Positions 1 to 35,119 of a stretch of 35,119 bases of DNA are shown here, one piece after another. The position numbers and the translations under genes were made by a program. The stretch is from IMG/VR virus record IMGVR_UViG_3300020518_000004, one strand, 5' to 3'. Origin of the DNA: a virus. The number at the start of each line of letters is the position of its first letter. The first letter of the stretch is position 1. The notes under the pieces are model-generated. The model was not told where the DNA came from, ran no database searches, and worked only from the letters and a program-made list of their open reading frames with translations.

Positions 1-99
1 CGAAAACATCGTGGACTTGGCCGACAAGTACGCGGAAGCCTACCAAGGGCACTACGGCATTATCCCTCTCGCCGACTATCCCGAAGGCTTCAAGGTACA
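1..99. repeat. Terminal duplication: bases 1-99 are identical to 35021-35119 (circular closure or terminal redundancy)
   Basis: Direct comparison of both window ends shows the same 99 nt (cgaaaacatcgtggacttgg...ggcttcaaggtaca). The reading frame of the gene starting at 34902 continues in phase at base 2. Confidence 0.95.
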
Positions 100-250
100 G
101 ACCGATGCGGCCAAATACGCCGACAGCCTGCTGACCTTTGTAAAAGGCACCCGCAAAGACCTGCCCAAAGACACCGACCTCCAGAACATCATTGACGAGA
201 TCGTGGGCGAGATTGCCGCCCTGCTCTACAAGTTGGAGCGATTTAAGTAA
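2..250 (+). CDS. 3' part of the ferritin/Dps-like four-helix-bundle protein (DUF5856-like). The gene starts at 34902 and crosses the circular junction; the full protein is 122 aa.
   Basis: Frame continuity: 34902..35020 plus 1..250 gives 369 nt, or 123 codons. The helical pattern HFLHLQTASYAAHKALGHYYENIVDLADKYAEAY is typical of Dps/ferritin-like phage proteins. The stop TAA overlaps the next ATG (TAATG). Confidence 0.6.
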   Translation, partial: ENIVDLADKYAEAYQGHYGIIPLADYPEGFKVQTDAAKYADSLLTFVKGTRKDLPKDTDLQNIIDEIVGEIAALLYKLERFK

Positions 251-1281
251 TGCCACGGAAGGAGCAGGTCGCAGCCGCCCTCCGTTACCTTGGCGACAAG
301 GCCGACCTAAAACGCCGCTACGAACGCATGGTCAGCCTAGACCAGCCGCAGGACGCCGACGCCATAGACACGGCGCTGGAGATGGGCGGGAGCCTTGTGC
401 CGGGGGTTGGGCAAGCCCTTGCCGCCCGTGATTTTGAACGCGCAAGACGGGCCGACGATGAGGCCGGTATGGCAATGGCGGCGGCTTCTGTTGTGCCGGT
501 CGGTAGGCTAATTGGTGCGCTAAAGGGTTACGACCCGACAGTGCAGAAAATTTTTATCGGCAAGTCTGCAAAGACATGGGATGCCGCCTCTGCCAAACGA
601 GCGGAAGAATTAGAAAAGGCTGGGATAGCGCCGGAGGAAATATGGCGCGAAACAGGAACATTCCGAGCGCCAGATGGCCAACTACGCCAAGAAATTAGTG
701 ATAAGGAAATGCAATTTAAAGACGAGAACAAATTTTTTGCATTGCCAGAAGGAAAATACCGGAGATTGCCAAATGTCGTAACCCACAAAAAATTAACGGA
801 ATCATACCCCGAGGCAAAACGGACAATGGTTTTTAAAGGCGAAGATTACGAAGGTGGTTCGGCATCGCCATTGCCTTTTCCAGAATATATCCATGTTGGT
901 AAAGGTTTGTTAAAAGGCGACACCAAAGATACTTTTGTTCATGAATTGCAGCATTTGGTTCAAAACACGGAAAAATTTGCGCCGGGGTCACACGCTCTGC
1001 CTGATTTGCCGGTGCCTTCAAACATTCAAAAACGATATGACCGATTGGAACAGCAGTGGCAAAAATTGCCGCCCGGTGAGGAAAGGTCAGCGTTAGTTGA
1101 TAAGGCTTTTGCTTTAGTTCGCCCTTTTAGTGGGTATGGGCGATATGCAAGGACAATGGGAGAGGCAGAGGCTCGGGCGGCTGCTGCGCGTCGGACGCTC
1201 TCTGAAAAACAGAGACGGCAAAAATTTCCGTTGGAATCATATGACGTTCCAATTCACGAATTGTGGGATCAGAGAAAATAA
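250..1281 (+). CDS. Stand-alone zincin-like metallopeptidase of the type found in phage/conjugative polyvalent proteins (MPTase-PolyVal-like)
   Basis: HExxH motif in FVHELQHLVQNTEKFAPGS. Upstream element WRETGTFRAPDGQLRQEISD. Downstream element YARTMGEAEARAAAARR. This is the conserved layout I recall for the polyvalent-protein metallopeptidase domain. TAATG coupling to the upstream gene. Confidence 0.55.
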   Translation: MPRKEQVAAALRYLGDKADLKRRYERMVSLDQPQDADAIDTALEMGGSLVPGVGQALAARDFERARRADDEAGMAMAAASVVPVGRLIGALKGYDPTVQKIFIGKSAKTWDAASAKRAEELEKAGIAPEEIWRETGTFRAPDGQLRQEISDKEMQFKDENKFFALPEGKYRRLPNVVTHKKLTESYPEAKRTMVFKGEDYEGGSASPLPFPEYIHVGKGLLKGDTKDTFVHELQHLVQNTEKFAPGSHALPDLPVPSNIQKRYDRLEQQWQKLPPGEERSALVDKAFALVRPFSGYGRYARTMGEAEARAAAARRTLSEKQRRQKFPLESYDVPIHELWDQRK

Positions 1282-1391
1282 ATGCCTAGCATTTCCGTTA
1301 AGCAACGACGGTTTAGGGCCGGAACGATTATGCGCAAAATGCTTGAGAAGGGTTAACTGTTTCACCTGTGATCTAAACTAGAGCGAACTAC

Positions 1392-1667
1392 ATGGCAAAG
1401 GGTAAAAAAACAGGCGGTAGGCAGGCAGGCACCCCTAATCGGGCCACACAGGCTGCTAGGGAGGCGATAGCCGCTTTTGTAGACGGCAACGCAGACCGTC
1501 TCCAAGGGTGGCTAGATCAGATCGCAGAGGAGAAGGGGCCACAGGCCGCCTTTGATGCTTTCAGCACATTGCTGGAGTACCACGTTCCCAAACTCGCCCG
1601 CCAAGAGATCACAGGACAAGACAACGGCCCGGTCAAGGTACAGATCGGATGGATGGCTCCCGAATAA
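1392..1667 (+). CDS. Putative terminase small subunit
   Basis: 91 aa, lying immediately upstream of and overlapping TerL. Basic N-terminus MAKGKKTGGRQAGTPNRAT, typical of small phage DNA-recognition/TerS proteins. Confidence 0.5.
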   Translation: MAKGKKTGGRQAGTPNRATQAAREAIAAFVDGNADRLQGWLDQIAEEKGPQAAFDAFSTLLEYHVPKLARQEITGQDNGPVKVQIGWMAPE

Positions 1668-2989
1668 TCCTGCCCTATCGCCCACGCAAAGCGTTCCTGC
1701 CCTTTCACAACAGGACGCACCGCTGGGCGTGCCTTGTCGCACATAGACGCGCAGGCAAGACGGTCGCCGCTGTCAACGACATGATCCGTGCCGCTATCAC
1801 TTACCAAGGCCCATATGGTTTATTTGGATACGTTGCGCCATATCGGTCGCAGGCCAAAGCCGTGGCATGGCAATACTTCAAAGAGTTTGCCCAACCCATC
1901 ATCAGCAGCGTCAATGAGCAAGAACTGACGATAACGCTCATTAACAACAGCCAAATACGCCTTTACGGAGCCGAAACCGCAGACGCAATGCGCGGGCTGG
2001 GGTTCTCGGGGGTCTACATGGACGAATTCGGTGACTTTAAGCCCAGCGCATTTGGCAACGTCATACGCCCTGCCCTATCAGACAAGCAAGGTTGGGCTGT
2101 GTTTGGCGGTACACCGAAAGGCAAAAACCAATTCTGGGAAATCTACGAAACCGCACAGCGCATCCCAAATGAATGGTTCCTGTTGCGCCTCCCCGCCTCC
2201 ACCAGTGGGCTATTGCCGCAGAGCGAACTAGCGGCAGCCAAGGCGCAGTTGGCCGAGGATCAGTACCTACAGGAGTACGAATGCTCATTTGAAGCAGCCA
2301 TCCTCGGCGCTTTTTACGGCACAGAAATGCGTCAAGCGCAGGATCAAGGCCGTATTACACGCGTGCCGTATGACCCGAACTTGCCGACTTACACGGCGTT
2401 TGACTTAGGCTACCGCGACGACACGGCGGTATGGTTTTACCAGCCCTCACGCGGAGAAATACGCGTCATTGACTACTTTGCCATTTCGGGCGCTGACATC
2501 CACGACATTGCCGAACACGTAGAAAGCAAGCCTTACAAGTACGTCAAACACTTCCTGCCGCACGACGCACGGGCCAAGAGCCTACAGACAGGCCGCAGCA
2601 TCATTGAGCAATTAGCCGCGTATCTCGGCACCGCCAACCTTGCTGTTGTTCCCGACATCGGCGTGCAAAACGGCATTCAAGCCGTGCGCATGACGTTGCC
2701 GCGAGTGTGGTTTGACGGCGAGAAATGCCGCGATGGCATAGAGGCATTACGGCAGTATCAACGCGAGTACGACGAGGACAAGAAGGCGTTTCGGCAGTCC
2801 CCGCGTCACGATTGGACTAGCCACCCTAGTGACGCATTCCGTATGCTTGCGGTATCATGGCAGGAGATTTCTGACAAGCCCCCATCGGTAGAGGTAAAAC
2901 CGCTGCTGGTTGGGCCTGAAAACAAGGTCACGCTAAACGATATGTGGGCCGTTCACGACCGCACGGTTAGCAGGAGAGCAAGGATATGA
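1649..2989 (+). CDS. terL: Terminase large subunit
   Basis: Walker A HRRAGKT and Walker B VYMDEFG. C-terminal RNaseH-like nuclease motifs FDLGYRDDTAVWF and FLPHDA. 446 aa, followed by the portal module. Confidence 0.9.
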   Translation: MDGSRIILPYRPRKAFLPFHNRTHRWACLVAHRRAGKTVAAVNDMIRAAITYQGPYGLFGYVAPYRSQAKAVAWQYFKEFAQPIISSVNEQELTITLINNSQIRLYGAETADAMRGLGFSGVYMDEFGDFKPSAFGNVIRPALSDKQGWAVFGGTPKGKNQFWEIYETAQRIPNEWFLLRLPASTSGLLPQSELAAAKAQLAEDQYLQEYECSFEAAILGAFYGTEMRQAQDQGRITRVPYDPNLPTYTAFDLGYRDDTAVWFYQPSRGEIRVIDYFAISGADIHDIAEHVESKPYKYVKHFLPHDARAKSLQTGRSIIEQLAAYLGTANLAVVPDIGVQNGIQAVRMTLPRVWFDGEKCRDGIEALRQYQREYDEDKKAFRQSPRHDWTSHPSDAFRMLAVSWQEISDKPPSVEVKPLLVGPENKVTLNDMWAVHDRTVSRRARI

Positions 2990-3279
2990 GCGTTCAACAG
3001 CCAACTCGGATGAACTACGTTGCCGTTGGCGCAACGTCCACAACGGCCTTTGGCAGCCCCGGCGCGTACCTGCACCGCGTGGTGGTCAACGTCGCCAGCA
3101 ACACGGAAGCCTCGGCCATCGTGAAGGACGGCAGCACCACGTTGGTGTCGTTCCCCGCGACGACGGCAGCCGGTGTGTACTCGGTGGAACTTAACGTCGC
3201 CACGACGGGCCAGATTACGGCAACGTGCAGCCAAAACGCCTCCATGTCGGTCGTCGGCCTCTTTAGCACGTACGCCTAA
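2986..3279 (+). CDS. Hypothetical small protein (Ala/Thr/Ser/Val-rich)
   Basis: 97-aa ORF. ATGA overlap with the terL stop and TAATG overlap with the next ORF. Confidence 0.5.
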   Translation: MSVQQPTRMNYVAVGATSTTAFGSPGAYLHRVVVNVASNTEASAIVKDGSTTLVSFPATTAAGVYSVELNVATTGQITATCSQNASMSVVGLFSTYA

Positions 3280-3437
3280 TGAAAGCCGGCCTCTACGCCA
3301 ACATTCTTGCCAAGCAGGAGCGGCAGGCAAGACAGCGCCGTGAGGGTCGCCCCGTAGAGCGTACCCGCAAACCCGGCGAGAAAGGCGCACCGACTGCCGA
3401 AGCGTTTAAGCAATCAGCGAAAACGGCCAAGAAATGA
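3279..3437 (+). CDS. Small basic protein (52 aa, not in the supplied ORF track)
   Basis: Hand translation: MKAGLYANILAKQERQARQRREGRPVERTRKPGEKGAPTAEAFKQSAKTAKK. TAATG overlap upstream and ATGA overlap downstream. The RKPGEKGAPTA motif recurs in small phage proteins. Confidence 0.5.
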   Translation: MKAGLYANILAKQERQARQRREGRPVERTRKPGEKGAPTAEAFKQSAKTAKK

Positions 3438-3727
3438 CGGCAGCGTGGCAACGATCCGAAGGCAAAAACCCGAAAGGCGGTTTGAACGCCAAGGGTCGCG
3501 CCTCGTACAAAGCCGAGACGGGCGGGACGCTGAAGCCTCCCGTCAAATCGGGCGACAACCCACGCCGCGCATCGTTCCTCGCCCGCATGGGCAATATGCC
3601 GGGGCCGATGGAAAAGAATGGTGAACCGACGCGCCTTGCACTTGCTCTGAGAGCATGGGGCGCTGGTAGTAAGGCAGAGGCCAAATCAAAGGCCAAAGCC
3701 ATTAGCAAACGAAACGAGGGCAAGTAA
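3434..3727 (+). CDS. Small basic protein, DUF6321-like
   Basis: 97 aa. Motifs GKNPKGGLNAKGRASY, NPRRASFLARM and ALRAW match my memory of the DUF6321 family found near phage portal genes. Translationally coupled on both sides. Confidence 0.5.
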   Translation: MTAAWQRSEGKNPKGGLNAKGRASYKAETGGTLKPPVKSGDNPRRASFLARMGNMPGPMEKNGEPTRLALALRAWGAGSKAEAKSKAKAISKRNEGK

Positions 3728-5742
3728 TGGACGGACTGTTACAGCCAAAACTTGACCGCTATCTGCGCATCATCGGGCAGTACGACAACGAGTTTGCCAA
3801 GTGGATGGCGCGTACGAAGAAGATCATCAAGCGTTACCGCGACGATACGCGTGGGCAGACGCTGACCGAATCGGCCAAGTTTAATATCCTTTGGTCAAAC
3901 GTGCAGACCTTAAAGCCTGCCGTCTACGCCAAACTGCCGAAAGCCGACATTAGCCGCCGCTTTGGTGACAACGACCCCGTGGGCCGCGTGGCCGCACAGT
4001 TGGTTGAGCGTGCCATTGACTTTGAAATTGAGCATTACCCCGATTACCGCTCCACGATGGCGTATGCCGTAGAGGATCGGTTCCTCGGTGGACGCGGCAC
4101 CGCATGGGTGCGTTATGAACCGCACACTGCGCCGATTGGGTTAGAGGACGACGGCGTATCTATCACGCCTGACATTGAGCAGGGTGAAGGCGCACCGCCC
4201 AACCTTGAGCGTATTGAGTACGAATGCGCACCCGTGGATTACGTCCATTGGCGCGACTTTGGGCACTCTCCCGCCCGCACATGGGAAGAAGTCGGGCAGG
4301 TGTGGCGCTGGGTGTTTATGACCCGTGAGGCGCTGGTAGAGCGTTTTGGTGAGGACGTCGCACGCCGCATACCGCTAGACAGTGGCCCCGAGCCGCTCAA
4401 CGCCTACAACGAGAACAAGCGTCTCTACAACCGCGCAAAGATTTGTGAACTGTGGGACAAGGAGACTGAGAAGGTTTACTGGTTCAGCAAGGGAATGCCC
4501 GAGATCATTGACGAGCGTGATGACCCGCTCGGCCTTGAGGGCTTCTTCCCTTGCCCAAAACCGCTGTATGCGACGACGACCAGCGACACGCTCGTACCTG
4601 TCCCCGACTTTGTGCTGTACCAAGATCAGGCGATGGAGTTGGACATCCTGTCCGACCGCATTGATGGTTTGGTCAAAGCACTGCGCGTGCGTGGCGTCTA
4701 CGACTCCAGCCAACCCGCGCTGCAACGACTGATGACGGAGGGCGATAACAATGCTCTTATCCCGGTTGATAAATGGATGGCATTTAGTGAAAAGGGCGGT
4801 CTTAAAGGTAGTATTGACCTCCTCCCCCTTGACACACTCGCAAATGCGCTACTCCAGTGCTACCGCGCTAGAGAAGACATCAAGAGCCAAATCTACGAAA
4901 TCACGGGCATCTCGGACATCATCCGAGGTACGTCGTTCGCCAGCGAAACGGCCACCGCGCAGCAAATCAAAGGGCAATACGCAGGGCTAAGACTGCGTTC
5001 TATGCAAGAGGACGTTGCCCTCTTTGCCTCGGAACTGATACGCCTCAAGTCACAGGTCATGTGCATGAAGTATCAGCCCGAGACGATCCTTGCGTACGCT
5101 GCCGCACAGCAGATGACGCCCGCTGACCAGCAACTGATTCCGCAGGCGTTGGAACTGCTGCGTAACAAGCCGCTGCGTAACTTCCGCGTGGACATTGCCG
5201 CCGACAGCCTTGTGATGCTGGACGAAAACCAGAACAAGCAAGACCGTATGCAGTTCCTGCAAGCATTCGGTGGTTTCCTTGCCCAAGCGTTGCCGGTCGG
5301 TCAGGCCAGCCCGCAGATGGTGCCGATGATGATGGAACTGCTGCGCTTTGGTATGCAGGCGTTTAAGGCAGCCCGTCCGATTGAGGGCCAGATTGACGCG
5401 ACGCTCCAGCAACTTGCGCAGGCCGCCCAACAGCGGCCTCCAGAGGAGCAGGGCAAGCAAGCGGAGTTGCAAGCCAAGGGCCAATTGGAATCGTCCAAGA
5501 TGCAAATGCAGTCGGCGCTAAAGCAAGCCGAAATGCAGCACGCCATGCAAATGGAGCAGATGAAGAACCAAGCCAAGATGGCGATGGAACAGCAAAAGAT
5601 GAACTTTGAAGCGCAACTGAAGGCTGCCGAACTACAGAGCCAACAGGCTGCTGCCAAGTACAAGGCCGACGTTGACGCCCAGACCAAACTGATTATCGCC
5701 CAGATGGGCAAGACGATGCCTGAGCCGCCTTTTACGCAATGA
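3727..5742 (+). CDS. Portal protein with a C-terminal Gln/Met-rich coiled-coil (barrel-like) extension
   Basis: 671 aa, downstream of terL. N-terminal pattern KFNILWSNVQTLKPAVYAKLPKADISRRFGDNDPVGRVAAQLVERA is typical of podovirus portals. The C-terminal ~100 aa is heptad-like and Q/M/A/K-rich, as in the P22 portal barrel. Confidence 0.8.
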   Translation: MDGLLQPKLDRYLRIIGQYDNEFAKWMARTKKIIKRYRDDTRGQTLTESAKFNILWSNVQTLKPAVYAKLPKADISRRFGDNDPVGRVAAQLVERAIDFEIEHYPDYRSTMAYAVEDRFLGGRGTAWVRYEPHTAPIGLEDDGVSITPDIEQGEGAPPNLERIEYECAPVDYVHWRDFGHSPARTWEEVGQVWRWVFMTREALVERFGEDVARRIPLDSGPEPLNAYNENKRLYNRAKICELWDKETEKVYWFSKGMPEIIDERDDPLGLEGFFPCPKPLYATTTSDTLVPVPDFVLYQDQAMELDILSDRIDGLVKALRVRGVYDSSQPALQRLMTEGDNNALIPVDKWMAFSEKGGLKGSIDLLPLDTLANALLQCYRAREDIKSQIYEITGISDIIRGTSFASETATAQQIKGQYAGLRLRSMQEDVALFASELIRLKSQVMCMKYQPETILAYAAAQQMTPADQQLIPQALELLRNKPLRNFRVDIAADSLVMLDENQNKQDRMQFLQAFGGFLAQALPVGQASPQMVPMMMELLRFGMQAFKAARPIEGQIDATLQQLAQAAQQRPPEEQGKQAELQAKGQLESSKMQMQSALKQAEMQHAMQMEQMKNQAKMAMEQQKMNFEAQLKAAELQSQQAAAKYKADVDAQTKLIIAQMGKTMPEPPFTQ

Positions 5743-6086
5743 AACGGACGTACGTTTACATAGACGGCGAGTTTGTGGAGCGCAAAAAGGACGAGAAGGG
5801 GCGCTACCACTACGTCATGCCTGACATCACGCCCTACCGGAGCATGATTGACGGCAAGATGGTGACATCACGCTCGGAGCATCGCCGTCATTTAAAGGCT
5901 AACAATTGCGAGGAGGTAGGTAACGACGACCCTGCCAAGCACATTCGGCGTGAACCCGAGAATAACACTCGGCTGGAACGCATTAAGCACATGGTCAACA
6001 CACGTATGACCAACGAACAGGCTGATCGCATACTGCGCGAAATACGCCAACAAGCCAATTTCACCAATCCCCACAGGAGAGGGTAA
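5739..6086 (+). CDS. Hypothetical protein (conserved small head-module protein)
   Basis: 115 aa, ATGA/TAATG coupled between portal and scaffold. Confidence 0.55.
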   Translation: MKRTYVYIDGEFVERKKDEKGRYHYVMPDITPYRSMIDGKMVTSRSEHRRHLKANNCEEVGNDDPAKHIRREPENNTRLERIKHMVNTRMTNEQADRILREIRQQANFTNPHRRG

Positions 6087-7117
6087 TGGACAACACTAAT
6101 CCAGCAATGGTTGCGGCACGGGAAGATCAAGAGATTGACCGTCGTGAGTTGTTAGAAGCAGGGTTTGAGGCCGCCGAGAAGGGCGAACCCGTAGAAACCG
6201 TCGTACGCGATGCGGCAGGGCGGTTCAGCAAGCAAGAAGCGGCACCACAACAACCGGAACCCGAAAATACGGAAGAAAAGTCGTCGTTTAACACACTGTA
6301 CGACAACGATCCGGTGTGGAAACGCCCGCCCGCCTCATGGCGTCGTGAATATCACGAAATTTGGCAGAAAGCCGACCCAAAATTGCAGGAATACGCGTGG
6401 AAGCGTGAAGAAGAAATGCGCAAGGGTGTGGAAAACATTTTTGGCAAGGCTGAATTTGCGGATTCCATGCAAGCGGCCATTGAGCCGTATATGCAAACCA
6501 TCCAAGGGTTAGGCATTACGCCCGACAAGGCCGTGTCTGCGTTGATGCAGGCCGACCATATGCTGCGGAATAGCGACCCGCAGACGAAAATGCAGTATTT
6601 CACGCAGTTGGCGCAGTCGTATGGCATCAATTTGGGTTCCATGACGCAGCAGCCGGGTCAGCAAGCGCAACGCGCTGTTGATCCGCTCGTTTACCAACTG
6701 CAAAATGAACTCAACAAGGTACGTGGTGAGGTCATGGGCTGGAAACAGCAGCAGGAAATGGCCGAAAACCAGAACTTGTTGACCGAAATTAACAGTTTTA
6801 GTCAAAAGGTTGAGTATTTTGAGGAAGCACGCCCGGTGATGATCCAACTCCTACAGGGTGGACTCGCCGAGACGTTGCAAGACGCGTATGAAAAAGCCAT
6901 ACGCCTCACCCCCAATTTGTTTGACCAAGTGACCAAGGCCCGACAGGCCGAGGAAGCGGCTAAACAGGCCAAAGAGGCCAACCGGGCGGCGAAAGTTGCC
7001 CGTGCAGCAGCGGTGAGTGTCAGAAGCGCCACACCCGGCGTAAACACGGCTCCCAAGGCAGCAAACCGTCGCGCACTTCTTGAAGAAGCATTGACCGAAC
7101 AAGAAGCGCGTTTGTAA
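6086..7117 (+). CDS. Putative scaffolding protein
   Basis: 343 aa, acidic and helical/coiled-coil. Lies between portal and major capsid. AGGAGAGGG ribosome-binding site. Confidence 0.6.
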   Translation: MDNTNPAMVAAREDQEIDRRELLEAGFEAAEKGEPVETVVRDAAGRFSKQEAAPQQPEPENTEEKSSFNTLYDNDPVWKRPPASWRREYHEIWQKADPKLQEYAWKREEEMRKGVENIFGKAEFADSMQAAIEPYMQTIQGLGITPDKAVSALMQADHMLRNSDPQTKMQYFTQLAQSYGINLGSMTQQPGQQAQRAVDPLVYQLQNELNKVRGEVMGWKQQQEMAENQNLLTEINSFSQKVEYFEEARPVMIQLLQGGLAETLQDAYEKAIRLTPNLFDQVTKARQAEEAAKQAKEANRAAKVARAAAVSVRSATPGVNTAPKAANRRALLEEALTEQEARL

Positions 7118-7140
7118 TTAACTGAACTAGGAGACATCAA

Positions 7141-8166
7141 ATGGCATTTGCCAACTCTAGTATCAGCGACATCATTGCTACCACGATTCAGAGCCGTAGC
7201 GGTGAACTTGCTGATAACGTGACGAACAACAACGCGTTGCTTCGTCGTCTGAAGGAGCGTGGGAACGTCAAGACGTTCTCGGGCGGTAACGTGATTTTGC
7301 AAGAAATCATGTACACCGATCCGACCACGAACAACACCAACTCGTACAGCGGCTATGAAGTGCTGAACGTGGGCCAGAACTCGCCGATTTCTGCGGCGCA
7401 GTTCAGCATCACGCAGTACGCCTCGGCTGTGACCATTTCGGGTCTGGAGATGATCCAGAACTCGGGCAAGGAGGCCATCATTGACCTTCTTGACGGTCGC
7501 ATGGAAGTCGCGGAAGCCCAACTTGCTAACCGCATCTCGGGCGACCTGTACGGCGACGGCACCGGAAACGCCGGCAAGAACCTCACGGGCCTTGCTGCGG
7601 CTGTGCCGGATGACCCGACTGTTGGCACCTACGGCGGCATCAACCGCGCTGTGTGGTCGTTCTGGCAGAGCAAGAAGTTCTCGGCTGCCGCTGATGGCGG
7701 TGGTGCGGGCGCTGTGTCCAGCACGACGATTCAAGGCTACATGGATGCGCTTGCCGTGCAACTCGTTCGTGGAACCGACAAGCCTGACCTCATCGTGGCC
7801 GACAACAACTACTACCGCTTCTACCTGCAATCGCTGCAAGCGATCCAGCGTATTACGGAGAGTGGTTCGGGCCTCGCCGGAGCGGGCTTTGCCTCGTTGA
7901 AGTATTATGGCGCTGGTATGGCCTCCGACGTTGTGTTGGACGGTGGTATCGGATCGTCCACGTACAACAGCGGTTCGGGCAACGCAAACCATATGTGGTT
8001 CCTCAACACCAAGTACCTGATGTTCCGCCCGCACAAAGATCGCAACTTTGTGCCGATTGGCGGTGAGCGTCAGGCCGTCAACCAAGACGCCATTGTGAAA
8101 CTGATTGGCTGGGCCGGTAACCTCACCTGCTCGGGCAGCCAGTTCCAAGGCGTGTTGATTGCTTAA
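7141..8166 (+). CDS. Major capsid protein
   Basis: 341 aa with a strong AGGAGA ribosome-binding site. Position after the scaffold. N-terminal pattern SDIIATTIQSRSGELADNVTNNNALLRRLKERG is typical of podovirus coat proteins. Confidence 0.75.
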   Translation: MAFANSSISDIIATTIQSRSGELADNVTNNNALLRRLKERGNVKTFSGGNVILQEIMYTDPTTNNTNSYSGYEVLNVGQNSPISAAQFSITQYASAVTISGLEMIQNSGKEAIIDLLDGRMEVAEAQLANRISGDLYGDGTGNAGKNLTGLAAAVPDDPTVGTYGGINRAVWSFWQSKKFSAAADGGGAGAVSSTTIQGYMDALAVQLVRGTDKPDLIVADNNYYRFYLQSLQAIQRITESGSGLAGAGFASLKYYGAGMASDVVLDGGIGSSTYNSGSGNANHMWFLNTKYLMFRPHKDRNFVPIGGERQAVNQDAIVKLIGWAGNLTCSGSQFQGVLIA

Positions 8167-8179
8167 GGAGTAAACGAAA

Positions 8180-8662
8180 ATGACTGTTTCAACTAGTAAT
8201 GTCATTGGCGTTGCCCTTGGCTATGCCGACACCACGCAGCAGTTCAACCTCGGCACCTGCGTCAACCTTGACGACGGTGGACAGGCGATTTACGTGCAGG
8301 CGGCCTCTACCGTCTCGCAGTACGCCGCCGTGTCTGTCCGTGCCGACAACAAGGCTGTGCCGGTGACGACGACCAACGCTGCCGACTCCAAGCGGTTTGC
8401 GGTCGCGCAAGTCTCTATTGCCTCTGGCTCCTTTGGCTGGGTGCAATCGGGTGGCGTGATGCGCGTCAACCTTGCGGCGTCCTGCAACCCGGCTGTCCCG
8501 CTCTTTACGACGGCGACGGCTGGCGTTCTGGATGACGCCACGGTGTCGGGTGGCGGTGTCGGCCTTGTGGCCGGTATCGTTGCCACGGCAACCGCGTCGG
8601 GTGCCACGGCGATTACCTGCGTTGCGGGCTTCCCGCACGTTGTTGGGTACTCGGGCGCCTAA
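8180..8662 (+). CDS. Putative head decoration protein (DUF2190-like)
   Basis: 160 aa, Ala/Val/Gly/Thr-rich, directly after the capsid gene. The pattern FAVAQVSIASGSFGWVQSGGVMRVNLAA resembles DUF2190 decoration-like proteins. Confidence 0.45.
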   Translation: MTVSTSNVIGVALGYADTTQQFNLGTCVNLDDGGQAIYVQAASTVSQYAAVSVRADNKAVPVTTTNAADSKRFAVAQVSIASGSFGWVQSGGVMRVNLAASCNPAVPLFTTATAGVLDDATVSGGGVGLVAGIVATATASGATAITCVAGFPHVVGYSGA

Positions 8663-9438
8663 TGAAACCTCTGGAGATCACGGTACAAGCGGCGGGAACG
8701 CCTGAAGAACTATGTTCTAACATACGTTCTGCCCTTGCCCGTGGTCTACCAGAACTGACCCTCGCTCCCATCACGCACGATGCAACCATGGTGCTGGTGG
8801 CGAGCGGGTGGTCTATGCCCGACTACATTAACGACATCAAAGCGCACCGGAAGGCCGGTCATGTGATCGGTGCAATTAAGGGTGCGCATGACTTTTTGGT
8901 AGAGAACGGCGTAGAACCAGATTTTTGGGTCAACCTTGACCCCCGCGACCGCACCAACGGTATCAAGCACAAGAACGACCGCACGCTGTACCTTGTTGCC
9001 TCGCGCTGCCCGCCCTCCACGTTTGATTACCTTCAAGGTAAGCGCGTGATGGTGTGGCACTCATGGGCTGAAGGCCCAGAAATGGACGCCATGGGGCCGG
9101 GTAAATTGGCCATCGGTGGCGGCACGACCTCGGGTCTGCGTGCCATCAACATCGGCTATATCATGGGCTTCCGTAAGTTTTTCCTGTACGGCTACGACTC
9201 GTGCAACAGCCCGGATGGACGTAAGCGGTTTACGGGCGAGTTGCCGGGGCTAACGGTAGACGTATGGGTGGGCGGCGCAGACGGCAAGAAATTTAACTGC
9301 AACGCCGCGATGGCCCAGCAGGCCAACGAATTCCAGAAATTGTTTGAGGTGATGCCCGACCTGCAAATAGAGGTCATCGGGCCGGGGCTGATTGCTGAAA
9401 TCATGCGTTGCCGCCGCAACATGGCGAAGGCGGCCTAA
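8662..9438 (+). CDS. DUF115 (MptE/Maf-like) domain protein, putative glycosyltransferase
   Basis: LVASGWS (equivalent of the GxGPS turn), GVEPDFWVNLDP, and GGGTTSGLRAINIGYIMGFRKFFLYGYDSC match the DUF115 core. TAATG coupling on both sides within the head module. Confidence 0.6.
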   Translation: MKPLEITVQAAGTPEELCSNIRSALARGLPELTLAPITHDATMVLVASGWSMPDYINDIKAHRKAGHVIGAIKGAHDFLVENGVEPDFWVNLDPRDRTNGIKHKNDRTLYLVASRCPPSTFDYLQGKRVMVWHSWAEGPEMDAMGPGKLAIGGGTTSGLRAINIGYIMGFRKFFLYGYDSCNSPDGRKRFTGELPGLTVDVWVGGADGKKFNCNAAMAQQANEFQKLFEVMPDLQIEVIGPGLIAEIMRCRRNMAKAA

Positions 9439-10265
9439 TGGCAATCCCGTCACGCGTACTCGGCAGCGGCATCAACCAATTGTCCACCGTCAGTATTTGC
9501 GGCGATGGTATTGCATCGGTCACGGCAGCCGGTACGTCGACAGGCGATGCCACCACGTTGACGTATGTGTACAACAACGTCACAAGCGCAGCCGTTGGGA
9601 CAGGCGTAAAGTTGCCACCGACGGAGATGGGCGAAACCATCATTGTCAAGAATACGACGGCAAACCCAATTTCCGTTTATCCGTATAACGCCAGCAGCAG
9701 CATCAACAACGCAGGGTTTGGCACGATCAACCCCGATTGCTCGGCATTGTTTTTTGCCGTTAGCAATACGTTGTGGGAGGAACTGCAAGGCTTTGGCCGC
9801 GCTGTGCCGATTCTGCATTTTGGTGCGTTTAGCGACACAACGCTGCAAACGGCGGCTTCCATTGACACCGCCTACGGCATGGTTTTTAACACGACCGACA
9901 GCAGCAATGGCGTATCTATCGGGTCGCCGTCGTCCCGTTTGGTTGTGGATTATCAAGGCGTCTACAACGTGCAGTTTTCAGCACAGTTGGACAAAACCTC
10001 GGGCGGCGTGGGCAACATTTATATCTGGTTGCGTAAAAACGGCACCAACGTCGCCAACACAGCCACTACCGTCGCCATTCAAGGAAGCGCAGCGCGTACC
10101 GTCGCCGCGTGGAACTTCATCATTCAACTAGAACCAACAAACTACGTTGAATTGATGTGGGCGACGGATGACACAAGCGTTAGAATTCTTGCGGCCAGCG
10201 CCACAAGCGTATGGCCCGCCATTCCATCAGTCATTTGTACCGTAACACAGGTCAACAACCTGTAA
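9438..10265 (+). CDS. Ser/Thr-rich virion fibre/decoration protein with a C1q/TNF-like C-terminal jelly-roll domain
   Basis: Start taken at the ATG of the TAATG at 9438. The C-terminal half shows the C1q-like pattern: HFGAFSDT...MVFNTTDSSNGV...YQGVYNVQFSAQL...IYIWLRKNGTNV...WNFIIQLEPTNYVELMW. Confidence 0.55.
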   Translation: MAIPSRVLGSGINQLSTVSICGDGIASVTAAGTSTGDATTLTYVYNNVTSAAVGTGVKLPPTEMGETIIVKNTTANPISVYPYNASSSINNAGFGTINPDCSALFFAVSNTLWEELQGFGRAVPILHFGAFSDTTLQTAASIDTAYGMVFNTTDSSNGVSIGSPSSRLVVDYQGVYNVQFSAQLDKTSGGVGNIYIWLRKNGTNVANTATTVAIQGSAARTVAAWNFIIQLEPTNYVELMWATDDTSVRILAASATSVWPAIPSVICTVTQVNNL

Positions 10266-10287
10266 AAATCCCCACAGGAGAACGGAA

Positions 10288-10830
10288 ATGCTAGACAGTG
10301 ACATTAACAACGCCGACGCCCAACTTCACGTTGAGTTTTATGCACGCGAGGATGGCCCGAACAAGGGCAACGTCTATTGCCGCATCCAAGCCCCCGGCGA
10401 CAAGACCAACGTGATTGACCAGCCGTTGCGTGACGACCATAAGGCGCGTTTCCCGCGTCAGTGGTTGTATTTCCAGATGCAGCAGAGCGAAGGTGCCGCC
10501 TCGCAGATCGGCACGCCGCTGACGCAATGGCAGTCGGACGCACCGGATGACATCAACCGCGACCAGATCGGTGAACTGTCTATCCTCAAGTTTGTCACGG
10601 TGGAGCAGTTAGCCCTTGCCTCGGACGCCCAATTGCAGCGCGTCGGCATGGGTGGCATTGGATTGCGCGAGAAAGCGCGTATGTACTTAAATCGCAAGAA
10701 CCGCGTGGACGCCAACGCAGAGTTGGATGCGACCAAGCAGCAACTTGCAGAACTTCAAGCACAGATGGCCGAACTCATTGCGTCACAAAAGCGCCGTGGT
10801 CGGCCACCTAAAGAATTAACGGAGGGATAG
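10288..10830 (+). CDS. Hypothetical virion-module protein with a C-terminal coiled coil and a basic KRRGRPPK tail
   Basis: 180-aa ORF with an AGGAGA ribosome-binding site. Confidence 0.55.
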   Translation: MLDSDINNADAQLHVEFYAREDGPNKGNVYCRIQAPGDKTNVIDQPLRDDHKARFPRQWLYFQMQQSEGAASQIGTPLTQWQSDAPDDINRDQIGELSILKFVTVEQLALASDAQLQRVGMGGIGLREKARMYLNRKNRVDANAELDATKQQLAELQAQMAELIASQKRRGRPPKELTEG

Positions 10831-10831
10831 T

Positions 10832-11746
10832 ATGGGCAGCACGATGGTGCAATTGGTGCAGCAATGCACAAACGAACTCGGTATCCCGACGCCCTCCACC
10901 GTCGCTGGCAATTCCAGCCAAGACGTTATCCAACTTTTGGCGTTGATGAATGCGTGTGGATACGAATTGCTCCGTCGTGCTGATTGGCGCGAATTAACGC
11001 GTCAGCATACGTTTTACACGGAAGCCATCACGACAACGGGAACGTGGTCAACGTCCTCGTACACGATCACCGGCATCCCCAGCACGACATCGCTCAACAC
11101 GACGTATCAGGTGCAGGGCGTCGGCATCCCAAACGCCACCTATGTCACGGCGGTCACAGGATCGTCTACGGTCACGATCAACTACCAGCCAACGGAAGCA
11201 CAAGTTGACGGGCAACTGATTTTCCAAAAGGTTAAATACAGCCTGCCGTCGGACTACTACAGCACGGTCAATCGCACGCATTGGGACAAGTCTAAGCGGT
11301 GGGAAATGCTCGGCCCCGAGTCACCGCAGCAGTGGGAATGGTTGCTGTCGGGTTATATCAGCACCGGCCCCCGTATCCGGTGGCGCTTGCTCGGCCAATA
11401 CTTCCAGATTTGGCCGGGAATGAACGGTGGGGAGTTGCTCGGCTTTGAGTACCGCAGTAACGCGTGGGCCTATAACGCGTTAGGCGTAGCCAAGACCAGT
11501 TTTACCGCCGACACCGATACGTGCGTCTACCCAGACCGCGTGATGGTGCTAGGCACCAAACTTAAATACTTTGAAGCCAAGGGCTTTGACACGACCGCCC
11601 TCTACCGCGATTACCTCGCCGAACTTGAAACAGCAATGGCGCAGGATATGGCAGCGGCCAACCTGTCGTTTGCCCCGCGACCGGGTACGGTGTTGATCGG
11701 TTACGACAACATCCCCGACTCGGGCTACGGGACGGATAGCCAATAA
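10832..11746 (+). CDS. Putative head-tail adaptor / tail structural protein
   Basis: 304 aa. Called from its position between the head genes and the larger tail gene. No diagnostic motif. Confidence 0.35.
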   Translation: MGSTMVQLVQQCTNELGIPTPSTVAGNSSQDVIQLLALMNACGYELLRRADWRELTRQHTFYTEAITTTGTWSTSSYTITGIPSTTSLNTTYQVQGVGIPNATYVTAVTGSSTVTINYQPTEAQVDGQLIFQKVKYSLPSDYYSTVNRTHWDKSKRWEMLGPESPQQWEWLLSGYISTGPRIRWRLLGQYFQIWPGMNGGELLGFEYRSNAWAYNALGVAKTSFTADTDTCVYPDRVMVLGTKLKYFEAKGFDTTALYRDYLAELETAMAQDMAAANLSFAPRPGTVLIGYDNIPDSGYGTDSQ

Positions 11747-13311
11747 TGGCCTCGCCGGTTCGCAGACGGCTTGTTCAGCGCACGACGGCCAACGTGGCGT
11801 CGTTGCCCGCCCCTGTCGGCGGCTGGAACGCACGCGATGCGCTGGCAAACATGGCCCCAACGGACGCTGTGTACTTGGAAAATATGTTTCCAAGCGTATC
11901 CAACGTCAATTTGCGAGGTGGTTACACGAAGCACAAGACGGGGCTGCCGGGAACTGTTGATACGCTGATGACGTACAACGCAGGCAGCACGATCAAACTG
12001 TTTGCGATCAGCGACGGCAAGATTTTTGACGTAACGTCGGCAGGTAGCGCCGGGTCAGCGTTGGTTGCGAGTCTCTCCAACTCTGCATGGGAGTACACCA
12101 ACGTCACCACGGGCGGCGGTAGTTATTTGTATGCCGCGAACGGTGTGGACAAGCCGTTGCTCTACAACGGCACGACTTGGACACCAATTGACGGCACAAG
12201 TTCGCCTGCCATCACAGGCGTTACCACAACGAGCCTTGAAAGCCCCACGCTTTTCAAGAATCGGATGTGGTTTATTGAGAAAAACACGCTTAAAGCGTGG
12301 TATTTGCCGGTTGCATCAGTAGGTGGTGCAGCCAACGTGCTAGACCTCTCAAGCGTTATGCACCTCGGCGGCAAACTGACCGCGATGGCTACATGGACGA
12401 TTGACGCAGGCTACGGCGTTGACGATAACCTTGTTTTGGTGAGCGATAAGGGCGAGGTTGCGGTATATCGCGGCACTGACCCGACCAGCGCATCCACTTG
12501 GGCATTGATCGGCGTGTGGATCATCGGTTCGCCGATTTCGCGCCGTTGCGTGACAAAATACGGCGGTGATTTGCTCATTTTGACGCTGGACGGGCTAATT
12601 CCGTTCGCCTCGGCGCTACAGTCGTCGCGGTTAGACCCCAACATCGCGCTGTCCGACAAGATACAGGGTGCTTTTGCTGCTGCCGCACGCACCTACAAGG
12701 ACACCTTTGGGTGGGCGTTGCTTTATAACCCGCTCAACAACGCGCTGATCGTCAATGTTCCCGTCAGCACCGGCCAGCAGCAGTTTGTGATGAACAACAT
12801 CACCAAGGCGTGGTGCAACTTTACTGGGTGGAATGCGTCGTCGTGGGCGTTGGTCGGCAATGAACCGTACTTTGGCGGCAACACCTACGTTGCAAAGGCG
12901 TGGACAACGGGTGACGGTGGCTATGCCGATGACGGTGAGCCGATCCCGACCAAGGCGCTGCAAGCATTTAACTACTTTGAGACGCGTGGCGTCATCAAAT
13001 ACTTTACCCGCGCACGACCGAGCATCTTTAGCAACGGGCAGCCTGCCATTGTTATCGGTATCAACACCGACTTTCAGACGGTTGACCAGACGGGTGCGTT
13101 GTCGTTTTCGCCAACAACCGCAGGATTGTGGAATGTTGGTTTATGGGATGTTGCGCTATGGGGTTCTGATGTCGTCATCACGAACAACCAATCTGGCGTG
13201 ACAGGACTCGGTTACTCGGGAGCCATTTCGTTCACGAGTAGCAGTAAGAATTTGCAGATTCAATGGGCATCAACAGACGTTGTGTATCAAATCGGATGGG
13301 CTGGAATATAG
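11746..13311 (+). CDS. Putative tail (nozzle/tubular-type) structural protein
   Basis: 521 aa, TAATG coupled, beta-rich composition. Called from position in a podovirus-like tail module. Confidence 0.35.
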   Translation: MASPVRRRLVQRTTANVASLPAPVGGWNARDALANMAPTDAVYLENMFPSVSNVNLRGGYTKHKTGLPGTVDTLMTYNAGSTIKLFAISDGKIFDVTSAGSAGSALVASLSNSAWEYTNVTTGGGSYLYAANGVDKPLLYNGTTWTPIDGTSSPAITGVTTTSLESPTLFKNRMWFIEKNTLKAWYLPVASVGGAANVLDLSSVMHLGGKLTAMATWTIDAGYGVDDNLVLVSDKGEVAVYRGTDPTSASTWALIGVWIIGSPISRRCVTKYGGDLLILTLDGLIPFASALQSSRLDPNIALSDKIQGAFAAAARTYKDTFGWALLYNPLNNALIVNVPVSTGQQQFVMNNITKAWCNFTGWNASSWALVGNEPYFGGNTYVAKAWTTGDGGYADDGEPIPTKALQAFNYFETRGVIKYFTRARPSIFSNGQPAIVIGINTDFQTVDQTGALSFSPTTAGLWNVGLWDVALWGSDVVITNNQSGVTGLGYSGAISFTSSSKNLQIQWASTDVVYQIGWAGI

Positions 13312-13739
13312 TCAGCGGGCCGGAAATCGGCCATTGGGTAACGGCGCAAACCGACGGGTCATTTTGGCCCGAGCGGGCAACGGCCATCGGACTTAAAAAG
13401 GACGGTCAGATTGTCGCCGGTACGGTTTACGAGATGTGGAACGGCAAATCGGTCGTTTGCCACATTGCTTGGAACCGCGTAACCCCTGCCTACGTCGCCG
13501 CCGTCTACGATTATGCGTACAACGTCTGCGGAGTTGATAAGATAATAGGGCCAATCAGCAGTAACCATACCCGGGCGCTGAAACTGGTCACAAAAATGGG
13601 GTTTTCGGAGGAGGCGCGGATCAAACAGGCCGCGCACGACGCCGGGGACATCGTATTTATGACTCAGACACCTGAAAAGTGTCGTTATTTGGAGCCTCGG
13701 TATGGGCAAAAGATCACCAGCACCGCCGCCAACACCTGA
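13296..13739 (+). CDS. GNAT-family N-acetyltransferase embedded in the tail/internal-protein module
   Basis: Core IVAGTVYEMWNGKSVVCHIAW...NHTRALKLVTKMGFSEEARI resembles the GNAT beta4-alpha3 and alpha4 region. The start is uncertain (ATG at 13296 or 13263). It overlaps both neighbouring genes. Confidence 0.55.
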   Translation: MGWNIVSGPEIGHWVTAQTDGSFWPERATAIGLKKDGQIVAGTVYEMWNGKSVVCHIAWNRVTPAYVAAVYDYAYNVCGVDKIIGPISSNHTRALKLVTKMGFSEEARIKQAAHDAGDIVFMTQTPEKCRYLEPRYGQKITSTAANT

Positions 13740-16700
13740 TTACGCCGCCATTGCGCGGCAGCAAGGTCAGGAGAACATAGAAGCCGCTCGTCAGTCGGCT
13801 TATATGTCCAATCCCAACGTCTACACGCCTACGGCGCAGCAGACGGTAACGTGGCAGCGCACGCCGCAAATCAATCAGGCTGCGTATGACCAAGCAATGG
13901 CTGATTATCAAGCCAACGTGCTGCGTGATCCTGATATGGCGTCAGGAGCAGCACCTGATATTGCGCAATTCACGACTTACGTTGAGCAACCGACCATCCG
14001 ACAGGAGTTGGTTGGCCCTGCCAAAGACATTTTTGGCACGCAGCAGCAAGCCGAACAGGCGATGGCAAATTTGGGACTGCGTGAAATCGGCGACCTGTCG
14101 TCGTTTCTTAACCAAAACTTTGCCGCCCAACTTCCTGCCATCCAGACCCAACTTGGTCAGTACGGACAGGTCGCAGGCGCACCCAACCTTGCTGGTTACG
14201 GCACGGCTGGCGCACCCGGTGCGGGGGAATTTGGCGCGGTATCAGGCGCACCTAGCGCGGCGCAGTATGGCCCTCGCTCAACCTTTACTGCCGAAACCAT
14301 GCCGGGAATGTATGCACCTGTTGGGCAGGCGCAACAAGGCATCGGCGCGTTTGGTGACGTTGCGCAGGCTCCCGACCTTACTGGCATGGGTCAGGCGGGC
14401 GGTAATGTCGCACTGACAGGTTTTACAGGCGGCCCCTCGGGCGGCCAGTTTGGTATGGCAGGCGGTGGGCCAGCCGCGTACAACCTCGGTCAACTTGACC
14501 TCTCAGGCGTCGGCGGTGTCGGCGGTGGCCCCGCTATGGGTCAGTACGGCATGGCACAAGCCGGCCCCGGCGGCGTGCAGTTTGGTGGCCTAGACCTTTC
14601 GGGGCTTGGCACCGCACAAGGATTTGGCAATCTCGGTCAGTACGCCGCAGGCGCTGGCCCCAATGCCCCGAATGTCCAAGGAGCCGACTTCTCACGCGTT
14701 GGGCAGATTGGCCCCGGCGTTGGCTACGGTCAGTTTGGAATGGCCGGTGGCGGCCCTGCTGCGGGCCTGTACGGCATGGCCGGTGCTGGCCCAGCGGGCG
14801 TGCAGTTTGGCGGCCTTAACCTTGCAGGAATGCAAGGCGTACAAGGCGGCGTTGGGCAGTTTGGTCAAGCACAAGGCGGCCCCGCAGGGTTGAATCTTGG
14901 CGGGTTTGATACCTCACGCCTCGGTGAAATCGCAGGTGGCCCGTCAGCCGATCAGTTTGGTCGTGCCATCGGTGGCCCTGCCGCACCGTCACTAGAAGAA
15001 AACCTTAACCTTTCAGGCGTCGGCGATGTTGCCCGCAACGTGCAAGAGGGCCGATTTGGCTACGCACGCGGTGAGTTAGCAACACCAGAACTTCAACGGC
15101 AGTTGGCAACGCAAGGGCTTGCCGCCATGCCAGTCAACGCGGGAATGACGGCGCAAAACGCCATCATGTCGCGCCTTGAGCCGCAATTGCAGCGTGAACG
15201 TGCGCAGTTGGAGCAGCGCCTTGTCAACCAAGGCTTGCGACCGGGCGGTGAGGCGTACAACGCAGAGATGGAACTGCAAGCGCAACGTGAAAACGATTTG
15301 CGCACGCAAGCGGCATTGCAAGGCATCAGCCTAGACGCCTCCATGCGTCAGCAGGGACTTGCCGAACAACAGACCCTTGCCGACTTTGCCAACCAAGCCG
15401 CACTCGCGCAGTTTGGAGCAGGCGCACAAGGCTTGGGACTCTACAACGAAGCCCTCGCGCAAAACTTCCAGCAGTCGCTTGCCGCACAGTCTGCGCAGAA
15501 CATGGCGCAACAGCAGGCATTCCAGCAGCGCCTACAGGCGGGTCAGTTTGGCCGTGAAGCGCAGATGGCGTCCTTTGGTATGGGCCAACAGGCACAACAA
15601 GCGGTCAACCAAGCGCAACAGCAGAACTTTGAGCGTGCGTTGGCTGCCCAACAAGCGCAAAACGCCGCACAAGCACAAGGTTTTGGGCAAGAAATGGCCG
15701 CGCAGCAGTTTGGCCGTGAGGGTGCGCTGGCAGGATTTGAGACGCAACAAACAGCACAGCAAGCGCAGAACGCAGCAATTGCGCAAAACACGCAATTGGC
15801 GTTGCAGTCAGGTCAGTTTGCAAACCAAGCGCAGGCACAAGACTTTGCACAACGTCTCGCCGCTGGAGAGTTTGGACAAGAAGCACAATTGGCTTCTTTC
15901 CAGACGGGTCAAGCGGCACAAGAGGCGATCAACCGCGCCATTGCTCAGAACTTTGCACAAGGTCAAGCCTCACAGCAGTTGCAAAACCAAGCGGTGCAGC
16001 AAAACTTGCAGGGTGCATTGGCGACCGAGGAAGCCCAACGTGCCGCGCAAGCGCAACAGTTTGGTCAAGCCGCGACCCAAGCAGAACTTGGCGCACAATT
16101 GACCGGCCAGCAGTTTGCGATGGGTCAACAGGCGCAGCAGGCTGCAAACCAAGCACAAGCGCAAAACTATCAGCAAGCCCTTGCGGCTGCGCAGATGGGC
16201 AACGCCGCACAACAACAGAATTTCTTGCAACGTGTGGCCGCAGGCGAGTTTGGCCGAGAGGCACAACTTGCGACGTTCCAAACGGGACAGCAGGCGACAC
16301 AAGCGCAGAACCAAGCCGCCCAGCAAAACTACCAGCAAGCGTTGGCGTTGCAGCAGATGCAAAACCAAGCGCAACAGCAGCGTTATGGTCAAGCGGTTGG
16401 CGCAGGAGAGTTTAACCGTCAGGCGTTACTTGCACAGTTTGGCATGGGGCAACAAGCCCAGCAGGCACAAAATCAAGCCATGGCGCAGAACTTTGCGCAG
16501 GCTCAAGCCGCTGCGCAGATGCAGAACCAAGCAGCGCAAGGTGCGTTTGGCCAGCAAGTCACGGCACAGGAACTGCGCAATCAAGCCTTGGGTCAAAACC
16601 AACAGGCCGCGTTGCAGCAGCAACAAGCCGCCATGCAAGCCCAGCAGCAGCGTTACGCGCAGCAGATGGGCCTTGGACAGTTTGCGAACCAAGCCGTTGC

Positions 16701-17307
16701 ACAGAACCAGCAACAAGCATTGGCCGCTTATCAAGCCAATTTGGCGCGTCAGCAGCAGGGCTTCCAGCAAGCCGGTGCGCAGGCTGGATTCTTCAACGAA
16801 GCACAGGCACAGGCATACCAGCGTGCGATGGCCGAACAAGCCGCCGCCAACGCTGCACAGCAGCAACGCTTTGGTCAGGGCATGGACATTCGTGGCTTGC
16901 AGAACGCCGCGATTTTGCAGAACCAGCAGGCCGCACTTACGCAGCAAGCCGCCGCAAATGCCGCGCAACAGCAGCAGTACAACCAAGCGATGGGTGCAGG
17001 CACGTTCGGCAACCAAGCCATCCAGCAAGCGTTGCAGCAGCAGGTTGCACTACGCAATCAGCCGCTCAACGAAATCTCTGCGTTGCTCTCGGGATCGCAG
17101 GTACAGATGCCGCAGTTCCAAGGCTACAGCGGCGTCACGGTTGCACCAACACCGTATCTACAAGCCATGCAGGCGCAAGATGCCGCAAATATCCAGCGTT
17201 ACGGTATTGCTGCAAACCAAGCCGCAAGCGGTATGTCAGGTCTATATGGGTTGGCAGGCGCAGTCGCAGGCGCACCGAGCGGTGGATTTTTAAGTGGTTT
17301 ATTTTAA
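13702..17307 (+). CDS. Giant low-complexity Gln/Ala/Gly repeat protein, putative internal virion/ejection protein
   Basis: 1201-aa ORF with a GGAG ribosome-binding site. It sits where podoviruses encode internal core proteins. Two repeat regimes are visible (see findings). Confidence 0.8.
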   Translation: MGKRSPAPPPTPDYAAIARQQGQENIEAARQSAYMSNPNVYTPTAQQTVTWQRTPQINQAAYDQAMADYQANVLRDPDMASGAAPDIAQFTTYVEQPTIRQELVGPAKDIFGTQQQAEQAMANLGLREIGDLSSFLNQNFAAQLPAIQTQLGQYGQVAGAPNLAGYGTAGAPGAGEFGAVSGAPSAAQYGPRSTFTAETMPGMYAPVGQAQQGIGAFGDVAQAPDLTGMGQAGGNVALTGFTGGPSGGQFGMAGGGPAAYNLGQLDLSGVGGVGGGPAMGQYGMAQAGPGGVQFGGLDLSGLGTAQGFGNLGQYAAGAGPNAPNVQGADFSRVGQIGPGVGYGQFGMAGGGPAAGLYGMAGAGPAGVQFGGLNLAGMQGVQGGVGQFGQAQGGPAGLNLGGFDTSRLGEIAGGPSADQFGRAIGGPAAPSLEENLNLSGVGDVARNVQEGRFGYARGELATPELQRQLATQGLAAMPVNAGMTAQNAIMSRLEPQLQRERAQLEQRLVNQGLRPGGEAYNAEMELQAQRENDLRTQAALQGISLDASMRQQGLAEQQTLADFANQAALAQFGAGAQGLGLYNEALAQNFQQSLAAQSAQNMAQQQAFQQRLQAGQFGREAQMASFGMGQQAQQAVNQAQQQNFERALAAQQAQNAAQAQGFGQEMAAQQFGREGALAGFETQQTAQQAQNAAIAQNTQLALQSGQFANQAQAQDFAQRLAAGEFGQEAQLASFQTGQAAQEAINRAIAQNFAQGQASQQLQNQAVQQNLQGALATEEAQRAAQAQQFGQAATQAELGAQLTGQQFAMGQQAQQAANQAQAQNYQQALAAAQMGNAAQQQNFLQRVAAGEFGREAQLATFQTGQQATQAQNQAAQQNYQQALALQQMQNQAQQQRYGQAVGAGEFNRQALLAQFGMGQQAQQAQNQAMAQNFAQAQAAAQMQNQAAQGAFGQQVTAQELRNQALGQNQQAALQQQQAAMQAQQQRYAQQMGLGQFANQAVAQNQQQALAAYQANLARQQQGFQQAGAQAGFFNEAQAQAYQRAMAEQAAANAAQQQRFGQGMDIRGLQNAAILQNQQAALTQQAAANAAQQQQYNQAMGAGTFGNQAIQQALQQQVALRNQPLNEISALLSGSQVQMPQFQGYSGVTVAPTPYLQAMQAQDAANIQRYGIAANQAASGMSGLYGLAGAVAGAPSGGFLSGLF
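15460..16485 (+). repeat. Phased coding tandem repeat: units of 162 nt (54 aa) starting at 15460, 15622, 15784, 15946 (one 216-nt unit), 16162 and 16324. Degenerate continuation to about 17040.
   Basis: Each unit opens with a CAA/CAG-AAC-(TTY/TAY/ACG) codon triplet (QNF/QNY/QNT) at exactly those coordinates. Consensus: QNFxxALAAQQxQNxAQxQxFxQxxAAGEFGREAQLAxFxTGQQAxQAxNQA. Confidence 0.85.
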
Positions 17308-17319
17308 CAGAGGTGGCTA

Positions 17320-17718
17320 ATGAACGGACGACGCCCAATGAATATGCCGATGCAGCCTGACCGTCGCCCACAAGAGTTGGCGCGTATGTTGGCGATGCAG
17401 GAACGCAACGCATCGCTTGACGGCATGACGCCGCGTCAGCCGCAGCAGCCATCGCTTGCTTACGCAGGGGCTACGCCAAACTCAGCCCCCGGCGTTGCAC
17501 CGCAGAACATGAACTTTAACGGCCCGCGTGGCCCAGCGCAGTACACCGGCCCGATCAGCAACCCCGCAATGAGTGCCATGGCACCGCCGCAACAAGGCGC
17601 ACCGCAAGTGGGCGGCATGAAGCGTCCGCAAGGTGCAGGCGCACGCGGGTATCCGTCCTCCCCCGGCATGACGACGCCGCAGGGAGGCACCTACCGAGGG
17701 GACTTTGATGGCAATTAA
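17320..17718 (+). CDS. Pro/Gln/Gly/Met-rich low-complexity protein
   Basis: 132-aa ORF with a GAGGTGG ribosome-binding site, directly after the giant repeat gene. Confidence 0.55.
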   Translation: MNGRRPMNMPMQPDRRPQELARMLAMQERNASLDGMTPRQPQQPSLAYAGATPNSAPGVAPQNMNFNGPRGPAQYTGPISNPAMSAMAPPQQGAPQVGGMKRPQGAGARGYPSSPGMTTPQGGTYRGDFDGN

Positions 17719-19000
17719 ATCGTACGAGGCATTCAAGCCTCCATCACCCTACGATCAAGAACGACGCCGCGCAGAGCAGCAGCGCCGTTACGCCGAACTG
17801 CTGCAACAGCAAGCCTTAGCAGAGGAGGAGCCGTTTACCTATCAGGGTATTCGGGCCATGCCGTCGCCGCTGACCGCGCTGACCAAGATGCTGCAAGCCT
17901 ACGGCTCTAAAAAGGCGTTGGAGAAGGCAGAGGAAGCCGAGCAAAAGGCAGCCGAAGCCGATATTGCAGGTGCAGAGCGGCTGCGTCAGGAATTGGCACC
18001 GCAAGCGCGTGTTGCTGCCCCGACAACCGCTGAAATTGCGGCCAGCGTTGGTATGCCGCAAGTCGGTGCGGAAGGCGACGTAACATATGGCGCACCGCAG
18101 CAAGCGCCTATGCGCACAGAGATGGTTGGCCCGACTGCAAAAGAACGTCAAAACATCTTTGCAAATTACGCCGCAACCGGAACGCCGACGGCGCAGCGTC
18201 TTGCGCAAGTTATGGCAGCGCAAGAGCCAAAAACTCAGACGATGGAGTTTGGCGATCAGTTGTTTAACATTAGCGATGGCATGGCTACGCCTGTAATGAT
18301 GGATGGCAAGCCTGTAACGGCGTCACCAAAACCGGCGGCGGGCAGTTCGTTAAGCAAATTGATTGCAGAACGCGAGGCATTGCCGCTAAACAGTCCGTTG
18401 CGCGCAACATATGATGCGGCAATTTCTAAAGAAACAACGCAATCTGCACCAGTACGCATTGATCTTGGAGCAAAGGGTGATGCGGAAGCACAAAAAATCT
18501 TTTTGGGAGACATTGGCACAATGCGTCCACGGGCTAATGCTGCCAAAAACATTATTAAATCAGTCAACAATCTTGATCGGTTGACGCAGAAAGGAACTTA
18601 CACCGGCGCTTTGGCTACAGGAGCGGTTGGAGCAGGGCAATTCTTAAACAGCCTTGGAATTAAAGTTGATCCAGAGACATTGAAAAACACTGAGGCGTTT
18701 TCTGCGCAGGTCAGTGATTTGGTTCTGTCTACTCAAGCCGCTTTGGGCGGTGCGCGTGGGTTTACAAAAGAAGAAACTGCAATTTTGGAAAGAATGTTCC
18801 CGCAAATTGTCAACAGTCCTCAAGCGCGTGTTGCTATCGGAAATATCATTCGCAACAAGCAACTTGACGTAATTGATGAATACGATTCGCTGATTGATGA
18901 CTATTACTCAACTTACAAAGACTCCAAGATTCCTTACAAAAAGATTGATGACGAAGAAGTGCGCTATCAGCGATGGAAGCGCAACCAAGGAGGTTTGTAA
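17708..19000 (+). CDS. Putative internal virion protein
   Basis: 430 aa from the ATG at 17708 (the ORF-track start at 17705 is TTG). GAGGGG ribosome-binding site 7 nt upstream. Helical, charged N-terminus. Confidence 0.5.
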   Translation: MAIKSYEAFKPPSPYDQERRRAEQQRRYAELLQQQALAEEEPFTYQGIRAMPSPLTALTKMLQAYGSKKALEKAEEAEQKAAEADIAGAERLRQELAPQARVAAPTTAEIAASVGMPQVGAEGDVTYGAPQQAPMRTEMVGPTAKERQNIFANYAATGTPTAQRLAQVMAAQEPKTQTMEFGDQLFNISDGMATPVMMDGKPVTASPKPAAGSSLSKLIAEREALPLNSPLRATYDAAISKETTQSAPVRIDLGAKGDAEAQKIFLGDIGTMRPRANAAKNIIKSVNNLDRLTQKGTYTGALATGAVGAGQFLNSLGIKVDPETLKNTEAFSAQVSDLVLSTQAALGGARGFTKEETAILERMFPQIVNSPQARVAIGNIIRNKQLDVIDEYDSLIDDYYSTYKDSKIPYKKIDDEEVRYQRWKRNQGGL

Positions 19001-20643
19001 TGGAAGATTACTCTCTAGAGGAAATTGAACGCTTCAAAAGGCGTTTTGCCGAGGAACAGGGCCGCCAAAATGTGGAGGCAATGACTCACTCTGCCCAAGC
19101 CCCTGCTCCCGTCTCGTCCACACCGCAAGCGCGTATGTTTGACCCTAAAACCGGCACTGTCGGCGGTGAGGTCAACCCATTGGTGCGTGCATTGATGGGC
19201 GTAGGCGCTGGCGTTGAGCGGAGCGTTTCAAGCCTTGGCGAATTGTTGGGCTTGGTGTCGCCAGAGCGTTATCAGCAAACCCAAGAGCAAAACGAACCGT
19301 TTACGCAAGGGCCAGAAGGATCGGCAGGGCAGTTTGTGGGCGAAACAGCCGCAACGTCACTAATGGGCGGCCCTGTAGGTCGTGCATTGCGTATGGGCGG
19401 CCCCGCAATGCGCAGCGCAATAGAAAGCGGCGTGACAACTTATGCAACAGCCGATCCGCAAGACCGTCGCACAGAGGGTGCTTATGGTGCATTGGCAGGA
19501 GGCGGCCTAACAAAAGGAGGTCAAGCCTTGCGTGGTTTAACGCACGGCATTGATATGTCGCCGGCTGCTCGTCGGTTGACAGCAAAAGGCGTTGAATTGT
19601 CGCCCGGCCAAATGGCTCCTGACAGCACTTGGGCAATGATTGAAGAATCTATGATGAACATTCCGTTCATCCGACCCAAGGTTGTCGCGGCAAGACAACG
19701 CGGGTGGCAACAAACACAAGAATTGATTGGCAAGGAAGCGGCACCGCCGGGGTATACGCCTCCGTCTCGCGCAGATGTGCGCGATACATACAACGATTTA
19801 AAGGACGCATATAACGAAGCATATGGTCAATTTAAAAATTACCCATTGCAACCAGTTTTAATGCGGGTTGAAGGCGGAGATGTGCCGCTGTCGCAAGCCA
19901 TGGCAATCCCTCGCCAAGCGGCTGCTGACGTTAAGTCGCGTCGGTATGTGCAAAACTTTATTGATACCGAGTTAAGCCGAGTTAAGGGCCGGCAATTAAC
20001 CAGCGGAGATTTGCTAGAAATTAGATCAAACATTCGCGCAAAATTGCGCGATATGTCAGGAAATCAAAGTTTCCCTGACGCAGAAAAACTGCTAAAAACT
20101 TCAGAGAAAAAGGCGACAGAGATATTAGAGTCGCAGTTGCCGCCTGACGCCATGAAAGCGTTACGCGCAGTAGACGCTAAATATGGCAATTTCAAAGTTT
20201 TGGAAGATGCTGTTTATCGCTCCATAGATCAGCCAGAGGCTTTTACGCCAAAACAATTTTCCGGTGCGGTAAGGCAAAGCGCAGGTGGCAAAGGACAGTA
20301 TGCTGGCGGCGGCGGCAGAATGAGAAACATTGCTGCAGAATCCGCAGATGTGTTTTCGCCCCGAACGCCCGTAACTGGCGCACAACAACCAAGCCAACTT
20401 GTCGGTTATGCAACGGCAGTCCCGGCTGCATTTGTATATAGCGATCAAGGCCGAAAGTTAGGCCGAGTGTTGGCGGGCCAAACGGATGTACAGCGCCAAA
20501 TTCAAGATTTTGAACGGCAGTTCCGACGTAAATTATCGGCACAAGAGCGGGAAGATTTAGCGCGTGTGTTGCGCATGGGTGCATCACAATATGCGGCTGA
20601 AGAAAAGCCGTTTTTTGCGACGACAAAGGAGTATTTTAAATGA
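19000..20643 (+). CDS. Putative internal virion protein
   Basis: 547 aa from the ATG of the TAATG at 19000, with an AAGGAGG ribosome-binding site. Precedes the tail fibre. Confidence 0.5.
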   Translation: MEDYSLEEIERFKRRFAEEQGRQNVEAMTHSAQAPAPVSSTPQARMFDPKTGTVGGEVNPLVRALMGVGAGVERSVSSLGELLGLVSPERYQQTQEQNEPFTQGPEGSAGQFVGETAATSLMGGPVGRALRMGGPAMRSAIESGVTTYATADPQDRRTEGAYGALAGGGLTKGGQALRGLTHGIDMSPAARRLTAKGVELSPGQMAPDSTWAMIEESMMNIPFIRPKVVAARQRGWQQTQELIGKEAAPPGYTPPSRADVRDTYNDLKDAYNEAYGQFKNYPLQPVLMRVEGGDVPLSQAMAIPRQAAADVKSRRYVQNFIDTELSRVKGRQLTSGDLLEIRSNIRAKLRDMSGNQSFPDAEKLLKTSEKKATEILESQLPPDAMKALRAVDAKYGNFKVLEDAVYRSIDQPEAFTPKQFSGAVRQSAGGKGQYAGGGGRMRNIAAESADVFSPRTPVTGAQQPSQLVGYATAVPAAFVYSDQGRKLGRVLAGQTDVQRQIQDFERQFRRKLSAQEREDLARVLRMGASQYAAEEKPFFATTKEYFK

Positions 20644-23549
20644 GTTTCAACGGGTCAGGCACTTTTGTCATCAACTCGGCAGGCCAGCCTGTCGTCGCTA
20701 ACACCGTCATCTCGGCCACGACGTTTAACGCGTTGACGGCTGACCTTGCTAACGGCCTTTCCACCTGTATCACCAAAGACGGACAAACGACGCCGACCGC
20801 CAACATTCCGATGGGCGGCTTCAAGATCACAAACCTTGCCACCGGCACGGCAGCGACTGACGCCGCCACGGTTGCGCAGATTCAGAGCAACGGCGCGGCC
20901 CTTGTCACGGTAACGGGTACGGATACGCTCGTCGGTACGCTGACCCCGGCTTTAACGACTTACGTTACAGGCGCGGTGTACTACTTCATCGCCCCCGCAA
21001 CCAACACAGGCGCAGTCACGCTCAACATTGACACGCTCGGCGCAAAGAACGTCACGCGTGATGGCACGACCGCCCTTGTTGCCGGTGACATCACCTCTGG
21101 CGAAATGGTCGCCGTGGTGTACGACGGCACGCGCTTTCAGTTGATTAGCGCGGTCAACAGCGTCACCAACCTCAACGTCTCTGGCACGTTGACCGTAGCC
21201 GGTGCCACGACCCTTAACGGCAACCTTCAGGTCGGTAACGCCGGCGCGGATACCGTCAACTTCCAAGCAAGCGGCTGGACGCTGACCAACAACGTATCGG
21301 TCACGGGAACGTGGGCTGACATCGGCACGATCACGACCGCTGATATTAACGGCGGCACCATTGACGGCACGACCATTGGCGGCGGCACGGCGGCTGCGGG
21401 TACGTTTACGACCGCGACCGCAACGACCGGCAACATCACAACGGTCAACGCCACGACGGTGGATAGCACCAACCTTGAGGTCACTAACCTAAAAGCCAAG
21501 GACGGTACCGCCGCAGGCTCTATTGCCGACTCTACGGGTGTGGTCACGCTTAACAGCGTTGTGGCCACCACCGCCGACATCAACGGCGGCACGATTGACG
21601 CTACCACCATCGGTGGATCTTCCCCGGCTGTGGGTAACTTTACGACTGTTTCGGCGGCGTCTGCGGTCTTTACGACGGCGACCATCACAACCGTCAACAC
21701 CACGACGCTTGACCTCACCAACCTTGAAGTAACCAACATCAAGGCTAAGGACGGCACGGCGTCTATGGTCATTGACGATGCCACGGGCAAGGTCAACGTC
21801 ACCACCGTCTCGGCTGCCTCCATGAACGCAGGCGTGGCTGCTGTGACGACGCTGACGGCCACAGGGGCGTCCGTAGCCTCGGCTAACCTTGGGGTGGCGG
21901 TTGTCACGAATTTGACCGCTACAGGCGCGTCTGTCGCCTCTATGAACGCAGGGGTGGCTCTTTTCACCAACGCGACGGTTACGACGCTGAATGCTACGGG
22001 TGCGTCCATCGCCTCGGCCAACATCGGCAACCTTCAGTTTACGGCGGCCTCTATCGCCTCCATCAACGCGGGCGTGGCGGTTATCACGAACCTCACGGCA
22101 ACCAGCGCCTCTATTGCTAGCATGAACGCGGGTGTGGCGCTACTCACCACAGCGACGGTGACAAGTTTGACCGCAACCGGGGCTTCTATCGCATCGGCTA
22201 ACGTCGGCACAGCGGTCGTCACAGGGCTGACTGTTACAAACGCCTCTATCGCCTCGGCTAACGCAGGCACGGCTACGCTGTCGGGTAACCTTACGCTCAA
22301 CGGCGGCACCGCCAACGGCGTGCTGTATCTGAACGGCAGCAAGGTGGCGACGAGTGGGGCGGGGCTGGTATTTGATGGCACTAACTTCGGCTTGGGCGTG
22401 ACGCCAAGTGCGTGGAATCTTGGTAAGGCTATTGAAGTTGGTAATGCAGGCAATTCGCTTTGGGGCATTGGTTCAAACAACATCGCGCTTGGCGCAAATG
22501 TTTATTACGCAAGCGAAAATAAATATGCCGTCAACGGCACAGCAACTATTTATCAACAAGGATCGGGTGAACACCGTTTCTTCAACGCCCCTTCCGGCAC
22601 CGCAGGCAACGCCATCACGTTCACGCAGGCGATGACGCTGGATGCGAGTGGGAATTTGGGGCTTGGTGCCACGACCACGACTGGCGGTCGTCTTGTTATT
22701 ACGCAAAGCAACGCCACGCAGCCTGCCATTTATTTGCCAACCGATGAAAGCACGATTCAAGGGCCGGGTACGGATACGCAAATCCGCATGGGCGGCAACT
22801 TAACCGTCCAAAGCAGCAATCAAACAACGATTAACGCAAAAAATGCGTCTGGTGTAATTGTTTTTGGAACAGGGTCAACTCCGACCGAACGCGCACGCAT
22901 CACGAGCGGGGGTTTCTTCAAGGCGAGTAATACGGGTACTTACGCAGGCTCCACATCCGCTTATCACGAATTGCGTAGTGACCAGCAAGATCAAAACATT
23001 GTTTTGATTAGAAACACAAACGCAACAAGTCCGTATGGCATTGATGTTGCCTTTACGGCAGCAACTCCTAATAATACGACCAATACGTTTATTACTAGCA
23101 CCGACTCAACAAACGATAAATTTATTGTTTATTCATCTGGAACGGTAACCAACAGAACCGGAACCTATAACGCTTTTTCAGATTTGAAACTGAAACAAGA
23201 TGTTGTAGACGCGGGATCGCAATGGAATGACATTAAGGCACTGCGCGTTCGCAAGTTTAGGTTGAAGGATGAAGTTGCAGCGAACCCAAACTACCCTGCT
23301 TATATTGGTTTGATTGCCCAAGAAGCAGAACAAGTCAGTCCGGGTCTTGTTGAGGAATGTGCAGATTTTGAAAGAGTAGAAGTTGTTGACGAAGATGGGA
23401 ACGTTACGTATGAACGCAAACCCGCTGGAACAACGACCAAATCCGTCAAATACTCCATTCTTTACATGAAGGCAGTCAAAGCCCTGCAAGAAGCCATGGC
23501 GCGTATTGAGAAACTGGAAGCCGAAATGGCTGCATTAAAAGGAGCCTGA
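20640..23549 (+). CDS. Tail fibre/tailspike with a C-terminal intramolecular chaperone (peptidase S74) domain
   Basis: Conserved fibre N-terminus: FNALTADLANGLSTCITKDGQTTPTANIPMGGFKITNLATGTAATDAATVAQIQ. C-terminus has the S74 signature: SDLKLKQDV...IGLIAQEAEQVSPGLV...KSVKYSILYMKAVKALQEAMARIEKLE. Confidence 0.9.
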   Translation: MSFNGSGTFVINSAGQPVVANTVISATTFNALTADLANGLSTCITKDGQTTPTANIPMGGFKITNLATGTAATDAATVAQIQSNGAALVTVTGTDTLVGTLTPALTTYVTGAVYYFIAPATNTGAVTLNIDTLGAKNVTRDGTTALVAGDITSGEMVAVVYDGTRFQLISAVNSVTNLNVSGTLTVAGATTLNGNLQVGNAGADTVNFQASGWTLTNNVSVTGTWADIGTITTADINGGTIDGTTIGGGTAAAGTFTTATATTGNITTVNATTVDSTNLEVTNLKAKDGTAAGSIADSTGVVTLNSVVATTADINGGTIDATTIGGSSPAVGNFTTVSAASAVFTTATITTVNTTTLDLTNLEVTNIKAKDGTASMVIDDATGKVNVTTVSAASMNAGVAAVTTLTATGASVASANLGVAVVTNLTATGASVASMNAGVALFTNATVTTLNATGASIASANIGNLQFTAASIASINAGVAVITNLTATSASIASMNAGVALLTTATVTSLTATGASIASANVGTAVVTGLTVTNASIASANAGTATLSGNLTLNGGTANGVLYLNGSKVATSGAGLVFDGTNFGLGVTPSAWNLGKAIEVGNAGNSLWGIGSNNIALGANVYYASENKYAVNGTATIYQQGSGEHRFFNAPSGTAGNAITFTQAMTLDASGNLGLGATTTTGGRLVITQSNATQPAIYLPTDESTIQGPGTDTQIRMGGNLTVQSSNQTTINAKNASGVIVFGTGSTPTERARITSGGFFKASNTGTYAGSTSAYHELRSDQQDQNIVLIRNTNATSPYGIDVAFTAATPNNTTNTFITSTDSTNDKFIVYSSGTVTNRTGTYNAFSDLKLKQDVVDAGSQWNDIKALRVRKFRLKDEVAANPNYPAYIGLIAQEAEQVSPGLVEECADFERVEVVDEDGNVTYERKPAGTTTKSVKYSILYMKAVKALQEAMARIEKLEAEMAALKGA
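21336..21803 (+). repeat. Two 78-aa (234-nt) coding repeats in the tail fibre (TADINGGTIDxTTIGG...TNLEVTNxKAKDGTA...)
   Basis: Units start at 21336 and 21570, in phase. Confidence 0.8.
21810..22280 (+). repeat. Array of about 8-9 degenerate ~20-aa repeats in the tail fibre (AT[GS]ASxASxNxGxAxxTxLT)
   Basis: Seen in the translation: ATGASVASANLGVAVVTNLT / ATGASVASMNAGVALFTNAT / ATGASIASANIGNLQFT and so on. Confidence 0.7.
23178..23546 (+). other. S74 intramolecular chaperone auto-processing domain; predicted cleavage before Ser847 (SDLKLK)
   Basis: Motif match listed for the tail fibre. The codon at 23178 is the conserved Ser. Confidence 0.75.
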
Positions 23550-23552
23550 TCA

Positions 23553-23714
23553 ATGTCCGACGCAAAGTTAGAAATGACGCTTGAAGAAGCCGTCGCCATC
23601 GTGAATCTGCTGGGTAGCCTCCCGACGAGTCAAGGCGGGTTCCCGCTCTGGCAGAAACTGAAGGCGCAGGTGGAGGCGCAGGTGCCTAAAGAACAACCGG
23701 AGCAAATGCAATGA
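23553..23714 (+). CDS. Small hypothetical protein (53 aa, not in the ORF track)
   Basis: Hand translation: MSDAKLEMTLEEAVAIVNLLGSLPTSQGGFPLWQKLKAQVEAQVPKEQPEQMQ. AAGGAG ribosome-binding site upstream and ATGA overlap with the next gene. Confidence 0.5.
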   Translation: MSDAKLEMTLEEAVAIVNLLGSLPTSQGGFPLWQKLKAQVEAQVPKEQPEQMQ

Positions 23715-24028
23715 CAACGATCACATGGAATATCAGCGAATTAAACTGCCTCCCGCAATCAGCGGAGGGTGCGGATTACGTTGTTACGGCCCATTGGCAA
23801 TGCAATGGCGTAGACGGTGACTATAGCGGCAGCGTCTATAGCACTTGCTCGTTTGCCGTCGTGCAGGGTGAGGCTTTTACGCCCTACGCTGACCTTACGC
23901 AAGATCAAGTTCTTGGCTGGATTTGGGCAAACGGCGTAGATAAGGATGCGACCGAGGCTGCGGTAGAGCAGCAGATTCAGAACCAAATCAACCCGCCTAT
24001 CGTTTCGCCGCCGCTGCCGTGGGCATGA
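23711..24028 (+). CDS. Conserved hypothetical protein commonly found next to phage tail fibres
   Basis: 105 aa with the pattern ITWNISEL...VVTAHWQ...FTPYADLTQDQVLGWIW...PPLPW. Confidence 0.55.
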   Translation: MTTITWNISELNCLPQSAEGADYVVTAHWQCNGVDGDYSGSVYSTCSFAVVQGEAFTPYADLTQDQVLGWIWANGVDKDATEAAVEQQIQNQINPPIVSPPLPWA

Positions 24029-24297
24029 ACACGGCATTTCTCGTCATCTTTGTTGGCCTCCAGATCGCTGACATCTGGACGACGTTGACGGCGCTAAAGC
24101 AGGGTGGTCGGGAGTTAAACCCGTTTCTCGCCAAACTGTTTGAGCGGTTTGACCCGCTGTCCGTCATGGTGCCGGTAAAGTTGGCGGGCGTGTGGGCGTT
24201 GTGGTACGTCAATTTATGGGGACTCACAGCAATTATGTGTGCGGCGTATATGTGGGTCGTGTTCAACAACCTAGACGAGATATACGGCAGAAAGTGA
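24025..24297 (+). CDS. Small multi-pass membrane protein (DUF5658-like); possible holin/antiholin
   Basis: Hydrophobic segments plus the ADIWTT...GGRELNP motif. ATGA overlap at 24025. Confidence 0.5.
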   Translation: MNTAFLVIFVGLQIADIWTTLTALKQGGRELNPFLAKLFERFDPLSVMVPVKLAGVWALWYVNLWGLTAIMCAAYMWVVFNNLDEIYGRK

Positions 24298-24298
24298 C

Positions 24299-24541
24299 AT
24301 GGAAGCGCAGATTCTATTTAACGTGCTAGTCGGTATCGCAGGTGTCTTTGGCGGCTGGATACTCAACAACATCTCCCGATCCATAGAAAAACTGGACGAG
24401 GATGTGCGTGAGATGCCGTTGACTTACATTACGCAAGACGCATACCACCGCGACCAGAACCGCTACCAGCGCGATATAGACGAAATTAAGGGTATGTTGC
24501 GGCTCATCTTTGACCGGCTTGAGGCAAAGGCTGACAAATGA
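24299..24541 (+). CDS. N-terminal transmembrane plus coiled-coil protein (i-spanin-like or holin-associated)
   Basis: 80 aa. Transmembrane helix ILFNVLVGIAGVFGGWILNNI, followed by a charged helical region. Confidence 0.45.
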   Translation: MEAQILFNVLVGIAGVFGGWILNNISRSIEKLDEDVREMPLTYITQDAYHRDQNRYQRDIDEIKGMLRLIFDRLEAKADK

Positions 24542-25080
24542 TTCCTGCTGCGCTATTGCCTATCGTTAAACCTCTCCTTGCCAACGGCCTCGGGCTAGTG
24601 GCTAACGCTGTGCTTGCCAAAGGCAAACAGGTGGTGGAGGACAAGTTAGGCGTGGAACTAAAGCCCGATATGTCCTCAGAGGACATGGCTAAGGTTCAGA
24701 TGGCGCAGATGGAACACGAAGAAGAACTGCTGCGGCTGCGAATAGAGGACAATAAACTTGACCTCGCCGAACTAGAAATGCGGCTAAAGGACACGGATTC
24801 GGCGCGGGAGCGGGAAGTTGCGATTGCGACCTCCAGTACGGCCCCCTTGATAAATAAGATCGTGACCCCCGTTCTCGCGCTGTCTATCTTGTTGCTGACT
24901 TTTGTGTTGTTTGGCGTTGTTATGTTTGACAACACGCCTGTTGAGACTTCCCGCAAAGACATTCTGATATACGTCCTCGGCGTCCTTTCTGCCATCGCCA
25001 CGCAGATCGTGTCGTATTACTTTGGCTCAAGCCAAGGCAGTAAGGACAAAGGCGATCAGTTGCGAGAGGCGATGAAGTGA
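24538..25080 (+). CDS. Holin of the 3-TM (GTA-type, PF11351-like) family
   Basis: 180 aa. Coiled-coil N-terminal half, DTDSAREREV motif, hydrophobic helices, and C-terminal YYFGSSQGSKDK, characteristic of the 3TM holin family. Confidence 0.65.
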   Translation: MIPAALLPIVKPLLANGLGLVANAVLAKGKQVVEDKLGVELKPDMSSEDMAKVQMAQMEHEEELLRLRIEDNKLDLAELEMRLKDTDSAREREVAIATSSTAPLINKIVTPVLALSILLLTFVLFGVVMFDNTPVETSRKDILIYVLGVLSAIATQIVSYYFGSSQGSKDKGDQLREAMK

Positions 25081-25460
25081 GCAACGTCGCTGAACAAGCC
25101 GCTTTCTTGCTAGACGTATGCCGCCTCATCAATCGCGCCACGGAATTGGGGTTCGTCGTGACAGCGGGCGAACTCTATCGCACACCCGAACAGCAACAGA
25201 TATACGTCAAGACCGGGCGTTCCCGCACAATGAACTCACTTCACCTTCAACGTCGTGCCGTAGACCTTAACTTCTTCAAAGATAATGCGTTATGCTACGA
25301 CAAGGCCGTTTTGGCTCCCCTAGGGGCTTATTGGGAGAGCCTGCACCCGCTTAACTCGTGGGGTGGAAACGGTGTGAAATTGGTGGATACACCGCATTTC
25401 AGCCGAGGAGTGGGGAAACCTGAATGGCGAAGGATAACCGATACAAAGCCGTCCAAATAA
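25077..25460 (+). CDS. Endolysin, peptidase M15 (VanY/L-alanyl-D-glutamate peptidase-like)
   Basis: ELYRTPEQQ, SLHLQRRAVDL (H..D zinc ligands) and DTPHF motifs. GTG start in a GTGA overlap with the holin stop. Confidence 0.8.
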   Translation: MSNVAEQAAFLLDVCRLINRATELGFVVTAGELYRTPEQQQIYVKTGRSRTMNSLHLQRRAVDLNFFKDNALCYDKAVLAPLGAYWESLHPLNSWGGNGVKLVDTPHFSRGVGKPEWRRITDTKPSK

Positions 25461-25657
25461 TTGACGGAACGTGGTATCGCATCAAGGGGTATACCCACGC
25501 CGAATGTTGCGACTGTGCGTTAGTCCACAAAGAACAGTACCGACTTGTGGACGGCCAACTGGAATGGATGGCTGAACGTGACGATGAGGCCACCAAGGCC
25601 CGCCGAAAGGAACTCGGCATCAAGGTTACCCGCAATGCCAAAGCACACAAACGATGA
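25424..25657 (+). CDS. Hypothetical small Cys-containing protein
   Basis: 77-aa ORF overlapping the endolysin 3' end by 37 nt and the next gene by 23 nt. Contains HAECCDCALVH. Confidence 0.4.
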   Translation: MAKDNRYKAVQIIDGTWYRIKGYTHAECCDCALVHKEQYRLVDGQLEWMAERDDEATKARRKELGIKVTRNAKAHKR

Positions 25658-26630
25658 TGAATTTTTAGAACTTTGGAGTCGGCTAAAAAGCCCTTCAAAG
25701 GTTGCGAAATACCTAAAAATGGATGTGAGGTCGGTGCATTTGCGCCGCCGATCATTAGAAGCCCGCTACGGGGTTGCATTACCGTCTGCAATAAAATACG
25801 ACCAAGGCGGGGAAATGACCCAAAAAGGCAACCGTGCTAACGAACTTGCCGCCGAACGCGCTAGGAAGTACGAGCGTGACATGGTGGATGAGGTCAAAGA
25901 CGGGGTGGTGCTAATTGCCTCAGACTGCCACTACTGGCCCGGTATTGTGACCGAGGCACACCAAGCCCTCTGCCGGTTAGCCAAGGAACTTAGCCCGAAA
26001 ATGGTCATCTTGAACGGTGACGTATTGGACGGTGCGCGGATTAGCCGCCACGCCCGCATCATGTGGGAAAAACAGCCCACGGTGAAGGACGAAATTGCTG
26101 CGGTGCAGGATCGGGTTGCAGAGATTGAACGTGCGGCAGGACGCGCCAAACTGATCCGCACCATCGGCAACCACGACGCCCGCTTTGAGAACTATTTGTC
26201 CACTCGTGTCGGTGAGTTTGAAGAAATGACCGGCATGACGCTGCTGGACTACCTACCGAGATGGCGGGCGGGATGGTGCGTGCATCTAAACCAAAGCACC
26301 GAAGGGTGGGTCACTGTCCGTCACCGACCTGTATCCGGTGGGATACACGCCGCCTATAACAGCACCCTACGCTCGGGCGTCCACTATGCCCACGGACACC
26401 TCCACAAGTTGCAGGTGACACCGTGGGGCGATTACAGGGGCCGTCGGTACGGTATAGACACCGGCACCCTCGCAGAACCGGAAGGGCCGCAGTTCAACTA
26501 TACGGAGGCAGGGCCGCTCAATTGGGCGTCAGGCTTTGCCGTGTTGACCTTCCACAAGGGCTTTTTGCTCCAGCCCGAACTTTGCGTCGTAGAACGCGGT
26601 GCCGCATGGTTTCGGGGAAGGAAAATTTAA
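25635..26630 (+). CDS. Calcineurin-like metallophosphoesterase with an N-terminal HTH-like domain
   Basis: Motifs ASDCH, NGDVLDG, GNHD and HGHLH, in canonical order. The N-terminal ~60 aa (SKVAKYLKMDVRSVHLRRRSLE) looks like an HTH. Start taken at ATG 25635 (the ORF-track start is TTG). Confidence 0.7.
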   Translation: MPKHTNDDEFLELWSRLKSPSKVAKYLKMDVRSVHLRRRSLEARYGVALPSAIKYDQGGEMTQKGNRANELAAERARKYERDMVDEVKDGVVLIASDCHYWPGIVTEAHQALCRLAKELSPKMVILNGDVLDGARISRHARIMWEKQPTVKDEIAAVQDRVAEIERAAGRAKLIRTIGNHDARFENYLSTRVGEFEEMTGMTLLDYLPRWRAGWCVHLNQSTEGWVTVRHRPVSGGIHAAYNSTLRSGVHYAHGHLHKLQVTPWGDYRGRRYGIDTGTLAEPEGPQFNYTEAGPLNWASGFAVLTFHKGFLLQPELCVVERGAAWFRGRKI

Positions 26631-26783
26631 GGCCAGAGGCGTGCGCACGGTGCGTGTGGTGCTGTCCTTGGAACGGTCAAGGGTGGGGATGCGCACACCC
26701 GACCGTCAGCGGCCTGCTACATGGCGCGTGCCGCTGCGGCAGCGTTCACTTTAAGCCGTTTGCACCGTTTTGGCCGTTAAAGA

Positions 26784-26857
26784 TGGCTGAAGGGGCTGGG
26801 ATTGAACCAACATTCACGGAGTCAAAGTCCGTTGTCCTACCATTAGACGACCCTTCA
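26784..26857 (-). tRNA. tRNA-Gln, anticodon UUG, with encoded CCA
   Basis: Hand-folded 74-nt cloverleaf: acceptor TGAAGGG/CCCTTCA; D arm GTCT-AATGGTA-GGAC; anticodon arm ACGGA-CTTTGAC-TCCGT; variable loop GAAT; T arm GTTGG-TTCAATC-CCAGC; discriminator G; CCA. The U1-A72 pair and G73 are the bacterial tRNA-Gln hallmarks. Confidence 0.9.
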
Positions 26858-27052
26858 ACGACTTAAATGCGCAACCTCGGCCTGTAGCGTCTTAATTTCA
26901 CGCTCCAGCACCTCGGCAATCTCCCACATTCCACGCTGACGGATTTCTGCCAACGCAAATTGTACCTTTTGCGCCTGACTTTGGCCGTACCCCCACGGCG
27001 CACGCTGTAACTCGGTTTTCCACGCCCCCGGCGGGCTGTCGTTATCAATCAC
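26855..27052 (-). CDS. Hypothetical protein
   Basis: 65-aa ORF with a GTG start. Its TGA stop is the first 3 nt of the tRNA. No homology recognised. Confidence 0.35.
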   Translation of the reverse strand: MIDNDSPPGAWKTELQRAPWGYGQSQAQKVQFALAEIRQRGMWEIAEVLEREIKTLQAEVAHLSR

Positions 27053-27152
27053 CAGTAATCCCTTCCCGTGCCGCGTTTACAAGCCCACATAGGCGGGGGA
27101 ACGTGACGCCAATCATCGCCATAGATTCGTGTCCAAAACCGCCGTATACGCT

Positions 27153-27710
27153 TTAGGAGCCGCATAAACCCTCCACGCTATAGTTGGTACTCGGTGACTT
27201 CCAATCCCTCGGTACGTCGCCCGTAATCCATGACGGGTCTTTCCACAGCAATCGGTTATTTGGGTAGGCAATCCATGGGCCGGTGTCTAGCGCGATGATG
27301 TGGTGGTCTTTGCTCTGGTCAGGCACCTCTGCCCAACCGCCATTGGCCCAAAACACACTAAACAAATACGTCCCCGCACGCATGACCTTATCGCGGCCCA
27401 GCGCCTCAACGCGGTGATTGCGGAGCATCTGCATCTCGCGCACCTCGCAATGCCTACTGAACGAGTCCCACCACACAGACAGGTTAAGCGATAGCGGTTC
27501 ACAGGGTTTGGAGCAAAGCGCGTGGATTGGGATTCTGGCCCATTGTGCGCCGTTCTCTAACATCACTTGGAACATCGGCACTCGGGCAGGTTCAGCGCGG
27601 AACCCAAACACGGTACAGAGCGTAAACTTGCCATGCCCGCTCTGCTGGTCGTACAGGAACTCGTTACGGACGTAAGCCGTGGTGTACGGGGTGTCTACGA
27701 CAAAACTCAC
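27153..27710 (-). CDS. Conserved phage hypothetical protein
   Basis: 185 aa, GTG start in a GTGA overlap with the upstream gene. C-terminal motif IAYPNNRLLWKDPSW seen in other phage proteins of unknown function. Confidence 0.55.
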   Translation of the reverse strand: MSFVVDTPYTTAYVRNEFLYDQQSGHGKFTLCTVFGFRAEPARVPMFQVMLENGAQWARIPIHALCSKPCEPLSLNLSVWWDSFSRHCEVREMQMLRNHRVEALGRDKVMRAGTYLFSVFWANGGWAEVPDQSKDHHIIALDTGPWIAYPNNRLLWKDPSWITGDVPRDWKSPSTNYSVEGLCGS

Positions 27711-27994
27711 ACCAACCCCTCTTTTTCAAGTTGTGCGATGGTGCGGGCCATGCCGTCATAGTGGGCAAGGCGTAGTTCATCGTGTGACAGACCGCTTTTG
27801 TGCGTCCTGCCGTCTATTTCGTCGTGACAGGCGCTACACGCCCACGCACCGATTAAGTCAGGTGATTTCATGCCCATGCCGCTAATGCCCGCCAAACGGA
27901 TATGCGCCAATACCACGGTTTCGCTGTTAAAGTTACAGATACCGGGTAAACGCACCATGCAGCCGCGTCCTTTGGCTTCTTTACGCAGACTCAT
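27707..27994 (-). CDS. ybcO: DUF1364 protein, homologue of E. coli DLP12 prophage YbcO (zinc-binding, putative nuclease)
   Basis: Near-collinear similarity to YbcO as I recall it: LRKEAKGRGCMVRLPGICNFNSETVVLAHIRL...SPDLIGAWACSACHDEIDGRTH. Confidence 0.75.
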   Translation of the reverse strand: MSLRKEAKGRGCMVRLPGICNFNSETVVLAHIRLAGISGMGMKSPDLIGAWACSACHDEIDGRTHKSGLSHDELRLAHYDGMARTIAQLEKEGLV

Positions 27995-28391
27995 ACACCG
28001 GCTCCGGTATCACAATGCCCATATCCGCGCACCGCGACTCTAAAAACAATAAGTAATCGCTAAACTCTTGCTTGGTCAGCGCCGAGGATCGTTTAAGCGG
28101 CCGCATACGCTTACGCCCAAACCCCTCCAGCGTTTCCCAGCCGAAACATTCACCAAGGAAGTATTCGTGCAGGTCATCGCGTGTCCATCCCGCTAACGCC
28201 TCACCGCCGCCCTCCAAGATCGCGGGGTAACACACACCCCACAGAAATGCGTTTTGCTGCTGCGTGCGGGGCTTTTTCCATTCCACAATCTCTATGCACC
28301 ACGCTCGGTCAGCCGACAACCCCTGCACCATGCGTGCGGCTGCTGTCGCTAACTGCTCGGGCGTCGTGCCTTTAGGAAATATGCGCTTCAC
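27981..28391 (-). CDS. ninB: NinB/Orf-family recombination mediator
   Basis: KKPRTQQQNAFLWGVCY motif (RS..QN..lW core of lambda NinB). 136 aa. GTG start in a GTGA overlap. Confidence 0.65.
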   Translation of the reverse strand: MKRIFPKGTTPEQLATAAARMVQGLSADRAWCIEIVEWKKPRTQQQNAFLWGVCYPAILEGGGEALAGWTRDDLHEYFLGECFGWETLEGFGRKRMRPLKRSSALTKQEFSDYLLFLESRCADMGIVIPEPVYESA

Positions 28392-29050
28392 CGACTAGCC
28401 TCTAGCCATTCCTTGCCGTACTCAACGTCTACCCAATCCTTAAACCACGGGCCGCCACGGGTGAAATGTACGGCGATGGGATTCGGGCAATGGTCGCGCG
28501 TGTACCAACCTTCCAGATAGTTCCACGCTATCGGTAGAGAGCCAATGGACTCGTCTTTTAGCCATTGGAAACGGTGCAGGAACATTCCACTTTCTCTGTT
28601 CACGACATCGGGTGTCAACGCCTTGACCTCGGGGTGCGAACAGTTCATAAACATGAACGATGACCAGTTTTTTCGTGGATACTGATGTTGCGCCTTGTTG
28701 TCCATCTTGACCTTCTCAAACGGCCTGTAATCGTGCTGTACCACAAAGCACGCTTTTGCCCCGTCGGCGTAGTCCATCAGTCCCGCAATATCCCCCCGCA
28801 AAAGAAAATCGCAGTCCATAAACACAGCCCAGCCGTCGTACCCGGCGAGGTATGGGGTCAAGAAGCGGGTAAACGAAAACTCCGTAGACGACAACGGATC
28901 AGTCTCCCGCCAGTAAAGGCCACGCTCCCGAAGTTCTGACTGTTTGATGGGTTGTATGTCTAGCGGGATAGAGGCGTGCTTGAGCAGGCTCTTGCGGCAA
29001 ACTTGATACGCAATGTCCTCGCGGCTGTCCCAACCGATAAATACCTTCAC
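28388..29050 (-). CDS. GT-A fold glycosyltransferase, GT8-like (DxD = DCD)
   Basis: FSFTRFLTPYLAGYDGWAVFMDCDFLLRGDIAGL is the classic GT8 nucleotide-sugar/DxD region. 220 aa. GTG start in a GTGA overlap. Confidence 0.65.
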   Translation of the reverse strand: MKVFIGWDSREDIAYQVCRKSLLKHASIPLDIQPIKQSELRERGLYWRETDPLSSTEFSFTRFLTPYLAGYDGWAVFMDCDFLLRGDIAGLMDYADGAKACFVVQHDYRPFEKVKMDNKAQHQYPRKNWSSFMFMNCSHPEVKALTPDVVNRESGMFLHRFQWLKDESIGSLPIAWNYLEGWYTRDHCPNPIAVHFTRGGPWFKDWVDVEYGKEWLEASR

Positions 29051-29523
29051 AGTTTTTCCTCAAAGTCTATGTAACGCCATGCCAGATACTCAGGCGTCAC
29101 GGCGTAAACGTCGTAATCGTAACCACGAGCCGGGTCTAATTGTTTGCGCACAATCCAATCGGCAAACGTCGTATTAACGTCCACCAACGCCGCCACCGTC
29201 ATGCTGTGATTGACCAGAAAGTACCAATCAGGCCGAGGGTGCGCGTTGTCAAACGATGCCTTAGCGCAGATGGTTGCCGTCTCAAACGGCCACTCGCCAA
29301 ACTCAAAATCACGCTTTAGATGCTTGACCTCTATGCGCTTGTTACTCGCATAAATATCGCCCTTATCTGCATATTCTTTGCGGTCGGCAAAATTGGCACG
29401 CAGCCGACGCTGTGGAAGCGTCACCGTATGCCCAAGGTTCAAGAGGTAAGTCGCCACTACGATCTCCGCAGGGCGACTCGCCCGAAACCTTGCCTCAAAG
29501 TCAGAATGGGGCGTCAAGGTCAT
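29047..29523 (-). CDS. Putative PD-(D/E)XK-fold nuclease
   Basis: The segment KGDIYASNKRIEVKH fits a D...E-x-K motif. Context is a recombination operon. Weak call. Confidence 0.35.
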   Translation of the reverse strand: MTLTPHSDFEARFRASRPAEIVVATYLLNLGHTVTLPQRRLRANFADRKEYADKGDIYASNKRIEVKHLKRDFEFGEWPFETATICAKASFDNAHPRPDWYFLVNHSMTVAALVDVNTTFADWIVRKQLDPARGYDYDVYAVTPEYLAWRYIDFEEKL

Positions 29524-29782
29524 CCCAATTGTCCTCGCTCAACTGCGGCTTCTTGGTTGGCTGACGCTGCGGTTCACCGCCACGCGACAATTTGCCCTCA
29601 CCCTTGGCCTCTATCTTCAGGCTCATAAACTTATCGCCTGTTTTCTTGCTGGCCTTTATCCATGCCGAAATGTTGTAGTCCACGTTATTGATAACGCATG
29701 ACCCACGGTAGTCGGGACGGTTCGGGTTGTCGCCCTTGTCGTTCTTAAACAGCACGCCCTTCATGTTTGGATCGTAATTCAC
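29501..29782 (-). CDS. Small ssDNA-binding-like protein (DUF736-like OB fold with an SSB-type acidic tail)
   Basis: GVLFKNDKGDNPNRPDYRGSCVINNVDYNISAWIK pattern and C-terminal WDDLDAPF, resembling the SSB DDDIPF tip. GTG start in a GTGA overlap with a GGAGAAGG ribosome-binding site. Confidence 0.55.
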   Translation of the reverse strand: MNYDPNMKGVLFKNDKGDNPNRPDYRGSCVINNVDYNISAWIKASKKTGDKFMSLKIEAKGEGKLSRGGEPQRQPTKKPQLSEDNWDDLDAPF

Positions 29783-30399
29783 AATTTCACCTTCTCCAGT
29801 TGTTTCACTTTCTCGTCTAACTCTGCGAGGAACTTACGCACCTCGGTTTCAAGTTCTGCGATACGGGTTTCGTCACGCGGAACACGCACGATCAGCAGTT
29901 GCAGATGCTCGGGCAAACGTGGGTCGTAACTACAGAATTCACACCACGGCGCACCCGTCACCGCCATCTGCCATTGCATCTGAGTGACGTACTTTTCAGG
30001 AGGTTTTCCCGACAGCACGTACTCCAAATGGGTAGCCGTATTCGGGCATTTAATCTCTATCAACCCGTCGCCCACAAAACCGTCAGGGGACGCGCCAGAG
30101 CCGGGAATGTCGTGATGCGGGATAAACCCCACCTCCTCTACCAACTCGCCTGTCTTGGCGCTATACGCGGCCCGTGCTTGCGGTTCGGTCTGCGTACCCC
30201 ACTCCATCGCGGCATTGCTAAACATTTCGGTCGGCTTTCCGGTCAATCGTTCGCAAATCAACTGCGCCATGTAATTTTCACGGCTTGCCGAATACCCGCT
30301 CTTGGTCTTGGCTACTACGTCAGCCACACGGCTAGCGGTTACTTTGCCGAGGCGTGCTTGTAACCATGCCTCGCGGTTAGCCTGTTGGTACGATTCCAT
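29779..30399 (-). CDS. YqaJ-type (lambda Exo-like) recombination exonuclease
   Basis: WLQARLGKVTASRVADV, GASPDG, and LIEIKCP (E-x-K) motifs of the YqaJ family. Confidence 0.8.
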   Translation of the reverse strand: MESYQQANREAWLQARLGKVTASRVADVVAKTKSGYSASRENYMAQLICERLTGKPTEMFSNAAMEWGTQTEPQARAAYSAKTGELVEEVGFIPHHDIPGSGASPDGFVGDGLIEIKCPNTATHLEYVLSGKPPEKYVTQMQWQMAVTGAPWCEFCSYDPRLPEHLQLLIVRVPRDETRIAELETEVRKFLAELDEKVKQLEKVKL

Positions 30400-30737
30400 T
30401 ATCGCCCCCTCGTTTTAAGTAAAACGTCATACCGCTTGATCCCGCATTTTATTGCGCGTGTTACGACGTAAGGCTCTACGCCAAACATTTCAGCAATTTC
30501 TACGTTGCTCAAAACCAATTTCCTCTGTGCGTCCAACTGGCGCAATAACCGATACTGTTCTAGCGTCAATTTTTTATCGTTAAACGACGAACGAAACGAC
30601 AAACGCAGCAATCCCCTTTCGTTTGGGAAATCCATCACAAACGTCTGTTCACCCGTTGCGTTATTTTTTTTGCTCTCAGAAAACCAACCAAGTTGTTCAT
30701 ATAATTCAACACGGATGTCGTCAATGTGTTGTTCCAT
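30399..30737 (-). CDS. Hypothetical protein with a C-terminal HTH
   Basis: 112 aa from ATG 30737, with GGAGG 7 nt upstream. The segment LSNVEIAEMFGVEPYVVTRAIKCG is HTH-like. Confidence 0.55.
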   Translation of the reverse strand: MEQHIDDIRVELYEQLGWFSESKKNNATGEQTFVMDFPNERGLLRLSFRSSFNDKKLTLEQYRLLRQLDAQRKLVLSNVEIAEMFGVEPYVVTRAIKCGIKRYDVLLKTRGR

Positions 30738-31270
30738 CACGCAGCCTCCGGGCCGGTCAGTTCCTTCTTGCGGGCGGTAAACGCATCAATGTGCGTCATG
30801 CGCTGTTCTTTGGTCAGGCGCTTAAACAACTTGGTCAGTTCGTCCAGCGATGCAGCACCCGCAATCAACGCAACCAGATCGGGGTCTACTTGTGGCGCGG
30901 CTCCTTCTGGCAAATCTTCGCCCGCGTAGATGTACAAGCCGAGGCCAAACATGGCGATGCACTTGGCAAGGCACCGCATGATCGCGGTGTTGACTGAGAA
31001 CGCGTCGGGGTTTTGGATCGCTCGGTTACGGTTGTCCATAACCGGCAACACGCACGTTTTGATGTCGCCCTTTATCTCTACGCTGACCTTCACCATCGCG
31101 GTGCCGTCGGGCAGATACATGGCAGGACGGTCGCTGTACTCATGTGCCGTCCAACGTGCAGCCGGATCAATCTTCAACACCTCGGCCCATGCCCACGCCC
31201 ACGACAAGTAAGACAGGTTGCCCTTCTTCTCAACGTGGTCGTTGACATTAATTTTTAGTAATTCGCTCAT
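30737..31270 (-). CDS. Single-strand annealing protein, Sak/DUF1071 (Rad52-like)
   Basis: LSYLSWAWAWAEVLK, LPVMDNRNRAI and MRCLAKCIAMFGLGLYIYAGEDLP are the hallmark DUF1071 blocks. Confidence 0.8.
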   Translation of the reverse strand: MSELLKINVNDHVEKKGNLSYLSWAWAWAEVLKIDPAARWTAHEYSDRPAMYLPDGTAMVKVSVEIKGDIKTCVLPVMDNRNRAIQNPDAFSVNTAIMRCLAKCIAMFGLGLYIYAGEDLPEGAAPQVDPDLVALIAGAASLDELTKLFKRLTKEQRMTHIDAFTARKKELTGPEAA

Positions 31271-31412
31271 AGCCCACCTTTGTCAGTTCTTCGTTGATGA
31301 TGCTGTTCAGTTCAGCCAGTGCAGCGTTGCATCGTTCAATGCGTTCTTGTTCTTCTTGCTGCTGTAGTTCTAAGTCCTGTTGATGCCACCAACTGTTGTC
31401 ATCGTCCTCCAT
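31248..31412 (-). CDS. Small acidic hypothetical protein (54 aa)
   Basis: Start moved to MEDDDNSWW, which has a GAGGAGG ribosome-binding site 6 nt upstream. Confidence 0.45.
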   Translation of the reverse strand: MEDDDNSWWHQQDLELQQQEEQERIERCNAALAELNSIINEELTKVGYERITKN

Positions 31413-31527
31413 TACGCACCTCCTCGGCTGTCGTGCAGCCACCATCGCATCGGTCAACGTATGCGGCCATGAAATAAACGACTGTCATGGCAATCAATAA
31501 AATGATGAAGCGATCTCTGTTTCGCAT
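31399..31527 (-). CDS. Small single-pass membrane peptide (42 aa, not in the ORF track)
   Basis: Hand translation: MRNRDRFIILLIAMTVVYFMAAYVDRCDGGCTTAEEVRNGGR. GAGGA ribosome-binding site 7 nt upstream. Confidence 0.4.
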   Translation of the reverse strand: MRNRDRFIILLIAMTVVYFMAAYVDRCDGGCTTAEEVRNGGR

Positions 31528-31530
31528 GGT

Positions 31531-31830
31531 TTAATCCTCGTAGGAGTGGGAATCGTCAAACGCCTCGCGGGCAGCGGTACGGATGTACTCATGCACCGCT
31601 TGTTCGCAGATTTCGTAATCTGTCTTGGACATACATTGGATGTCGGCTTTGATGTGGCACGCGATGTATTTGCCATCGCCCTCGGGCGCGTAGCCGAGTA
31701 ACCAGACGTTTTCTATGTAGACGGTTTCGGAGAGGCCAACGTCGGGATCGGCAGGGTCGTAGGAAAATTCAATCTCTACTTCCCAGAGCGTGCCAAGCAA
31801 ATAGAGTTCGGTGGTACAGGTGTGAGACAT
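31531..31830 (-). CDS. First early gene, acidic hypothetical protein (100 aa)
   Basis: Start taken at ATG 31830 (MSHTCTTELY) with a GGAG ribosome-binding site 8 nt upstream. The longer ORF-track start would run through the promoter region. Confidence 0.55.
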   Translation of the reverse strand: MSHTCTTELYLLGTLWEVEIEFSYDPADPDVGLSETVYIENVWLLGYAPEGDGKYIACHIKADIQCMSKTDYEICEQAVHEYIRTAAREAFDDSHSYED

Positions 31831-31864
31831 ATCTGTTGCTCCGTTGTGTCTGTCAACGGTGCCT

Positions 31865-31892
31865 ATGATAGCGGGCTTTACAGCCTTGTCAA
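31865..31892 (-). promoter_or_regulatory. Putative leftward early promoter, TTGACA-N16-TATCAT
   Basis: The reverse complement of 31887-31892 is TTGACA. The reverse complement of 31865-31870 is TATCAT. The predicted start site gives a ~28-nt leader containing the ribosome-binding site. Confidence 0.45.
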
Positions 31893-31914
31893 GCCCCCTT
31901 GCATCTTTTATTCT
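31886..31914 (+). promoter_or_regulatory. Putative rightward promoter, TTGTCA-N17-TATTCT; predicts a leaderless or near-leaderless cro-like mRNA
   Basis: -35 at 31886-31891 and -10 at 31909-31914. The ATG at 31921 lies only 6 nt after the -10. No Shine-Dalgarno sequence. Confidence 0.4.
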
Positions 31915-31920
31915 TACGAC

Positions 31921-32088
31921 ATGAATCCACAACAATTGGTCGCAAAGTACGGATCGCAGGTTGCTGTTGCCAAAGCATTTGGCGTAACTCGGGCTGCGGT
32001 GCAGTTATGGGTGCGTCAGGGCAAGGTGCCACAGGCTAGGCTTTGGCAGCATAAGGCTGGGCTGGTAAAGCCCCCACAGGGCCGCTAA
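31921..32088 (+). CDS. Cro/YdaS-like HTH transcriptional regulator (55 aa)
   Basis: LVAKYGSQVAVAKAFGVTRAAVQLWVRQGKVPQARLW matches the YdaS/Cro-type HTH pattern. Confidence 0.65.
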   Translation: MNPQQLVAKYGSQVAVAKAFGVTRAAVQLWVRQGKVPQARLWQHKAGLVKPPQGR

Positions 32089-32480
32089 TGCGGTTATACG
32101 ACCCCAGAAACGACAAACCCCCGAGCGGGGGCAACGGGGGCTTGACGCGGCTTATGATTTGGCCTTACGCTGAATTTGCAGATCGGCGTAAGGGCATTGT
32201 CAACTTAGGTTGCACCTTTGTCAACATCCCTCACGCCTCGGCTTGTCTGGTCGGGGAAACCACGCGCAGACACGGCTTAAATCTTGACCGGGGCGGCCAG
32301 CCTCAAGACGCGCAGCGTGTAGCGGGGAAGCGCGAATGGCACCGGGAAACCGGCAAATGTAGCCCGCAGCGGATGGCTCCGTCAGTCATCAAACCGCACG
32401 ATCCCATTGAGGCGTTCCTACGTCTCAACCGTGCGGATTCACCATCAGTCATCAAGGTTTTAGAGGTGAAACATGGGTGA
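32088..32480 (+). CDS. Doubtful ORF (130 aa) spanning a repeat- and hairpin-rich segment
   Basis: It has TAATG coupling upstream and an 8-nt overlap downstream. However, there is no Shine-Dalgarno sequence and the codon choice is atypical for this genome (cgg, ggg, aga, tta, cta). See the finding on this region. Confidence 0.3.
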   Translation: MRLYDPRNDKPPSGGNGGLTRLMIWPYAEFADRRKGIVNLGCTFVNIPHASACLVGETTRRHGLNLDRGGQPQDAQRVAGKREWHRETGKCSPQRMAPSVIKPHDPIEAFLRLNRADSPSVIKVLEVKHG

Positions 32481-32847
32481 TGAGACGTTATACCCAAAGA
32501 GTGAAGTCAGTCATAAAGACCTCAACCTACAGCACCAAGAAAAAAAAATACTAGATCATTGGGAAGAAAGTTTTAAGGTAAGCCCTATCCAGCGTCTAAA
32601 GTACCTTGACGCACTGTTAGCCCGCACAACCGATACCGAACGCACCGAAAGCATCAAGTGGAGGGTGGCAGAGTTGCTCCGTGAGGTGGATGCGGGTCAG
32701 GTGCTAGGTGAGCCGCAGTTGGTGACGATGGTGCGGTATCTGTTTGGTGAGAAAGGGCTAAAGCGGTTGCGTGAAAAAGTTAAATCACAACACTCGGATG
32801 TGGTGGAGGATATGGCTCATCCGGTGCATCAACGAGGCAAGGTATGA
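32473..32847 (+). CDS. Hypothetical protein
   Basis: 124 aa with a GAGGTG ribosome-binding site. Helical and charged. Confidence 0.55.
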   Translation: MGDETLYPKSEVSHKDLNLQHQEKKILDHWEESFKVSPIQRLKYLDALLARTTDTERTESIKWRVAELLREVDAGQVLGEPQLVTMVRYLFGEKGLKRLREKVKSQHSDVVEDMAHPVHQRGKV

Positions 32848-33581
32848 ACCCGTCAGCAGCCCTGTTTCACAAGGATTACCAAAAGTTCAGTCCCGAAAAA
32901 AGAAGGGAAATACACGACACCTTGCAGACCCTTATGGGGTTACTCGGCGCAAACGTCGGAGGACATTGCACCTTCCACGATGACCTCTTTGTGTGGTTTC
33001 GGAACCTATTTTTTACGCATGACCCGAGGTTTAACGAAGCGTGTGGGAGCCTCAACTTTGTGCTACGCGCACGGCTCTGGCGGCTTTACACCCTATGTTG
33101 GGCGTGTGAGCAGGCATTACACGTTGACGGTGCCATCGTAGACATTGGGACGTACGACGGTCGTGCGCTGGAAGTCGTGTTGCGGTATCAGCGTGAGCAA
33201 CGAGAGGTGTATGCGTACGACTATTTCGCCGAACCTCCCGAGGAGAGCAAGAAATCAGAGCATGGCCCCGACCTTTGCGAGCAAGTGACCGAGCGTTTAT
33301 CGCCGTGGAACGCAAAAGTGTATCTCGGTGATATACACGCTACTGCGCACACGCTCCCCGATCAGATTGCCTTTTGCCAGATTGACCTTAACGACGCAGA
33401 GGCCGAAAGGTTTGTGTTCCCGTTGGTGTACCAAAGGCTATCACCCGGTGGCATAGTCATCTTTGACGACTACGGCTTTGCTCGGTATCGTGAGTCAGCG
33501 GTGACGCACCAAAAGTTCCTAGAAGGCAAAGAGCAAATCTTGGAAATGCCGACCGGCCAAGGATTATTGATTAAGGCATGA
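32844..33581 (+). CDS. Class I SAM-dependent methyltransferase, TylF/MycF (macrocin/sugar O-methyltransferase)-like
   Basis: GAIVDIGTYDGRALEV (SAM motif I) and IAFCQIDLNDAEAERFVFPLVYQRLSPGGIVIFDDYG, the TylF signature with metal-binding Asp residues. Confidence 0.65.
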   Translation: MNPSAALFHKDYQKFSPEKRREIHDTLQTLMGLLGANVGGHCTFHDDLFVWFRNLFFTHDPRFNEACGSLNFVLRARLWRLYTLCWACEQALHVDGAIVDIGTYDGRALEVVLRYQREQREVYAYDYFAEPPEESKKSEHGPDLCEQVTERLSPWNAKVYLGDIHATAHTLPDQIAFCQIDLNDAEAERFVFPLVYQRLSPGGIVIFDDYGFARYRESAVTHQKFLEGKEQILEMPTGQGLLIKA

Positions 33582-33901
33582 GACACGCAGCACGCCGAGA
33601 CGGGAACGATGCGGTCATCACACAGGCACTGCGTGCGCAAGGGTTTACCGTCTACGACTACGGCAAGGCAGGCGAAGGCATACCCGATAAACTCGTCACT
33701 CGGGCGCTACCCGACGGCGTAGAATGGGTGTGCTGGGTAGAGATCAAGATGCCGAAGGGCAAGTTACGGGAAGGCCAAGAGCGGTTCCGTAACATCTTTG
33801 CGCCTCGCGGTGAGTATTACGTCGCCCGTGACGCACAGGACGCGGTGCGGGAACTTTACGAGCGGTATTTGCTCTCTATCAAACCGGAGCAGTACCGATA
33901 A
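33578..33901 (+). CDS. VRR-NUC domain nuclease (PD-(D/E)XK, Holliday-junction-resolvase-like)
   Basis: GIPDKLV...WVEIKMPKGKLREGQERF fits the VRR-NUC D...E-x-K...Q core. 107 aa. ATGA coupling. Confidence 0.65.
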   Translation: MRHAARRDGNDAVITQALRAQGFTVYDYGKAGEGIPDKLVTRALPDGVEWVCWVEIKMPKGKLREGQERFRNIFAPRGEYYVARDAQDAVRELYERYLLSIKPEQYR

Positions 33902-34541
33902 GCGCCTTTCGCGCACCCTTGTAATGAACGATGGCCGGGTGGGGATGCTGGGGTAAGTACTCTGGCAGGCAGGCAAAGTGATACTCGGGCAGCGTTACCT
34001 CGGTCTGCCGGCAATACTCTCGCAAAACCTCTTGATCGCCGTACCACCGCCAGAATTTCTCGGGTAACGCCTCAAACATCTCGGCCATATCCTCCCACGG
34101 CCCTGCATCACGGGTCACCGTGGCACAACCGACAAACGGGTACACTTCATCCAGCGTCTTACCCGTGTATTCGGAAAAGTCCAAACCCCGCTGACGAGGG
34201 TTGAATAGCGCATCTCGGTTGAATGACCGCCGACACGGCACGCAAACCTCATCCAGAACGAGCGTGGACGGCTTTATGGGGGCTTTCACAACCATATCGG
34301 TGTCAAGGTATAGGGCAGGTTCGTCTAGCCCTAATCGCGCAAAGGCGGCAAGACGCCAGTGCATCAGGAACTCCCGGTCGCCCTCGGTCGGGTACGCCCA
34401 TGTGACACCCTCTACAGTCGCGGTCACACGATCCGTCACTTGGATGATTTCAGCACCGGGGTTAAAGGCGCGGAGGGAAGCGACCATCCGAGTCGGCCAT
34501 TCCAGATCATCGCCCACATGGAAAAACACGAACGTAGACAT
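33879..34541 (-). CDS. GT-A type glycosyltransferase (DxD = DTD), GT32/sugar-binding-region-like
   Basis: FHVGDD...WRLAAFARLGLDEPALYLDTDMVV resembles the DXD-containing sugar-binding region. 220 aa. No Shine-Dalgarno sequence. Confidence 0.5.
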   Translation of the reverse strand: MSTFVFFHVGDDLEWPTRMVASLRAFNPGAEIIQVTDRVTATVEGVTWAYPTEGDREFLMHWRLAAFARLGLDEPALYLDTDMVVKAPIKPSTLVLDEVCVPCRRSFNRDALFNPRQRGLDFSEYTGKTLDEVYPFVGCATVTRDAGPWEDMAEMFEALPEKFWRWYGDQEVLREYCRQTEVTLPEYHFACLPEYLPQHPHPAIVHYKGARKALIGTAPV

Positions 34542-34543
34542 AC

Positions 34544-34572
34544 TTGCAAACGTATCACATGGTAGTTACGAT
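34544..34572 (+). promoter_or_regulatory. Putative promoter of the long rightward (late/structural) operon, TTGCAA-N17-TACGAT
   Basis: Hexamers at 34544-34549 and 34567-34572, in the 61-nt divergent gap. A GAGG ribosome-binding site precedes the ATG at 34603. Confidence 0.4.
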
Positions 34573-34602
34573 CACCAAGGGAAACTCTGTCCCGAGGTTG
34601 TT

Positions 34603-34905
34603 ATGGCTGATACGCGAAAAGAAAAATTGCAAGCCATGTTGGATGCCATAGAAGCATCTAAAGCCAATATGGGCAAGCAGCAACTAATGGAAGTTTTGCG
34701 AAAAAAAGAAGCAGCAAAACAATCCATTATTCCCGAGGATATGCGTCGGGAACCGGAATACGAGGCCGCCCCAGCCACGGTCGGCGAACCGCAACGTGTG
34801 GAAAACCTGCCTTTTACGGAAGGAAGCCAACAAGTCGTAAAACCGTTGCCTTATTCGCCTAGCAAAAAAGAAAAGAAAACGCGTTTGTATCGGATGATGC
34901 AATGA
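34603..34905 (+). CDS. Hypothetical K/E-rich protein (100 aa)
   Basis: Start taken at ATG 34603 with a GAGG ribosome-binding site. The longer ORF-track version would overlap the antisense GT gene. Confidence 0.55.
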   Translation: MADTRKEKLQAMLDAIEASKANMGKQQLMEVLRKKEAAKQSIIPEDMRREPEYEAAPATVGEPQRVENLPFTEGSQQVVKPLPYSPSKKEKKTRLYRMMQ

Positions 34906-35119
34906 GCCACAAAGACGCGGCTGAATTCGTTGGGGTGTTGTTGCATTCGGCAACGGCCACGCATTTTCTGCATCTGCAAACGGCCAGTTACGCTGCCCAC
35001 AAGGCACTCGGCCACTACTACGAAAACATCGTGGACTTGGCCGACAAGTACGCGGAAGCCTACCAAGGGCACTACGGCATTATCCCTCTCGCCGACTATC
35101 CCGAAGGCTTCAAGGTACA
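34902..35119 (+). CDS. 5' part of the ferritin/Dps-like (DUF5856-like) gene; continues at base 2 after circular closure
   Basis: ATGA overlap with the upstream stop. MSHKDAAEFVGVLLHSATATHFLHLQTASYAAHKALGHYYENIVDLADKY... Confidence 0.6.
   Translation, partial: MSHKDAAEFVGVLLHSATATHFLHLQTASYAAHKALGHYYENIVDLADKYAEAYQGHYGIIPLADYPEGFKV
35021..35119. repeat. Second copy of the 99-nt terminal duplication
   Basis: Identical to 1-99. Confidence 0.95.

Follow-up and report, generated by a model that had tools for sequence, protein, structure and literature searches.

A predicted glycosyltransferase of the MptE-like (DUF115) family is encoded directly behind a small head protein in the window (the whole stretch of viral DNA analysed, 35,119 nucleotides). 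Because the enzyme stands beside this head protein both here and in every related contig in which the order could be checked, the phages of this group probably sugar-coat part of their own particle, as far as comparison of the sequences indicates. The preferred reading, which is given about an even chance of being correct, is that a late-expressed enzyme glycosylates a virion protein, most probably the head protein of 160 aa, with a sugar supplied by the host (Table 1).

Table 1. Features of the window discussed in the text
Feature	Coordinates	Strand	Description
Major capsid protein	7141..8166	+	phrog_9953 major head protein, E=7.9e-106
160-aa Ala/Thr/Ser/Gly-rich head-module protein	8180..8662	+	phrog_29386; proposed glycan acceptor or partner
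MptE-like enzyme	8662..9438	+	258 aa; PF01973 (MptE-like/DUF115) catalytic domain standing alone; predicted glycosyltransferase resembling Maf or sialyltransferases
275-aa Ser/Thr-rich protein	9438..10265	+	N-terminal domain of ~120 aa (about 9438-9800) and C-terminal BclA_C/C1q-like domain (about 9813-10262)
GT8-like GT-A glycosyltransferase	28388..29050	-	DxD motif (FMDCD); away from the head module
Methyltransf_24/TylF-like methyltransferase	32844..33581	+	PF13578 1e-9, TylF 2.4e-6

The enzyme gene is joined to both neighbours by the sequence TAATG. At the upstream junction (T8660 to G8664) the TAA of the 160-aa protein gene overlaps the ATG at 8662 by 1 base, and at the downstream junction (T9436 to G9440) the TAA of the enzyme gene overlaps the ATG at 9438 in the same manner. 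The reading frame and both overlaps, as originally predicted, agree with the list of open reading frames and with direct reading of the sequence. The list places the start of the downstream gene at a TTG at 9408; MAIPSRVLGSG is the N-terminus in all relatives of that gene, and the ATG at 9438 is therefore taken as the true start. Locus coordinates show that the downstream overlap is retained among the relatives, the two genes of the upstream junction being often separated by a few bases. Overlaps of 1 nt are common in phage late operons and are of no note by themselves. A scan of positions 5500 to 14000 for promoters and terminators gave no signal exceeding the shuffled background. The dN/dS of the enzyme is 0.07-0.135, by which it is judged to be under strong purifying selection with its function retained.

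The enzyme matches the PF01973 MptE-like profile with E=3.2e-15 and 56.8 bits (residues 38-183, profile positions 23-169 of 171), over the curated gathering cut-off of 34.6 bits, and the DUF115 assignment first made for it thus stands. The AF2 model (pLDDT 94.2, pTM 0.91) is a compact globular domain with a Rossmann-like alpha/beta fold and contains no long hydrophobic helix. The top Foldseek matches in the PDB are the glycosyltransferase Maf, which is the nearest fold (5MU5, E=9.7e-10, TMq 0.66), and the MptE-type kinase MjHPPK (8SD5, 2e-7, TMq 0.53-0.57). GT29 sialyltransferases (E ~2e-3, TM ~0.4) and thiamine pyrophosphokinases are also among the matches. A profile of the enzyme family searched against PDB sequences ranks the solved structures in the same order, Maf (5mu5, 3.9e-12) before the MptE kinase (8sd5, 8e-7). 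No match to the enzyme was found in PHROGs, NCBIfam or single-sequence PDB searches, and tblastn against 50,697 GenBank phage records yielded no cultured relative. Relatives carry the database labels 'MptE-like pyrophosphokinase', 'uncharacterized Rossmann fold enzyme' and 'hypothetical protein'.

PF01973 is shared with the Maf (motility accessory factor) proteins of M. magneticum (5MU5), C. botulinum and G. kaustophilus, enzymes that place sialic-acid-like nonulosonic acids on flagellin by O-glycosylation, and Maf is the best match of the phage enzyme by both structure and profile. Residues E324 and D415 of the M. magneticum enzyme have been reported to be essential (bioRxiv 10.1101/2020.06.03.131540). 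In the HMMER alignment to 5mu5 they correspond to D93 and D179 of the phage enzyme, respectively; D179 is invariant in the family, and nearly every member has D or E at position 93. The DSGPT of Maf is aligned to the GGGTTSG loop, the Ser that equals the published one being uncertain. These residues, together with the nucleotide-binding glycine loop, D77 and R160, are invariant or nearly so in the family across 30-80% identity. Both enzymes are cytoplasmic, are encoded beside the gene of the presumed substrate and would modify Ser/Thr of a protein bound for a surface assembly. The differences are considerable, since the phage enzyme has 258 aa against about 600-670 aa, with ~16% identity in the structural alignment. 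Maf 5MU5 itself has 632-666 aa, of which just residues about 261-429 align. The phage enzyme is a single domain with a short C-terminal subdomain in place of the three-domain Maf architecture; it has no N-terminal domain, no C-terminal helical/TPR acceptor-binding domain and no GlfM-like factor, and it is encoded in a head module with no flagellin or Pse/Leg/Neu genes nearby. The enzyme therefore corresponds to the catalytic core alone, and the absence of the acceptor-binding domains makes it "Maf-like" rather than a Maf.

The archaeal 6-hydroxymethyl-7,8-dihydropterin pyrophosphokinase MptE (M. jannaschii 8SD5) belongs to the same Pfam family and has the same core fold and a similar size (about 215-240 aa). 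Its GxGPS loop, its G-x-D motif and the acidic residue that follows the 'PD' strand are found in the phage enzyme as well. As a match it is weaker and consistently second to Maf. The phage family has an extra C-terminal beta-hairpin and helix (residues about 198-253), and the context of a pterin pathway is absent. At the positions of the MjHPPK segments SDLDGD and HAHGDN, which we take to be functional motifs of pyrophosphokinases, the window enzyme reads LDPRDR and (L)VASRCPP (family consensus DPRxx / ASxCxP), which brings the phage family nearer to Maf than to MjHPPK at these positions. The fold and both acidic residues are common to the MptE pyrophosphokinase, so that structure by itself is no proof of transferase activity. 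The sialyltransferases of GT29 and GT42 (ST3Gal, ST6GalNAc2, Cst-II) show a distant and very weak structural similarity to the phage enzyme and act on glycan rather than protein acceptors; Maf has been reported to resemble Cst-II in the donor site. From these comparisons we infer a minimal soluble PF01973 glycosyltransferase with the fold of the Maf central domain, its activity, donor and acceptor all being predicted.

Relatives of the enzyme are present in at least 556 viral contigs. The sampled loci with enough upstream sequence to be informative number 138 (64 + 74), and in all of them (64/64 and 74/74) the capsid gene is followed by the homologue of the 160-aa protein gene and this directly by the enzyme gene. 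The linkage of a phage glycosyltransferase gene to structural genes is accordingly found in the order of 138/138 loci, and glycosyltransferase-like and methyltransferase genes are present in the sister-clade block. Other clades were reached with an alignment of limited diversity as the query. The 160-aa protein and the enzyme of locus L083 are 57% and 52% identical to those of the window, respectively, with the capsid protein at 36% and the portal at 32%. The divergence of the enzyme correlates with that of the 160-aa protein (rho 0.71), which is weak evidence because the portal (0.68) and the adaptor (0.65) also give fairly high values; the adjacent downstream gene gives 0.03.

A second putative glycosyltransferase and a methyltransferase follow the enzyme in most other clades, and a GT8-like enzyme is often present in addition. 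In the sister clades, a putative glycosyltransferase and a SAM methyltransferase are encoded immediately downstream of the enzyme in 52/52 loci, and a GT8-like gene is often adjacent. The protein of ~260 aa after the sister-clade enzyme matches Glyco_trans_1_2 (3.3e-5, in a fused relative), Glyco_trans_1_4 (0.084) and DGD2 (E ~1), which hints weakly at a putative glycosyltransferase. Among the relatives of the enzyme, fusions occur with domains of the methyltransferase, GT1-like, GT7C and polysaccharide pyruvyl-transferase types, and the distant relative P0245 has a CTP-dependent riboflavin kinase domain as its fusion partner. The whole enzyme cassette of locus L082 is found next to replication genes, with genes for a helicase and a VRR-NUC nuclease adjoining it, and the 18 kb available contain no homologue of the 160-aa protein. 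This arrangement and the presence of the GT8-like gene of the window in an early operon indicate that the enzymes are not obligatorily tied to head genes. The modification of virion surface proteins, which had been proposed from the position of the gene, gains comparative support from the order after the capsid and 160-aa protein genes, from the additional glycan enzymes of sister clades and from purifying selection. The conserved partner is the 160-aa protein encoded upstream rather than the C1q-like protein encoded downstream.

The sole family match of the 160-aa protein is phrog_29386 'virion structural protein' (head and packaging), with E=1.7e-5 for the window protein; 12/13 members of its family match it (best 2.8e-11). 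The description of this protein as decoration-like is therefore plausible. Six Thr/Ser residues (T26, S43, T63, T64, T111 and T113) are invariant across clades. AlphaFold with 41 homologues gave no usable fold (pLDDT 40.5), and neither a family profile searched against PDB sequences nor tblastn against phages gave a match. The 160-aa protein may be located on the capsid surface. The capsid protein, whose gene precedes the pair in every locus extending far enough, is a possible alternative acceptor. At the DNA level the capsid gene resembles its counterparts in Mx8, in Stenotrophomonas phage BUCT555 and in a Bradyrhizobium phage.

The 35-kb genome is complete (terminal 99-nt repeat) and contains two further genes for possible glycan enzymes. 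The product of the GT8-like gene, which lies in the early leftward operon, is 36-47% identical (E down to 2e-57) to the products of genes beside or near the MptE-like gene in L082, L083/84, L086, L087 and L093-95. PF01501 is matched by 4/4 members of its family (best 3.9e-6), the window member reaching just 0.061, and the family profile matches WbbM 6U4B with 1.4e-4. This protein is probably a second enzyme of the same glycosylation toolkit, judging from these similarities. The TylF-like methyltransferase is possibly a glycan O-methyltransferase and its link to the enzyme is weak: PF13578 domains are fused to MptE-like domains in 5/20 long relatives scanned, and no significant pairwise similarity was found between the window protein and the methyltransferase domains of such fusions. 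No sugar-nucleotide pathway is encoded in the complete genome, so that the donor must be supplied by the host, and a nonulosonic acid as donor is a guess. Flagellin and Pse/Leg/Neu biosynthesis genes, the usual linkage of Maf, were likewise not found in the complete genome. Pseudomonadales were considered as host and set aside, as a 10.9-kb all-phage contig in a 'Pseudomonadales' MAG and a second MAG with a similar label are involved and the binning of phage contigs is weak evidence.

In the proposed mechanism, the enzyme would be transcribed and translated together with the late head genes, to which its gene is tightly coupled, and would act in the cytoplasm, O-glycosylating a virion protein while the head is assembled or earlier. 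The acceptor would most likely be the 160-aa protein, its invariable genomic partner, with the capsid protein and the Ser/Thr-rich C1q-like protein as secondary candidates. Kdo is present in most Gram-negative cells. By analogy with Maf, the host-derived donor may belong to the ulosonic acids in CMP-activated form, being Kdo or else a nonulosonic acid; the C. botulinum Maf has been reported to be able to move Kdo and Neu5Ac onto Ser/Thr from host CMP-sugars. Lengthening or trimming of the glycan may fall to the GT8-like enzyme and perhaps to the TylF-like methyltransferase, a role that the enzymes clustered in sister clades would likewise have. In its fullest form the proposal is rather doubtful: uncultured environmental podophages of ~33-40 kb, forming a large group (at least 556 contigs), would carry a head-operon 'glyco-module', in which a capsid-surface protein of ~160 aa is O-glycosylated with a Kdo- or sialic-acid-like sugar from the host CMP-sugar pool by a minimal Maf-like enzyme, with elaboration by further transferases and methyltransferases in most clades.

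The GT8, GT1-like, pyruvyl transferase and methyltransferase neighbours and fusion partners are typical of polysaccharide pathways and would also fit a glycosyltransferase with a non-virion acceptor, such as host LPS, capsule, an S-layer glycan or a host protein, serving for instance to keep out superinfecting or rival phages or to promote release. The cassette beside replication genes in L082 and the early operon of the GT8-like gene agree with this explanation. It is considered unlikely in view of the translationally coupled position between capsid and tail genes in all 138 informative loci, which is an unusual site for conversion or exclusion genes, and of the compact globular model without a long hydrophobic helix; a late modifier of the envelope would also bring no obvious benefit to a cell near lysis. 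Modification of DNA has far less probability. No PF01973 enzyme is known to us to act on DNA, and the open reading frames scanned in the complete genome yielded no gene for a hydroxymethylase and none of the TET/JBP-like or thymidylate-synthase-like type. The position in the head module is, moreover, nearly universal. A component of a DNA hypermodification (base glycosylation) pathway is suggested by the helicase and the VRR-NUC nuclease adjoining the cassette in L082 and by the fact that phage glycosyltransferases often act on DNA (PMC12619734).

A pyrophosphokinase of the MptE or thiamine pyrophosphokinase type, acting on a pterin, a vitamin or another small molecule as the product of an auxiliary metabolic gene, is quite improbable. 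The Pfam family is named after MptE, MjHPPK is second-best by both structure and sequence, thiamine pyrophosphokinases are matched as well and P0245 carries a riboflavin kinase domain. These matches fall short of those to Maf (8e-7 versus 3.9e-12; TMq about 0.55 versus 0.66), the SDLDGD/HAHGDN segments are replaced by the Maf-resembling LDPRDR / ASRC..P, and glycan enzymes make up the neighbours and the majority of the fusion partners. The complete genome yielded no genes for pterin or folate, and the window and the related loci inspected none for pterin, methanopterin or folate. The location among structural genes and the missing acceptor-binding domains could also mean that the protein merely keeps an enzyme fold and serves in assembly or structure, catalysis being irrelevant. 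The (near-)invariance of the residues listed above at 30-80% identity and the dN/dS of about 0.1 leave this explanation with very little probability.

To our knowledge, mycobacteriophages are the only phages with demonstrated virion glycosylation, which in their case alters antibody recognition. The enzymes there are reportedly classical GT-A/GT-B enzymes of phages with actinobacterial hosts, and the glycans are said to have been shown by MS at the C-termini of capsid and tail-tube subunits. As in the present proposal, phage-encoded glycosyltransferases would decorate capsid or tail proteins and place a glycan coat on the particle, according to the work of Freeman et al. (2023, Cell Host Microbe) in the form in which PMC12619734 cites it. 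The phages studied here differ in the enzyme family and in the presumed acceptor, a dedicated small protein. No description of a PF01973 enzyme in a phage head module was found in the literature searched. If the preferred reading is true, glycan coats would be common on environmental phages of Gram-negative-type hosts, and an enzyme family so far tied to flagella would be used on phage particles. The two adjacent genes for the enzyme and its probable substrate would then form a compact, tractable system for the study of acceptor choice by a minimal Maf-like transferase and a candidate tool for attaching Kdo or sialic-acid-like sugars to proteins by glyco-engineering. Many hundreds of viral proteins now labelled, for example, 'MptE-like pyrophosphokinase' would need a corrected name. 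If the fullest form of the proposal holds, this would be the first case of a phage particle modified in a sialylation-like way, and the Maf family would gain a new, stripped-down mode of acceptor recognition.

The downstream protein, a possible second acceptor, had been described as a Ser/Thr-rich C1q-like fibre. Its composition agrees with the first part of this description (22% Ser+Thr). The C1q-like character is supported through its relatives rather than the window member: PF18573 BclA_C (C1q-like fold) is matched by 8/17 family members (best E=5.6e-5) and not by the window member at E<=1, and homologues of residues ~126-272 in GenBank phages carry the depositor labels 'complement C1q-like protein 3 roll fold' and 'cerebellin-1 domain'. 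The family profile searched against PDB sequences gave no match for this assignment. Collagen-like and other fibre repeats are absent, and the fibre label is therefore tentative. BclA is an O-glycosylated surface filament. The likeness to this exosporium glycoprotein (C1q/TNF-like trimer) is confined to the downstream gene and consists of the BclA_C matches and the C1q-like labels; the phage protein differs in having no collagen-like repeat region, in that its window member lies below detection and in that the domain is optional in the phage group. The N-terminal domain of ~120 aa is conserved and the C-terminal one exchangeable, locus L004 having just the 120-aa N-domain with the C1q-like half absent altogether. 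The downstream gene recombines independently of the enzyme, as the rho values of 0.03 for it and 0.71 for the 160-aa protein indicate. The C1q-like protein is confined to this clade and missing from the 80 sister-clade loci, where a putative glycosyltransferase and a methyltransferase are encoded instead. The C1q-like domain is a mobile module with relatives in Limnohabitans and Acinetobacter phages.

The 258-aa enzyme scored 56.8 bits against Pfam family PF01973 (MptE-like, formerly DUF115/MAF_flag10; cut-off, 34.6), which upholds the DUF115 assignment of the original prediction. No match to it was found in PHROGs, NCBIfam or the PDB by single-sequence search, or by tblastn against 50,697 GenBank phage records. 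An AlphaFold model based on 82 homologues was confident (pLDDT 94.2, pTM 0.91). Among solved structures, this model comes closest to the Maf glycosyltransferase from Magnetospirillum magneticum (5MU5; E=9.7e-10, query TM 0.66), followed by the M. jannaschii pyrophosphokinase MptE (8SD5; ~2e-7, TM 0.53-0.57) and SteA, with GT29 sialyltransferases and thiamine pyrophosphokinases as remoter neighbours. A search of PDB sequences with the family profile agreed with this ranking (5mu5, 3.9e-12; 8sd5, 8e-7).

In the family-profile alignment, residues E324 and D415 of Maf correspond to D93 and D179 of the enzyme, respectively. D179 is invariant in the family, and nearly all members have D or E at position 93. 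E324 and D415 have been reported to be essential in Maf, and their equivalents were proven essential in two further Mafs (10.1101/2020.06.03.131540). Conservation of D93 and D179 shows the predicted active site to be intact but is uninformative on the chemistry, because the kinase MptE also conserves both acidic residues. The dN/dS of the enzyme gene (0.07-0.135) is similar to that of structural genes, and the PF01973 active site is under purifying selection. MptE contains DLDGD and HAHGDN segments, whereas the phage family lacks both, is Maf-like at those positions and carries an additional C-terminal hairpin-helix whose alignment with Maf is the better one; these differences tilt the assignment towards Maf. 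The enzyme is nevertheless not a Maf as defined, since it consists of the catalytic core alone, whereas Mafs owe their flagellin specificity to additional N-terminal and C-terminal (TPR/helical) domains or to a GlfM partner. No flagellin or nonulosonic-acid genes were found in the window.

Because nucleotides 1-99 and 35021-35119 are identical, the window represents an entire phage genome that is either a closed circle or terminally redundant; one unit spans 35,020 bp. The enzyme gene is located in the late operon (see table). The TAATG junctions that had been described on both sides of the gene were read directly in the sequence exactly as stated; such 1-base stop/start overlaps are commonplace in phage late operons and alone carry little weight. 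For the 275-aa gene, the ATG at 9438 and not an upstream TTG is the start codon, because MAIPSRVLGSG opens every relative. A promoter and terminator scan of 5500-14000 gave no signal exceeding background, as would be compatible with a single long transcript of the late genes.

Features of the phage genome
Feature	Coordinates	Strand	Remarks
343-aa protein	250-1281	+	Upstream of terminase at genome start; LPD23 domain ('large polyvalent protein associated domain 23', 7e-12)
Large terminase	1649-2989	+	
Portal	3727-5742	+	
Probable scaffold	6086-7117	+	
Major capsid protein	7141-8166	+	
160-aa protein	8180-8662	+	phrog_29386 member, 'virion structural protein'
Enzyme	8662-9438	+	258 aa
275-aa protein	9438-10265	+	
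180-aa protein		+	Between 275-aa protein and adaptor-like gene
Adaptor-like tail protein	10832-11746	+	Followed by more tail, ejection and fibre genes
521-aa protein	11746-13311	+	phrog_5107 match, 2e-123
GNAT-type acetyltransferase	13263-13739	+	Tail module, directly after 521-aa gene; phrog_4470, 3e-27
Repeat in 1201-aa virion protein gene	14520-14828		In-frame direct repeat, 84 nt, 2 diverged copies 225 nt apart
Repeats in 969-aa tail-fibre gene	21807-22273		Diverged in-frame direct repeats, 32-nt cores, 60-135-nt spacing
tRNA-Gln (anticodon TTG)	26784-26857	-	Between metallophosphoesterase-like gene and leftward operon
GT8-like GT-A glycosyltransferase	28388-29050	-	Family PF01501 best, 3.9e-6; DxD motif
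Methyltransf_24/TylF-like methyltransferase	32844-33581	+	
VRR-NUC nuclease	33578-33901	+	Directly after methyltransferase gene

The phrog_5107 label of the 521-aa protein ('amidase', lysis category) looks doubtful, because the position of this protein between the adaptor and tail genes is kept in all lineages; a tail or nozzle component seems more likely. The GNAT-type acetyltransferase gene, arranged likewise in two related contigs (L085 and L087), could encode a second virion-protein modifier or an ejected protein.

The enzyme gene is invariably paired with the gene of the 160-aa head-module protein. Across 80 loci of the window's clade, the order capsid, 160-aa protein, enzyme, 275-aa protein, 180-aa protein, adaptor and 521-aa protein does not vary. 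In a sample of 80 loci from a sister clade, whose enzymes are ~45-50% identical, the 160-aa homologue ends <400 nt before the enzyme gene at all 74 loci with upstream sequence. A ~260-aa putative glycosyltransferase and a ~165-aa SAM methyltransferase directly follow the enzyme there (at all 52 loci that extend 3 kb downstream), and the main order continues with the 180-aa homologue, the adaptor and the 521-aa homologue after capsid, 160-aa protein, enzyme and these two genes. Extra genes in the block of other lineages encode a GT8-like protein, an HNH endonuclease, an NDP-sugar-type C-methyltransferase or another unknown product. Clustering of the enzyme with other glycan-type enzymes is frequent. 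Insertions of ~300-520 bp were observed at the capsid/160-aa junction (L007, L014-L018, L077, L078) and at the adaptor/521-aa junction (L012, L067, L074, L079, L081). An HNH_3 homing endonuclease gene (1.4e-9) is inserted between the capsid and 160-aa genes of L002 (2797-3264), and an HNH gene directly follows the MptE-like gene of L083.

As the partner of the enzyme, the 160-aa protein is favoured over the downstream 275-aa protein. Between L083 and the window, identity is 57% for the 160-aa protein and 52% for the enzyme, as against 36% for the capsid and 32% for the portal. In the window's clade, the divergence of the enzyme and that of the 160-aa protein are correlated (Spearman 0.71, n=64), but there is no correlation between the enzyme and the adjacent downstream gene (0.03, n=66); since portal (0.68) and adaptor (0.65) correlate with the enzyme too, this argues mainly against the 275-aa protein as an obligate partner. 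The 275-aa protein is found in the window's clade only. Its first ~120 residues are conserved, whereas its C-terminal half, which is BclA_C/C1q-like in 8 of 17 family members and carries the same C1q-like annotation from depositors of related phage genomes, is exchanged in several loci and looks like an exchangeable distal domain. In L004 (10777-11139), where the enzyme is 94% identical, the downstream gene encodes the 120-aa N-terminal domain only, with no C1q-like half; at several further loci only the N-terminal third matches, as if C-terminal heads had been swapped. The 160-aa protein, a candidate decoration protein, is rich in Ala, Thr, Ser and Gly (19% S+T), and several Thr/Ser residues are invariant across clades.

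The GT8-like gene, which shares 36-47% identity with GT8-like genes that adjoin the enzyme or lie close to it in other lineages and whose family matches the GT8 domain of WbbM (1.4e-4), brings the predicted transferases of the phage to at least two. This gene sits in the leftward early operon, adjoining the YqaJ exonuclease and Sak annealing-protein genes. The Methyltransf_24/TylF-like methyltransferase is tied to the enzyme at the family level only. No sugar-nucleotide biosynthesis genes were found among the scanned window ORFs, so the sugar donor, if any, must be a host metabolite. The capsid gene has proteobacterial and myxobacterial relatives, the genome contains a gene for an M15 peptidase (a possible endolysin), and two MAG labels read 'Pseudomonadales'; together these suggest a Gram-negative-type host.

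The activity, donor and acceptor of the enzyme are predicted. The enzyme would act in the cytoplasm and attach a sugar to Ser/Thr residues in a virion protein, for which the 160-aa protein is the most probable candidate. Maf is able to use CMP-Kdo and CMP-Neu5Ac (10.1101/2020.06.03.131540), and by analogy a CMP-ulosonic acid may serve as donor; among these sugars it is Kdo that would be available from most Gram-negative hosts. More sugar may be added by the GT8-like enzyme. The observation behind the original prediction was confirmed and its interpretation, modification of virion surface proteins, is partly supported, with the upstream 160-aa protein and not the downstream 'fibre' as the likely acceptor.

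A transferase acting on a host envelope glycan would agree with the enzyme types and with L082, where the enzyme cassette lies beside replication genes, but is unlikely given the near-universal head-module position. (The small gene directly before the L082 cassette is VRR-NUC-like, judged by sequence alone.) A pyrophosphokinase would fit the name of the family and the matches ranked second, but is improbable because motifs and gene context disagree with it. DNA glycosylation, for which no supporting base-modification gene was found among the scanned ORFs, and a purely structural role, which active-site conservation contradicts, are both highly improbable.

No PF01973/DUF115/MptE-like proteins in phage structural modules, and no phage virion glycosylation beyond the mycobacteriophage work, were found in the literature searched, the coverage of which was incomplete. 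Neither the enzyme family nor virion glycosylation as an idea is new; what appears to be new is the combination, in many hundreds of uncultured phage contigs, of a minimal Maf-like enzyme in a fixed position next to a small head protein, usually together with additional glycan enzymes.

The enzyme family is large, and nearly all members are metagenomic. The first search for relatives yielded 515 clusters at 90% identity, and 2,029 clusters at 50% identity matched the family with E<=1e-3. Closely related viral contigs numbered 298, and at least 556 were found in a broader scan; many are genome-sized (33-40 kb). Source labels on family proteins include 'hypothetical protein', 'uncharacterized Rossmann fold enzyme' and 'MptE-like'. 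Several relatives of 520-600 aa consist of the enzyme and a ~260-aa domain that other phages encode separately, in a gene downstream of the enzyme. Methyltransf_24 domains occur in five of the 20 long relatives scanned, and among the fusion partners in others are polysaccharide pyruvyl-transferase, GT1-like and Glyco_transf_7C domains. One of the 20, the distant relative P0245 (769 aa), combines MptE-like, methyltransferase and CTP-dependent riboflavin kinase domains, a fusion of the cofactor-metabolism type, unlike the glycan-type fusions of the other relatives.

Follow-up and report, generated by a model that had tools for sequence, protein, structure and literature searches.

The P22 protein gp7* assembles into a dodecamer in which folded-back monomers form an extracellular channel between tail hub and outer membrane, held by a Q/N/Y hydrogen-bond network and ending in a V-shaped Gly-rich C-terminus that makes up the outer-membrane helices (bioRxiv 10.64898/2026.09.03.749273). 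The lineage to which the present phage belongs has the classic IVPA-D complement, including a GNAT-like gene homologous to P22 gp14 and T7 gp13 and a TubeB described as "distantly P22-like" (PMC10386132). Here, we analyzed a 35119-nt viral stretch (the window), in which the longest open reading frame encodes 1201 aa and the runner-up 969 aa (Table 1). At 3606 nt, or 10.3% of the window, this gene agrees with the original prediction, made from the sequence alone, that the largest gene takes up about 10 percent of the genome. It is a real, hugely expanded form of a ~300-residue virion protein of short-tailed phages, and by analogy with gp7* we consider it somewhat better than an even chance (roughly 0.55) that the protein is ejected and builds a length-tunable channel between the hub of the tail and the outer membrane.

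Table 1. Features of the 1201-aa gene and its neighbours, with window positions.
Feature	Position	Strand	Basis or remark
Tail-tubular-A-like gene	10832-11746		Upstream of the 1201-aa gene
Tail-tubular-B / hub-like protein, 521 aa	11746..13311	+	phrog_5107, E 2e-123
GNAT-like IVPA gene (P22 gp14 / T7 gp13 homologue class)	13263..13739	+	phrog_4470, E 3e-27
Whole 1201-aa gene	13702..17307	+	Expanded phrog_6121 member, IVPB / first ejection-protein slot
N-terminal alpha/beta domain, aa 1-135	13702..14106	+	AF2 pLDDT 82-95 (blocks of aa 11-120)
Gly/aromatic arm (ins1), aa 136-474	14107..15123	+	~30-32 aa repeats, consensus GQFGMAGGGPAAPQLGGLDLSGVGGVQGGP
Central helical hairpin (block B2), aa 475-555	15124..15366	+	AF2 pLDDT 86-96 (aa 481-540)
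Gln/Ala rod (ins2), aa 556-1113	15367..17040	+	31 consecutive 18-residue units
C-terminal block B3, aa 1114-1167 (..RNQPLNEISALLSGSQVQMPQFQGY..)	17041..17202	+	Conserved HMM block
Gly/Ala/Ser hydrophobic "glycine-zipper" tail, aa 1168-1201, ending ..GLYGLAGAVAGAPSGGFLSGLF	17203..17304	+	Homologue C-termini compared
132-aa P/G/Q/M-rich ORF	17320-17718	+	Presumed ejection-protein operon (17320..20643)
431-aa ORF	17705-19000	+	Presumed ejection-protein operon
556-aa ORF	18973-20643	+	phrog_26400 "DNA ejection protein", E 1e-7
S74-bearing tail fibre, 969 aa	20640-23549		Downstream of the 1201-aa gene

The original prediction did not recognize the protein as any characterized phage family. However, it falls in phrog_6121 ("virion structural protein", E 3e-26), a family of virion proteins widespread among podoviruses, with a function assigned by annotation. 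Members include Mx8 p54, Brucella phage Tb_23 and a Rhizobium phage "peptidase_S74 structural protein". The short forms match the profile over their full length, and short homologues are annotated as structural proteins in Brucella Tb/Pr, Mx8, Rhizobium and Bradyrhizobium phages. We found 334 homologues of the 1201-aa protein; more than 300, from independent metagenomes, share an identical architecture, and the proteins of about 300 relatives range from 271 to 1541 aa. Three colinear blocks are shared with the 303-aa structural protein of the Manatee Spring phage, in which block B3 corresponds to residues 224-300. From N- to C-terminus, the family core of ~300 aa runs from an alpha/beta domain through a central helical hairpin and a C-terminal motif to a glycine-zipper tail. 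In the 1201-aa protein, two insertions interrupt this core, the Gly/aromatic arm and an alpha-helical Gln/Ala rod built of 31 x 18 residues. Short family members (ins2 about 0-20) keep all core blocks, and the N- and C-terminal blocks are conserved across thousands of members.

In the AF2 model, the N-terminal domain has helices at residues 13-35, 58-74 and 105-134 and strands at 44-56 and 90-102. It begins with the conserved MGK(R/K)SPAPPP.PDY, with invariant G, K, P, P and Y columns and an MGK start in about 185 family members. The helices of the central hairpin span residues 475-508 and 516-570 and align to phrog_6121 profile positions 139-249; of all motifs in the family, the one at the hairpin tip, LxNQGLRPGGEAY, is best conserved, and invariant columns cluster in the hairpin. 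Block B3 was detected by HMM in 274/277 family sequences. The predicted near-absence of ordinary sequence past residue 150 is therefore right about the Gln/Ala/Gly bias but not about globular sequence, as residues 475-570 and 1114-1167 are conserved blocks.

The protein consists of 20.6% Q, 20.3% A and 13.4% G, with two Lys, one Trp and neither Cys nor His. As predicted, a Gly-rich region with aromatic-Gly motifs is present (28.7% Gly at residues 151-460), Gln exceeds a quarter of the C-terminal half (29.0% over residues 601-1201; 31.0% Q and 25.5% A over residues 621-1130), and no enzymatic domain emerged, a Pfam search giving no match at E<=1. Dissection of the Gly arm with a unit HMM yielded a position-specific 30-aa unit, while the AF2 monomer shows the arm without secondary structure (pLDDT 32-42 over most of it, residues 171-470). 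The rod contains 31 in-register 18-aa units without an indel, with the consensus A-L-A-A-Q-Q-[AF]-Q-N-Q-A-Q-Q-Q-N-[FY]-Q-Q and a super-period of 54 aa; its autocorrelation peaks at 18, 36, 54 and so on, its aromatics are spaced by multiples of 9, and AF2 models it as long helices broken at G-x-F-G. What had been read as helical-looking Gln/Ala repeats is indeed Gln/Ala-rich and predicted helical, and it is a strict 18-residue repeat and not loose low complexity. In the long clade, rod length is always 200+18k residues (144 plus 63 sequences), with no phase-breaking indel in about 200 sequences. Profile searches found no tape-measure or core-protein profile matching the repeats, the kind of match that the original prediction had named as evidence against itself.

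The two low-complexity halves lengthen and shorten together, much as the two arms of a DNA-delivery tube of adjustable length would. Across about 300 relatives, ~10.6 aa of Gly arm accompany each 18 aa of rod, with a Spearman correlation of 0.96 (n=302) that, like all the all-sequence co-variation statistics, is inflated by shared ancestry. The median ins1 climbs with every ins2 class, one single-sequence class excepted. Ancestry is controlled only in the close-pair and paired-indel analyses, which comprise about 7 independent events. When the rods of a close pair differ by 18, 36, 54 ... 216 aa, the arms differ by a median of 11, 21, 31 ... 131 aa (88 pairs); where the rods are equal, the median arm difference is 0 (129 close pairs). 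The window protein is itself 98.3% identical to one relative, L010, in which the only differences, one single-residue indel aside, are exactly +32 aa (arm) and +54 aa (rod). In the 7 independent paired-indel events, the distances of the two indels from the central hairpin are proportional (r=0.94, slope 0.50; exact permutation p=0.001). The survey of homologues for repeat-number variation, suggested with the original prediction, thus shows a rod that varies in 18-aa steps with the Gly arm tracking it.

The gene order points to the same part of the virion as predicted. The GNAT-like IVPA gene overlaps the start of the 1201-aa gene by 38 nt, and it always lies immediately 5' of the family in the Manatee, Bradyrhizobium, Rhizobium, Brucella and Mx8 phages. 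The order tubeA-tubeB-GNAT-[family]-small-IVPC-IVPD is kept in these phages and in JGI contigs. Three genes (132, 431 and 556 aa) separate the 1201-aa gene from the tail fibre, in the order and sizes of Mx8 p55/p56/p57 and Tb_24/25/26. The family therefore fills the first ejection-protein slot (IVPB; the P22 gp7 / T7 gp14 position) of an Mx8 / Brucella-Tb-like module. This bears out both the proposed internal-virion slot, as the gene is directly 3' of IVPA and 5' of two larger proteins, one of them matching phrog_26400, and the placement between tail/adaptor genes (tail-tubular-A, tail-tubular-B and GNAT-like) and an S74 fibre. The hub-like protein, presumably the docking platform, had no match in a PDB sequence search; its syntenic gene in MW202489 is annotated "phage stabilization protein". 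The downstream IVPC and IVPD are about constant in size (407-535 and 535-702 aa) whereas the 1201-aa family varies about five-fold, as would be expected if the extracellular channel part alone changes.

Homology to P22 gp7 or T7 gp14 was undetectable (hhalign probability 0.2%), and our searches gave no PDB sequence or fold match; the tie to gp7/gp14 is therefore positional and architectural only. P22 gp7 is A/G/Q/N-rich and ends in ..GGGIGLLGSLF, a segment found in its outer-membrane helices, and the window protein ends in ..GFLSGLF. The family C-terminal HMM scored gp7 about 2.5 SD over shuffles, with 8/500 shuffles equal or better.

Elsewhere, S74 intramolecular-chaperone domains occur in external fibres and spikes that are trimeric. 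Among the long-clade relatives examined, about half have such a self-cleaving domain at the C-terminus, and a Peptidase_S74 with a Ser-x4-Lys dyad ends Mx8 p54, Tb_23 and RHph_Y25 gp12. Homologue C-termini run on as ..GLAGSLGSAAIM|SDRRLKSNI.., the S74 self-cleavage site, and the window protein stops at the matching point, with no S74 downstream of the gene in any frame. The usual context of S74 suits at least equally a central tail fibre or needle that is external and trimeric, and the rod would then be a long trimeric coiled coil at the tail tip, trimerized by S74 chaperoning and serving to find the receptor or puncture the envelope. A coiled-coil core is compatible with the L1/N8/F15 seam and its 7-7-4 spacing, relatives in UniProt/BFVD bear the names "intramolecular chaperone auto-processing domain" or "tail fiber domain-containing", and the P22 trimeric needle gene lies near the equivalent position. 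However, the 1201-aa gene is 3' of the gp14-like IVPA and not 5', i.e., in the gp7 and not the gp26 position, and the window encodes a separate S74-bearing fibre. Short members are essentially rodless with intact core blocks, S74 cleavage would expose a hydrophobic glycine zipper resembling the membrane-embedded tail of gp7, and a simple parallel coiled coil leaves the match of arm and rod in length and indel position unexplained. We therefore regard a fibre or needle as unlikely.

Slightly less probable again is an internal core or spacer that organizes or anchors the DNA spool, or fills volume and tunes internal pressure in a capsid that holds a smaller genome, with no long conduit. First-slot proteins of T7 and cyanophage A4 form the innermost pre-ejectosome layer on the portal, and A4 gp29 is ordered only in its N-terminal 92/380 residues, as a long helix in a decamer. 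The clustering of long-form contigs at 34-37 kb, compared with 38-43 kb for short and intermediate forms, is likewise consistent with a DNA-protein volume trade-off. Volume filling nevertheless leaves the 18-aa phase, the position-matched paired indels and the membrane-type tail unexplained, and the nearly uncharged rod (38/558 residues charged, net about -4) lacks a basic DNA-binding surface, unlike A4 gp26/gp27.

The prion-like or condensate-like character proposed originally fares worse. A disordered, prion-like or FG-nucleoporin-like gel, acting as a channel plug or as an intracellular scaffold after ejection, would suit the Q/N/G/aromatic-rich, charge-poor composition, the 17 [FY]G motifs in the Gly arm, the very low AF2 confidence at residues 136-474 and 1129-1200, and the adjacent second low-complexity protein of 132 aa. 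We consider it improbable, because repeat positions are conserved (N8 78%, A10 82%, Q13 85% and F/Y15 75% in 2379 units profiled family-wide), the phase is unbroken, AF2 predicts a helical rod and the Gly region also has a position-specific unit, and because the deterministic length coupling and matched indels indicate a defined paired structure. That this repetitive protein on a metagenome-type contig reflects repeat collapse or expansion during assembly, or a non-coding stretch that is merely open, can practically be dismissed, as exact DNA repeats in the gene do not exceed 18 nt, TRF found no tandem array, the 54-nt units have a mean identity of 42% and a maximum of 76%, independent contigs encode 87-98% identical proteins in unchanged register, and the terminal blocks are conserved family-wide.

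For the long-form clade, we infer a channel from sequence, the AF2 monomer model and the analogy with P22 gp7. The protein would be packaged in the capsid, leave first at ejection, as P22 gp7* does, and oligomerize on the tail hub, probably via the conserved hairpin tip. The oligomer would make up the DNA channel's extracellular part, with the glycine-zipper C-terminus entering the outer membrane. In many relatives the S74 domain probably chaperones or caps this hydrophobic tail and then self-cleaves, a step that the window phage would have dispensed with. The Gly arm and the rod would run antiparallel as the two arms of a long hub-to-membrane hairpin: an extended Gly/aromatic strand with about 10.6 residues per rod unit, and a nearly uncharged helix with Gln/Asn hydrogen bonds and aromatic/Ala seams. 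Since the rod would rise about 27 A per 18-aa unit, channel length could be adjusted in ~2.7 nm quanta. Further points count against this channel: AF2 gives the Gly arm as disordered, with no information on inter-arm contacts, and no short-tailed phage is known to build an 84-nm conduit. Among the three functions originally offered, the conduit and the length ruler gain support from the 18-aa quantization, the length-matched arms and the gp7-like glycine zipper, and the condensate scaffold does not. In the window phage, the channel would measure tens of nanometres, and as much as about 84 nm should the rod be a single straight helix; if true, such a long channel would be a deployable tail extension.

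The largest ORF in the window, 10.3% of its 35,119 nt, is translated without interruption into 1201 aa; its size and its richness in Gln, Ala and Gly are as the original prediction had stated (Q 20.6%, A 20.3% and G 13.4% overall). Gly accounts for 28.7% of aa 151-460, and Q and A for 31.0% and 25.5% of aa 621-1130; the entire protein contains two Lys (K3 and K108) and no Cys or His. The claim that it carries no enzymatic motif also holds, in that Pfam gave no match at E≤1. An artefact of assembly can be dismissed: TRF detected only trivial short arrays in it and nothing larger, the longest exact DNA repeat is 18 nt, the 54-nt repeat units have a mean identity of only 42%, and proteins in the same register, 87-98% identical to the target, are found on independent IMG/VR contigs. 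Since the TRF arrays are only trivial, the repeats are old at the DNA level.

The protein had been thought to match no characterised family. This did not stand, as PHROGs places it in phrog_6121, 'virion structural protein' (E 3.1e-26, target aa 482-612 against profile positions 139-249 of 392), and short homologues cover the same profile from end to end (E 4e-48 and 4e-38). When the N-terminal 157 aa were used as query against GenBank phages, one phage was retrieved, Manatee Spring phage MW202489, with a homologue of 303 aa annotated as 'structural protein'. Residues 1-51, 114-204 and 224-300 of this homologue align colinearly by blastp with target residues 1-55, 460-556 and 1118-1196, and HMMs of the three blocks conserved in the family (N-terminal, central helical hairpin and C-terminal) hit the target at 5-54, 478-553 and 1114-1167. 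The three colinear blocks mean that the target consists of a core of ~300 aa with two large insertions, a Gly/aromatic one (the Gly arm, aa 136-474) and a Gln/Ala one (the rod, aa 556-1113). Against GenBank phages, no match was obtained by megablast of window positions 1-25000, with a central fragment of the target, or by tblastn of the whole target, where the low-complexity filter is the probable cause.

The short forms are true homologues, and share with the target the N-terminal MGK..PAPP.PDY domain, the central NxG(L/I)xxGxxA(Y/W) hairpin, and a PLNE(I)xAL..G.QV..PQF block followed by a Gly-rich tail. They include Mx8 p54 (333 aa, phrog_6121), Tb_23 of Brucella phage Tb and its counterpart in phage Pr (326 aa, 'structural protein'), the 339-aa 'peptidase_S74 domain-containing structural protein' of Rhizobium phage RHph_Y25, the Manatee Spring protein, and a form in a Bradyrhizobium phage. 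The target is ~4 times longer, with a Gly arm of ~340 aa where the short forms have a linker of ~60-75 aa and a rod of 558 aa of 18-residue repeats where they have 0-20 aa, and unlike the Mx8, Tb and RHph_Y25 proteins it lacks the self-cleaving Peptidase_S74 (S74) domain. The family is very widespread, as a search with the short-form profile among 1.84 billion proteins returned 7989 cluster representatives at E≤1e-3; most members carry the UniProt/BFVD name 'intramolecular chaperone auto-processing domain containing protein'. Family members range from 271 to 1541 aa, and because two relatives' loci (L015 and L018, see table) encode longer members, the target is not the extreme of its family. 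Long forms lie on contigs of 34-37 kb and short or intermediate forms on contigs of 38-43 kb. As the major capsid proteins are of about the same size, genome length may here be traded against the mass of internal protein. The GTDB genomes searched for relatives gave four MAG fragments only and no prophage. Fragments with 59-91% identity to the target, on the 1.5-1.7-kb contigs L090 and L092 binned into a freshwater Rhodobacteraceae MAG, are a weak hint to the host, or else phage contamination of the bin.

The lengths of both insertions were measured with the HMMs of the three conserved blocks in ~300 non-identical family members. In the long clade, i.e., the members with a long rod, the rod takes only the lengths 200, 218, 236 and so on up to 740 aa, and follows 200+18k in all 144 database proteins and all 63 IMG/VR loci. 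The Gly arm varies continuously from 58 to 526 aa, and the two lengths are strongly correlated (Spearman 0.96 overall, 0.84 in the long clade and 0.80 in the short clade). With one single-sequence class excepted, the median arm length climbs with rod class, from 214 aa at a rod of 200 aa to 422 aa at a rod of 560 aa. Shared ancestry was controlled for by comparing pairs with N-domains at least 93% identical. Among these pairs, rod differences of 18, 36, 54, 72, 90 and 108 aa correspond to median arm differences of 11, 21, 31, 43, 53 and 63, and rod differences of 126, 144, 162, 180, 198 and 216 aa to 74.5, 84, 96, 104, 117 and 131, respectively; the 129 pairs with equal rods have a median arm difference of 0. 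The protein of IMG/VR contig L010, 98.3% identical to the target, illustrates the coupling most clearly, with 32 aa more in the Gly arm (after aa 362), 54 aa more in the rod (after aa 743), and a single-residue indel as the sole other length change. In seven independent paired-indel events, the distances of the arm and rod indels from the central hairpin are proportional (r=0.94, exact permutation p=0.001, slope about 0.5). Most simply, this would mean that the Gly arm and rod lie next to each other in antiparallel orientation, both extending from the central hairpin, that ~10.6 arm residues face each 18-residue (27 Å) rod unit, and that only length-matched combinations of arm and rod survive. 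We also considered rod length against tail fibre length in 20 loci, where short rods occur with fibres of 578-698 aa and long rods mostly with fibres of 930-1195 aa, a relation that is phylogenetically confounded; it was dropped as evidence for that reason and because of exceptions and a plateau.

The proposed position among the ejection proteins is supported by the gene order, in which the target is the first gene of the ejection operon, after a gp13/gp14-like gene. In every annotated relative, a GNAT-like ('N-acyltransferase') gene lies directly upstream of the family gene, preceded by tail-tubular A- and B-like genes, and a small ORF and then two larger virion proteins follow downstream. 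The order from tail-tubular A through tail-tubular B and the GNAT-like gene (IVPA, an ejection protein slot) to the family gene is the same in five cultured or annotated phages. An analysis of exactly the Mx8/Brucella Pr lineage (PMC10386132) makes the GNAT-like gene a homologue of P22 gp14 and T7 gp13, and together with the synteny this puts the target in the IVPB position, which is that of T7 gp14 and P22 gp7. The target is presumed to be virion-associated on the basis of the 'structural protein' annotation of its short homologues, those of the Brucella phages among them. The downstream IVPC- and IVPD-like proteins stay constant in size (407-535 and 535-702 aa) whereas the target protein varies about five-fold, which fits a variation confined to the extracellular channel segment.

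Features of the window and of relatives' loci, with coordinates on the respective sequence
Sequence	Feature	Coordinates	Strand	Length (aa)	Remark
Window	ORF syntenic with the L007 gene below	8662-9438		258	No PHROG match
Window	GNAT-like IVPA gene	13263-13739	+		Overlaps target start by 38 nt
Window	Target	13702-17307	+	1201	phrog_6121
Window	Low-complexity ORF immediately 3' of target	17320-17718	+	132	Pro/Gly/Ala/Gln/Met-rich; no PHROG or Pfam match
Window	Tail fibre	20640-23549	+	969	Peptidase_S74 at aa 847-904
Window	Recombination module	27153-31270	-		Opposite strand; coordinates take in the adjoining 'ferredoxin' family
Window	PHROG family annotated 'ferredoxin'	27153-27710	-		Adjoins recombination module
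Window	NinB	27981-28391	-		Recombination module
Window	RecE-like exonuclease	29779-30399	-		Recombination module
Window	Sak-like annealing protein	30737-31270	-		Recombination module
L007	Gene between capsid and tail genes	4984-5739		251	Pfam MptE-like (PF01973) match
L015	Family member	2033-6658		1541	Gly arm 526, rod 740 (41 units)
L018	Family member	4722-9164		1480	Rod 704

Some further observations concern the neighbourhood. The place of the low-complexity ORF downstream of the target is taken in Mx8 by p55 (119 aa) and in the Brucella phage by the N/Q/M-rich Tb_24 (138 aa), so the operon includes a second small protein of low complexity that is conserved. An MGK[KRPS] N-terminus is kept in ~185 family members, and the neighbouring acyltransferase-fold protein might modify Gly2 or Lys3 of the target. 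No integrase was seen among the window ORFs scanned.

For function, the proposed parallel to the target is P22 gp7. In situ, P22 gp7* is a dodecamer in which a mid-sequence 'fingertip' docks between the gp10 hub subunits, and its bundle, held by an extensive Q/N/Y hydrogen-bond network, forms an extracellular channel spanning the gap of ~6 nm from hub to outer membrane, with a V-shaped C-terminus (I191-F229) that provides the outer-membrane helices (bioRxiv 10.64898/2026.09.03.749273). The target shares with gp7 and gp14 the operon slot, which follows the gp14/gp13-like gene and is itself followed by two larger ejection proteins, and an A/G/Q/N-rich, largely helical sequence. A putative Gln/Asn-rich helical wall and, by inspection, a C-terminal glycine zipper ending in ..LF link the target to gp7, which is itself A/G/Q/N-rich and ends in ..GAAIGGGIGLLGSLF. 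The two-arm fold-back that is observed for gp7* would follow for the target from the coupled indels. On the strength of the slot, the fold-back, the helical wall and the glycine-zipper C-terminus, we propose the target as the gp7 equivalent.

There are also clear differences. Members of the target family measure 271-1541 aa, while gp14-like proteins, at 181-240 aa, vary least in size among the ejection proteins (PMC8954989), so the family does not agree with them in size. Furthermore, one arm of the target would be a Gly/aromatic strand and not a second helix as in gp7, and gp7 is processed N-terminally (annotated as host OpdA cleavage) whereas the target family has S74 at the C-terminus. With hhalign, neither P22 gp7 nor T7 gp14 showed detectable homology to the family profile (probability 0.2% for both), and the C-terminal family HMM scored gp7 at 22.2 bits against 13.4±3.5 for shuffled sequences, a weak signal that is mostly compositional. 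Against PDB sequences, the short-form profile gave nothing below E 0.38, and the target, the tail-tubular B-like protein, and the 431-aa and 556-aa ORFs all lacked a meaningful match. Foldseek searches of the PDB with AlphaFold2 (AF2) models of the target and short form gave only generic coiled coils (best E 0.4 and 1.3). By analogy, we regard the target as an extreme, new variant of the podovirus first-slot ejection protein whose homology to gp7/gp14 is undetectable.

Of the long-clade relatives, ~54% have the S74 domain at their C-terminus, and of the short-clade relatives 38%. It comprises 62 aa (SDRRLKSNI...MVNYGLL), matches Pfam PF13884 almost from end to end, and spaces Ser and Lys as in the catalytic dyad (Ser-x4-Lys). 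In the target there is no Pfam match to it, nor any in any frame past the stop codon or any remnant downstream, and the C-terminus (..GLYGLAGAVAGAPSGGFLSGLF) falls at the point of the cleavage site in S74-bearing relatives. A relative that is 87% identical and has identical arm lengths does carry S74, which means recent and frequent gains or losses of the domain. The tail fibre of the window has its own S74; this phage thus keeps the domain there though it is lost from the target. Compared with the S74 domains of endosialidases and tail-fibre C-termini, the module of these relatives, SD(R/E)R(L/M)K.., is a minimal 62-aa version on an ejection-slot protein and not on a fibre. In the searched literature, we found no paper linking S74 to internal virion proteins and nothing relevant on glutamine-rich ejection proteins, and a self-cleaving S74 module on an ejection-slot protein thus appears to be unreported.

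Since S74 is otherwise known from fibres, the main rival reading is that the target is an external, S74-chaperoned trimeric fibre. This is possible, but it leaves the ejection slot, the putatively membrane-type C-terminus and the matched Gly arm unexplained. The Gly/Ala/Leu tail ..GLYGLAGAVAGAPSGGFLSGLF resembles, by inspection only, the gp7 tail embedded in the outer membrane.

An AF2 run on target residues 2-1201 with 63 homologues confidently predicted an alpha/beta domain at the N-terminus (aa 1-135, with pLDDT 82-95 over aa 11-120) and a helical hairpin at aa 475-570 (pLDDT 86-96 over aa 481-540); it left aa 136-474 without structure and gave long helices with breaks at 581-1128, and a disordered C-terminus of 70 aa. 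The breaks fall mostly at G-x-F-G motifs by inspection, and the tip of the hairpin, LxNQGLRPGGEAY, is the most conserved motif of the family. A short form is predicted with pLDDT 81 to have the same N-domain and long helices. Aromatics in the rod are spaced in multiples of 9, with autocorrelation peaks at 18, 36, 54 and on, and aa 556-1113 form 31 consecutive 18-residue units with zero indels and a 54-aa super-period (unit consensus A-L-A-A-Q-Q-[AF]-Q-N-Q-A-Q-Q-Q-N-[FY]-Q-Q). An 18-column profile built from 2379 units of 144 relatives has Asn in column 8 (78%), Ala in column 10 (82%), Gln in column 13 (85%), Phe/Tyr in column 15 (75%), and ~97% Ala, Phe, Leu or Met in column 6. Placed on an 18/5 helix, these columns would form two seams ~180 degrees apart, L1/N8/F15 and A3/A6/A10/Q13/Q17, the arrangement to be expected if every helix packs against two others in a sheet or in the wall of a barrel. 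The rod carries hardly any charge (38 charged residues of 558), and the Gly arm has its own position-specific unit of ~30-32 aa with consensus GQFGMAGGGPAAPQLGGLDLSGVGGVQGGP.

Other architectures fare less well. A hairpin folding on itself within the rod is disfavoured, as single rod indels of 18 or 54 aa are compensated in the Gly arm and not in the rod. The suggestion that the composition is prion-like or condensate-like is contradicted by the fixed positions within the 18-aa unit, the phase-locked lengths and the helical AF2 prediction. A beta-solenoid is out, since the repeat is Ala/Gln-rich with few beta-branched residues, lacks a signal at period 2 or 6, and is helical in the AF2 model.

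The idea of an extended conduit or length ruler, also part of the original prediction, is supported by the 18-aa quantisation and the coupled, position-matched arms. The target would do the job of gp7 with a greatly extended extracellular channel of adjustable length, with the conserved central hairpin at the hub end and the N-domain and C-terminal tail at the membrane end. For a rod made of one single-pass helix, the channel length would come to ~84 nm in this phage, and less with further folding; the same assumption gives inferred lengths of 30-111 nm across the long clade. In its most far-reaching form, the reading is that of a tail-like DNA conduit of ~30-110 nm across the family, built after adsorption outside the virion from ejected protein, with a wall of a kind not described before, in which an almost uncharged Gln/Ala helix and a Gly/aromatic strand are 'zipped' antiparallel at ~10.6 residues per 18, and tuned in 2.7-nm steps by compensating indels. 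We consider this form of the reading tentative and give it a probability of about 0.3.

Tape-measure proteins are comparable in several respects. These virion proteins are long and mostly helical, their length scales in proportion with a physical distance, their aromatics are periodic, they gain or lose length by whole repeats, and hydrophobic, Gly-rich stretches in them have been proposed to enter the membrane when the DNA is delivered. However, the target has no tape-measure match in Pfam or PHROGs, the window has a podovirus tail-tubular A/B module without tail-tube or sheath genes, and the measured object would be a post-ejection channel and not a pre-assembled tail. The phiX174 H pilot protein is a virion-carried, helical protein that forms a decameric coiled-coil DNA tube with an amide-rich lumen and a Gly-zipper transmembrane segment. 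Set alongside the target by description only, it resembles what is proposed here for the target, but it belongs to an unrelated virus type and has 7-/11-residue repeats in place of 18-residue repeats with a partner Gly arm.

Two properties of the family appear to be unreported, namely the 18-residue quantisation with compensating, position-matched indels in the partner Gly/aromatic arm, and the sporadic S74 cap, predicted to be self-cleaving. Of all parts of short-tailed phages, the ejection proteins are understood least, and their first slot (gp14/gp7) has been described as small and size-conserved, a rule that the target family breaks about five-fold. The lock-step, position-matched indels indicate that two seemingly low-complexity regions form a defined paired structure, and the family is a caution against tagging such sequences as disordered or prion-like. 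It also offers a natural 'allelic series', with hundreds of variants that differ by whole 18-aa steps and a compensating change in a second region, which makes the question of what sets the length of the hub-to-membrane channel testable. If the proposed reading is true, the sporadic S74 would be the first case of an ejection protein with a self-cleaving chaperone, and the target would be for podoviruses what a tape measure is for long-tailed phages, perhaps matched to hosts with thick surface layers.

Follow-up and report, generated by a model that had tools for sequence, protein, structure and literature searches.

The optional tRNA-Gln(UUG) gene of a small freshwater podophage: a possible association with CAA use in late genes and splitting by an HNH cassette in relatives

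Introduction

Why phages carry tRNA genes is debated, codon supply being set against escape from host defence. The codon-compensation model for phage tRNAs is attributed to Bailly-Bechet 2007 in a passage of PMC10264068, and codon compensation by supply of late genes also belongs to the background of PMC13015707. Here the question is raised by a tRNA-Gln(UUG) gene in the genome of an uncultured small freshwater podophage. Is this tRNA tied to one Gln-rich virion protein, as the initial annotation had proposed, does it serve late genes in general, or does it answer to something other than codon demand? The clade carries just one tRNA, optional but fixed in identity, and is represented by many public genomes, which makes a clean comparative test possible.

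Results

Genome of the podophage

The window (the whole stretch of DNA analysed, 35,119 nucleotides) begins and ends with an exact 99-nt repeat (bases 1-99 equal bases 35021-35119) and therefore represents a complete circular assembly of 35,020 bp. Rightward genes encode terminase, portal, coat, tail tube and hub, a GNAT protein, ejection proteins, tail fibre and lysis functions; leftward genes encode Sak, exonuclease, SSB, NinB and YbcO. Stop-codon recoding was ruled out, since the genes are open under table 11 with all three stops in use. Cultured relatives (Myxococcus phage Mx8, Stenotrophomonas phage BUCT555, and Brucella, Rhizobium and Sulfitobacter phages) are less than 60% identical, and coat-protein matches to near relatives lie in MAGs from many unrelated phyla, MAGs that are probably misbinned. 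Neither route singled out a host.

Several other features of the genome were recorded. An LPD23 domain protein (PF18838) is encoded at 250-1281, upstream of the terminase genes. A possible cluster of modification enzymes (28388-29050, 32844-33581, 33879-34541 and 8662-9438) comprises a SAM methyltransferase (PF13578), an MptE-like protein (PF01973) and two unassigned ORFs that may be glycosyltransferase-like, judging by their appearance. Coat-protein matches in L248:7201-8466, L253:5138-6403, L263 and L264 exceed the usual length by about 240 nt, so that the coat gene of some relatives may contain an insertion or an additional domain.

An intact tRNA-Gln(UUG) gene ends the leftward gene run

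The tRNA gene and its surroundings consist of the following features.

26784..26857, minus strand: intact tRNA-Gln(UUG) with encoded CCA, supported by ARAGORN, Rfam RF00005, fold and covariation
25545..26630, plus strand: metallophosphoesterase gene, convergent on the tRNA
26855..27052, minus strand: 65-aa ORF with 7 Gln, whose TGA stop is the first three bases of the tRNA
27153..27710, minus strand: phrog_3704 gene, conserved anchor on the upstream side of the tRNA site
31865..31892, minus strand: sigma-70-like promoter candidate TTGACA-16-TATCAT (11/12 match), putative head of the leftward recombination/replication operon, of which the tRNA is the last element

ARAGORN called tRNA-Gln(TTG) as the sole tRNA of the window, matches at low threshold being set aside as noise. 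The only Rfam match in the window was RF00005 at the same place (60.3 bits against a threshold of 29 bits, E 7.8e-11). These two results bear out the annotation of a canonical tRNA-Gln reading CAA as the only RNA gene. The transcript folds into a cloverleaf in which no non-standard pair was flagged. Together with the encoded CCA, this is not the picture of a pseudogene.

As had been annotated, the tRNA gene is the final element of the leftward Sak/exonuclease/SSB/NinB/YbcO run; it overlaps the stop of the preceding ORF and opposes the convergent metallophosphoesterase gene. Early transcription of the tRNA is suggested by this gene content and by the single sigma-70-like candidate. Such sites numbered four in the window against 4.6 expected by chance. 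A reading of the 65-aa ORF as a Gln-sensing leader was not convincing, as no such ORF was detected upstream of the tRNA in 38 of 55 tRNA-bearing relatives. Where the ORF was present its Gln content was 6.3% versus 4.1% (p=0.046, uncorrected).

The bacterial Gln identity set, as defined for E. coli GlnRS, consists of G73, U1-A72, G2-C71, G3-C70, G10, U34-U35-G36, A37 and U38; of these, U1-A72 and a YUG anticodon are required on both the GlnRS and the GluRS/GatCAB route (PMC9976931). The window tRNA has U1-A72, G2-C71, A3-U70, G10, A37, C38 and G73. Hence it carries the U1-A72 pair and UUG anticodon needed on both routes, with U1-A72 found in 16 of 16 aligned variants, and it departs from the full E. 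coli set at A3-U70 and C38. These two differences count against an E. coli-type substrate, not against a tRNA-Gln. Among the variants, G, U or A is found at position 73, and either G-C or C-G at pair 2-71. U1-A72 is constant, but position 73 and the pairs 2-71 and 3-70 are not; for this reason the host may use the indirect GluRS/GatCAB route.

The tRNA is optional in the clade and variable in body, yet fixed in identity

Across 63 related loci covering the site, a tRNA-Gln was found at the same position in 48 (47 with UUG, one with CUG) and no tRNA in 15. The gene is thus optional, being missing from about a quarter of the relatives; where a tRNA is present at the site its amino-acid identity is always Gln and no other. 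Close relatives can lack it: in L082 and L083 the neighbouring gene is 99% identical to that of the window and the tRNA is absent. The tRNA bodies are very different from each other, with 11 anticodon arms among 55 tRNAs and variation spread beyond these arms across all four stems. In an alignment of 16 variant bodies, 99.7% of stem cells were paired and two-sided changes were seen at 16 of 21 pairs. Given this pairing, the two-sided changes and the invariant U1-A72, the gene is under selection as a Gln tRNA where it is present.

Some relatives deviate in single features. The lone tRNA-Gln(CUG), L105:4014-4087, combines a window-type acceptor stem and D arm with a swapped anticodon arm, and L141 has the same arm with UUG. 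The tRNA-Gln of L103 / G014 has C at position 33 (loop CCTTGAC) in place of the conserved U33. A viral contig (L171:138-6166) carries six tRNA-Thr genes and two tRNA-Gln(UUG) genes.

An optional gene of fixed identity with many anticodon arms could also arise if the tRNA stood in for a host tRNA-Gln(UUG) that an anticodon nuclease or another tRNase had destroyed. Its presence would then follow nuclease-bearing host strains, and any shift in CAA use would be a side effect or a host effect. The chimeras L105 and L141, where the window-type acceptor stem is retained under a new anticodon arm, are in line with this explanation, and tRNase escape has been published for other phages (PMC10264068, PMC13096335). 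Against it, variation is not confined to the anticodon arm, and the UUG anticodon itself is kept in all but one of the 48 tRNAs. We consider replacement of a destroyed host tRNA to be conceivable, though doubtful.

tRNA genes are common attachment sites, and a divergent promoter region lies near 31.9 kb, so that the gene might be an attP copy through which the phage integrates into a host tRNA-Gln gene. No integrase was found among the scanned ORFs of the window; the tRNA has its full length, and its 3' half differs greatly from one relative to another. An attachment site is therefore most improbable.

Dedication of the tRNA to the Gln-rich virion protein is not supported

Three reading frames had been annotated as heavily Gln-rich, that of the portal at its C-terminus.

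13702..17307, plus strand: 1201-aa protein with Gly-rich, then Gln/Ala-rich repeats (54-aa repeat unit), phrog_6121
3727..5742, plus strand: portal, with 21.5% Gln in its last 121 aa
17320..17718, plus strand: 132-aa ORF with 9.8% Gln (13/132; 5 CAA, 8 CAG)

The first contains 247 Gln (20.6%). The 1201-aa protein is a probable P22 gp7-like ejection protein, P22_gp7 being its nearest named atlas cluster (at 0.91, a lead). It has only 2 Lys, and in L001-L080 its length varies through expansion of the Gly-rich and 54-aa Gln/Ala repeats. In many relatives the protein has an extra C-terminal segment (…GYKMVNYG), missing from the window copy, which may be an intramolecular chaperone domain, judging by resemblance.

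That the tRNA is retained for the codon demand of this one protein was the central proposal of the initial annotation, and several observations speak for it. The gene holds 33% of the 741 Gln codons of the genome, in runs up to QQQQ, and the only tRNA of the clade is always Gln. Moreover, the complete short-protein relatives G026 and G027 have no tRNA, and in the first 27 records every Gln-rich gene with at least 90 CAA was accompanied by the tRNA.

Codon counts within the window did not agree with this proposal. The largest gene, described as CAA-rich, has 117 CAA to 130 CAG (CAA share 0.47), compared to 232:222 (0.51) in the rest of the genome (Fisher p=0.38). In the stretch 15361-15640, where the two codons had been read as about equally used, 10 CAA and 16 CAG were counted in frame. 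Late genes likewise were not enriched in CAA over the other genes of the window (CAA:CAG 308:314 versus 56:63, p=0.69).

Comparison across relatives gave the same answer. In a phylogenetic generalized least squares (PGLS) analysis of 42 records with the whole gene, which also took GC3 into account, presence of the tRNA was not associated with length (p=0.81), Gln count (p=0.44), CAA count (p=0.11) or CAA share (p=0.73) of the Gln-rich gene. Long proteins occur without the tRNA in G006 (complete; 1207 aa, 238 Gln), in G059 and in G020 (1040 aa; 119 CAA, a higher count than in the window; tRNA site covered), and short proteins occur with it in G045 (404 aa) and G021. The threshold of 90 CAA was broken by G020 once more genomes were added.

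P22-like copy numbers are 415 for coat, about 250 for scaffold and 12-30 for ejection proteins. With these copy numbers assumed, the rough need for CAA per virion would be 1,400-3,500 for the 1201-aa protein, 3,300 for coat and 4,000 for scaffold; the 1201-aa protein would thus not be the dominant consumer. Taken together, these results do not support dedication of the tRNA to one virion protein, which we regard as decidedly unlikely.

Carriers of the tRNA may use more CAA in head and tail genes

CAA use outside the Gln-rich gene was analysed by PGLS in 48 long records with known tRNA status (30 with, 18 without), using a tree and GC3 as covariate; six gains or losses fall on the tree, a single tree being an approximation for these mosaic genomes. 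The CAA share was higher in tRNA carriers (+0.053, t=3.85, p=0.0004), and CAA ranked first of 50 codon tests. The control codons GAA (p=0.34) and AAA (p=0.32) were not shifted. The increase was found in head and tail genes (+0.056, p=0.002; p=0.07 under a looser filter), and no CAA rise was found in early genes (-0.02, p=0.34). A shift in head and tail genes that is absent from early genes agrees with early production and late use of the tRNA. The late proteome contains 7.7% Gln, versus 3.8% in other genes.

The size and robustness of the effect were limited. In the first 33 records the same effect held up in every leave-one-out run, with all five sister contrasts in one direction; it fell to p=0.075 when five low-CAA genomes without tRNA were dropped. 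Raw medians of the CAA share differed by a small gap (0.465 with and 0.435 without the tRNA). Among 51 fragments around the tRNA site, which cover the early, lysis and tail-fibre region, no difference was seen (0.469 versus 0.467). One clade of 13 genomes has the tRNA and low CAA, and tests on independent pairs had too few pairs to reach significance. A general easing of CAA decoding in late genes by the tRNA has moderate support from these data, and we judge it about as probable as its opposite. Differences between hosts could yield the same CAA pattern.

An HNH cassette with a spare tRNA-Gln splits the gene in relatives

The cassette is not present in the window. Two segments of the window tRNA correspond to what is lost and what remains in relatives that carry it.

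26821..26833, minus strand: 13 nt comprising the 5' strand of the anticodon stem and the loop, missing in invaded relatives (G012/L429; also L137, L463, L482); putative homing target region
26834..26857, minus strand: acceptor 5' strand, followed by the D arm (motif CGTCTA..GGTAGGAC); both persist as a 5' remnant in relatives with the cassette, whose replacement tRNAs differ in the D arm

In G012 (L429:316-1017) the window-type tRNA is split, and nucleotides 1-24 are followed by about 10 nt, a complete and different tRNA-Gln(UUG), a 186-aa HNH gene and nucleotides 38-74. The 13 nt that correspond to window positions 26833-26821 are lost. Three types of resident tRNA have been invaded in this clade: the window type (G012, L137, L463, L482), a second (L094, L096, L098, L467) and a third (L468, L469-471). 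L474-475 also carry a spare tRNA-Gln(UUG) and HNH cassette in a resident tRNA-Gln gene. Across loci the HNH gene is 184-195 aa long and the anticodon arm of the resident tRNA is removed. The window-type tRNA is intact, i.e. the allele is empty, in the window, G002, G015 and others.

In the HNH ORF the pattern CxxC...DH...N...CxxC is visible, and Pfam matches to HNH_3 (E 3.7e-5) and HNH (E 3.8e-4) lie just below the gathering score. The broken targets share the D-arm motif CGTCTA..GG.AGGA, which the spare tRNAs lack. L146 retains the spare tRNA and the 3' remnant with the HNH gene gone, and five further loci have a spare-type tRNA alone, as expected if the nuclease decays after spreading. From this arrangement we infer that the cassette probably moves by cut-and-replace homing, the HNH protein cutting the resident gene. 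The window would then hold an un-invaded target allele. For this clade, an intron was rejected because 13 nt of the anticodon arm have been deleted and splicing would therefore not yield an intact tRNA.

HNH homologues at 42-54% identity split tRNA-Gln genes in unrelated phages. Such cases were seen at L472:2477-3167 (L472/473), L477:1850-2600, L478:310-1060, L485:1135-1895 and L486:810-1560, three of them inside the anticodon loop; in L486 the HNH gene comes first and the spare tRNA second. Beside more distant HNH homologues, three to five consecutive tRNA-Gln genes (UUG and CUG, some of 87-88 nt) are found at L480:1545-1941, L487:707-1185 and L483:2054-2875. Our literature search, of incomplete coverage, found no endonuclease cassette inside a phage tRNA-Gln gene.

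The cassette bears on two of the alternative explanations. By removing or cutting into the anticodon arm it could itself select for arm diversity, which weakens the case for replacement of a nuclease-destroyed host tRNA. A locus that is an endonuclease target could also carry a near-neutral passenger, with little effect on fitness, which persists through recombination and HNH-driven gene conversion while CAA differences reflect lineage or host. Loss of the tRNA in the close relatives L082 and L083 and the small number of independent contrasts agree with a passenger. The strong compensatory change in all stems does not, nor does the arrival of a same-identity spare that is retained after loss of HNH. 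Such a spare, carried by the invader and kept, indicates that losing the tRNA carries a cost in those lineages; it argues that the tRNA is useful, without indicating for what reason. We therefore hold a near-neutral passenger to be unlikely.

Discussion

The window's own feature is an ordinary phage tRNA. We propose that it is a functional accessory gene with a general rather than a dedicated benefit, an account for which we see the balance as level. The tRNA would be the last gene transcribed in the leftward early operon and, judging by U1-A72, the anticodon and G73, would be charged by the host. It would enlarge the pool of Gln-tRNA(UUG) during late expression. Its benefit may be spread over the Gln-rich late proteome, and the tRNA may be the cause of the somewhat higher CAA use in head and tail genes of the lineages that keep it. 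The gene is repeatedly swapped for other tRNA-Gln bodies. In one route, documented by the insertions in relatives, a cassette of spare tRNA-Gln and HNH gene lands in the anticodon arm, after which the HNH gene decays and the spare stays.

On this first pass the results lean towards a small effect on late genes that is specific to the codon, and away from a link to a single extreme protein. For its part, the cassette of the relatives offers a defined pair of enzyme and target that is assayable without phage culture. A broader reading joins both results: the clade may be a natural gain-and-loss experiment in which one phage tRNA shifts the use of precisely its own codon in late structural genes, and in which the tRNA is so important that an HNH nuclease cutting its gene spreads only when carrying a cut-resistant spare tRNA-Gln, the window gene being its target. 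This joint reading is put forward tentatively, with the probability somewhat against it.

As in the codon-compensation model, presence of the tRNA may go with higher use of its codon in structural genes; in contrast to the studies behind that model, gain and loss of one tRNA was followed within one clade, rather than phage against host. The tRNA-Gln(UUG) of T5-like coliphages (T5 tRNAQ1, AJ604531) is likewise a canonical class I tRNA with UUG anticodon and encoded CCA, and is 75-80% identical to that of the window. It sits in a large cluster, whereas the window tRNA is the only one of a 35-kb podophage. The 1201-aa protein resembles P22 gp7-like proteins (phrog_6121) in where its gene lies, behind those for tail hub and GNAT and ahead of further ejection genes, with profile and atlas matches as leads; it differs in its enlargement by Gly-rich and Gln/Ala-rich repeats, with lengths of 304-1541 aa across relatives.

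Phage endonuclease genes tied to tRNA genes are known from T4/T6 and T5. SegB of T4/T6 is a free-standing GIY-YIG endonuclease of the tRNA cluster, which cuts within tRNA genes and spreads with flanking tRNAs (PMC2330249, PMC13096335), and F-Tfl HNH endonucleases of the T5 tRNA cluster receive a mention in PMC2330249. SegB lies between intact tRNA genes and recognises a T-arm motif, and the T5 HNH genes also lie among intact tRNAs. The cassette of the relatives, unlike these, sits inside a broken tRNA-Gln gene and brings one complete spare of the same identity. Endonuclease insertions in fungal mitochondria bring a new 3' part of the invaded gene, as in Allomyces macrogynus atp6 and Ophiostoma rps3 (PMC4019555). 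There, too, the inserting element supplies sequence that preserves the function of the disrupted gene, in the form of a partial protein-coding copy fused in frame; the cassette described here supplies a whole, divergent tRNA gene.
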